A stretch of DNA of 64,000 bases from Raillietiella orientalis (Eukaryota), in contig JAYWIR010000020.1 in NCBI GenBank assembly GCA_036172245.1, positions 2,728,001 through 2,792,000 on the forward strand, read 5' to 3'. The notes below the pieces were generated by a model. It was given only the letters and a program-made list of their open reading frames with translations. It did no database searches and was not told where the DNA came from. A program made the position numbers and the translations under genes. Below, piece by piece: positions 1 to 64,000 of this stretch. Within the stretch, counting starts at the first letter, position 1, and each line of letters begins with the position of its first letter.

Positions 1-3000
1 GACAAGCACAATTATGGAGGAAATAAAAAGCTTGGACTCTTATCTCCAAGATGCTTTTGATTACATCCATGAATCTCACAATCCTATTCAAAACCACTAA
101 AGCGATTGGAATCTGCTCATCACAATAACAAAACTGAAAAAGGTTTCAGAAACCACAAAGACTTCAACCCAATGGAATGCACCACTGTGGAGATTCCAAT
201 CAGCTCTTGCTTGCACATTCCTCTAGCACTCTTGATATTTTTAGCACGATAAAAAGTAACCAAATTTCAGAATTGAAACCTTTGTGTGAAATTCTATAAT
301 ACATGTTTTCCATGAACACATTCTTCTTTTAATGTTCTCGGATGTATAAATAATAGCAGAGTACGTATATAGTCCTAAATCAGGCTACTATGAATCATTA
401 AAACTGATGTGACAAGAGTCAACACAAAAAACCCTCTGACAAGTATGAATGCATACTACATCACGGTGTCTCTCATTGAGGATAAGTACAATGATTGAAA
501 CATAAAAGCTCATTAGATGAATGTCTTCTTTCATGTTTGGACGGTTGAATCCATGACATGCACTTTTTCTGCACACACTTTATAATGGAATCTCAGCATG
601 CCTTTTTGCAATCTGCACCACAGTCAAGTAGTTTGGTATACTAAAAGAATACCATGTGAACTTCACCATGAGATGACAATTTTTCCAAAATGGCTGATTT
701 TCCTTCCCATCTCTCCAAACTTATCTTACTGTAAATGATGTAAATGAGTGCTACTCTATGATATTAATGTGACAGTATTGATGCAATGCAGTTATTGGCC
801 TAGAGCAACATGAACAGTATGGCGTGACCTTTTTCATGGAAAATATATCACGTATTGTAATTTGTGAATTCACAAAGAACTTAAAGGGTGATTCTAGTTG
901 TAGTTTATGATACTAATTTTTCGGAGAATAGCTCGGATTAGGCTAGACTACACTTTAAAACGAACACTGTGCCTTAACCAACACTTTCCATAGTAATCGA
1001 AGTGGGAATCGAAGTGAAGCTGAGAACGATACCAGGTATTGGCATATGTAAGTTTTTCAGGGCAATTAAAGATCTGCGATCAGGACATTTGGTAGTCTCA
1101 CGCTTTCCACAGTCAGTCAATCTCCCAAATTACTAGGGAAAAAATAATTCACTGATTCCATAGTGAAAGAAAGTTTCAGGATTCTTAACCCTTTGAGTTT
1201 CTAAAGCACGACGTCTAAGACATTCTGTTCCTTTAAAAAGAGTTCATCGGAACAATTGCTTTGAAAAGACTGGATTATTATTGGTTTGTAAGGATGCAGG
1301 TAGAAATGCAGGCCAACCTTTTAATTAGTTTTTTGAAAGAGGGATGCATAAGCTAAGTATGTTTTTTATGCACTCCAGTGGATCCATGAACGAACAGGAG
1401 TTAGCAAACATCTGATGCCATTCATCCTGCGTAAGTCCTTTTAGGCAATCCATTCCATCATGCAATCGCCGGCTGCAAGAAAGACATTGGCCATCGACGG
1501 GCGAGAATCCACGGAAAATGAAAAAGCTCTGAAAAGTGCTCGATTTGAAGATATGCTACATTTCATGAAGATGGATTTCTCTTTAGATCCTTGCCGTAAC
1601 AGAATCCAGATGCATACCGTGAAACGGTTTGCGCACTCATGGAAGACTCGGATTAGAAGTGAAGGTTAGCAAACCAAATAAATTGGGCATTTTGAAGAGG
1701 TGTTTAGAGCTGAAAGACAAGCAAGCAGAGTTCAAGACCCTAATCTCTATCGCTTGCAGATTTTGAAGGTGTTTCTTTCTTTCTCATTCCTTTGTGTCCA
1801 ACAATTGCCTCGAGAATTTCTTAAATGCTTGAATTTCGGATAATAGCAGAGAAGTTGTGAATTTGAGAACTGACCACAAGCTACATCTCGAGACTTTGGG
1901 ACTTCGAGTGTTGCATTTGTCAAGAGTCTTTCGAGATGATCTCAGGGACGCGCGTCTTTATGTGTAAAAAAAGAAAAAAAAAAAGGGAAAAACTCGTTTC
2001 CTTTCGGAACCAGTCTCCTCCAGATCTGCAGCAAATAATGACTTTGTCAGCCCTCAGAAAGCAAAAGATGGTTACAGGTATAAGGAGGAAGCAATTTAGA
2101 TGAGTGAGTGTGCTAAAGCATTCCAAGGCACAGGAAAAGTCAAGACTGCCGGATGGAAAGTGGGATCGTTCCTTCACGAAGAAGGTACAGCAGGGACCCT
2201 GGAGAATCAATGCTTTGAAACTCATGAGGAACAAGCTGCTCTTCCTCAGTAGATTAGTGACTCCGGTGCTTCGAATTCAAGAGGACATGGTCAGCATCGG
2301 AACTGTAGCTTGAGGGAAAAAAATCCGACAGGCGTGCAAATTCATCTTAGCATTCTCCCTTGTGAGGCATCAAAAAAGCGATGTGTTATCCAGACAAAAG
2401 AGGTGGCTCTTGTGCAAACTTCAAAAGTGATGTAAAAATCTACTTCCGATCCAGTTTCCAAACCCACTGAATGAAACCTGGACGATTGGGTGAGGAATTC
2501 CTTAACGTAGAGCGAGGCACCAAGAAATCCACGACGAAGTTACGGAAAGTCTTCAAGCTTCATTTCACACTCCATTATATTCTTACATGGAATAAATTAA
2601 AGATCTGCATCAGTTGTCTAGAATGGTCCCTACTAGGTCTACACAACTGATGGACAGTGATCACAGAATTTCATACTTATATTAGTGTAGCTACTAAGAG
2701 TTTGCACAATTTACTTTTTGTGCCTTCCTTCCTTCCTACATGCATCGCAGACAAAAAATATTCGTTGATCAACTTATACGTAAGCCATTTTGGAGAGCTA
2801 CAGGAATAATATCTGTAGAGTTAAGATTTGGAGAGGGATATTCAACCAGGAGTGGGAACAACCATTAATTACACGTGTGACAAGAAAAAAAAAAAAAAGG
2901 CCAAACCGAAAGTCAAATCACTGAAATAGTCAATCTTTGGAGACTGGCATGGAAACATCCTCCAGATGAGACAGAAAACAATGGAGAAAGCTGAATTCCA

Positions 3001-5136
3001 CTGGTAAAAACACGAAGCTGCTTTTAGATGCAGATGAAAGGCAGCAGTGCGCTCAGCCGAAAGGGATTTGCTCCCGTTTCGCTTATCCGATAGCACCCAG
3101 AACAGCTCTGAAGCTGCTCTGAACTTTCTCTTGCGAACAGCGAGTCCAAGTCAACTTTCACAAGTTGAGTGAAGTGCGATAGGTCTCTGGGACCCATGAC
3201 GATGAGGATGGCACCTTTAAATTCTTCTCTGCGGTGTAATTTTCATCGTTTCGCATAGGCAGCAGGATTTCAGTGTCCAAGGATGCTTTTCATTTTATTT
3301 TATTTTTACTTTTTAATCTTTTGGCATCAAGGACTAACGACTCAGTCACTAAAGTTCTTGCTCAATTCAAGGTAATAATACTATTTATGTAGAAACTTAT
3401 CGTCTTTTTATTGACCAATCTTTATTCTTTCCCTCACCTGTATTATCATTGGTTGCTCTATTGCCTAATCAACTGAAAGATGGTTACTACCATTCCAACA
3501 TTCGCTCATTTGATTTTTTTTTTCTTCTAAATAACATAAAACGAAGACTCCGCGAAATGACAAGGGGTGGAGAAAACTTCCGGTAGGAGACAGGACAATC
3601 TTCCTGCCGTTGGGCAGGAAAAAGATGACACACTGTAGTCCTCTATCAGAATTTCAAAGAACTGGTACAGATTTCGCAGAACTTACACATACCTCTACTG
3701 AGATGTTATTGAGCAAAGGTGTACCCGAAGGGAGGATTGCAATAAAGCGAGGCCGTTTGCAAAATCCAAAGGCAAACGTTCATTGATGACCGCATTTCTT
3801 GAAGTGGGCAGTGGAGCAACCGAAAAAATTCGTTTCACGAGAGTCTGGATGGAAAGCAGCACTGGGTGCAAAAGACGAACTGTTGTGACGGTGAGATCGG
3901 CACTTTAGAAAGCACGGAAGCCGTTCAACTGGTATCTTAGAAAACTCTGATGCTGCCTTCGAGAGGAACGCGGTGGAACTCCACCAGAGCAGGGGAAGGG
4001 AGCCGACTCCGAAAATCGCCGGACCCGGTTCCACTCGGAACAACGCGACGAAAGCATCATTTCAGTCTGAAGTACTGTTCAGGAAGATGTCCGTCATCTC
4101 CTTGAACCTGGAACAGCAGCAGCCTGCTCCCATGTGCACAGAAACACGATCGAGCAAGCCCAGGGCAAAGTGCGGAACACGAGAAGCTCCAGAGAACAAA
4201 ACAGAGCAGCAGCGCATCTTTCGAATAAGAAGATTTTCCCCAACAGATGAGGGACTCCGCTTCCTAAACATCCGGTCTCGAAAAGAGCTATCAAGAGACT
4301 GCCCGCCATTCAATAGTTTTCTGGGATTGGCAGGCGACACGGGCACGAAAGCAGAGGAACCGTGGTAGAAATGCTGCTGCAGCACATCGTCATACGAAAA
4401 AGAATGAACTGGGCTGCCAGAAGTGTACTGATGAACCGAGCATTTCCTCAACTCTGTATAAAAGCAGCAGCGCCACTATTAAACACATGACTATTGCGTG
4501 TTTGCGACTGCTACATACATACAGCTAGCACACATGTACTTGTTACACACATACATGTATGTGCACGTGTGACTAGTATGGATATACTAGTGACTGGACG
4601 TGTATGATTAGTACATCTGTATAGCTAGGACGTGAATGTCACCGAGATGTGCACACGCAAAATTCACAGCTCCCTGGATGCGTTCTTCAGAGGAAGATGG
4701 CTTGGAGATGCCTGGCCACCTTAAGTCATCGAGCCTCTTCAGGGAACAGGAAGGACGATGTGGATCAAGAAGATGGAGGGAGAGATCTGAATCCCGCTGC
4801 CTACTGCCATGGTAAGCCTGTTGAAACGATGGAGAAGCGAGATGCTTCGCAATTACATAAGCAAAATAATTCAGAATATTCTGCGCCTTCTGCAATGACT
4901 GCAGTACTAACCCGTTACAGCATGTCACCTTATTTAATGGCTTTGTCAAAGAAATCGATACATGAAATATGAGGCTAAAGGGAGCTCTTGAAAAATAAGC
5001 CCCAGCGCTTATTCAGTTTGTATCTCATCTCATCACGTACTTATGTTTTCAATGAGGATGTAGTGATGCAAGTAGATTGTTGTTGCTATGTGACAGACTG
5101 CCATCTTTTTCACACAGTTAAAACTACTGTTCTTCA

Positions 5137-5403
5137 GTGAATCCAATTGAAAGTTTAGCGGCATCTCTTCAAGCTCTACTGCAGATCCAGCAGCGGCAGC
5201 ATGCTGAGATTCGTACGGCAGCTACAACGGAAGGTAAAGAAGTTTCTGTAGAGGTTTTCAGGCCAAACACTGATAAAAAATTCTCCAAGGATTTAAAAGT
5301 GCTTTTCTGGATTAAGCGGGTTGCAGAAAGGTTGGGCAAGCAACCCGAAAGGTCAAAGTTGATCGAGTTAGTTGAATCGTTTGTTGAAGTTTGCCGACGG
5401 TAG
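5137..5403 (+). other. Short ORF, possibly a Ty3/Gypsy gag N-terminal relic or an orphan exon
   Basis: 88-aa ORF with LQALLQIQQRQ followed by F-x-P...W-x-x-R, loosely like retrotransposon gag N-termini. It is preceded by a TTCTTCAG acceptor-like site. No pol domains seen nearby. Confidence 0.2.
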
Positions 5404-5499
5404 CAAAAGACAGAGGCCTCAGCAACCGGCAGAGGATTTTTTTTTTTTTGGTGGTTCACCAGGTACCTTAAGAACCGTCGCGCCCCTGGAGGCGGCGCA

Positions 5500-6300
5500 C
5501 GCAGCTCTTTGACGTTGTTCCACGCCATCTGAGGGTGCGTGTTATTCTTCGGAATAGGGGGCACCCGGGAGGGACACCCTATAACTTGAAGTATGAATCC
5601 AGGAAGGGTTCCGGAGGGAGAAGTCCGTTCCTCTCGCGCCTGGGAGGGAACCCCGAAGGAGACCTCTTCCTCATTCTCCCCGGAGGGGTTCCTTCATTGT
5701 TTCTTCTTCACAGGGAACCCGGAAAAGGATCCGCTCCCGAAATTTCTTCTCTGGAGGGATCTTACGGAAACGAACCGCTCCTGTTTCCTCCTCTGAAGAG
5801 AATCCCGAAGGGACGCTTCCGAACTTTCTCCGAAGGATCGCTCCCAAAGGCAGCAGCGCGCCTCTTGAGACTCTGGGGAGGTATCAACAATCCAACAGCT
5901 CCATAGTAGAATATGGAGGGGGTTACCCCCTCAGGAAGGGAAAGGGCTCCACTTGCACAACCGGAGGGGAACCCCGAAGGGATCCTTGATACCTCAAAGG
6001 ACCCCGGAAAGTCAACTCTCAATCCCAGCCACTCATCAGAGCACCCGAAGTCTACAGACCAACCAGTGTCATCCTGCGGGGTGGGGGGACTTGCGACCCA
6101 CGACGCACTCCCATTTTTCGGCGTCCATCCTTCCTCGGGTGGGATTCCGATCCGAGAGACCTTGGCGCCACCACGCGGGGAGACCGCAGCCAAGGGTCTC
6201 CGATGCGCGCAGGAGCTTCCAGCAACCTCATGGCGGGGCTTGGCAGTGGGAATGTCCACCTGGCCCTCGATCCACGAGGTACAAGGATAAAAGAGGAGGT
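5500..6300 (-). mobile_element. Dispersed repeat family R1, copy A (SINE-like or non-autonomous element)
   Basis: Its reverse complement aligns by eye with 10200-10770 and 19300-20020. 5953-5971 is the exact reverse complement of 19602-19620 (19 nt), and 5592-5650 matches 10630-10687 at roughly 80%. Ends approximate. Confidence 0.7.
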
Positions 6301-6753
6301 TTCGAGACTCATCTGCAGCGTAATGGAAACTTCCTAGATGGTTCGGCGGCTGCTGCGAGATGCACGCGAGCTTCTCCGCTGTTCTGATTCCTGGCTTCGT
6401 GACGACGACAACCGTCCTTCCCCTGCCTTCCCGCTGAAGGGACTCCTTGGCCTTTACGCCTTCCAGAACGACGGCTCGCGAGCTGGCGGTCAGACGGTAG
6501 CCACCGCAGCATTGAGGAGGTCCTCGCGACCCTTCCTTCCCATATGGGAAGGAGACACGAACGTCTGAGCTAGAGCGGCGGCTCCATCTGTCCTCCTCTT
6601 CTTCCTCTTCCTTCCTGACTTTGTAAGGACGCCGAACGCTCCTCATGGTAGTGTGGCCCGCGCTCTTGGCCAGTTGGGCAGCAACCTCTGAAGGCCAAGT
6701 CCTCTAAGGGGAGAGTCCAGGTCTGAGAGTAGGTGGGAAGAACGGAGTGCAAA

Positions 6754-6768
6754 CCCCCCCCCCCCCCC
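6754..6768. repeat. Poly-C/poly-G homopolymer (15 nt)
   Basis: Run of 15 C; the minus strand could form a G-quadruplex. Confidence 0.9.
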
Positions 6769-7713
6769 GACGGGAGCAGGAGTGGGGAAAGGGAAATACT
6801 GCAATAGCGTGCCCTTCGGATCCAGGAAGGGCTCGATGCCTCTGCGGAGGAGGAACGGATACACTGCGGGACGCGAGGACCCTGGGGTGTTCCTTCAGCT
6901 GGGAAATGCGGGACGTCTCGCAGTCTCTGAAGGATTCACAGGGTTTCCTCCCACGCATTTTCGACGGCCGCACCATTTTTCACATACATCCCTCCCTTTG
7001 CTCCCTTCTCTTTCGGTTTCCACGCAAATCTTCGTTCCCTCCTCCCTCCTTCTCCCACCCGCTTCGTTCCCAGGGCCCCTGGGAGTCTCCCCCCTTCTTC
7101 GCGGGGAGTCCGTCGGAGCATTCCCCGAGGAATGTCGGGAGATCGGTCTCCTGCTCACCTGCCTTATCCGCCCTCCCTCTAGGGCGGGGGGTAGCCGCAG
7201 GACCGGAGTCATCATAAGAGACGCCTGGCGGAGATGGCAGCGGCCGGCCGCCGCTCCAGTCTTTCCCGGCGTCGCGGGCTCCCGTCGCGCTCGCTCTTCC
7301 TTCCCGCTCGCTTCCCATTGGCCGGATCCGCCCCTGCGACCATGGGAACCACGCGCTTGGCGAGATGATTTGCCAAGGCATCAAGGCGTTAAGTGAACTT
7401 TAATCCGAGCTCCCGAGCAAATGACTAATCGGGAGCGCGGGTGGGAATCGGGACACCTGACCTCCTCCAGGGCTCGGCTATCGATCTGCCCGCACGAGTG
7501 AGGCAGACGCGCGGCAGCAGCAGCCTGGACCACGATCGGCTGCCTCTCTCTCCCGGTTTCTCTCCCTGCCGGCGTCAGGGACGCGGTAGGAAGCTAGGGA
7601 GTCCGAAGAGAGGAGAGGAAAACCCCCCCGCAGCTTCCCGCCGCGAGGCGCTGCTGCCGACCCTGCGGCAACCAAGCAACGGTAGCGGTGGTGGGGAGAA
7701 GGAAGCTACGTTG

Positions 7714-8001
7714 GTCTTCTTTGTTCCCTTTTCCTCCACCCCTCTCCCCTATCTCCTCCATTCCCTCCTCCTCCTCTATCCTTTCTCCTCTCTTCTACTT
7801 CTCTCATCCTTCCTCTTCCTCCGCCTCCATCCATCCTCCTTTTCTTCTTCCTCGTCTTCCTTTCCTCCTCTCTCACCCTTCTCCCTCCACCTCTTCCTTT
7901 CTTCTTCCTCCTCTTCCTGCTTCTACTTCCTCTTTTCCTCCTCGTCCTCCTGTTCCTCCACCTCCCTCCCTCGATTCCCCCCCCCCTTCCCTCCCTTTTC
8001 C
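7714..8001. repeat. Long polypyrimidine/polypurine (CCT/CTT) low-complexity tract
   Basis: About 290 bp that is almost purely C/T on the + strand, 400 bp upstream of the receptor ATG. Further (CCT)n runs occur at ~8296-8320 and ~8500-8545. Confidence 0.9.
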
Positions 8002-8398
8002 TGGCGGATAAACACGCTCTTTGACTTGCGGCGCGCTCTTCCCCGGATGATGCGAACACGAAAGATGTTGAGGACGTCTGATCGCTGGGTCCGTATAGGC
8101 GGAGAGCCAATTACGGCATGTGGAGATTTTCCCACCGTGGGGAAACGGCGGGAACGTCCCCATAAAAAAAAAAAAAGACGGGAAGAGAAGGGGGGAAGAG
8201 AAGGGAGAGGGGCGAGCGGACGAGGGAGCTCGAGTCGCCGCACGATCCAGTCCTGCGGCAGCCGGCGTGCTTCCTGTGTCGGAGACCCCCAGGACCTCCT
8301 CCTCCTCCTCCTCCTCCCCTCAGGGAGGGGCTCCTCCACCGACGGGCGCGCCCCGCCTCCAAGGAGCAGCAGCGGCAGGAGCGGATCCAGCCACAAGG

Positions 8399-11300
8399 AT
8401 GCCTGGTGCGTCATCCACCGACCCGCGAAGGGCGCGGACGGGAGCGGCTTCGCGGGGGAAGGCAGCCCTGCCTCCCCGCTGTCTCCTCCCGTCCACGGCC
8501 CCCTTCTCTTCCCCTCCCCTCCCTCCCTCCTCCTCCTCCTCTTCCAGGGGACCGCCTGCTAGACATCCCGTGCAGAGTCTGCGGAGACCGGAGCTCGGGG
8601 AAGCACTACGGCATCTTCAGCTGTGACGGTGAGTCTCTCCGGGAAGGGGGTCTCCCTGTGCGTGTGTGCTCGAGCGTCCTTTTGGCAGGAGGTGAGAGAG
8701 GGGGAGTGGAGGTCACGTGCGCTCCGGAAGGGGGAAGGCCAGGAGGGTGCCTCCTGCCAGCTCCTCCATGACGTCGTGGAGCGGTGGCCGAACCCTCTCC
8801 CCGGCTCCGGCCTCTGCCCCCCATCCCGCGTTGCTCCGCGATCCTCGCCCGTGGCAGTGGCTAACGCCTTCCCGAAGGCGCGGAAACGACCGCCAGCCGA
8901 CCCCCGTCGTGAGATCCGCCACCGCCCCTGCGGTCGTCATACCTCTTCTTCCCCTCCCCCTCCACCCAGGTGGCTTCCCCGGACGCCTCGAGTGAGTGCT
9001 AGGCGAGGAAGTTTCGCTCCGTTGCCCTGCGCAACCCGCGATCCCGAGATTGCTGGGGCCTTGCGGTCGGGGAGACCTCAGGAGGCGCGCCTTTGGAGGG
9101 AGGAGCGAAGAGATGGCCGACGGGGGGTGCTTCCGTTGCCTTGTGGTTGCCAAGGCGTCCCCTCACCCCTCCTCCCCTTCTTTGCTGTTTTGCTATCCGC
9201 TCACATGTCGAATTTCGGCCTGAGGCCGCCTCTTCTCACATAGGGCGGCGGCGGTAGCTCTCGGAGTACCACCAAGCGGCCGTCGCGTGACGACGGAGTG
9301 GGGGGCTGTGCGGACCGCGAAGCGAAGGGGGGGGGAGACGCGCGCTCCCGGGAAGAAGGGCGGACGCTGGCGTGCTCGAGCGAGGGGAAGCCACGCCCCG
9401 CATCCCGGGAAAGGGCGTCCGGGACTCCGCGTTCCGGGCGGGAGGGAGCGGGGCGATCCTTCCGAGAGGGCGCTCGCATCGGAGGCGGTGCCCAAAACGT
9501 CCACATCCAGAGGGGGGAAGAAGCTCCCAGCCCGGACGGCGGCCGATCGACTGCCGTAGCTTCCCACCGTAGGCGGTGGCGGCGCTGCAGGCCGGCCGCA
9601 GTCTTCCGCATGGGCGAGCGAGCGGGAGAGAGAGAAAGAAAAAAAAAAAAGCCCTCCCGCCCGCCTCGAAGGGGCGTGTGCGGCCTGCCAGAGGCGCGCG
9701 CCCCGCCGGTAGAAGGCGGTGCTCCAGAGTTCCTCAGAAGCGGACAAGGGCGGAGCATCTGCGCGCGCGCCGTTCCCTCCGGGATCTTCGACGGAGCGAC
9801 GCCACGGATCTGGAATGCTCCCTTCCCAAAGGCGTAACACGATTCGGGAGGAGAAGGGGCGGGGGAGTCGGAGAAGACCGTTGCGCCAAGCACGAGCGGA
9901 GCACGGAGGGGGGGAAAGGGACTGGTTCATAGGATCCGGAGTAGGGAAAAAGCTGAAAGAATGAAGTGCTCGGCTGAAAGGGGGAGAGCCCTACTCCCCC
10001 TCCCCTTCCTCTCTATTCCCTCTCCTCCCTCACCCGTTCACGGGAAGGAGCGCACTGTGCGTAGAGGAGCCGCCACCTCCCCGCAGTACGGTCCAGCTGC
10101 CGGCGCCATCGGGAACCAGAGGAGGCGCCAGCGGAGGACGGGTCACCTCTCTTAGCCCCCTTCCCCTTCCTTGGCCTGCTTCGACGACGTGCTTTCAGGC
10201 GCGTTCGAAGTTCCCTCGCTGCCGACGCGTCCCCTCAGACCGACAGAGTCCGCGGTAGCACTGGGCGTTGCGGGTTCGAATCCCGCCCGGGTGAAGGACC
10301 GAGACGCCTCTCGGGTGGACGCGTCGTCGACTCCGAGTTCCCCCCGCAAGAGAAAGCCGATTGGCCTCTTCGGTTGCGACAGGACTGATGGAAGCAGCCG
10401 GCTGCCCCCGTTGACCAGCCAGAATCGGAAGTTGACCCTCCTCCTGGGTCCTTCCAGGAATCGAAGAGTCCTTCAGGGTGCCCCTTCGGAGTCGTGCCAT
10501 GGGGCTGCGACTATCTCCAGACTATCGAGAAGCGCGCCGCTGTCTTCGAGGAGACCACTTCAGAGAAAATGGGAGAATCCCTTCCGGAAGTCCCTCTGGA
10601 CACAACTAGGGCGAGGGCTCCCTTCGGGGTTCCCTACCAAGCGCTAGAGGAACGAACTGCTTCCTCTGGATCCTTCATGGATTCATATGGTGGTCCCACC
10701 GGGGTTACCCGCTGACCTGAAGAGTTACGTGCACCCTCGGGTGGCGCTAACAGTGTCAAAGGGCTTTGCAGGTCCCCATCTGAGGTGGGCGGCTCTTCAG
10801 CACTCTCTAAGGATCAAAAAAGAGAAAAGAAAAAAAAAGCTGGAAGGGAAGAGGCAAAACTAGGAGAACTCTCCAAAGGGATTCCCACGATCGTCCTAGA
10901 GGAGCGGGTGGGCACATCCTCGAGGAGGAAGGTCGCCGGAGCCGATGGAGACGCGAGCGTCAAAGCTGCCCCGAGCAACTTTGGCACCCGCACGAAGAAC
11001 CATCGCTAAAAACGGAAGAGCAGCAGGAAGCGGTCGGAGAGAGGCGGGAGAAGGAGGGAGGCTGCTGCGCGCTTTCGAAGGAGCAGCCATTGGTCTTGCT
11101 GAAGAGCCGGGCGGAGGGCATCCCTCGAGAGTTTGGGCGTCTGAGGCGAACGAAAACCTGTCCTCCTAGGCCATTCCATTCCACTCGCGTTGGTCCAGAG
11201 GTTCGGGAGGAGCACGCCTCTCTCTGCCCGTCAGGCAGGGAGTCCGGAGTTCTTGGACAGGAATCCCAGTCCGCCTCCTGGAGAGCAAGAGCTGGAAACG

Positions 11301-14300
11301 GGAAGCCGTACCCTACCGAGCAGGAACTCGCAGACCCCTCAGGAGGAATCATCCTTTCACCTCGCGTGCCACCCTGCCCCGGATCATGCAAGTGCCACGT
11401 GTTTCTTCGGAAACTGCGGGAAGGGGGAAAGGGAGGGAAGCAGGGAACAGTGAAAGCGTCCGGCACCGAACATGCGGATTTTCTCTTTGAAGGTCGTCAG
11501 CTTCCAGGGAAGAAAGTTGCTGCAGAATTGGAGCGTTCGGGAAGGTTTGTGGCGTCAAGGAGAACTTCGGAACGCAGATGCGTTCTTCCGCGCTCCGTTC
11601 GCCCGCGGCGCAAACCTCGACGGTTCCCATCTTCTTCCAAAGGGCAGGCCAAGCGGAAGGAACCGCAGCGGTTTCTTTCCTGCGGCGGTTTGCGCGAGTG
11701 CCCTCCGCGGTCCTTCTGCGCTCCCGAGTTGATTCCCCTATCCTTCTGAGATCCGGGAACGGGCGTTGCCCCCTCTTTCCGTCGAGATGCCGAATCTCTC
11801 TTCTCAGCCCCGGAAGCACAGGACGCCCACCTCTCCGGAAAAAGAGCAGCGAGGAACAGTCCCGAAGCACATACCGCGTCGTTACGATCGCCTGGACCCT
11901 GGCTGCTCAAGATCATGGGAAAGTTCTCCTCGGAAGCTTCCTTCCCCGCTTTAAGAGGATTTGCGGGGACGAGACGCCTGTATCATCTTGCAGCTGCTCT
12001 CATTATCTGGAGCTCAAGACGTCTCGGAAGAAAAACGGCAAGGAGAAAAACGAGAAGCGTCCAGCGACGCGAGCCTTCGACGCACAAAAGTGGTCCCGGA
12101 GAAGGGATGCGCCCGCGTTGAGATTCTATCTCGATCGTGGGCTTACAGGGACGATTATCGTCAACTTCGCAGGAAACTATGGAGACCTCTAAGAGAAGCG
12201 CCTTGCACTGAGGCGCATGCATGGGGTGTCCTTTCGGGACGATGAGCGCAAGAGGAGCCCCTCGCTCTGGTTATCCCTGAGGAAATTCAGGCCGTTCCGT
12301 AACCACGTCGAACCTTCGGACCAGTGGATGAGATTGAACGAAGCACACACGCACCTACACCAAGGAACGAAGGATGTGTCAGTCAGTCTGACCGCACAGG
12401 GGTCGCCCAATTTATGACTAACCCGACACGCAGAGAACTTCCGAATTAAGATGTCGGCTATGAGAGGGAGTTCTCTCTTGGAGTCAGCTGCCGACGCGTT
12501 CACTACACTTTTCGGAACTCGGACCTGTGGCACACAGAGTCGGAGAGGAAGAGTCGGATGCGATTTGGGATCGGATCGAAGAGTCCGCTGCACGCAACTC
12601 TAACGAGACCTCAGTCGTTGCTCCGGAAACAAGCAAGCGATCCACGACGTGGGAAGAAGAAGATTCTCACAGGGAGCCACGTAGACGGTGGATTCGAAGA
12701 AGCGAGAACACGGTTAGTCACCACCCCGTAGACACAGAGTCGAATCCCAAGAGGTGCCGTGGGACGACTCACGTCCGGAGTCACCTCTTGGGATTCGGGA
12801 CCGAAAATCTCCACAAACTCTTTCCACGTAAGAAATTGGAGGTCGTGGTGTGTGTAATGAGATTTCCACTTGAGCCATCCTTGCTGGGTTTCCGTTCAGT
12901 AGGCGCGGCCTGCCGCACAGATAGAAGCTTTTCACGTTCTTCGTAGCGCCGTAGGTCTTGCTGACGTGACAGTCCGTTTCGCACCCGAAAGCGGTTAGTG
13001 GGGATGTACGGAATGCTCTCTGCGCACTGAAACGTGGGAGGTGTTGGAAATGCTGAAAGGGTTCACCTTATTCTTCCATCGTAGCTGCAGGTTCAAGTCA
13101 CAAATGTGACAAACCTCGGAGGAACTTGAATTTCCAGAACGGATTCGTTCGAAAGATGGCTCTGGAAGATGGCGTGGTGTATTTGTAATAGACAGACTCG
13201 AGCGAGAGGAGAAGGAAATCTCGAGCCCCGTTGAAGAAGTAGAAAAAAGAAATTCGAAAAGAAGTTTTCGTATGAGCGCTGCTTGCAGAAGAGAAAATCG
13301 CGAAAAGCAAACGTAAGGATGAAGGAATTGCAGCGAGAGGAAAGTGAATGTTTTGAAGTGAGCTCTCAAGCAGGCGTGCTGCAGCAACGTGCTAATCTAC
13401 TTCACGTTGATAAGCCATCTTCACAGCATCAGGATCTTTGACTTTGCTGTTTCGTTCCCAGTCAAATAAGAAGATGGCGTTGAATGACACTTGAGCGGAG
13501 TGTCTTCAGCGTGTACAAATGTACACGTGCTTCTGCTCATTTGCCAAGTGCGATGGCCATCGGACTTGCCATTCTCATGTAGTTTCATTACGTGGGTCAC
13601 ACGTGAAAAGGCACACATGAACACACACAACCCATAAATTCCTTTTTATTTCACCAGTTTATACGTTCCTCAGATACGGAGACCATGAAAAATTCTGTGG
13701 GAAAACTCGGATAAGAGGCGCCCGTGAGATCACTGGAAATTACTTGAAATTACGCAGCTTTCTGTTTTCGGATTCCTCAGCACGGCCATGCGATCAACAA
13801 ATTAATTCATCAAGACAGAGATGATGAAGATCAGAAGAGGAAAAGAAAGAACTGACTGAACAAGAGAGAGTCGTTTTGAATGACTGCGTGGGACAGACAA
13901 ACCCAGAAAAAGTGCCACAGAAACCCGTATGATCTTCAAGCTGAATGATACAAATGAAAAGGGGGAAAAGCATCTGAACCATCCAGTTCTTTAAAGGAGC
14001 TATTTTCACATACGAGAGAGTTCCTTTTGCGAATACGATTTTGAGTTTTGTGGTTCAGACGCAATGCAGTTCCGCGCCAATGTTGCCATACGTATATGAC
14101 AAAGGGAAAAAAAATTTCAGAGGACTGAACGTCATCGAGTTATGTCAAAGACCTCAGTGCCTCTTTGCTAGCAACCAAATCGTCTCAAGTTCTCGAAAAA
14201 CAATGGCAACCATAATTTTGGTGTCACACGCTGTTCCTGAAACCTCTTTGCCAAAAGATTACTGCCGTTCGCGTCAAATAAGTTTAGAAGGTTAGTACTG

Positions 14301-17300
14301 CCACAGGTTATACATTAGAAGCCCACTGAGTGTAATTAGTGTAATCTGCCCGAGTCTCGGCTCCCATGCACTCATGCCAACATCCCATAATAGAATGCCC
14401 GAGCTTTTCGACAAAAGGAAGGGCTATCGGCTCAGAATTTGAGTGAAACGATCACTGACCGGGCAGACTAGTTGCGTCGGATTGGATCCCGTGTGTCTAG
14501 AATGCTGGATCGAGGAGCCAAAACGTGACGGTAGCCACCATCCCCCCCCTCCCACTTCATTCATGTGATGTGCACGTAAAACGAATGCGTGTGCTGAGTT
14601 CTTTTCCCTGGAATTTCTCTCACCAGGGACAATCGTTTTGGACTGGAGTCCGCGCAGCATCCAATTCGATTGTGAGCAACTTCACTGAATTTCCTGAGAT
14701 TCCAGATTTTCTATCGTTTCCATCGCGTGGTAGAATGCTTGAGGAACCAGCCCCTCCGATTTTCTCTTCCGCAAGCAAGCTCTCACACGTAAACTTCTTT
14801 TGGAATTTCTTTTTTCTACTTCTTCAACGGGACCCGAGATTTCCTCCTCCGTCTCGCTCGAGTCTGTCTATTACAAAAGCTCTTAATCTGGTCACACCCC
14901 GCCACCTTCCAGAGTCAGCTTTCGAACGAATCCGTTCTGGAAATTCAAGTTCCTCCGAGCTTTGGCATCATCTTGGAGCACAATTCTTTATGGGCGCCTC
15001 ATAAGCCAACTTGGGGAAACGAACTCGAATGCTTCCGTTTGTTTGGAAGTAGGAAAAAGTGTGCAACTGGATCACTGCTGTATCACACACACTGATTTTT
15101 GCTAGCGAGCATCCGGATGCATCCACAGGAACAGTGATTTGAGTTCCTCAGATGCCCTTAAGCCCACTCACCAAAAAGGCACTTGCCTTGCGATCGCAGT
15201 TCGCCGGTGACTTTGCAATGCGCGTAAATTTGACCTGCGTTCCAAAAACCCCGGATTCCATGAATTGAAGCATGCAATCATAATGAGCGACGACCTGACG
15301 AAAAGACAAATATAAAGAACAGCGCAAGGGTGGCAACCGAAGGAGCTCTCTCTCTCTCTTTCTTTCTTTTTTTTCGTCATCAAAGGTGTAAAGAAAATTT
15401 GCTGAAATTATTTAAATCATCGTGAGAACGGCAAGATAACAGATGAATTCGAAAGTTGGCAACGCGGACATGACTGCGAGTAAAACGCGCACGCTTGCTG
15501 CGCGTAAAAGACGTATTGATAATCGTCACCCCCTGATGACCTTACATAGGTGCAATACGAATGCTGTCATGGAGGAAAAAGCGAGTAAGAAAGCATGCGG
15601 GGAAGAAATGATGTCATTGGATTGGATATGTTATTGGAAGCAAGAGGGATGATCTTAGAGATCATTATTGGCTTTCAAGCACATCTCTGACATCTTTTCT
15701 CGTAGTCACGGAAGAAAAGGGAATTCGCCTCGATTCTGATTTTGCGAGAACGTCAGTGTTCTCAGAGAACGCCTAGGGCATGCTTTGAGGTTACGATTCC
15801 GAAGGTTTCAAATTAAGAGTTACAAGACGGCGAACACGGAAAATCTGCCAATTCCATCTGTCAATGGAATGTTGAAACGCTTACGGAAGTATCGGCGACA
15901 CTCGCTCAAGTTCTCGACAGTCTGACCTGTTGAACGTGAGACCCCACTCCACCCCTCTCTACAGACACACACACAGTGTACACCCTTCCGTGAATCCGGA
16001 ATAGTCTATTTGTCCAGTTTGGCGAAACCTTCGTTGACTGGACGGTGAACTAGCATCATTTTGGGATGAGTACCATCCATACAGTCGCCCAAGAATAAAG
16101 AATGCGGATGCTGAGGGGGACACTGAAAAGCGTTGCTCCACGCAGCATCTTCGTTTTCCAAGTGCTGCACCTGTAGACCAGCCCCGTAAGCTTAGCCCGG
16201 GAGACCAGTAGAACCAGAGAAAATTCTGTGCTGTAGGGAAGGGGATGAAAAGGAGGCATTATAGCAACCAGCAACATATACCTTGCCCAAACTTGTTCGC
16301 TTGAGGAAGAAACTGTTGTTGTGTTGAGAAACGTCTGTCGTCACCATCCGACCACGTGTTCTTGCAGCTCGCCTTAACGCGACCCTACGACCCTACCCTT
16401 TGTTGTGTCGCTGACCTTCTGCTTGCTTGAGTCGGTTTTCAGACTGCCGAACCTTCAGCATTCTTAAGCTCGTCTCGCTCCAGATCAACGCCCTTGAAGG
16501 GCGTTTCTTGTTGCTTTCAATCGTTCGGAACCGACACTGCGTGGTTTCTCAGCTGCTTTCTTACCTGAGAAAAGAATGGTGGATCCACGTAGGTTTCTTT
16601 TGCCATTTAGAGTTCCACAACAGATTTCTATTGCAACGTGGGCACGCACCTTGGCTGGTTGTGGCTTGGTTGAACTTTGAGGAGCAAACAGAAACCAAGA
16701 TGCTGAGGGGGTGTGAGCTACTACAGCAGACCTCAGAAGCGTTACTCTTGATGAGTTCAGCAGCTCGTTGACCGAGCTGTTGGAAGATGCATGAGAATGG
16801 TCGGTTTAATGTTTCAAGGGTACATCACCAAACCAAATAGGATCTTATTACCTTGCCATCACTACTCATCCGTTGCCACCAAAGACCAAAGTGCGCATCA
16901 TTCCTCCTAGCAGATTGATGACGTCAGAACCGTAGCGGCTATGATCTTAGGAAAAAAAAAAAAATTGGTGCAAATTTTTTCGTTTAATTGTTCAAGTTCG
17001 GTCTAAAGCCAGAGTAGGGAGCAGACTGAAAATGGCCAATATTTCGACTAAGCCTATGGAATACTTTTTATCTCTTCTATTTTTTCGCGTGATCTGCTGG
17101 AAAAAGAACAGAGTCCTCAGCTGACGAAAAGTGAAGCACATTCGCTTATGAACAGTAACGATAGAATCTTTAAAAGGTGTTTTGTTTGGTCTATGTACAA
17201 ATGATCGTAGTAACCACACATCTTCCATGAAGTGCGTTCCGTCCATTGCTCACGTAGTAGTGCGCTGCGAAACGAATGGCTCTTTGCGACTGAGATGCGA

Positions 17301-20300
17301 GTGCTTGGATTCTGCTGCCAAGCAACAAACCTGAAGTTCAAACCTTTTCCCCGTTGATCGACTCGGATCCACGAACTGCCTGAGAATACGATCCACTATA
17401 ATGGTTACAACTCTTCGAAGCATCGGCATCATGACTTGAGGAAAAAAAAATTTTTGCCTCAAGTCGGGAAGCTGTTCTCTGCCATCAGTGGAGCTTCCAG
17501 GAAGACTGGAGTGTCTGTCTTCATTTCGAGTTTCGGACTAGCATGCTCCAAGGATCGACGAAACGTCACACTGATTGACTCGTGATTCGTCCGCCTGGTC
17601 TTTTTTGCCTCGGTACAGGAATCGGACTGGACGTTTTGTTCTGAAGAAGAGAGCCAATGTGCACGCAGTTGAACGCACTTGTACGAACCAGTTACACGCG
17701 AGGTCAGTTCGCCTGTGCGTCAGGAGTTTTCTACATGGGGCAAGGTATCAGGGAACAGCTATCTGGGAACGCAGAGTTGAAGGACAAAGAAGCGCCACTA
17801 CCAGACAGAGGGCAAAGGACGAAATCGGGGCGAGCGGCAGGAAAATCCGGTCTCCTCGATGCCGACGAAGCGGCCCAAACTGTTCAGCAAGTGCGCAGGC
17901 CACGCGCGGAAGCCACCTTTGCCGCGACGAGATCGCTCCATTTGAGGAGCAGTCAGTGGTTCAGAGCGCCGGGCTAGAAGGTGAAACGCGTTCTGCACAG
18001 CCTCTTGCATGGATGCTGGGAAATGGGCGCGTCCCAGAGGATCAGGGAAAGATCGAAGCTGGTGTTTTCGCAGTTGCCATTCAGAATGGCCGCCTCCGTA
18101 AGAGAGGGCAGTTCGAAGCGTTTGCTTCTCGGTCCCGTTCTAGGAGAAACCATCTGCCGTTCTCGAAAAAGAAATCGAGATCTGCGACGCGAGTGCCGCT
18201 GCAAGAAAGGCACCCGACTGCAAGTACCAAAGGCTGAAAAGGCTCGCACGATGAGGAAAGGACAGGGGTTTGCGTTCGGTTCCGTTTTCTAGTAGAAAAA
18301 CAAACAAACAAACAAATGACCACGTGGACCTTAGTACGAGGTCATCAAACTATCGATTGAGCAACTAACAAATTAGACAAATCGGAACGGTCTGTCTGCT
18401 CAGTTTTGCGGAACCTTTGTTGAGCACCAGACTGATGAACTAGCATCATCTTGGGATCAGTGCCAGACGAAAAACCTTTGTGCTGCTGGTCACCCGCAAC
18501 GAAGCTGCCAGCGACGGCAGCTTCGTACGGTGCAGCCGAGCCTGGCAAATCAGTGGGCGAAAATCTTCCCGACCGCAGGTATCTCGAGATGAGGTCATCG
18601 TCGTTGTAGGCCCGCCAGATCAGGATTCTCAAGACCGAGGCAGAGAACTCGCGCGCCGAGTGGGAACACCTGATTTGGAATCTGGTCTGTGGCCGCCAGC
18701 AGAGAGCGCTTCTTGCCCACTAGCAGTAACTGCCCCTTCCCGTGCTGCTGCAGAGTTGCTGTGGGTGCAGGCTATGCAGCGGTCCAACGGGAAGGGAGAA
18801 TTGTTCTTTCCTTCTCCCCCCACTTCTCCGGGACGGACGTAAGTGTGTGCTTTCTCATGGTTAGGCTGTTCCGGGTTCTTCAAGAGAAGCATCCACCGCA
18901 ACAGGATGTACACTTGCAAGGCTCAGGGTGACCAGAAGGGACAGTGTCCGATCGACAAAACCCATAGGAATCAGTGCCGGGCTTGTCGTCTGAGAAGATG
19001 CTTCGAGATGCGCATGAACAAAGATGGTAAGTGGGGTCTGAGTGAAGCAGGAAGTCTGAGGGCAGAAAAGCATTGCGTGAGAGTTGAGCGCCATCCAGTG
19101 GGCAACAGTTCCTTGTTTATCTCCAGCGTTTTTCTGCAGCAAGGGGAGCGCAGTTCCACTGGAAATCCGCAGCAAGGGCAAAGAGGGAGGGGGGAGAAAG
19201 GGACAGGCATCCTCTCTTTCGGGTGGACCACGAGAAAGCAACTGAGCTCCAGGAGGCACTAAAACCCTCCTTCCTTCCTCCATCTCTCCAGGGAAGAGCG
19301 AGGCCATCTAGGCGATTCCCATGCATATCGAAGGCACGCGAAAGTCAGGCAGCAGAACGTAACCCTCGCCGGAGGTCCTGTGGCTGCTGCGGTCTCCGCG
19401 CGTGGCGCCACCAAGCGCCGCAGGTTCGAATACTCCGAAATGAATCGATGCAGTGCGTCGTTTGTTCCGAGTCCCTCCCGCAAGATGACGCTGGCTGACC
19501 TGCATCCATTTGGGTGCGGCGACACTGGTAGCGGACGCCCCCGATGGGTGGCCGGGGCAATGGAAGTCGACCTCCTTCCAGGAATCAAAATTTGGGAGTT
19601 CTTCCCCTCCGGTTGTGCAAAGAAGCGGACCCTTCATTCCGGGGGACCTCCGTGTCTTCCTGATGGGGGAGGTGTGTCGCCACCTCTCCAGAGAGTGCAA
19701 AGAAGTGAGCCGATCCCTTCGGGGAAGCAGAGCCCTTCTGATTTTCAGAAGTGTCCCTTCGGGGTTCTCTTCATGGGAGAAGAAAGGGGCGGCTCCCTTG
19801 TGGGTTCCTTCCGGAGAAGAAATTCCTACTAGCGGATCCTTTCCGAGTCCCCTTCGGAGAAGAAAAATGAAGCGGACCATTCCATTGTCCCTCGTGAGAG
19901 ATTGAGAAAGAGGGGTTCCCTTCAGGGATCCCTTCGGAGACAACCAGGGTGTGTAGGCCTCCTTTCCAGGCGTGAGAGGAACAAACTCCTTTCTACGGAG
20001 CCCTTTCTGGATTCATAGGATCCTGTTCTGCTGCCTGCCTTCCACGTGCATCGTGGGAGCAGTTTCCAAAGACAAGTAGACATCTCTCCCTGGAGCAGGC
20101 TGACACCATCCTCCCATACACTACTCTACTCTCACAAGTGCCCTTTTCTGTCGGTTCGGGAACGCCTGCTTCCGAAAGCACGGAGGGTTCAGACCTTTGC
20201 ACTCCGTCTGAACATGCAGATCCCAGATTTTAGGAGCCGGTCTCAGCTTGCCTGGTAACCATAGAGATTGATAACGAAATGGTCTCTTTGCTCTTTACAT

Positions 20301-23300
20301 GGGAGTTCCGATCTCGTGTCTGATTGGATAGCCTTTCCATTCGATCTCCCTCCGTTTCGAGAATTTTCAGCTCCTTGCTCTTTGACCAGAATGTCTTCGG
20401 GCGGGATTCGTCACCTGAGATGGATAACTCGTTGAAGGCGGAAGGAAAACTCGTGGGAGATCTCGAAAGGACAGCTAGAGGAACAACGAGAAGCTGGATG
20501 AACTACTCCAAATCATTCTGAAACTTCCTGGAAAGTCAAAGCACACGTTGCTCTTGAGAAAGCACGAGAGAATCTGCGTTCTCCGGAATCTCTCTTGATG
20601 TTCGTGTCTTGATGATTAGCGCAAAGGTGGACGAATCCGCATGGCGTTTGACCACTGGGAATCGGCGGCGAGGTTCCTTTGATGGTTAGCTCCGTGCTTT
20701 TCGAACCTAATTTTGTCCCTAGTCATCATGACGTAGAGAATTTAACCAATCCGTGAGCACCCACTTTCACGATCACACGTGCAAGGCGGAACCTCACTCA
20801 GGAACACGTGAGAAGGGCGCCGACTCGGAAGATGAACCCGAAAGCAGCAAGAAGAACCTCAAGTCGATGACCTTTTGGAGAATAATGTGCCGAAGAAATC
20901 TTCCATCAGTCCTGCAAGGCAGCAAATGACAAGGCAGTCAGAGACTCCAGGTGCACTTATTTGGATTGAACTTGCTGGGCGCTGTCTGCTGTCCGAATCC
21001 GAGTGCGCTCTGTTTGCTTTCCCTTTAACCATCGTTGGCTTTGCCTCCCATCTTTGTTCCTTCTATCATTCTCGCAACCACCTGCTTCGTTTGAAATCCT
21101 CGCCATTTCAAAGCAGTACTCCCTCAGGAGCCGTGCAGGTGGAACAAGTATGGAACCTGGAACGAAGCAGAGGTGAAGGGGGAAGAGAATCCCTGGGATG
21201 CTTTGAGAACCTCGTGTTTTAACTGAGTGATGGTGATTTCCATTCTGGATTCCTGTTACTTGGAAAGGCAGTGGAACGAAGGACGGAAAACAAGCAGCCT
21301 TTCTAGCATACGTAGCTTCATTTGTCTGAGTTTCGAGAGCGGGGAAGGTCCACGCAAATTCGGCGATAATACGGGATCATATCCCACTTCGCCTGTGTTT
21401 GCTGATTACTTTGCAGCCCCAGCGGGGATTTTTTTCTACGTCGGTGACAGTTGCTTCCCTTACACGACCCCCATTTCTGAAGCTCTCCGCCGCGCGTCCT
21501 GCCCGGCCCCATCTAATCGTATACCGGTTTTTAAACAAATGTCTTTCTAAATGGAACGGAAAAGGCTTTGCTAGAAATGCTTCAGCCAGCATTTGTTCGA
21601 AGCATTCGGCTACAGCAGAATTTACTATTGCAGTCTCCGGCTGATCTCCGAGGGATGAGAATTTCAGGTGCCTTGTGGATAGTCACGCACTCACGCAGAG
21701 ATCGAAGCAATGAATGGATTGCATTTTTGGCTTATCGTGTTTACTGAGATGGCATGCCCATCAACCCTTTAGGAGAAGACGCACGTATCTTCCATGCCCA
21801 CACGAAAACACAAAAGGAAAACGAGCCTACAGTGTTTCCGAAACAGACGCATACACTGTACGCAGACAAAGGGTGCCGTGGCAGTTGCTAGAAGGGGGCC
21901 AGCAATTCAAAATCCTCTCCCATTCATCAGTGTGAAAAGTCTCGTTTGCAGACGAAGATCGAAGACACGAGAGAAAAGCACGCACAATGATGGAGCGATC
22001 TTAGGACTGCTTTGAGGATCGCCCTTGAAAAGAAACACTCGTATTTCTAGGTCCGCTCTTCCTGGTAGCACCGTAGCGATTAGCAGCACACACAGCGGAC
22101 CCTTAGGAACAAATGATGCTGGACGTGGAAAGTTTTACCTATGCGCAGTCACAATCTCGACAGAAGTACGTCTCTCTTCGACTGAGGATAGCAGCACGCG
22201 GACATTGCTGTGTACAATTACTGCGAATAACCACCAGGAGATTTCTTCCTTCTGACTTCCCGTGAGAGTGAACGACGGAGCCACAAAGGGTGCTGCCGAT
22301 CAGATGACAAGCAGAAACGGTCGAAAGGTCTTTCACGGGAAGGCAGAACCAAATCACCTCCGCCTGTGCTCCAAATCTCAACAGGCTGAGTTTTAGTCTC
22401 GTGGACAGGAGCGGAGAACCGACTTCGGTTGCTTCTTAAGAGACGTATGTTTGGACGTTGCATTTCACACTGTGACAAGAACGAAGTTGAATGGGATTCA
22501 AAGGCTATCAAAGGCTTTCATTGGTTGTTCCTGTTAGAGTTTCCGAATGGAAGCAACAAAAAGGATTGCACATATCCCTGAAGGCAGTGCTTGGATCCAT
22601 GGTTCGCAAACTTTAGATTTCATCCCAGCTGAGGGATGCCTAAAAGGAAAATCAGTCACACCTTCTCGTTTTGTCTTTATTCTCAAGTCCTTGGTCTCTA
22701 AATAGAATATAGTTCTGCTTTTGATAGCGAAATGAATAATTTTGAACTCATTTTTGGACAAGGCTCCCAATGATTTCTTTTATTACCCAATGGAGTCATC
22801 GGTGACCCTTTCTAATCTTGAACTCACACATTCCTATTCACCTCTTTGGTGAACGATGTGAAAGCATCTCTTTCGTTTCGGAGTTGAGCCTGCACTTTGC
22901 CTTAGCAGACTACAACGAGCTTTCTTGATCTTCGAACGCCTCCACCAACACCGTTCAGTTTCCGTTTTTTTGCCTTAATGCTATGCTTCTGCCTGCGAAA
23001 ATTCGAGATGTTTTGCACATGTTTGTTTGTTATAGCAGTTCAGCATGAACGGGGACCTCGGAAATCGAAGCTCAGAGATGGATCTTGTTCGGTTCAGGAG
23101 CGCAGAAACTCGCAAGATTTTCAAGTGGCTAACAAAGAACACATCTTCCGATCAGTGGAGAACATCAGGAACAACTACCGGTCACTACCTCTGGATATGC
23201 CTCCACCGCCAAGTCTCATACCAGCGTTCGGGGAGCAGCATGGGAATCAGGTATTCGCGCTTTGAATTTCGAAAGTTTCCTTGCCCGTGTAACGAACTTG

Positions 23301-26300
23301 TTTCTCGCGGTCGGTTTCTGGAACGGTAAACACGTGCTCGGAGGAGCATCTGGGAAAATTGCGGTGGGATCAGAAACACGGGAAATCGAGCACGGGGGAG
23401 GAGCCACGCAGGGCATTGAAAGATGAAAATGAACCGGCGAATGCTTCGCTGCGTGCTTTGATCTTCCTGGAAATTTTCCCGAGATGAAGCACGTAATTGT
23501 GCAATCGACGTCGCCATACATCACACTGTGATTAGGGAAATACGGTACGCCACATTTACATGGTATGACAGAGGTCAACTACCCGAGCAGCAGAAGATGC
23601 AAAAGCGCAACTCGATGTCGATCTTCGAAATTCACGTGAACAAGCTACCTGGCTACCCCTTCCAGCCCGAACTCTTCTCCCGTTTATGACATTTCCCATT
23701 CACCTCATCCCACGCGTTTCACTCACGTCCTCTACCACTGAATTGCTGGCTTTCCCTCCCCGATTTCAAAGCTCTGCCTAAAGAAATAAACATCTGATTC
23801 ATCTTGACGGATCCTGCGTCCTGTGAAGATTTTAGGATGCGAAATTTAAAACACGGTTCCAAGGCCACACGATGTCTCAATCATGTGACGCTGTGCATCA
23901 ATGCATTTTCGTTGCAAGAAACCCATCAGAGGCCCTTTGATTTACAATCCACTTTGAACTCGAAGCGATTCCCCGTCTCCTTTTGTGGGACCTGGAAGAT
24001 GTTTCTGAGATGCCATAATGCCTCTCTTTCCCATTCCTCGTTCAGAGACCTTAATTGTTTTTTTTTTTTTTTCTGGCTGCTGCAATGCCTCCTCCATCTT
24101 TGGCATTTTACCCTCGTCCACCGAGTTGGTTCGTTAATTTGTCTCGTATTCTACACATGCACTGTCGACACGGGTGGTGCATTCTATTTCAACCGCCTTG
24201 GGATTCATAAACTAAAGAAGCTCTTGGTGTGATGCAAGGGAGGAAACAAACGAAGATGAATTCCTTCCGGGATCAGCCTTTGGTTTGTCTAATACCTATA
24301 TAATTGATGAGAATAACTAGAAGAAAAGGGGAAAAAATCGGCAGCACCTATGCTGCATTCACACTATTTATTACTATCCGTTCCGATTTACGTTTTATGA
24401 CGAAAAGAAGTAGTAATAAGTAAGTAGAGATTTTCATTGGTTTGCTAAGAACGATGAGCTTTCCTATCCATTTATCATATTTGTTAACCACGAATGCGCT
24501 GATGATGATCATGTCACGAGGTGCACTGCAAAGAAATGAAAATCGTCATTACAAGAACAGTTTAATTGAAACCCATATCGAAGACCGTCGAATATCATTC
24601 AACCGGCTCATAATGCTTCAGTTATCGTCCCCAATTTGAGAGGGGGAGGGGGAGGAAGGAAACACTTTTTTGATTCGACAGCGGCGACCTCCAAAGCAGC
24701 ACATGGTCCAAAACGTGCTGCTGGTCACAGTCACGACCTGGGCAAAGCCATCGCCGGAGTGCAGCGTATCACGGATAGAGGGCCGCGGACCCAAGCACAC
24801 TTTTGTGGGCCCACGATGCGTCTTCGAAGGCTTTCCTGGAGGCGAAGTTTCCCCAGGAAACCGGGAAAAGCGCTCGATGAGGAAATCGGAAGAGGACGAA
24901 CCGAATCCGTTTGCTTCCGAAATCCCGAAAGATTACGAAAAGTAAATACTGCCGTATAAATTTAAATGAAGACTGATGAGCATATATTATAAAGATGATA
25001 TAAAAATAGATGCATGTGTTCATTATATATTTGAATATAATTAATATGTCTATTATATATTTGTATGCAGAGTGATATACATTACAAAGGTTATAAAAAA
25101 TAAACATATGTGTATCATATATATTAATACGTATACTGATATTTAAGTTGACATTTATTTTTTAATAATGTTTAGAACATATATTAATCTATATGCTAAT
25201 TTATATACCAATATCCACATTAATATATATGATACACATACTATAAATTATATTAATAATCTGCATGTTAACAAACATTAATAAATATATATGTTGAAAT
25301 AACATTACTATCAATAGTATATATTATTTATGAACACACACGATTTTCATTTCTTTGAAGCGCATTTTTAGTTGTAATGATACGTATGTTAAAATAAACT
25401 TCTGTAATGATCTGTATTACTACACATTATAAGCATACAGATTTACTTGCTATGATCTTTATAACATATATTAATCCATTCATTAATCTATCCACAAATA
25501 TATGTAATGAGCATAGGTATTTATTTTCTTGTGACCTTTCGGGATTTCGAATGGCTTGAGCAGCAAGACGGGGAAGTTGATGTCTTCAGAGCTTTCTGCC
25601 TGGGAAGGGAATGGAAATAGGGCTCGTGAAACCCCGACTGTTGCCCTTTTGTGCATGAAGTTTCGTCTCCGATAGGGGCACCTGTCGATTTCGTAGGTGG
25701 TGTTGTTCTGGAGGAACTGGGGCATAGCTGGCAAGTAGACACCAAAACGGTGGAGTGAAGAACCGAAGGAAAATGTTCCCACGATCTGTTGAGAGAAACC
25801 ATCATCAGCAAAATGAAAACGGAACTCGAAAGAAATGTTTCTGCGGAAAACCAGAAGCCAAGAAGAAAAGATGCTCAGTGACGACATAAAGAGGACCCGG
25901 AGGAGGAGGGAACTAAAGCTGAAGATTGCAGCGACAGCGGTGTTGTAGAAGCAACCCAGACCAGGGCCCCGTAGGCTTTCCCGAACCCAGCGGTCATCTT
26001 AGGAAGGGATCGCAAGATACCAGCAAGGTTGAAAATGTAGCGAAGAGAATTTCCGCGGCAGGCAGATGAAAAGTAGTTTCCAAAGATGGAGAGGACATTT
26101 CCGCTTTCATAGGAATCCGTAGCGGTGGTACCGAGTCCACACGAGCGACTTCGACGGTTCATCTTTCCGCATGGCAACCGTGCGAGCTTCGTGATCGCGA
26201 TGGTTCTCGTTCATAACGACCTCTGGCCGCCAGAATTAGAATCCTGCCAGCGGCTTCCCAGTTTCCAATCGTCCTCGAAGACCGAGCTTCTCTCCGCAAG

Positions 26301-29300
26301 CTCCAAGGAAGGCTCGGTGTTTCTTCGAGGGTATTGACCTTTTCTCCCTATTTCTCCCTACGAAACGATTGCTTCCGAAAGCACTAAAAGAGATTTTCAG
26401 GAACCCTGGGGGGCCAACTGCTCGACTCTTGCCTCTAAAATGATAGCGTCATCCCATGCAAATGCTTTCGGCGAAGAAGACAAAAATAAGAGTACCTATT
26501 TCCTCCCTCCATGCATGGTAGAAAACATGCAAGTAAGTAACCTGTCTGGTGCCTTCACCCTAGTTGCTTTTTCCAGCAAGAACTGATTGCGCGTTTGTTT
26601 TTTTCGGTCCTCAGTTGGGTGAAAAACTTAGCTCCTCTTAAAATACTCCGCCACACAGATCAGCTTATCCTTTTAGAAGAGCACTGGACCATTCTGTTTC
26701 TGCTAAGTTATTTCCAGTACACTTCGAATTGTGACCTCAGTCTAGATTTCAATGAATGGTATCAAAACAACGTGGACGTCAGCGAAACTTACGTTTTCAA
26801 GGTAAGAGAGAACCCTCTGCTTCCCCTCGTTCTTGCGGCGCTTGCTTGAGAAGTTGATTCTCGTGGTTGACCTGTCGCTGAAAATTGCCTGAAGAGTGAT
26901 AGCGCCGTGAAGCTCACGTACGTGAGATAACACGCATCTTTCCTAAGAGCCGAGGCCAGTAGGGTTCGTACCGTCACGTACGCTGGGATCTGTGAACCAT
27001 GGAGGCACGGAAGACCCGCGCCAACTATCTGCAGCGCTTGGAAGGAATCTTCATCTTACCCTTACGAAAGCAAGAAGGGTGGGGAACAGTGTTCCCGCAT
27101 AGAAAAGGACCGTACGTCCGACGCTGAATGCTCCCTCCCATTCTTCCCGACTGCTGCTCGTGACGATACTCCCCAATCTGGAATCTTCCCCTTCGGTGCT
27201 TCTGGATGAATAGGCACTTCGTGTTGAAATTTCACAGAGCAGGTGGTCTGAAGTAAAATAAGTCGTGCATGCCGGTTGAGAGGATTTTCATGGCGACACT
27301 CTTAGCTCTTTATTTTCCATTTAGATGATGGAGTTTGACTTGACCTCCTCTTCCTGACATCTAACGCTTTCCTACGAGGGTTTTCTCAAAAGCCACGTAA
27401 GAAATGGAAACATCTCTTCCAAACACTCCAAAAGACTTCCCTTGGAATTCGTCGAAAGGTGGTTTTGAACAACCCTTGCGGTTCATTTGCCGTAGACGAA
27501 CGATCAAAAGCGAATTGCCGCTTGACTGTCTTTCCTTATCTTGATGGTCAATGTCGGATTATGTCTTCAGGGATGCGAGGAAAGAGCTCCTTTTTCCGTC
27601 TGCTCCTTCGTCGCGTTCGTAGGATTCGCAGTTCTCTCTCTGTTTGCCTGGACAGGGCACTTGTGCTTCCTTCTGCAGTCAGAGAACCGCATCCACCCTA
27701 GAAGTGTTTGCTCAGGAAGAATCCTGGCAGGTGCGTGATCCGCAGTGTCGAAGAAGGCAGGAGTTTGGGACATCCCCTAAAGCAATCAACGGGAACTCAG
27801 CATGCATGTAGCTTTTCCGTACGATAAGTCAAAAAAAAAAGAAAACCTTGAGGAAGAGGGTGGCAAATCGATTTCTCTTCACAATTAGCGGCTGCATGCG
27901 TGTACGCGTTTCGCTTTCGTTTTGCTTCCATGTCTTTTCCTCCTTCCAGCTTAGGAGACGAACGGAATGGTTTCCTATACCGAATTGCCTCCCCTCCCTC
28001 TCCCAGCTAAGAACATCGAACAGCAGCCTCTTCCTGGCAGGGAATTTCCATTCTTTTTTTCCCTCTTTTTCCTGCTATTTGCCAGTCTCAATTTTTGCAT
28101 TCCTACTTTGGATCTCCTCGGTGCATCGGATTGATGACACGAGCTGCGCTGGTCGAAACTTGAAGCGCGCGGCTTCCGTCGGTGCTTTTCGTATTAGCAA
28201 GGAGCTGGAAAGATCGAAAGATACGAACTCGCAGTAGATATAGACGTAGAGAGGCAAAAACGGTCGGATGATGAAGCTTTGCTGTTCATGAATGTCTTTC
28301 AGGTATCTTCGGATCAGTTCCTCAAGCTGGCACCAGATGTAGCGGAAGTGAATTACCTGAAGCTGATAGCACTGTGCGCTCCAGGTAATTTTTGAAACGA
28401 CCCCTCTATGGATTTGATTTATCTTCCAATGAAGGAATGAAAATATGGGGTGGGTGGAGGAATTTCCAAACCGAGATAAGAGCGTGCAGTTAGGAAGGTT
28501 TTTGCTGTGCTTCGAGCAATATGCGTATTTAGCATGATTGATAGTTTCAGACAGATACTTCAGTCGAACGCTGAGACCCTGATTGGCATTGGGAACAGAA
28601 ATCCATCATCATGAATTGCTGATGCGTTTTCATTTCGATTCGATTTGAGTCTGGAAGTCATTTGTCGATAGCTTCACTGGTGCTTGCTTCCGTTATGGCG
28701 CAAGGTCCAGCACCTAGTACCAGCGTGCTAGCCTTTGATCTGCAACACTCCTGAATCGGCGTGAAAATGTTACAGATAAACCAATCCAATCTAGAGTGAA
28801 GTTTGTGCCTACATACGACTGTTTGGTACTCGTACCAATTCTTGATATATTTCTCTTGAAAAACTGCGTGAGGAATCTTGGACCAAAAAGTCTTAGACCC
28901 ATTCTGCTCTTCGGAAAGAAAAATTAATTTTGAAAAAAAAGCCCGTAAGAAGAACGAATAGGATTGCTCTTGCTCCTCAGAACGCCTTGATACTCTGAAC
29001 TGGTTCCTAACTCAGTAGGCAGAAAGAGCCATCGAAAGGCTCCAGACGGTTCCATCACGCGTTTTGATTCAAACTTTCCCCGCAGTCTTTCATAGTCACC
29101 ATCACTTGCATCCACCATTTCTTCGTGCACTCAGCTTTGAGTAAGGCTGCCTCCTCACTGAAAGCTGAGTTTCAGCAAGCAGTTTTGATTTTTTCAGTAA
29201 GAAGGAAAGAGCAAGCAAATCCGATGTCCTATCTAAGGGAACAAGCAGAGGCCATCTTTCTTGGAAGAGCACTGGTAGAGAAATCATGCCCTGCACAGGT

Positions 29301-32300
29301 CTGCAGAGAAGATGTTTCCGAAGAAAAGCAGGAGTTGCTTGACCGAAGCTATTTTGTTTGTGTATGTGTGTGTCTTTTCGAGCTGACTCTTGAGTACTGA
29401 TAACTTGAAAACTGGCATCCTGGCTGGCGCTCTTTCGTGTGAAGGGTCGCTTGTTGCATTGCGGTGTACATCGCCTCCCAGCCTTTTTGCTACTATCAAA
29501 GTGTGCACTTGCAAAGGGCGGTTCTGTTCCTTAATTCTCAGTGGGATCAGAAATGTAACGGAAAACATTTCGTTTCTAAGATGAGATGAGATGAGCAACG
29601 ACTCAATGTATGTACCAATGGAAAACCAAAGGAGAACGAGGAAAATCGTACTTTGAACCATAGAGGCTTATCGAAAAGATTTCTCGATATAGAAATCTTT
29701 GACTGAGATGGAAAACAAGTTCAGATAAAGAGTTAGATGAGAAAACCGATGAAATATGTATCTATGAAAAAAATGATCACATCGCAAACAGCGTAGGTTT
29801 CCGAAACCCAGAAAAGAAACCGAGGCGTTTCTGGAAACAGCTTGCAATGTGTAGACAGACGTACCACTGTCTGGAACATTATTTCATACAGGATACCGAG
29901 CCTCCCTTCCTCCGCTTCAAACATCCCAAATCAAAAATGCTCCCCGAATGTCCATCTGTTCTGCATACCGTGTCTTTTCCCAGTCCACATCAAAGTAAAA
30001 GAGAGCATCCAAAAGCATTGGTGTGGCACAAATCGATAGCCACAGTAGTCTCGAAACAAGCTTAAATTTTTCATTTTTGATCTCTCACACTGGGATCACT
30101 GAAAAGCTTTGGCCATCTTCAAAGGCTCAAAGAAAATGCTTTCGGCAAATTACGAACATGACACGAGGATTTTTATTTTCTTAAAAAAAAGTAATCCACG
30201 ATAGATTTTGTTTAAATCAAACTTCAAGTTATAATCCGAATTTCATTAAATAGTATCTGTTTAATACCTAAGAGAGAGATACAGCAAGAAAATCAGCGTA
30301 GCACATATATGTGCTAGTAAATCCGTTAAAAACAAAATCGCACTGCATGAAATGAGCGTACATTTTGCATTTCATGAGAGCACTTTTGCACGGAAATTCC
30401 TCCGTTCAAAATGGTATGTGCGGTTGACTTTGGCCAGAAGTAAGCACAGCATTGGCTGCCCAAGTTTTACTTGGAGGCGTATTCGAAAATCGCTAACCAA
30501 ATAGAAGAAAGCTGTGAAATTATAGTAGATTAACAGTCCTTCGTCTGTTCCCTCCTGAGACAAGAGTCCTTAAGGATCCTTCTCATCTTCTATAAGGGCG
30601 ACTAAAAAGCTATAACGCAAGGACCACCAGTCTGCTGAAGATTGTCAAAAACCGCGAATACGCCTGGTTTCTCCTGCGAATAAGATAACCGCTCGCTGGA
30701 GAAAGTCGAACTTCTTCCCCACATATTGAAAAATAAATAATTCAACAAGAAAAGGATCAAAAATTCGAAGGTCGGCGCTTTTTTTTTCCTGAGCCATCAT
30801 CACCTATTGGTCACGGCTCGCTCACAAATAAATGCGCTCGTTATCTTCCACTGAGGTGTCTGCCATTTGTCTATGAACCAATGAAGCTCAGGTGCTGCCA
30901 CGTTTTGCTGTTTTCCTTTAAATCTCGGGATGAAGCCATCTTGCACGCTACGACGAATGCGGTGAAATCCACCCAACAAAAAGTTACTTGTAGGACAGTG
31001 GGAGCACCGGAAACCACGTAGGAGTTTAAACTAGAAATCAAACCAGCTCAGTAACTCAAACCGAGCAAGATCGCAAGAATTCGGAAACTCCCCTCGTCGC
31101 TCACCAGAAAAGCCAACGTATGCAGGATTTTAACATGGCATGAATTTTAATACGCACCTGTAAAATTGTGAATCTTTTTGCTTTTGAATGCGAGTTTCTC
31201 GTGAGGTGGTAAGACCCCCTAGATCGGGCACCAAGCTCTTGTTTTTCCTTTGCGTCCACGTGGGAACCCTCATGGCGAACTCTTGTAAAGCTCAAAGCCA
31301 ACTCGGAAGGGAACTTCCTACGTCAAAGAGTAAACAGTTTAGAAAAACAAGGAAATACTCGTACTCTGATAATTATCCAAACCCTAAAATACACCTTCTG
31401 ACACGACACGTGGCATCACCCACCAGAAAGAACGCATGAAATATCAGAATCTTTTTTGGATCTGAATCGCCATAGTCCTTGGAACTCAAAGCAACTGTAT
31501 CACCAGTAGTTCGAAGGGTTACTATAGGAAGCATCCGAGATCACTCCCAACCATCTGAGAACTTTACAGAACTTTACATTTTGCCCGCTTGAAGAAGGCC
31601 CGCATACATATTTTCTTTGCTCCTTAGTCCTCATACGTGAAGTCATATTCAGATTCCGAATAGGGAGAAAAGGCAAAAGTCTCCGAGCAAAGAAAGCACT
31701 GTACCAAGATCTCTTGTTTTTCTTTGGCAGTTGCTGGATATACTGGGCAGAAACTGGGCATGCTTTTTAGAGCTACTGGATGTTTTCTTACAAACAGATC
31801 CTCATGCAACATTCTCTAAGATGCAACTTCGGATTCGACCCAAGCACATGAAGTTACTTCCTGAGAACGCAGTGGCAGCTGTTCCCAGTGATGCATCAGG
31901 TTGCAATCAATCGCGATGCTCTGCTGTCATTGCTCTTTTGCGCAATTCAGACGACCTTTGTTTCGGTAACGCGATCCGCATTCGTGTATGCTGCAAGCAT
32001 GTCTGCTGCCAGTGCTGGCTGTTTTCCAGTCCCGCCTGCAATGCCCATTTCCCTCTTCTCTTGCAGAGTTGCCTGACGGCAACTGCCTTTCGGAATAGCT
32101 TAGATGATTCCAGAGATCGATAGTAGTTTCATCAACAGCACCGGTCGCTTGGACCATATCACCCATGCAGTGACTTCATTTATTTTTCCCATAGAACTTC
32201 AAACACGTTAGCTGTTCGGAAATAATGGATTTTTCCGCGGTGTATGAGAGAGATCTATCCTTGTATTCAGTTTCCGGAGAATACAATCCATCCCGGGGTC

Positions 32301-33955
32301 CTAAGTAAGGTTTGCAGTCGCCAGGTATACTGTTACTAAAAGATCTTAAAAAGATGAAAAACGCATCTCCGCGAACGCAAAGGCAGTGTAAGAACTTTCT
32401 TCTTCAACTTCTGATGAGAAAGGATCAAGTGACTAGAAGGAACACGGATGCATCAGATTCAGCTTCCCATTCTTTGTAGCAGCGACGCAGATCGCCAAAA
32501 GTCACACACTCGTCGGAACAAACGTATTTGCGAATTTGCAATGCCACGTTTACGAAGAACTTGTGCAGGAAGGATTGCGAGGGGTGGAATAATATCACAT
32601 CAAAGTGGAACCGCAGTATGCAAGGATTACCAGATTACTACCACATACCATTTATTGTAGGTATCTTCTAGAGATATCAACAGTAAAGCGGCAAAAACTA
32701 ATTGGATTTCAAGGACCAAATCCTTGAGTACTGGCAACACAGAGCAACGCTCAGAAACATTGATGTAATGATAATGCTGGATATCAATTAGAAAACCATG
32801 TAACTCCAATCAAAGATGCTGGATACGGTGCGTTAGTTGCGCATGCGAGGATGAAGACTCATTAGAAGATGAGCGGTACGATGGGAAATTTGGTAACATC
32901 GTCCCAGCGAATTTCGAATTTGCAAATTGGCAAATGAGGCGTAGAGATGAGCAGTGAATTAGGAATGCCTGGTGTGATTTCACGCATCAAACTGGACGTT
33001 GCTTCTTGGAAGGATAAGATGAATCCATGGATCCAGTGCCATTTTTGAAAGAACTGCAATTTGCCCGTTCTTTTTTCCCGTTCCCTTCGAAAAACACTTT
33101 CGGTGTCCTTCAAAATCGTTGCCACCAGTTCTAAAAAATTTGCAAGAGATAGGCGTCATAGGTCGCAATCATGGGAGGGGAGAGGAAGATCAATGAGGGA
33201 AGCAATACGTAGTACCAAGAGGAAGAATATGTTTTGAAAAGATCATTTTAATAGCTTTCTCGGGAATATTACGATGATTAACGATGACTGTGGTAGGCAA
33301 ACAAATGTCTAAAGCTCTAAAATGAGCAAGTTATTTAAAAAAACAAAAAAAAAAAGCACCGGCGCAATACTCTTTGGCTTGCGTAACTCCAGACTTCCAG
33401 GAAGGTGTCTAAACACTCCGTGTTTCCTCTAGCTTAAGTGCTACCTTTTGGTGATTGGCTCTGTCCTCCCCGTGAACAATCTTTGCTATGATAATTTGCC
33501 TTCATTTCTATTGCGACTTCTCGATCCGCCCTCTTCGTAGAGCAAAAGTAAAAGTGGTTTCCTGAGCACGCGTGGTTACTACGCTCTTGTACACTGGGGT
33601 GTTACCGTAGCAATCTGAAGCTGAGCAAGGATTTCTGCAACTTCAAACAGAAACCCTTTGCTCACAAACTGGTGTTTACTGATGTTACGTCATTTCAGAG
33701 ACAATCGGACTGAGCCAGATACTTTCCGTTGAAATGATTCAGGACCAAGCTCAGAATCTACTGCTCGAACACACCAAAAATGAATACCCCCGGCAAATAG
33801 CACGTTTTGGAAAACTGCTCCTCATTTTATCCCACCTACGTGCTATAAGGTCATTCATTGTGGAAAGTTTGTTTTTCAAGGACATTATGGGGGAAACTCC
33901 AATGAGTACGGTGATCAGATACCTGAAACCGTTCAGAGAAGAACTGAGTTCGTAA
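8399..33955 (+). CDS. dsf: Nuclear receptor of the NR2E group, dissatisfaction (NR2E4) orthologue-like, ~386 aa
   Basis: Exons 8399-8405, 8548-8628, 18865-19026, 23036-23250, 26401-26532, 26577-26801, 28303-28384, 33699-33955. All introns are GT-AG, phases are consistent, total 1161 nt. The DBD reads [46 protein letters not shown]...[16 protein letters not shown]...[14 protein letters not shown], with the Dsf-type DRLLDIPC and [13 protein letters not shown] motifs: [51 protein letters not shown]. Confidence 0.92.
10200..10770 (+). mobile_element. Dispersed repeat family R1, copy B, with perfect tRNA-like T-arm (B-box)
   Basis: GCGGG-TTCGAAT-CCCGC at 10270-10286. Collinear similarity to copy A (inverted) and copy C. 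Confidence 0.7.
13115..13300 (+). repeat. Inverted repeat, left arm (partner 14757-14959)
   Basis: Long exact blocks such as CTCGGAGGAACTTGAATTTCCAGAACGGATTCGTTCGAAAG and TTTGTAATAGACAGACTCGAGCGAGA recur as reverse complements at 14757-14959. Confidence 0.9.
14757..14959 (-). repeat. Inverted repeat, right arm (partner 13115-13300)
   Basis: Reverse complement of 13115-13300 with scattered substitutions and one ~15-nt insertion. Confidence 0.9.
16005..16075 (+). repeat. Short dispersed direct repeat, copy 1 (partner 18391-18465)
   Basis: Shared core TGAACTAGCATCAT (16046-16059 and 18436-18449) within ~70 bp of collinear similarity. Confidence 0.75.
18391..18465 (+). repeat. Short dispersed direct repeat, copy 2
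   Basis: Aligns with 16005-16075 with one 4-nt indel. Confidence 0.75.
19300..20020 (+). mobile_element. Dispersed repeat family R1, copy C
   Basis: B-box-like GGTTCGAATAC at 19423-19433. Shares GCTGCGGTCTCC, TTCCCCTCCGGTTGTGCAA and GGATTCATA blocks with copies A and B. Contains repeated CCCTTCGG motifs. Confidence 0.7.
24955..25510. repeat. AT-rich fold-back island in dsf intron 4
   Basis: Abruptly very AT-rich. Perfect 22-bp inverted repeat at 25107-25128 / 25219-25240, plus nested shorter inverted matches. Confidence 0.75.
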
Positions 33956-34235
33956 AACGGACCCGACTGCTACCTCTTCGAAACCACGTTCTAGCCTTAA
34001 TTAAAGGAAAACAAAATGTAAATCACGCCATTTTACTGTTGGGACACACAGCACGGTCCTACGCTCCGAAGAAGCAAGACCAGCATACGCGGTAAGCACA
34101 CGCCGAATTCACAGAATGCAAGGCGAAGTCATTAAACACATACATACAAGGGTTTCAGAACCAAAGAACATTTTATTTGTCATGAAGAATCGTCCCAAAT
34201 TATAAACACAAAGCAGGCTTGCACACCCCGTGAAT

Positions 34236-37200
34236 TCACAAACTACCATTATGCAGCCCTACGGTGGGGATCTGGCAGCCAATAGATTCCACGTAGAACC
34301 CTATACTCGTCAGCTTGTCCGCTGAGAGGACACGGCGCCCATCAAAAATGAATGCTGGTTTCACCATTGTATCGTACATGCGCGAGTAATCGTAGGTCTG
34401 AAAACGAAAACATACATGACAAACACACATTCCATTGCAAAGGACCTTGAATTCATCCCATTCTGTTAGCACGACGAGAGCATGGGTCCCTTGCGCCACG
34501 GAGTAGGGGTCATCACACACTGTAACAGAAGAGCGCAGTTTGCTATCTCCTACGAGGCCCATCGACGAATACACAGCTTCCCTGGGCACTTTGGGATCGA
34601 ATATCTTCAACCTCGCTCCTTCCTCCAGCAATCTTTGGCAAATGTAGATGGCTGGGGATTCACGGATGTCGCTCGTGTTCTTTTTGAAGGCAAAGCCCAG
34701 AACACCGATCGGCTTGTCTGCCACCGTGCTAAACATGGCACTGAGGATACGTGAGACGAATCGATTCTTCCGGTACGCGTTCAGATCCATGACCTGGAAG
34801 CGAACAGTGCGCTGATTTCCCCCAGTTTCCAACCTGCTGCCAATAGGCTGCCACTTCATGCAGCTTCAGCGTTTCGCAAATGTAAACCAGATTCAGAACA
34901 TCTTTAGGGAAGCAACTTCCTCCAAAACCTTGAAGGTCGGACATGTTTCGATCGCTTCGACCCACCGGGCTTACCGATAGACGCTTCCAAGAATTTCGGA
35001 CCAATCCTGGAGTCCAGTCCCACGGCACGCGCAACTTCGGCGACGTCTGCTCCCGTTTCTTCGCAAATCGCGGAGACGGCGTTGATGCTGCTCACCCGTT
35101 GCGCCAGGAAGGCGTTGGCAACCTAAGCCCGGGTCACGGCGTTACCACGAGCAGCCGATGGTTACCAGTTTCGACAGCTCTGAAGACCACGTATTCATGG
35201 AGATGATGCGCTCGCTTGGAACCCATCGCTCGTAAATGCTCCGAAGAGTGTTCATCGCGGACAAACCTTCGGAAGTGCTTTCGCACCCGATAAGGATGCG
35301 GTCAGGAGTGAGAAGGTCGGTGATCGCATTGCCTTCTGAAAGAAATTCCGGATTGGACAAAACCTATATCAAGCATGTGGACAGCAAAATTAACGTCACG
35401 AGACCTGGTATTTGAATCCAGGGCGGACGTTGGCGTCCAAGATCTTCTTGATGCTTTCGGCAGAGCGCACGGGCACGGTGCTCTTCTCGACAATAATCTT
35501 GAAGCCATCTGAAATTTCGGCGATTAAACGCGAACACGCCTCTACGTATTTCATGTCCGCCGCACGTCCCTAAACCTCTTGTCTGAACGGGTTATTAAAT
35601 TTTGTGTTTACTTTTCCATGGCCAACAGCTTTCGTAGGGGTATTCACAGAAATGAAAACCAACTGTGCTTCTTTAACCGCCTTTTCAACATCGGCGGAGA
35701 AAAAAAGATTTCGGTTGCGACAAACTTCAACGATCTCTTTCAGACCAGGCTGAAAAGGAATTGGGTTTGATCATTGCAAGTCTTTTTCCTTTTGAAATGA
35801 CGACGGTTCCTGGAGAATCACAAAAATTAGAAAGCGATTCATAAAGCGGGTGCTGAAACTTTACATTTGAAGGCACCGTCGACTGTGCAGAAAAAATGTC
35901 ATCCACCTGGTAAATGATTTTTCCGAATGCACAGCACAAAAAGAATTCACATCTTGATTTGGGTGATAAACAAACGCAAAATAGATAGCTGACGTGCAAT
36001 GCACTTGCACAGCCCCTTGTGGTCACAAAGTGCGAATCTTCGAGCATTACCACGACACGGAACTTTATTCTATGTCCTTTGCAAAACTTGACGTGACAAG
36101 GATGCTTCGGTATCCTTCGAAGGCTTGGAGATTTGAAAGTCTTCAAAAGCGTACAGCGAAGTTTTCCTGACCAAGGACGGATTGTGAAAAAGGACCCTGA
36201 AGCTTCCCTTGGGCTCCAATACCTTTTCTTCAGTTACGAACCACATCACAGTACTGAGATAAGAAAAAACAGCCAAAAACACTCTTCCCTCTGTTGGAAA
36301 GTGATTTCATGCCATGCATTATGTTTGCGAATCTTAAGTTTCATTCAACACTGCAGAAATCTTGAATCCAATTAAAATAAAATAAAAGAAAGAATGAACG
36401 AATAAAGAGCAAAATAGTTAGGAAAACCTTCGAATTTGAGTAGATAATCGAATTTAAAATTAATGATTAACACAAATGGCCACCACCACAACGAGAAGAG
36501 CACGGCTGCAACCCAACCGCACCCAAAGCCTATTCTTGAGCCCCACGCGCTGCCCACGGTAATGGGTCCACGTTTCCCTTCAACAAGGTGTCTCTTGTCG
36601 ATGTGCTTGAACTCTGATTTGTAACGGAACTTCTTCAAGTTCTGGAGAAACAGGCCCGTTCGAATCACTGCAGAAAACAGACGCGATAACATGATGATGA
36701 AACGGTCGCTGAGGACCGCCAAGGGACACCGGGTCAAAACCACGTTCCTGGAATTCCGCGTGGAGCTCCGCCACCAGGAGTGCAGCTATTACTGTCGTTG
36801 ATGACAGATGCACTTGTGACTGGATCTCTACACTCCCTACGGGCTCTCCCACTTCCCTACCGATGCTCAAGAGCAGCCCGTATCTGCGAAACATCCTCAC
36901 GAAAAAAAATAACCATGTGTCACCAAGCCGATGGGCAAAAGACCACATCGTGGCACTTTTGATGCAGACTCGCTGGCAGATTTACACGTGAAACACATAT
37001 GAAAATTAAGCTGCTGAGCATTTGAAAAAGGGTTCATCAGAGATTGAATTTCTTTTGGTCTTCGAGAATGTGCTAAAACCAAATCCAAAACCCCATGTTG
37101 CGTTTTTTTTGTTTTTTTTTTTTTCCCGTTTATTCTTCATCAGACAGGAGGAATGGTTGAAACCCAATATGGTGGATGGCATGCGTTTTTCCATCAGCTT

Positions 37201-37688
37201 TGGTAAGCTGCCATGAAAAAAATTTAAAAATCAAAAAGAAACCCAACACAACATTTCTTAGAAAAGGAGGGAACGTTAAATTCTAAAATAGACAGGATCA
37301 AGACAAGGAGCACTGGAAGATCGTGGAACACACGTGCATGTTTTCCTAACTTGCTGTAGGAACAAGTAAAGCTGAACGAAATTCTGTTTTTCTGTTTTTT
37401 TTTTTTTTGCTTACAAAAAAGATCAGCTCAGACCCTCAGGACGAAACGTTACTGAAACTAAAAGTTGCTTCCTTTACCTATTTCACTTGTCTCACTGATT
37501 AAACTAGAAATCAACATGGCATCACTTACTTCGTAAATGGGGAGGTTTTCAGAATTCCACTCGTTAATACGAGACACGTTCATATCCACCACAGTGACAA
37601 GAATTTCCGGACATTTGTAGGCCAGCACACTACATGTTGGGCCACCTACATACCCTGCTCCAATGCAGCAAATCCGTTCTATATCCAT
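34236..37688 (-). CDS. UGDH: UDP-glucose 6-dehydrogenase (sugarless/sqv-4 orthologue), ~470 aa
   Basis: Exons 37688-37530, 35749-35612, 35569-35405, 35363-35166, 35122-34975, 34928-34834, 34793-34446, 34397-34236 (1413 nt). Motifs: [48 protein letters not shown], catalytic [25 protein letters not shown]. Confidence 0.97.
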
Positions 37689-37984
37689 GCTAGAGGCACG
37701 TCAGGGTTCCATCACTGCACCTACTATTTCCAATACTAACAACAAAAGTTTTTCTTTTTAATTATCTGAACTCGAAAGCATTTCGCACACAACAAAACCA
37801 AAACCTGGAAATGCGAAATGGGGACTCTGCAAGAAAGGAAAGCAATACAAGAGGATCGTTTGCACACGCGACTCCCCCAACAAAAACACGGGATAAATTG
37901 CGGACCGCAGGATGCCTCCACCACACTACACACCCTATGCGGACATAAACCACGTACGCTGAACGGATCGTATAATTTCAATGT

Positions 37985-38002
37985 CAGATGGCAGGGTTGC
38001 CA
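37985..38002. promoter_or_regulatory. Candidate promoter motifs upstream of UGDH in the divergent UGDH/MFF interval
   Basis: CAGATGGC (YY1/E-box-like) abutting AGGGTTGCCA (TGGCAAC-type motif), at the edge of a CpG-retaining patch ~300 bp upstream of the UGDH ATG. Confidence 0.35.
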
Positions 38003-39111
38003 ATATCAAAATCAAAAGGAAGAAAAAGTATTGATCCAAAAAGGATCCACTCATCCTTACTCGAACCGAGAGTATCTCTCTGAACACAGAATCGCTTCCG
38101 TCTTGATAAGGATGAAATGAGAAATCTCTTTGTTCGATGTTCCAGTTTCAATACGAATATTATTCTATGAGGCTTTAGCTGTAAATATTTACAGTTTAAG
38201 CCACATAGTTACCTTGAATTTATAAATATTTAAGCACTTCCTTAGAAATCATTAGGAAAATATCCATCAATTTCATCTCAAATGAGAAAATAGTATGCAA
38301 TTTCCAAAATACATAACTAAAATGATCCTGTTATTTTACTCACTGATGTCACTTTCGATGTTATAAAATTTCATGAATGTGACACACCTTTAAATAAATC
38401 TATGAATTCTCAGAGATTTCGACGACACGTATTAATTTGCTAACGAAACTGAAGTGGTACTTGAGACAGATTTTTCAAAAAACACGAAAATAAAGTGATT
38501 TCATTGAACATGTATGCAAGCATTCAATACCTGTGCCTGTGTTTGATATAGTTCATAGTGAGAATTCTGCATTTCTATTAAAGTTACTCAGACATAAAAG
38601 CAGTCACATTCGAGGAATTTAACATCTTCAATTTAAAAGGTGACTGTTAATTTCTAAGGAGGTAAGTAGCAGTTTTTAGGCAGTGAGAGTTGGATCCATT
38701 CATCATACCAGTTTTAACGAATAATAAGGGCAAGTTTCATTTGAAGTCTTCCAAACACTGTATATGATCCAGATTCCCGGAAATAAAAACAAATGATACC
38801 TTGTTTTCAATAAATTTGGCAATAATAAATTTATTTAATAAATGTCCATGTATCAAGTCAAGTAAATAAGCAAAATTTCATTCGGACAATCATTTCTTCT
38901 ATTCATCACCATGAAGCATGAGATCTCAATGAAAGAGGAAATTTCGTGCTTTACCGTTGCTTATGCATTAGCTTGTTTCCATAATTAATCTCTTGAAACT
39001 TTCTTGAATGTGCCACACCAGCGCAAACCGTGGTGTATATTTCGAAGGGTTGCAAGCTTAATGCTATAATTTCTTTACAACTCTTACGTGTTTTAATTGT
39101 ACATTTTGAGG

Positions 39112-40931
39112 ATGGTAATTTAAGGTCTAAGTAAAAACACGTTGGTTTATGTTTCAGGTGAAATTTGGCGTACAGAATGTTTCATCTCAACTGAGTCCCG
39201 CGTTTCGAGAAAATAAAGGGTTGATGAAATGTAAGCCTTCTGATTTATAAAATAGGAACCTGTGAATTAACCTGCGTATTTTAAGCATTACAGCATACGG
39301 AATTAGGTTACCATGAATGCTGCCAGCGTTGCGTACAGATGTGATTCTAGGTGGTTTCAAATTTTACAGTATGCAGAAATGCGTTGTGACATTATTTGCT
39401 TATTTGTCTATTTATTTTGTCTGGTATTAGTGTAGCTTGTGTATGATTGCCAATAAATAAGCTGAGTGTTTTTCAGAAAACATCTTCAGTTCCATGTATG
39501 TGTGCAATGGTTCGCGACCAAGAAGTTAGTAAAGTACCTTTATTATTGTTTACAATTTAATACTTTTCTTTATTTTAATTAGACTTTGGAGTATTTTTAT
39601 GCATTCATTCTTGAAATGTGTTAAGGTCTTTTGAGGGGATTTAGCAGTTCGTTTCGTACAAGCAATAGATAACATTCTATCATCCCTAATTTTTACAAAA
39701 TAATATTACGCCCCGAACTGCTATAGTTTCTATCGACTTGGCTGCTTATTGATGTTAAAAGCTGACACAGTTACCGTGTCAGTTTTCAGTTTCAATGCTG
39801 TCATTTGAGTATCCAATCATTGCCTTCCCAGTTGATTTGCCAGCCTATAAATTCCGTGTTTCATGTATATGTTGCAAAACTGAACACATTGTAGAATGGT
39901 AGGAATGGTATGAATGAGTTTGCATTTGTTATACAAAATGTTCTTGTTTCCGCCATTGTTTCATTGTTTTGTTGTCAGAACTAAAAGCAGTTCCTATGGA
40001 TGTTTGCATTTATTGAATGTGAAAATTTCATATAATTTATATCCTTTTCTTCATTAGGTTACAGCGTTTCTGACATAGCATCTGCCGGAAAGCCAACCAA
40101 TCCATTAGATATGGTAGTCCCTGAAAGGATCCTTGTTACTGGTTTTGTATCTATAGGAAAAAATTTTTATTTATCCAACAGATTTTGATTCTTTATATTA
40201 GAAGTTGAATCAGTTATCTTTATTAGTTATTAACTATGTGATGATTGTAAATTAAATTAATGAAAAGTCTAGACTCTAAAATTCCAACCTGTAATCTGTT
40301 TAGTGTATCTGTAATTTTTGAGAATAAGTGTATTGGATTCTATGGTATTTTAACTTGAAGAATTTTGAAAATTCATGCATTCTTTTTGTATTCTACTTAT
40401 TTTATGCATCTCCAGGTGGTGATCAGCATATTGCTGCACATGCATTTCCCAGAGAATTATCATTTGAATATCCCAGACTTCCTGGAGAAGACTGGCAAGT
40501 TAAAGTGCAAGTGAGTCTCGATTCTGCAAGATGCTTTTTTGGAAAATTGTGTCAGTGCAGAACCCTCCTTCTGTCATTACCTTGGATCAGCATCATTTTC
40601 CTGTTATAAGTGAATGCTCTGAGGAATTTCTTGAAAACGATCGCAAATCTGCATTGGAACAGTTGAGATATTTACATCTTCTTTGCAATTATTCCTGAAT
40701 GCATGCTGTTACAGAGAGAAAGCTGTCCAAAACTGTGTTATTTCCAACAGCAATCCAGCACTGATAGAGAAGGATGTCCAGTTGCTCAAATACCAGTTGA
40801 CCCAAGTTTATGCCCGGCTACATGACTTGGAAGTATGCAATAGCCAACGGCAGAATCGCGAACTCTTGCTTGGAACTCTAGGACTCGCATATTTCTCCCT
40901 GAAAATAGTTTTGTGGCTCTTGCGAAGTTGA
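39112..40931 (+). CDS. MFF: Mitochondrial fission factor (Mff/Tango11 family), ~190 aa; 5' exons less certain
   Basis: Exons 39112-39114 (ATG only, tentative), 39158-39230 (tentative), 40058-40141, 40416-40510, 40561-40661, 40715-40931. Contains the Mff repeat MVVPERILVTG, NPPSVITL (TPPxVLTL-like), a coiled coil LKYQL..VYARL..LE and a C-terminal tail anchor ending WLLRS. Confidence 0.85.
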
Positions 40932-41002
40932 CTAGTTGCATAATGAAGTAGTACTTTGCACAAAATGTGGAAGGCTATGGCCATTAAACCACATTTTGTT
41001 GT

Positions 41003-41008
41003 AATAAA
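41003..41008 (+). terminator. Poly(A) signal of MFF
   Basis: AATAAA 72 nt after the MFF stop codon. Confidence 0.6.
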
Positions 41009-41050
41009 AGCCCGTAAATATATTTAATTGAAGTCTACAGTAGCTTGTAA

Positions 41051-42571
41051 ATGAACAGAGAAGAGGATCAGAATCCTGTGCTGTGTCCAGACTTGTGCAG
41101 CAGTGAGGAAGATCTAAAAGGTGATGCTATTGGACACACACTGTTCAGTGAAAGCTGGGTGATCAAGGTGGCTATGAACCTCACACAGGCAAGCGGAAAG
41201 CAATACAGCAAATTAGTTAGCTGTAGGTAGTGCCAAAATACTGCTCTTCTGAATTGAAAGGAAGTGGTGAGCATTTGATGGAACTGGATGAGACATTGGA
41301 TGAGGATCTATGCCAGTTGTGGGATATGAGTGCAGATACAGAAGTATCAACCAAACTTGTGGATTTGAATGTGGCTCAGATGTTAGCAGAAACAGCTGTG
41401 TACAGCAAGTCACCACGTCTCACAGTAAGGGCACTTAAAGCCCAGATTTCATTTTCGTCGATATTCAGGAAATCTGTTTGGGCATTCTAAGCAATGTTTT
41501 GAGCCATCGTATTGGGCAGAACATGTCACTCATAGATGATTCCCTGCTTACATCTTTGACTTTCTGTTTTTATTATCAAGATTCTTTAGTGCTGATTCAA
41601 GTATGTCGTCTTTGGATGGCCTGTTTATGGAACCTTCACCATCATTCACTTCAGTTGGAAAAATGGGTAGATGCGCTCTCTGAAACTTCCATTATAGAGC
41701 GTCTGCAATATCTCCTATTAAGTAGCACTAACAGTAAGATATGCAAGCAAATAGGTATCTGCTTGACTTCATAGTAGAGGATCTTCTCCTGAAGGTGTTC
41801 CAAGTCATCCACTGCATGTTTAATTCACTTTCTGAGACTGGATTGGTTGCATACGTTCGATCTTTGCATCAAGCTGGTGAGCTGTAATATATTTAGTAAA
41901 TGCAACTGAGCATATGATGTGTAGGTATCCTCAAGGGCTTTTCTGAAGCAGTATCTGAATTAGATATAAACACAGACTATGCAGTTCAGCAGGCATGCCA
42001 GCATATGCCTTGCCTGACTGAAGTCCTGCACCAGCTTATTGTGGGTTTCCCATTAACAGAAATGCAGATGCCTTTGACTTGTGACACAAGCATTTTTTCT
42101 GATTTATGGCAGCTGTTCAAAAATCATGTCATCCATCATTTTAGCACAACTCAGGACTTTGAATTTTGTGATACACATGAGGCTGAAGATTTGATTCAAG
42201 CTTTGGAAGTGTTACAAACATTAGAACAGCTAGGAAGACTGCATCCCAATGTGCAGTTCCTGCATGTTATTTGTTCATCATCACTCATTATCCATCCAAC
42301 TCCTATTAATGAAGTTGAGACACTGCGATGTGCTATTATGGATTATTTTTATAATTATGTAAAGTGCTATCTAGAGGACAAAGTCTTGATGGCAGCTCTG
42401 TTCCATATGATGGATGCATTACCAATACAGCATGCACGCTTGTTACTCTTGCATGTCAGGCAACATTATCCAAAGACTATGCTGACCTTGGAGCAATACT
42501 ATCATTCCAATCCAGAATTTCATAAAATTTTGCTACAGACTCTCTCTCCCAGTTCTGATGTTAATACTTAG
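41051..42571 (+). CDS. SAAL1: SAAL1-like protein
   Basis: Exons 41051-41188, 41227-41424, 41469-41733, 41778-41876, 41925-42571 (the last may hide in-frame introns). Motifs GDAIGHTLFSESWV, LCQLWDMS, SKSPRLTEICLGILSN and SSTN-x-DLL match SAAL1. Confidence 0.88.
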
Positions 42572-42723
42572 ATGTGTTGTACATTGTTCTGGAAGAAGGG
42601 TGGTTTTAAATACCATGTAACGTTTTGACTGTATTTTTAGTAAAGATTATAATCTCTGTAACAAGTCTCATTTCAGTATTTATGAACTTAAGACGGATGA
42701 TACTTTTGTGACCTTTTGCCTTA

Positions 42724-45032
42724 ATGTGGCTGTCTGGTGTGTATTTCACACTTGTAAGATGGGTTATTTATGTATTTTTGGTCATTCCTGTTTGTAATAC
42801 AGTTAGAGTATTTGATGAGCTACATATAAGGAAATTGAGGTCAGTGAAGCCATGGCTTCATTTGCTTAACAGAACATTTCTCTCCAGGGAGGAGGTGCGC
42901 TCCATGTTTTATTTTGCCTACTCCAATTACATGCAGTATGCTTATCCATTAGATGAGCTCCGTCCTCTGAGCTGTGGTGGAATGGATACTTGGGGCAGGT
43001 GAGTTACTGGTAATCTTACATACCGAGGAGTACTTTTCTTCTAGCTATTCTCTAACATTAATTGATTCCTTGGATATGCTAGCCATTTTGGGAAACGTAT
43101 CTGAGTTTGCCCGTGTTCAAGAAATGGTGCTGAAAAACAGTAACTTCAATGTAAACATCAATGTTTCTGTTTTTGAAACGAATATTCGCATTGTGGGCGG
43201 TTTGCTCAGTGCGCATCTCTTAAGTTATAGGTGAAAAATGAGCACGTTTTTTAATATAACTTGCTAATAATATCAGGATGGGAACTGTGAAAGATACAGA
43301 ATGGCCATGCAAAGGACCTCTTTTAGATTTAGCAGTGGATTTAGCAAGTAGGCTGCTTCCAGCTTTTGATACTCCAACAGGTGAAATGATTATTTTTTTT
43401 CTTTTTCATGACTTCTGTCATTCAGGAATGCCTTTTGGAACTGTGAATTTGAAGCATGGTGTACCAGTGGATGAGACTTCTGTGACTAGCACAGCAGGAG
43501 TTGGTACTTTTCTTATTGAGTTTGCTACTATTTCTCGTTTAACTGGTAACTCCATCTTTGAAGAAGTAGGCAGATCCAGTTTGTAGTCGTACATCAAGTA
43601 TATAGTATTTAGGTTGCCTTACGTGCCATTATTAGCCTCTGGAAATATCGATCAAGCCTTGGTCTTTTTGGAAATCACATTAATGTACTGACAGGAGAAT
43701 GGATTGCACAAGATGCTGGCATTGGTTGGTTTGTAATTTTAGACCTGTTGTTATATTTTATTAATAGGAGCTGGAGTTGATTCTTATTTTGAATACTTGG
43801 TCAAGGGTAGCATGTTACTACAAGAATCTCGCCTACTGAGTATGTTTCAGATCAGTAATGCAGCAATTGAGAAGTATCTTCGCCATCATGACTGGTATCT
43901 TTGGGCTACTATGACTAAAGCTCAGATCACTATGCCAATCTTTCAAAGCTTGGAAGCTTTTTGGCCTGGATTACTTAGCTTGCTGGGTAATTTAACAGTT
44001 TCTTTTATAAAGCTTATGCTTGCAATCAGGTGATATTGATAAAGCCATGCGAAGCCTGCATAACTATCACAAAATTTGGAAGCAGTTTGGCTTCATTCCA
44101 GATTTTTATCATATTGCTAAGCGTAGTGTTGTAGAAGGACAAGCAGTTTATCCATTACGTCCTGAATTAGCAGAGTCATTAATGTATTTATTCCGTGCTA
44201 CAAAGGATCCTTGGCTTCTGTCATTTGGAGAAGATATGCTACGCAGCATCCAGCATTCTGCCAGAGCTCCTTGTGGTTATGCTACAGTTAGTAATCACCC
44301 CTTTATGCATTTTACACTCACTGTAGGTGAAAGATGTTCGATCTCATCACTTGGAAGATCGCATGGAATCCTTTTTTCTTGCTGAAACGACCAAATATTT
44401 GTTTCTTTTGTTTGATCCTGGTAATTTCATTCACAATTCTGGTACATCAGGCACTCTGATTCTTTCAAATAATCAGGAATGCGTTGTTGATGCAGGTGGC
44501 TATATTTTTAACACAGGTGAAACGAGCAGTTAATTTTTTATTCCATTTTGATGATTTGTACTCCAGAAGCTCATCCAATTGATCCAGCAGCTCTCACATG
44601 CTGTCAGAATTTATTCAGTTACTTGAATGACTACAAAGAAGATCAGTTAAAAGCTCTGATGAAGGTGCAATTTCCAACCCGAATACCATTTGAGCTGTTG
44701 ACGGAATGGAAAAAGAAACATGTGGTATGGAGAGCTTCTGCTAATGTTGATTTCATGAAGATGTGTAGGTGGATCAGACTTCAAATTCAAATGATCACAC
44801 GAAAGATGAACCAGAAACATCAGAGGATCCGCAATTTTGCATCAAAGATGAAGTATACAATTATAATGATACATTTTCTTTGCTGGCCTTAAAAGCCAGG
44901 TTGTTGTTTTTTCGGAATTCTTCAGCTTTTGATACATTTCAGAAGCTAAATGATACTTTTATGTCTTGTTATCAAAGGCCGTTTTTCAGATATTTTTATA
45001 TCCAGGGAGAAGTTTATGATCTAGTCAATTAA
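42724..45032 (+). CDS. EDEM2: ER degradation-enhancing alpha-mannosidase-like protein 2 (GH47)
   Basis: Exons 42724-42839, 42888-42998, 43045-43230, 43277-43380, 43426-43565, 43613-43724, 43768-43986, 44030-44286, 44327-44516, 44567-44724, 44769-45032. N-terminal hydrophobic signal, [77 protein letters not shown], and an EDEM2-type C-terminal SCxxxPF segment. Confidence 0.95.
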
Positions 45033-47069
45033 TTTATTGAAAAAATTTTTGCTGTGAAAAATGGGAAAAATTTATTGTTTTAAACTAAATAGTTTTTGAT
45101 ATTAAAAGTTTAAAATGTTGCCAGATGTGCAAAATAACTGTTGAAAATTCTTTTGGACAAATCTCTCAAATGTTTTATCTAACAAACAGTTATGTATGAA
45201 GTTATGAACACATACAACTGACTTACACATGAGAAACATGAAGTGAAGACAAACAATAATTGAGGTACATCTTCAACATTCTGGAATCTATATTCAATTA
45301 ATTCCTAGCATTAAAAATGAAAGCAGCATTTCATGGAAGGAATCTCCAGAGAGAAAAAATGATCAATGATCCTCAGCTTTGGTACTGTCACAATACATAA
45401 AATTCCCTCTGGAATGTATGCATTGTATTTTTAAGGCTCATTTAATTCGACACTTCTAGTCTTATATCAAAACAATTTTTTTAATTAAACAGTTCACGAG
45501 AACATACTCGTTGCCTTATATCAGTCTTTCTTCAATTCCATGGCAGTTTGCTTTTTCAGTGCAAATTGCCTTCAGATGCTACAGATTGCATAAATGAGGT
45601 TATCTTGATCTGATTAATGCTCAATTGCCAAATTTTGAAAAAGATAAGATCATGATGGTTCTATTGCAGGAGTAATTTGAAATTACAATATGACAGAAAT
45701 TTTCGTATGTACCTTTAAACGAGAATGGCCGTTTCTACAATTAGAATAAACCTACTTCGCTGATGTGCACCTGAAGACCACAGTACAATGCTCAACATCA
45801 TGTTGCCCAGCGCCGATCACATTCCCTAAAGATCAGAATTCCTCGTCTAAAGGCACGAAAATCACAATCATGCATGTCATAATCCCCTTATTTCTCATTG
45901 AAAAAAGACCACGTTAGGGGGATACAAAATCGAAGTGGTAATTGGTGGGTGCTCTCGTTCATTGCTTGATACTGTATCGAGGGTTTGTCTATTTTCCTAT
46001 ACAATTTCATTTTACTGCATTCCTTACAATGCAATGAGATATTTGTGACGCTGTTCCCTCTCAAAACGGCTGTGTATGTGACTACTTAGTGGTCAAGGAT
46101 AAAAGTCTACTTAGAAGATGCTATCGACGCTGCGAAAACAAAAAAAATTGTTTGGTTGCAATGACCGAGCAATAACCGGACCTTCAAATGGACAGCATAT
46201 ACTCACAAAATTAGTGGATCACAACCACGCTTCAGGTGAAAGTGCAGGGACTGCTCCGAAGATCACAGAGGTGAAAAACACGGGGGTAGGGGGAAGAAAA
46301 CGAGAAAAATCTCCCCTGCCAAATCGCGTGCAGCTGCTGCCCCTTCGCACACCGGTGGTGTCCTCAACACCGCCCTCCGGAAGAGGACAGCAAGAAGCGC
46401 AGCGAACGGCCAAACACCTGCCGACACAGCACCATCACAACGTCGGCTTTGCAGGCATTATTTATCCGTGTGTTGAAACCCCTGCAGCAAATGATGAATT
46501 ATGTTTTCGGGACATTTCAGTCTCTCGGGATTGTGTCTTTCGAGATTATGACCCGAACCCATCCGGAGACGTATTTTCCTATTGGTTTGTATTCGGATTT
46601 TATTTTTTCCACCCAGTACCTGGAACTCCAATAATCTGTTTTTCCTGATCTGAACTGTAATGCAAAATTAGGCTTATTCAGTATGTGAGCAATCATCTTA
46701 TAATACGGGGGGGGGGATAATAATAATAATCATTCGTGTTGAATTCTTATAACTACAGGTAAAATGTGGCTTTTCCTTCGATACCTAAACTTTCCCCACA
46801 TTTTCAGGACAAAATCCCAATTGACCAAATTTCAAACTAGATACCTCAAACTGAATTCTTTTGTTTTACAATCTTTTTTTCTTTTTTTTTTCTTCACGTT
46901 AATTGCAAACAAAGAGCACATTAAAAATGTGTAATGCAAGTTTATTACTCTAAAGGAACCTTAATTAAAAGTAAATAAGTAACAGCAATAAAGACTGAAT
47001 GGTTTGCTTTATGTACTACAAACTATATGAAATTTATCCAAGGCACTAAGGGTACACTGTTACTGTCGA

Positions 47070-50000
47070 TCACTCTAAAGGACACACAAGCTCCTCTGCA
47101 TGATTTTCTGCTTTGTTTTTTAATAATGGAAAAAGGGAAGGACGTTTGGTCATCTAGAAAAGTAACCAAATCAATGACTGCCAAGTCAAACATTAGATGT
47201 AACTTACTTTTAGCCTCATTGCTGGTGATAAAGAACTTGAATTCACCTCTGATTCTCGTTTTGACTGCATAATTGTGCGGCCTATCAAGTCACGAAAATG
47301 ATTAGTCAAATGTCTGCGCAAGAGAGTTTTGCTGGGTGGAATGGATAACAAAGTTGCTAACAGACCATCTGTAAAGCGAGGCTCATACACCATCAAACCT
47401 CCATGTACACCTGAATATTTACATCACAATTATGTCCCACAGTAATGAATTGTGCTATCTTTACCAGAACCTCGAAGATTGGGAGCATACTCAGCCAAGT
47501 CCACATTTCGTAACCATTCCATTACTCTATGATTGGTCCATAAAGCCACCTCATCTGCACTGAAGGAAGTTTCTTCTGGTGACGAACGCCTTCTTAAGCA
47601 GTGTGGATCAAAATTGTGCTGGCGCAATACCTAACCATCCATCAACCTGCTTTCCCCCAAATGATAACTGACTTGGATGCCTGTTCTGATACTAGCTACA
47701 TGCAAAGAGCTGTACACTTTCAGATGACCAAGGTCATCCATTGTCAATAAATGCAGCATTCGTCCATCTACACGGCCCTCCAAGAAAGCATCTTTGCATT
47801 GGGGTAGGCCAATATCATCTAGCCAGCGTATGACTAAATGATTATCCACCTTCCCTGCAGCAGTCAAATAATGGTCTTTTGATGTTTCTGCTTTGACTGC
47901 TAATTCAATCTTTTTTCGATGAAGTGGGTTCTGCCGAAAATTAATATTTTGGTTTTCTAACCTATTACTAACTTTGATCTGCAAATCCCGTTCTAAAATT
48001 TGTGAAGTCACTCCCAAAAAATGCAGTCCCCCTTCACACCATCGACGCACTTGTGGCACATATGGAATTAAACCCATTTCCTCCAGCCAGTTGCAAACCA
48101 TATCCACAGTCCATTCTCTGAAGGGTTTACCACACCTGAAAAAATTGTCTCACTGTCAAAAATAAAACCATCTTACCTGCCATCATGATGGGTAATGCGA
48201 GCTAAGGAAGTAGCTCTCAATCCACCCCTTTTAAAATCAAAGCCATTCTCCACAGATTCTGCTATTGTTGAGGATCCGTTCCACCTGATAGCTCAAGTAA
48301 GCAGCGCCCTCATTAATACATTGCGTACTTTCCAAATATTTTCCTTCCTTTTTTCGGTTTTCCAGCACTGGAAGGTAGAGGTGGCCTTGATAGAGAACCT
48401 CCTAAAACTATTTCACTAGCTTTGGAGTGCACCAAGTGGTCCACTAATAACACACAGTAGATTACAAAAAACGAAAACAAAACATCATTCTTACCTAGAT
48501 TTGGGGCAGAATAACACTTGGTTTCAGCATTTTTCAGGAATTTTAAGGATGAGAATCCTTTTTCATGCATCTCAGCTTTCCTTTCTTTAATCATAGTATC
48601 CTTGCTCTTAGGTAAAGTGCCATAATGCAATAAGGGGCTGAAAGACTGCACCACCATTTTGTAGATGAAGCCTTCCACTAGCATGGTGTTTACATGCAAA
48701 TTTAGTGAGCACCTGACCATCTGCCACTTGGAGCAGTTCTCGCAGTTCCTGATTTTCTGATTCCAAAGTTAAGCATCGCGTACGAAGAGAATTGACTTCT
48801 GCTAGCAAATCGATTTTCTCTTTCTCTAACTGATTCTTGCAATCGATTTCCTGATTTGAAAGAAGAAATGATTGTTTAAATGAAATAGTATGTAGGCATA
48901 CTAACTTTTTTTAAACTCTTTTCCAGCTGACAAATCTGCTGCTGCTTATCAGAAGATAATTTGTCCAAATTAGTCAGCTTAGCTCTCTGTAACTCAATCT
49001 GATCATTTAAAACAGATGCTTCCATTTCTAATTGATGCTTTTCTTTTTGAAATTTCAAAATTGACTTCTTAAGTTCATCAACACCAACCTAAAAAAGGAA
49101 ATCAATTTTACAGATAATTACATTACATATTCAAATACAAAACTGTTCAAAAGCAAATGAATCTTATCCTGGATATCGATTCACATCAACATACATGCTT
49201 TAAAATTCAATCTCCTAAATAGTGTTGTAGGGATAAACACTTAAAAACAAAAAAAGAAATTTGAAACAAATTTGCAAAGTTGTTTATAAATTACTGAGAT
49301 AGCAATTATCACAAAACTAAGCTACAATGTTAGATATAAAGGTTTTTATTAGAAGAAACCACCTTTTTTAGCTTTAAAAGCGCCTTCAACTTCTGAAATT
49401 GAATTTGATCTAAATAAAACAAAAATAAAAAATAATACAACAGAGAAATTAACGTTATGAATTAAAAAATTAGATTAAATTCTCAGTCTAATCCAAGTAA
49501 ACACTGTATAATGAACTATTTCTTCATTATTCACTCTGAATGAACTTTAAAAAACATTGGAATTTCAGAAAGAACAGAAGAGACGATTCTGGATGAGTAT
49601 CACTACAGATTGATTTACTTGGAGGTTATCATGCATTATATATCATGTATTTTTAATTCCTTGTCGCAATGACAGGAAATTATTTTATGAAAGATCTCCA
49701 AAATTTCCCTTCTAGCTGACTTAAAACAACAACCAGGAAATTTCAGTACAAATAATGTTGGAAAAATCCCAGAGTTGAGCATCATCGATTTACTCTGTGC
49801 TTAGTTTCACATTAAAATAATAATGCTTAGCAATCAAAGATAGCAAATTTTTCTACACAGCATGCATGGGAATTGGATTTTTAAAATATGCTGTACAATG
49901 CATCGCAAAAATTTAATTTATTAGCATATAATTAGTAAGTGCATATTTTCAAATGCTTCCGCAAAATTTCTTTTAAACTAAACTACAGAGAGGCCACAGG

Positions 50001-50622
50001 AAAAACTCTTTCCTTGCATACATGATCAGACAAACTTTTTTAGAGCTCAATTTGAAATACAAAGGCAACTCACATTATTGTGTTTAATACTTACCTTTTT
50101 TATTAATTAAAATTACGTTAATCTTATGTTACCCTTTACATGTTGAATTAAACTAATGCATTATTCGGTGTTTCTTAAACATACAAAATATTAACCTTAG
50201 CTCTGAAGAACTTTGGACATAAGTCATGAAGCCAATCCAATAAACAAAGCTGAATACTTTCAGAAATACGACAACACTTTGCCTTTTCTAAGTCTGAGCA
50301 AAGAACTTCAAACAACTGTTCTGCAGCTTCTTCAACAGTTAGGCAAACCGCATTTTCTTTTGGTCCCACTTTCCAAAAAAAATAAATAAATATATATATA
50401 TATATATATATGAATCAAGATACCCTTATTTAAAGTGTTTTACTTCTCAATTTTAAACATTATAAATCTATCAAATGAAAATATTCAACCAATAAAATAT
50501 ACAGCTTTGGGGGCAATGAATGGTAGCTATGAATGGTAAAACTTACTATCCAATATTCCATCAATTTGTTCCAAAGCAGCCTCAAGCATTTTACTGGCTT
50601 CAAAGTAATTAGTTCGGTTCAT
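47070..50622 (-). CDS. PPFIBP1: Liprin-beta (PPFIBP family), ~614 aa
   Basis: Exons 50622-50547, 50368-50196, (optional 49392-49363), 49088-48906, 48850-48718, 48677-48495, 48443-48329, 48284-48177, 48135-47973, 47930-47673, 47630-47465, 47410-47208, 47153-47070. N-terminal ASKMLEAALEQIDGI, coiled coil, SAPNL, KIFGK, FKRGGLRAT, three SAM domains (WLDDIGLPQ; WTNHRVMEWLR..DLAEYAPNLRGSGVHG; IPPSKTLLRRHL) and C-terminal LVCPLE. The symbol denotes the family; vertebrate paralogues cannot be distinguished. Confidence 0.92.
50391..50411. repeat. (TA)10 microsatellite in the first coding intron of liprin-beta
   Basis: Ten perfect TA units directly visible. Confidence 0.95.
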
Positions 50623-52475
50623 GTCTCTTCAGCTAGCTTCTAGTTGCAGTGCTCGCAATTTTTTAACTTCATTTTTGAACAGACCACCTATAATACCTGA
50701 AAAAAAATTTATGATACACTCACACATGTTCTTATCAAAACTTTCAGTAAAAAACAAAACACACATTTTACAGAATACAAATTACATTCCTTGTTTCCGT
50801 ATATTTGACTAAAGTTTGAGTACAAGGCTAGAAATAATGTTACATGCAATAATTGGAATCAGCTAGGTCAAAGACATTTATGCAAGCATTTTTGATTACT
50901 TTACAAGAAATTTTCCAGGAAACATTTTAAATTGTCTATATTGAAATTTCCAATATTTGCAATACGAGTAACCTATCCAAAGAATGCTCTTTTGCTTGAA
51001 TACAATCTATTTCCATAGAAGCCAACGCGGGATAAAATTTTAGAGTAATGAAACCAAATAAAATGTACTTCTTTTTTACCATTTTTTTAAATATAACCTC
51101 TTTTCAAAATGCACATCCTCATAATTAAAAGTTAAAAATCACAATGGTTACACAACTAATACTTGCTCTGGAGAGCCCACAACACCGAAACATCACACAC
51201 GCTAACGTGCGCCGCACAATTGTACACGGAAAGTCATTCTTCCCCCGAAAACCCTCGACATTCAGCAAATTTTACTTTACCATCAGAATTAAATCCGGGG
51301 ATTATTACCGTAATTTATAAAATCTGCCAGAAAAGTGCTCATCCCACAAAGGAACAGAGTAAAAATACGTGCTCCTTTTATTTTTTTTCTGAAAACATGT
51401 ACTTGAAGATGCAAGTTGCATGTACGAATTCATAATGCGATTCGCTCGCAATTAGTACACAACGAAACGGTATAGTTTAAAATACAAAAGTGTCCCTCTT
51501 TGTGAATTAGTGTTGATTATTTGAGTAATTTTGAAGCTGCTGTAATGGGTCATCATATTAAAGTCCTCAAATTAAAGCCCTTGCATTTTTGATTTACAGT
51601 GGACTTCCGATGGAAACTGATTTTAATAATTTTAATAATTGATTTTAATACTTGATCTTAATAATTCATAATTTTTCATTGAAGTCAAAATAATCTGTCA
51701 TGAAAAGATTGTAATTATTAGGCAAATCAGGCATATGCATCATCATGTCTGTAATTGTATGCTTGCATTTACCTACAGAGATGCAGGTTTACAGAACCAT
51801 ATAAAAACAAATTTGGCAACGGTCTTAATTTACTGTGATAACAGTTCTTGTCGAATGATATGCAAATATACTTCTCGAGATGCTAAAGGACTTGGATTTT
51901 TTTTTTTCTGAGTGGAGGGGGATGCATTCAAACTCAACACCGAGTGCAATCACGTGGTGACATTCATTGCGTTTTCCTTCGTACTATTTATTAGCTATAT
52001 GTCTGATTCGAAAGACAGTCTTTATATGAATTTTTTTCTTAATGAAAACTTAATATTTTCAGACATGAGGCATTTAAACAGGATTTTTGTTAAAATTTAC
52101 ATTTGAAATCATGCACCCTTTTCAGTTAAGAGCATTCTGACTTTGTTGCCTATCTAAACGAGCAATTTTAAATTTTGGTTCTTCTAAAATGCATTTATCA
52201 AAAATGAAATCATAGATCTTCCTTTATAGTGACTTCTGAATACCTATAATTCTTTAATGAGCATTGCTATCTAGGAACTTAGTCTTACCGGTTATAATAG
52301 CTGCAATATGGTTATCATATTTTAAAAAGGTCTATAAGATTTTTAAACTAGCGAAGATATGTCCTTTGGAGAGAGAAAACGCTACTTTGATTGTTTGAAT
52401 TACCTTTTTTGTTTACTTTATGATTTTTAATCCATCAGAATTAAGCGCACTTCCTCATTATTTTATTTATCCTAT

Positions 52476-53920
52476 TCAGTGTCGAACTCGAAATGATGCA
52501 CTGTGGTACTCTGTCCGTGAAAGAGTGAGCATCTGTACACGAACAAATGGATAAAACAGCTTCCGTATCATTGTAGAATAATGAAAGAATTGTGGATACT
52601 CACGATTGCTAAATGCTTTTGTTCACCAGACCACATTAGAGACTCATCAAAAACATCATATAGCTCGGTGGAAGGCTTTTTGTGTCAAATACCCTGTTAA
52701 TAAAAGAATAAGTAAAGAAACAACTGGATGCTTTGTTGATTCTTGCTACTATGATCGGTACTGTTTGATACCCTAGGTGCTACTGTGCAAAAGTAGCCAA
52801 GATTGTCAATGTACTTGTATTTCATCAAGTTTCCTTGAACAAAGTTTCTCTTCTTTAATAAGGCATTGAAAAGTCTCTGATGCATACTCAATTTGTTGAG
52901 ATTTTGGCTACTTACCTATCCATCTATTCGAAGTTTGTACTTTTAAAAGTCCAGTTGCTATGATTACTGATGTTCTGAATTATTAGGCCTCAATTTCTAA
53001 CTGCTTTTTTGTAAAATAAAAAAATGTCGCTGACTCTAGCAGTGCTTTGTATTAAGTCTCTTTTGATTTTGCAGGTTCCGAAACATTACTACCGCATTGC
53101 ACTGGACTTTTCAACATTGATTACCATAAATCTGAACTTACTATACTGTCTCGAATTTCCTAAGGAACAGCTGGCTGGTGGGTTGAATAATGTCTTATTG
53201 ATTGCATGTTTTAGAACTTCTGGAGAAGCATCACATAACTTATTGACACTTGGGATTTTTTTCAAATTTAACAAGCAACATAATTGAGTCAGTTGCTAAA
53301 GAGGGGTAGTAGCTGTTGCATATTCGTTCCTCGCATCTTGGGAAGGACTGCAAAATTTATCGCATACTTGATATTATCCTGAAAACTTAAGGTGGTATAA
53401 GCAAATACCTTTTCAGATTTCAAACTTTGTTGATGACATCTGGAAAACTGACACGACCCAACAATCGTAAAGACTACTCCTGCTTAATAAACCAATCTAC
53501 CTACTTTGCTACCAGTCTCGAAGGTTTCTTCTGGAATGACTTTCTGCAGCATTTCTGATAACGGAAGCGTGCTAATAAAATGCAAAGGCCTTTGCAGATT
53601 CTGCTGTATCTAGAGCATGAGGGAACACCCTCGCATCAACATCTAGAAACTGAACGATCCTGGATGTTCCACTCTTGGACTCGGGACCAGAAGGTGAACT
53701 AGTCTGCATATATCCCAGAGAGGGATACATTAGCATTCAGAGAAGGAGGCTAGGATTTTATGTTATTTGGAGTTGACTTGCAGAAGAAATGACTCGCATT
53801 TCATCTTCAGCTTATTGCTTTGCCAGCGAAGGGGAGTGGAAGGAAGCCCACTAAATGCAGCCGCATCTACCGACTCAGACAAAGTTGTCTACAGAATTTG
53901 CAGGACGAGTAATTGCCCTA
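52476..53920 (-). other. Possible unannotated spliced minus-strand transcript or decayed gene
   Basis: Intron-like segments of the typical local size (52560-52603, 44 nt; 52877-52915, 39 nt), another GTAAGT donor near 53141, and AATAAA just past a stop at 52476. I could not assemble one continuous ORF. Confidence 0.3.
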
Positions 53921-55403
53921 TAAGATATGCAATTCAATCAACAAAAACTCTTTAAAAAGTTAATCATGTGTTCACATACTAATACGTACTTTTCGTTAAT
54001 ATCTTATAACGCACGCATCGTTTCATCTATTTCTGCTGTTTATGCTTGTTGCAATATAAACAATGAAAATATTTTTCTATCCATTCTCTTGTCTTAATTT
54101 TGGCCTATTATAGAACCAATTAAGTGGATGGTTCAATTCGTCTTAATTAGAATACTTTCCAAGAACTATTTCCAAACTGAATTTGGGCATTGAGGAATTG
54201 TTTGGGTAGAAGATTCTTAACCTTTATTCTGCACTTTTTTGAACAATCTCGATCTGAATTGGATTTCAGGGTTAATTATTGGAGTAGTGCAACTTGCATA
54301 CCCGAGATCTTCAGAGATTTACTTCAATATGAGAAGGATATGAATCGAAGAGCATTATAATTATGAGTTGCAAGAAGTTTGAGGAAGAAACTCATCGAAC
54401 TCCTTTTTTAACTATATGATATTTTCTAAAACTTTAAAGTTGATTAATTTATTTATTAAAGTCAAGTAAGCTTTGATAAGCCTGAAGAATGGAAACGTGT
54501 TTGTGTACATCAAAGCACGACTACGATTTCCTTTGGTTCAGAAGCGCGTAAGGAATTCTGTGCGGGTTACTGTTTGCAGTCCAAAGATACGTGCTAAGCT
54601 GATGTGAAGGTTGCTTGCATTGGTGTTACAAAATTAAAGGTTTACCTGTATTCGGGAAAGGTAGCTTTGTTTCTTGGTGGGATAATCTTTTGTACAAGAA
54701 TATTGTTTCACATGTGAAAAGCTCATGAAATCAAATTAGCGCACCCATAGCTCATGGATGGTATTCAGTACTCACTCAGTACCTCATGGATATTTAATTT
54801 GATGAAACCAGATCAGCCTAATCCAATGAATTAATCTAGCCTAGGATTTTCTTTCTATGAAGATGTAGTAGTGTTTTCATGTTTGCATAATGTGATTACA
54901 GAGAGTTCACATTAATGTGAAGATTATAATCCATGTAAATATTTGGTTTCAAATTAGTTTCAATTGGTTTAAACGGATAAACGTTTTTATTAAACGGATA
55001 ATCAATTTATTTGTTGTATCACAAAATGGTTCATTGTATTCAAATTTTTCTGTGCTGTTTTCTTAGCAAACTGTTATTTTGGTAGTTGAGTGTTTCTTCT
55101 AGGTTTGTTTGATCATTGTGCCATTTAAGTGTAACGGTGCTTGTAGAATACATCACAAGCACGGTTTATTTAATAATGGAAACATGTCTGCCGATTAAAG
55201 ATTCCTATGATTTATCGTTTTGGAAGTTGACGTTTATTTTATTTTATTTTAGATGCATCACCTTCAACAGTAATAAAAATATGAATAAAAAAATAAATAT
55301 CAACATATCTCATTTTTGATGAGATTGTGAAATTGATTTTCTGGTATTATCGTATTTAGATTTTATTGTGTTTATTGTGTAATCTGTGATCCGAACAAAG
55401 ACA

Positions 55404-56118
55404 ATGTGGATGCACATAGTTTTTGCATTTAGCCTGATAGCCGTGGGTATAGCCGTCATTACTTCAGAAAGCATATTGGCGAGATTATTAGTTTCAAAAG
55501 TAATTCAAAACAAGTATTTAGTAGAAGGACAAGATGTTGTTGTACGCTATGATGTTTATAATGCTGGTAAAGATGTGGCCATCGATGTTATACTTGAGGA
55601 TGAAAATTTTCGTGACACAGCTTTTGAGTTTATAGCTGGTTTCCCCATTGCTAAATGGGATAGACTTTCTGTGTATCCTTTATGAGTGACCAGAGTAACA
55701 AATTTCACTTAATCAGAATTTAGAGGTGCAAATGTGACCCATAGCATTATTGTGCGTCCCAAAATAACAGGTTCCTTTAATTTCACTTCTGCCAAAATCC
55801 AGTACCGGCTCTCTGAGGATTCTGAAGCTGTGAGAATAAGTCAAAAAAAATAGGTGATTTTTTTTTTTTAATTCTGTTATCAGATTCAAGTTGGATGGAG
55901 TTCAGAAGCTGGACAAGGATACATTGTTCCTAGCATGGAGTTTAAAAGAAAATTTTCTTCTCATACAGTGAGTAGGGTCCATGCTTAATGAAAAGGTACT
56001 ATTCCTAAAGTAGTTTGACTGGCTAGCCTTTGGTGTAATGACTATGCCATCAGTGTCAATTCCCTATTTGCTCTGGTGGTGCACGAAGAGCAAATATGAA
56101 AAAAAAAAAAATTCTTAG
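55404..56118 (+). CDS. SSR2: Translocon-associated protein subunit beta (TRAP-beta), ~187 aa
   Basis: Exons 55404-55672, 55724-55829, 55884-55967, 56014-56118 (564 nt). Signal peptide, ARLLVSK..NKYLVEG.D, WDRLSVGANVTH, FNFTSA, FSSH..DWLAF..MT.PS..IP..LW. Confidence 0.96.
55673..55723 (+). other. U12-type (minor spliceosome) GT-AG intron, 51 nt
   Basis: Donor GTATCCTTT and branch-like TTCACTTAAT about 12 nt from the AG, with no polypyrimidine tract. Splicing here restores the conserved WDRxxxxxNVxH spacing. Confidence 0.8.
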
Positions 56119-59100
56119 AAAATTCTCTATGAATGTATGGAACATTTTGATATTTATAGAATTGTTAATATGGGGCAGCTGCAAGAAATTCTACAAGAGT
56201 TAATAGATGATTGTTATAAACAAGTAAACTATTATTTCTTCAAAGCAAAGTGGTGATGCAGACATGCCTGATTTTGCTGTGGATATTAATTTGATAGTAA
56301 TTTCTACTATTAATACGTTATCATAACATATTAAGATAAATTTTGTTTTCATTGTATAATGAGGATAATGAGGATTTTTTCATGTATCAAGGACAGTAGC
56401 TGAAGAAAGCAAGAGAAAAAGCAGTCATTTCAGTTGAGTAACTTGATAAGAATTTATGCCTCTATCTGTCTCAAATAGGGATTTAAGAGATTATCAGAAA
56501 AGAGCAAGTTGATATATCACAATACTTTGTTCAGTTTTGTTAAGGTATAGAAAAAGCTTTATAGGTAAACTTGTGTCAAGTTATCATTTCTCATGATAAT
56601 TCCATTTTCAACTGTTTTTCACTTTGGGCTTCAAGTTAAATTGCAAACTGTATTCTTGTTCACAGTCGAAGTTTGCATTGTTTGCTTAAAAATTCTCCGT
56701 GAAATATTTTAAAATGTTACTTTAGAGCATTAAGATGATTATATAATTCTTAAAGAAAAAAAAAAAAAAGTTTAGCGAGTATGGATAAGTTTTCAAACAG
56801 CATTAGACTTTTACTGGCAGATTTCAATCACATAGACAGGCAGATGCATTGATTAAATTTTAATGTAATTTTAAATGCAATGGATTTGAATTTACAAAGG
56901 AATATGTCATGTGTAAAAAAGTTTTTGTTTCATATTAAAGTATGGGTTGATTATGTTTGTATTTCTGTATGATGGAAATTTTTTTATTTAAGGGTACATT
57001 ACTTTAAGGGTAAATTGTTTACTTAGGGCTGCTTCCAGTCATAAATAATGTTTAGCATTTATTCCTAGTTGGTAAACCTTATTAGTGGCCAAACGTTCAA
57101 ACTTGAAAAACCTCTTGTGATTAAAAAAGTGTAGTTATTTGACAAAAGGAAAAGATCAAAACAACAACAGACAAAACATTTAGGCATTCTTTGTTCTCGA
57201 AAACAATCATGCAATTAAGTACAACTCAAAGTTGAGGCTTAATGAAAGTGATGATGTGGGATAACTTAGAGATAAGACAAGAGAAGAAAGCAACACAGTG
57301 TTGAAAACGGATAAAGTCATCTTAGTCTTCGTTTTAGTAGGATCAACTACTTAGAATCTTGTCCTTCAGACTTGTAAAAAGTATAGCTGAAAGGCCTTTA
57401 AGCATTGGCTTGCAGCATGGTAATTCAATGATTTGTAAGTATTTTTCTGTGAAAATTTGCATGGCATTGCCAATATTGTTGCTCCTGCCATTTGGCAAAG
57501 AAAAGGTGCCTGAGAATATTCCCCAAGCGTTCCTTGAAAATATTTTCTCAGAACAGGTGTTTCAGTCACTTCTTTCAAGCACAATATGATTAATACTTAA
57601 CTGTCTGAATTTTTCAAAAATTGGGCATTGATGCAAAGAAAATTATCAAAGTGTTGAGGCCTGTCTTTTCATACTGCAGCCTGGAGGCACGGAAAATGAA
57701 CTGGGAACTTCTGATTTTAAATTTCAAGAGGTCCGGATTCCAGAAAAAAAAGTGTATTTCTCATTACACTTGATCATAAGATGTTTGTATAATAGAAACA
57801 ATCCAGAAAATTTGACATCACAGTTATGAGCTATTTGTTTCACAATTCCAATGCTCTGAAACTTTTTCACAGTGCCATTCATGCATCAAATTTTTTGTCG
57901 CATCAATTTGGATTTTCTTCCTTGTAACTTTCCACATAACTGCTGTTGATTGTGGTGTTATTTGTTGCATCACAGTAATGTGTTGACAGTTATTTTGCAG
58001 TTGGCTCCATATGTGATCACTAATGGTTTATGCTAAGATGAAAAAATATCCCTGCTCTTGGTGCAGCTAATTAATTAATCAAAACTCTGAAGGAGATTCT
58101 CAGATACTAATGAAAAGACATTTCAGGAAATGTATACAAAATTAATGTTTATTATAGGATTCTGAGTATGCTAAAGGAATCAGAATTGTTGGTCACTCTG
58201 GACAGACAAAAGGTTGCATTTCATTGTTCTTGTTTAATTCTTTATTGATGTTTAATATATTATTTGAAGCTTATTTACATGTAGATTATGGAATCAAGAG
58301 GTGCTGAAATTTAATGGGTATTCTGTTGTGGAAATTTTAGATTATAAATGGAACAGCAACAACCTGCTTGTGTGTAATTTGTGTACAGTAAAGAGGGAAG
58401 TTTCAGTTTTTGGAGTTGGTGGATGACTGTAGGCAGACGTGTGAAGCTGCTTCCAGTCATTTTTGGCATATCAGTATGATTTTTGGTTTCCATGTTGGAG
58501 TTGCATGCAGGAATGCAGTGCATATGATGGTCCAAAGTACCAGTGGGTCGGTTCTCATTTCAAGTATTGCAGTAGAGGAATCAGCAATTCTTAAACTCTT
58601 GAAAGCTGTGCTCCAGTATTTGGGTTTGAGTAATGAATTTTTGACCATGTTTGTTTGCATCATTGGTGTTTGCTTCTGCATGCAGACTTCACTTGTAAGG
58701 CAATAAAATGGAATCTTGGTACACAGAATGGTTCGATGTACAGGATAAGATTCCCAGACATTTTGTCAGTGACGATCATGACATGGGAAGTTTGGTAAAT
58801 GATTCCTGTGAGGTAAGTAATTCGCAGAATGCTGACTTGCTTGTCATTGCCATGATGATTTTAGTCTCGAATCATTTTCTTTCTGAAGGGTCACCGGGCG
58901 ATCGAGATGCAGTTCATTTGCTAGCTGCACAGCACAGGGTTGGTGATCGCAGTTTTCGATGGTTTCTCGCGACCTTCCGCTCTTTCCGTTATTTTTTGTC
59001 CTGAGCATCTTTGGGCTCTGATTTGACTAGTTGAGTTGAAACCTTTTTTGCTGCCTGGGCGTGGCCATATCAAATGATACATCTAGGTAGGCAGCATAGG

Positions 59101-61581
59101 GATGTGTTAGCAAAAGATGATTTTTGAAAGTGTTGAATGTTTTTTTTTTATTTTTGGCCACATACCAGTGCAAAAAGCTCCAGTAAATTGCAGCAAGCAC
59201 CCTTTGTACTCAACAGAAGTTGTTGGCAGATTTCGGCTGGACACTTAGGTGTTGGTGAGCTTAAGTTCAGCTGCACTGTAACTTTGTGAAATTCCGGTTG
59301 AAATTCGGCTTTCATCAGCATCTGCATGTTTGCCGGCTGCTTTGATCTATGTCAGTCGGTTAAACTATTTAGTACTGCAGATTTATTTCCAAATGGGAGC
59401 ATTGGCGGATTTTCTGCTGAAGAGGTGGAATGGGTGGTTGAAATCGTTTGTCATGGTATTGCAGTCCATGACACCAGTAACATAGCATAAGTACGTATTC
59501 TTTACATGACTTTGCCGCTGTTTGACCCGGCCGTTGCTTTGACAGTAGAAGCAACAAAGGCCGTAGACGTGGCTGACAAAAGTCAGCTTCACGTTTTTGC
59601 GATCTCTGCCTTCCGGAGCTGTTTGAATTTCTGGAATTGTGGTGCTGTGCAAAACGCGCGTGGCCGCGTGAGTTGAAGGACTTTCACTTCAGATGAGAGC
59701 AATGAAACTGGGAAGATGTTTGAAAGTGTGTCTGTTATATGTGTCGAATTCAGGACCGTGGAGCAGTGCGTAACGCTTTATCGGGTCAGGAAACTTGATG
59801 AAGTGTCACGCGTGTTTTCCCATGGGTTGGGACGGTTTGCATCACCATGGTGTCTGAATCACATCCATCCCGATATTTCTGTTCTGTAGTGGTTTGCAGA
59901 AATGCCACGACCGAGGAGCTTCTCATTTTCACACGATTCTCCAAGAAGCGAGGTTGCATTTTTCGGATTTCTATCCCCATTGACTGTAGGCCGGATGGAT
60001 AACTCCCACGTGTTCACACAGTGGTAAATCGTTGAGATCTCGCCCTTTTGTCTGGTGTTTATCAGCGGCCGTTATCAGGTGAGAGAAAATATCGCAATAA
60101 AAGTTAGCTTTACGTTGATTGCTGGAAGTATCTCCCCCCGGCACGATCTCATCTTATCATCTTTACAACAGCGAGAGATCGGTTCCGGAGTGGCGGCAGT
60201 GGCAACCAATGTATCTTTTGGGATGATCCTTAGGGCCATGTGCGCTCGTAACAAAAAGCTGCTTTCTGGAATCGCTGCGCCAAGAGCGACGACGGTCCAT
60301 CACTACATATAGGTTGTAGGAGATTCTAGCGATTAAGCCATGCAGTCAAAGTAGTGAAGTTCAAGCTCATTACATATTGTGACTGCAACGGTTTTACAGA
60401 GGTCATGGAATCACGAGATCCAGATAACGCGACAACAAGTGAAAAGTACAATCTTGCGCAAGACTTTGTGATATTTCTCATTACACTGTACACCGAATCT
60501 CCACAAGAAATCGTTTATGGAGGGGAGAGGGGGGGGGGAAGCGAAAGGTTTTAACTGGTTGCAATGGTTAGGGTGGACTTCATTTTCGATCTAAATCTGA
60601 TGACCTTCATGTGTTTTCTTGAAATGCATTTTACAAAAATTTGTTCTCGTAAAACTTCCGGTTTAAATTTGTCGAATACATGAACATTTTAGGAAGCGAG
60701 GGCATTTTTTTTTTTATAATTAGTCTTGGCTGCTGCATTTCCCGGAGGCGCTTGCAAAAAATTCAGTATCTCCCGAATTGCCTTTATTCCTCTGGGAATG
60801 TTAGACAGGTACAAACGTGTTGACCTTTTAAGTCAGCATTTTCAATCAGGATTCAAACGAATCGAAAAACGAATTTTTCATCCACTGATAATCACCCTTT
60901 CTTCTGAAGAAGTGCTTCCTTATCTAAATCCCTCCATCATCCAAGTGTAATCCATGCAATTTTTTCGACATCCATGCTTAATTTTAACAAACACACGCAT
61001 ATACGCGCGCATTCGCTGTGTATGCCCACAAAACACCAACGGTGATCGACTGGTACGATCGGTGCACTGTTTAGGATGCTGAGCTATTAAAGAGGGGACA
61101 GTGGTGCTACTTCCGCATTGCGCATGCATTCGATCCGAAGCTTTCCTGAATCTTCGACCTTTTGAAACAGCCCTCCGTCAATACATTGCTCACACGTAAA
61201 ATCACTCTAATCACATTCTGTATCCATCAGAAATCGGAACTGCCTTTTCCGTACGCTGTCAACATTAAGAAATCTGCGAAAGCATCTTCACGAGTTTGGG
61301 GTTTCTGTAAACTTGATGTGCTAAAACGTGTACTGTTAAAATGCATCGAGTGCTTAAAAGTGAAAGCACAACATCCGGTTACAGGATTCCCATAAAAATG
61401 CAAGCTGTATTAGAAACTCTCTAAAGGCCTTCGATGTTGAAAGTCTTGTCGAGGAAAATGTTCACAAAACAGTCAGGCGGAGGTCGCCAGTTGCATCTAA
61501 AATCTTAAACTCGGGTCACAGATAAGTCGTGCCTGCACTGGGAGACACCGGATGAGATCAAAAAAGAATCAGCACACAAAG

Positions 61582-64000
61582 CTACACTTCTGTAATGTTT
61601 CTGAACTGACGTAAAGTCCCACCATCGTAAACTTGTGGTTTTGGTTTAGGCGGCACTAAAGGCACAGTGTTTCGGACCTGTTCACAAGGAGGGGATGTTT
61701 CCGACGGATGGGAGGAACTGTGAGAGGACCGACTTTCATATGCGAGGTAGGAGTCGTTTCTTTCGGCAACACTAGGTCTTTGCAAATTGGTAGTGGTGTC
61801 GGTACAGCTACTACGGGTGGAGACCGAGTCTCCGTGCAACGGATTTGGTCTACACGGATCATTGGGGAAAGGAGAATTCTGCTGACGCCGCTCGTGTTCT
61901 CCCAACAACTGACTAGCGGTCCAATGCACAGGAGAGTATAGAGTTCCGTCGGGACGAGGCATGGAGGGTGGTCTAATATCCGGGAGGTGTGCAGGGGATT
62001 TTTCGAAAGACAAAGTGGATTTTTTCTCCTTAAGGGCTTGCTCTTTGCGACGTCGGCGGCGTGTACCAAGGTAAGCAGCCAGTAAGGCAAGTAAGAAAAG
62101 CAGTAGGATGGCAGAAACAGAAATGATCAAAATTTCTGCAAGGGAAAGAGAGGGACGCATAACGGGCAGAGGATTGTCAGTGGGGGTTACAGTAGTGACG
62201 TCTGCTGCTTCGATGTATACGCTCACTATGTTGGATAAGCGACCAACGTTCGTTCCATCGCTGGCTCTCATGGCTACGTAATACGTCCGCTCCGTCGACA
62301 TGTCCAAGTCGGAAAGGAAAACATGCAGTTGCTCCTTTGAACCTGCTACGTGGGTATCTGTCACATTCTTAAGCAACCTTGCGTTGGAAAAATGCCACAG
62401 CAACGAACGGAAATCGGTAGAGTAACGCAATTCGTATAAAGATGCTAGAAAGTCGGATAAGTTTCTGGTTGAAAACGCCCAAGGCTTACCAGTCCCCTCG
62501 AAGTAATCGTTTCCCGGAGCAGTCCATCTCAGAAGGATGCTTCCTCCGTAAACGTATTCCACTTGCAGATCAGTGACTTTGCCGGGAGGCAGGTAATCCG
62601 ATGCAGACGGAATAGAATCGATCACAAACATGGTTCCTATTGCCTCCAAGTTGAAACTTTCAGTATTGGACCACTGAGCAGTCTTTGGAATCCGGCTTCC
62701 GCAGCAGAAGACTTGTGCTACCACCGACCCTCGCATCGGAAGAAAAATCGCAAATAAATCATTACCTTCACCCAGACCAACGAGGTAACTGGTCACTTCA
62801 GGAACATCCGTGGCATTCACAGTTATCCGATATGCACCAGAAAGTTGCAAACGTTTGGAAAAAATGGTCGAATACACTCCATCTTCCATAACAAGATCGG
62901 GGACTGCAGGATAAAATAACAAAAATGCAACCATGTTGTCAATCTTTCACCTCCTTTTCCATCGTCTATAAGGGGAACAGCGATGGGCTGACCATCAGCG
63001 TTCTTTACGTAGGCGACTACATTGGCGCCTTTCACCGGAGCGCCGTTCCACAAAACTTCGGCATAAATCGCTAGCGGGTCACTTGGATTCGTCACATTGT
63101 CCAGTTGATCCCAAGTTGACCAAGTACGCAAAGTTGCTTTGTGCTTCGCTTCAAATTCACGAGCCAACTTGCGTCTCACCTCCACGATAGTTTGCTGTGG
63201 ATACAGGGCCGTGATATCCATTGAATACGTCCAATTTCCAGGTTCAGGACGATTCAAGACGGTGCTTCTCACGCCCTCTTGGTTGCCAAAGTTGGGGATG
63301 TACGGCGCACCGGACGGAGGGATCAGCTTCAGGTTAGTTGGAGCAAAATACGCAGATTGGGAGAAATAAAAATAGACGCTGAATTCTGCAGTGTCTGTTT
63401 CTTGCTCCAAGGAAAAGCTTCCAGATATGGGGGTCACATGCAACTGCTGTTTTGAGGCTGACAGAAAACTCTCAGAATAGATCTGAAGGATGAAAGAAGT
63501 AACTAACGTCAGCACTCGGCTGATTGGTACCTTTGGTCCTGACAGTGGTTCTTCTTGTAACACCAGAAGCAGACTGTCTAAAAGGCGTGCCATGTTGCTG
63601 AGCAATCCTTGCTGCTTAGCGACTTCTTCTCGAATTTCCAGATAAAGGCCACCAGTTGCGGGGGCGAGAAGGCGCAGGTCGTTGTTGATTGCTGACGGGT
63701 ATGCGATTACTGACATCCTAATCCTGTTCTCCTTCAAAGTGTTCTTAATTTCTAGGATGTGCTGAGGTTTCTCGGTTTGCGAAGTCAGGAGTATTATATC
63801 TGCTCCTTCCGTACCCAGTTCGTCGCTCCTCAGCATCTTCATGCGGAGGAAGTGTAAGTGGACCAGCAGGGGGCGGCAGACGGAAGACTTACTTGCAGTG
63901 CTTTCGATACCGCAGCCTGCAGGTCATTCATTTCGGTAGGACGTAGCTCCCGCATGGAAAGTTTCGTGTTCTTTTCGTCAGTCAAAGGTTTGATCACTTC
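61582..64000 (-). CDS. CLCA: Calcium-activated chloride channel regulator (CLCA) family protein, 3' part; 5' end beyond window
   Basis: Exons >64000-63893, 63836-~63531, 63482-62951, 62903-62766, 62717-62490, 62444-61582. VWA tail (IILLT...LAPATGG), PEPGNWTY, IYAEV..NGAPVKGANV.A, LIDDGKG.PD...DGVYS, FnIII PPGKVTDL..L.WTAPGND...GTASLYELRYS, SNIV, a TM helix and a cytoplasmic tail. Confidence 0.9.

Follow-up and report, generated by a model that had tools for sequence, protein, structure and literature searches.

A candidate spliced-leader-resolved polycistronic unit of MFF, SAAL1-like and EDEM-class genes in a compact stretch of animal DNA

The window (the whole 64-kb stretch of DNA that was analysed) carries, by direct reading, three unrelated housekeeping genes arranged head to tail on one strand (+): MFF, a SAAL1-like gene and a gene of the EDEM class of GH47. 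Their layout is as follows:

40635..40931 (+): open reading frame of the last coding exon of MFF, with a Pfam Miff match and the stop codon TGA at 40929-40931
40932..41050 (+): spacer 1, read directly, with 119 nt between the stop of MFF and the ATG that follows
41051..42571 (+): SAAL1-like gene in five exons, from a gene model, with the ATG at 41051 and the stop codon TAG at 42569-42571
42572..42723 (+): spacer 2, 152 nt from the SAAL1-like stop to the EDEM ATG, read directly
42682..42711 (+): upstream open reading frame of 9 codons plus TGA within what would be the EDEM leader, by direct reading
42724..45032 (+): EDEM-class GH47 gene, from Pfam GH47 matches, PDB names and a gene model

Read directly, the stop and start coordinates and the lengths of both spacers are all as the earlier note on this DNA had given them. 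Such very short gaps between coding sequences on the same strand (119 and 152 nt) are as found in metazoan operons that are resolved by spliced-leader trans-splicing.

The name MFF is borne out by a Pfam Miff match (1.2e-08) that covers positions 220-291 of the 291 in the profile and runs through the C-terminal tail anchor, and a second Miff stretch (profile positions 84-108) is found in the open reading frame at 40504-40698. Pfam places GH47 in three exon reading frames of the third gene, for which the best names in the PDB search are an alpha-1,2-mannosidase fusion and EDEM1, both ranking above ER mannosidase I (1.8e-10 for EDEM1 vs 4e-04 for ER mannosidase I). The EDEM class is thereby supported by both Pfam and the PDB search, but these matches do not pin down the EDEM2 subtype that had been claimed for the gene. 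The name SAAL1, which had been given to the middle gene, finds no backing from any of the tools used (Pfam, word-indexed search, HMMER and Atlas). Pfam found no family in this gene, its last exon gave no match in a word-indexed search against longer proteins and no usable match in Atlas, and the only neighbours of its exon 3 in Atlas are armadillo/HEAT-like. HMMER against 1.84 billion representatives returned one match only, repetitive and 23 residues long, which was taken as spurious. The gene may still be SAAL1, going by an apparent N-terminal resemblance to that protein, and we call it SAAL1-like throughout.

Other genes of the window identified by Pfam are UGDH, a gene with liprin-type SAM domains, TRAP-beta and a nuclear receptor. 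As the gene families found in the window are animal ones, the window is animal DNA. A search for relatives of the locus in metagenome contigs gave 111 pattern matches, none of which was confirmed by tblastn.

The SAAL1-like ATG at 41051 is immediately preceded by an in-frame TAA, and the gene model interrupts this gene by four introns of 38, 44, 41 and 48 nt (41227-41264, 41425-41468, 41734-41774 and 41877-41924, respectively). In its gene model the EDEM gene has a signal-peptide-like start and at least nine curated mini-introns, again of 38-48 nt, so that this range holds for every coding intron curated in the two downstream genes (n=13). In this respect the locus resembles Oikopleura, a compact chordate genome in which introns peak near 47 nt.

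Hexamers of the poly(A)-signal type lie in both spacers and beyond the last gene:

40983..40988 (+): ATTAAA, 52 nt past the MFF stop, the proximal one of two poly(A)-signal-like hexamers
41003..41008 (+): AATAAA, 72 nt past the MFF stop, the distal one of the two
42639..42644 (+): AGTAAA, the sole poly(A)-signal-like hexamer 3' of the SAAL1-like stop, 68 nt after it
45101..45106 (+): ATTAAA, 69 nt past the stop of EDEM, where the unit is presumed to end

To place these positions in context, AATAAA and ATTAAA were listed 3' of six stop codons in the window, that of liprin being an assumed stop. One or the other hexamer is found 45-72 nt after the stop in five of the six genes examined (52 and 72 nt for MFF, 69 for EDEM, 45 for the nuclear receptor, 59 for UGDH and 69 for liprin), which indicates that 3' UTRs in this genome are short; the sixth gene, the SAAL1-like one, has AGTAAA alone, at 68 nt. 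In the non-coding DNA of the window, the chance of meeting at least one AATAAA or ATTAAA per 31-nt span is 0.118, and AGTAAA occurs at a frequency of 0.0008 per nt. Both junction hexamers probably do function as poly(A) signals of the genes upstream of them. Since they sit where such signals are expected, the mRNAs of these genes are predicted to terminate no more than a few tens of bases short of the following ATG. That ATG comes 43 nt after the end of the hexamer in spacer 1 (AATAAA at 41003) and 80 nt after it in spacer 2 (AGTAAA at 42639), and this leaves almost no space for a promoter and a 5' UTR.

A second line of evidence comes from the distribution of CpG, for which one feature stands out upstream of the three genes:

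39001..39400 (no strand): CpG-retaining patch between the divergent UGDH (-) and MFF (+) genes, seen in CpG observed/expected ratios (o/e)

The 200-nt bins starting at 39001 and 39201 have CpG o/e values of 1.01 and 1.07. From 39801 to 45400, by comparison, values range from 0.00 to 0.65 in 27 of the 28 bins of this size, and TpG/CpA is in excess. This depletion of CpG with an excess of TpG/CpA across the three genes is, as judged from base composition, the footprint of germline gene-body methylation. Within 250 nt on either side of the ATG, CpG o/e is 0.80 for UGDH, 0.91 for MFF (ATG at 39224) and 1.0 for TRAP-beta, whereas it is 0.37 for the SAAL1-like gene and 0.24 for EDEM. The statement that both spacers lack the CpG-rich patch present at three independent gene starts therefore holds. 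We presume that 39001-39400 is a promoter shared by UGDH and MFF, and it is the sole candidate promoter 5' of the trio. A small rise in CpG is also present at 40801-41000 (6 CpG, o/e 0.65), just 5' of the SAAL1-like gene.

Between each junction hexamer and the next ATG, the following candidate splice sites and introns were located:

41039..41040 (+): AG acceptor candidate 10 nt before the SAAL1-like ATG, the proposed trans-splice site and possibly also the MFF cleavage site
42675..42676 (+): candidate AG acceptor, by direct reading, with the ATG of EDEM 47 nt further on
41001..41040 (+): candidate 40-nt mini-intron GTAATA...ACAG, enclosing the AATAAA (donor score 0.7, acceptor score -0.7)
42640..42676 (+): candidate 37-nt mini-intron GTAAAG...TTCAG (donor score 2.8, acceptor score 0.0)

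The AG ending at 41040 is one of four between the hexamer and the SAAL1-like ATG, while that ending at 42676 is the sole YAG between the hexamer and the EDEM ATG. It had been pointed out for this part of the sequence that the distance from the end of the hexamer to the AG is 32 nt in both spacers and that both contain AAGTCT. The letters are correct on both counts. In 20,000 shuffles of the hexamer-to-ATG stretches, a common AG offset nonetheless arose in 10.2% and a common YAG offset in 2.8%; the equal 32-nt spacing (P = 0.10 for AG, 0.03 for YAG) is modestly unusual only, in a comparison chosen post hoc. The two spacers have eight hexamers in common, against 7.4 expected (P = 0.45), and because sharing at this level is what chance provides, AAGTCT carries no weight. 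The motif argument is thus accurate in its letters and near chance in its statistics, and the coincidence would not by itself carry a claim of an operon.

That motif coincidences are near chance is also what would be expected if the three genes were simply independent and tightly packed, each of the two downstream genes having a promoter of its own within its predecessor's last exon or 3' UTR, with transcripts that overlap or abut, no leader and only accidental similarity between the junctions. Tight packing is seen in other parts of the locus as well (the stops of the nuclear receptor and of UGDH, at 33955 and 34236, are only 280 nt apart), and compact animal genomes free of operons are known, Dimorphilus being an example in the excerpted account (PMC7854359). 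The CpG rise at 40801-41000 lies where a promoter of the SAAL1-like gene could be sought, and TATA-like runs can be picked out, by eye only, 20-30 nt before 41041 and 42677. If transcription began past the poly(A) site of MFF but before the ATG, however, the SAAL1-like mRNA would have a leader of about 30 nt or less. Moreover, neither downstream gene has a CpG-retaining patch such as is seen at the three other gene starts, and the same layout is repeated at two consecutive junctions. On balance we consider it doubtful that the genes are independent.

A different possibility follows from what lies upstream of the two AGs. These had been described as unpaired acceptors, and that description is not borne out: a donor-like GT is found 40 and 37 nt upstream of them, the curated introns being 38-48 nt long, and since a donor-like GT at this distance is at an ordinary intron distance for this DNA, the acceptors are not evidently unpaired. 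Overlap of such a GT with the hexamer is seen at both junctions (2/2), and at none of the five other poly(A)-like hexamers in the window (0/5). Of random AGs, only about 22% and 13% have, 37-48 nt away, a GT that scores equally well as a donor, giving a joint chance of roughly 0.03, although this comparison too is post hoc. The GT and AG could accordingly delimit ordinary mini-introns in untranslated sequence, splicing of which would remove the poly(A) signal. Cleavage would then end the upstream mRNA, while splicing would let the transcript run into the next gene; the transcript would start at the MFF promoter or at a site within the upstream gene, and the equal 32-nt spacing would simply reflect the narrow rule of intron length.

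Several observations weigh against such introns. With a splice-site weight matrix built on 13 introns only, and the true introns scored leave-one-out, the junction sites sit low in the range of the true introns for both donors (0.7 and 2.8) and acceptors (-0.7 and 0.0). The 37-nt candidate is shorter than the shortest curated intron, and the positions of the hexamers are better explained as those of poly(A) signals. The second reading frame of a spliced MFF-SAAL1 bicistronic mRNA would, in addition, not obviously be translated. We therefore regard mini-introns of this kind as improbable, and keep the overlap of GT and poly(A) hexamer as a rival reading and an unexplained asymmetry rather than as the main one.

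The reading that we prefer is that the trio is a polycistronic unit resolved by spliced-leader trans-splicing, of the type with a short or absent intercistronic region, to which we give about an even chance (roughly 0.5). From gene anatomy, signal positions and CpG footprint, all three of them observed, we infer a polycistronic transcript, a leader and the exact processing sites. A single transcript from the CpG-retaining region near 39.0-39.4 kb would cover MFF, the SAAL1-like gene and EDEM, with AATAAA (41003) serving as poly(A) signal of the first gene and AGTAAA (42639) as that of the second. Cleavage would occur about 30 nt or less past each hexamer, at or just before the AGs ending at 41040 and 42676, and the downstream mRNAs would be capped by spliced-leader trans-splicing at these AGs or at a neighbouring one. 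Little or no intercistronic RNA would be left, as in the operons of Ciona and Oikopleura and in the SL1-type operons of C. elegans.

This operon reading is a reasonable one, with independent if indirect support from the positions of the signals and from the CpG footprint. The earlier proposal of one promoter near 39 kb driving a polycistron is supported in part, and indirectly, by the hexamer positions and by the continuous CpG depletion, the motif argument made for it being weak. Counting against an operon are the donor-like GTs that precede both AGs, the T found directly 3' of both AGs, the CpG rise at 40801-41000 just before the SAAL1-like gene, and the upstream reading frame at 42682-42711, which an EDEM 5' end at 42677 would leave in the leader. 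A scan of the 64-kb window against Rfam gave no match at the gathering score, to a spliced-leader RNA or any other family, and ARAGORN found no tRNA gene in it.

Comparison with known systems draws on excerpts of the published accounts. Those on Ciona describe operons in which genes abut without intercistronic DNA, 1,310 such operons being predicted (PMC1488885; PMC2760879), with cistrons a median of 1 bp apart (PMC1488885) and an operational definition of gaps < 100 nt (PMC1488885; PMC2760879; PMC6389100). As is the case in Ciona, the genes of the present trio are on the same strand and functionally unrelated, the upstream 3' end would about coincide with the downstream trans-splice AG (as proposed here from sequence), and gene-body-type CpG depletion is present where Ciona has gene-body methylation. 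The junctions differ in having AATAAA and AGTAAA, whereas AATAAA is reported as absent within 40 nt of the junction in 16 of 18 characterised Ciona operons (PMC1488885). The first gene, MFF, is multi-exon, unlike the single-exon first genes that are described as abundant in Ciona operons (PMC2760879).

In Oikopleura, according to the same kind of excerpt, 27.8% of genes belong to operons, for whose resolution unpaired AGs are used, and the genome has gene-body methylation (PMC6389100), a combination of methylation and abundant operons that it shares with Ciona (PMC6389100; PMC1488885; PMC2760879). The Oikopleura trans-splice AG is usually followed by A (PMC6389100), while both AGs here are followed by T. 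The intercistronic regions are given as 23-30 nt, a point of likeness to the present locus, and the upstream cistrons as lacking AATAAA (PMC1488885), in contrast to the AATAAA and AGTAAA of the present junctions.

Operons of the C. elegans SL1 type, described in the excerpt as rare, keep the upstream AATAAA and show hardly any sequence, or none, between their cistrons (PMC1488885), and in both features (canonical AATAAA upstream, little intercistronic sequence) the present locus is like them. In the usual C. elegans operon, by contrast, SL2 is used and the spacer measures about 100 nt (PMC1488885), and the 32 nt from hexamer end to AG fall well short of this. For the chaetognath Paraspadella gotoi, operons of housekeeping-type genes are described, with gaps of less than 250 bp as their definition, and gene-body methylation is described as absent from chaetognaths, ctenophores and early nematodes (PMC12460157). 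Both Paraspadella gotoi and the lineage with SL1-type operons thus differ from the locus studied here, in which gene-body CpG depletion is strong. Of these systems, the layout most resembles the operons that leave hardly any RNA, or none, between cistrons, namely those of Ciona, Oikopleura and the C. elegans SL1 type.

A combination of these elements can also be envisaged, in which the poly(A) signal is nested in the 5' part of a GT...AG stretch of mini-intron size, and operons occur in a methylated lineage that is not known for them. One and the same AG would then serve cleavage/polyadenylation, cis-splicing that deletes the signal and leader addition, in competition with each other. To this we attach a very slim chance.

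Queries with UGDH and liprin exons matched arthropods, molluscs, vertebrates and others alike, at about 44-53% identity, among the best 120 matches for each; neither a close relative nor any tunicate, Oikopleura included, was present among those best 120 UGDH and best 120 liprin matches. When UGDH exons were placed by tblastn with a named cladoceran protein, single exons showed 70-79% identity to it. Introns of 38-48 nt together with a mosaic CpG depletion fit tunicates better than chaetognaths, ctenophores or nematodes, as these groups are described in the excerpts referred to above. It is somewhat more likely than not that the DNA comes from a lineage already known to trans-splice, and the trio, if it is an operon, is probably one more of the type already described in sea squirts and their relatives.

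The suggestion, made in the earlier note, that this would be a new system depends on the host lineage. Should the host be a tunicate or belong to another trans-splicing lineage, the trio would add another operon to a well-known type, and its value would lie chiefly in annotation. Should it lie outside such lineages, operons would have had an independent origin in a genome that keeps gene-body methylation. The overlap of GT and poly(A) signal, if functional, would bear on how 3'-end formation is balanced against formation of the downstream 5' end in operons without intercistronic RNA.

Some further features of the window deserve mention. Just 5' of the first recognisable MFF coding sequence lies a mini-intron-like unit (GTAATT...TTTCAG, 39115-39157, +) of 43 nt with a donor score of 6.2, which could be a 5' UTR intron or a further acceptor for leader addition. 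The housekeeping genes next to UGDH (34236-37688, -) are CpG-depleted, but the DNA in which UGDH lies is not (o/e about 0.8-1.2); the first intron of UGDH is long (about 1.8 kb), those after it are mini-introns, and its last exon contains a 48-nt in-frame insertion that looks like an unspliced mini-intron within the reading frame. Two long open frames of 454 and 366 aa at 61585-63923 (-), also in DNA that is not CpG-depleted, gave nothing in Pfam except a weak match to a cadherin cytoplasmic tail.

The nuclear-receptor gene extends over at least 15 kb of the + strand (18843-19259, 26541-26846 and 33683-33952) and comprises a zf-C4 domain and two ligand-binding-domain exons. Its best PDB matches (COUP-TF1, HNF4 and NR2C2) make it NR2-like, and its DNA-binding motif looks NR2E/TLX-like. 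A stretch of 500 nt within this gene (25001-25500) has a G+C content of only 20%. The nuclear-receptor (+) and UGDH (-) stops converge at 33955-34236, each having a hexamer of poly(A) type downstream at a distance of 45-59 nt, and given how close they are the 3' UTRs of the two genes must be very short or overlapping.

Upstream of the nuclear-receptor DNA-binding exon is an 8-kb block (5000-13000) of 55-69% G+C and CpG o/e of about 0.7-1.1, with CCT-rich tandem repeats at 7764-7965; its long open reading frames belong to no Pfam family, and the block could represent an extensive unmethylated domain belonging to a developmental gene. Next to it, two adjacent inverted-repeat pairs (13107-13280 and 14778-14967; 74 and 73 nt, 92% and 90% complementary) flank about 1.5 kb and resemble transposon or foldback-element termini.
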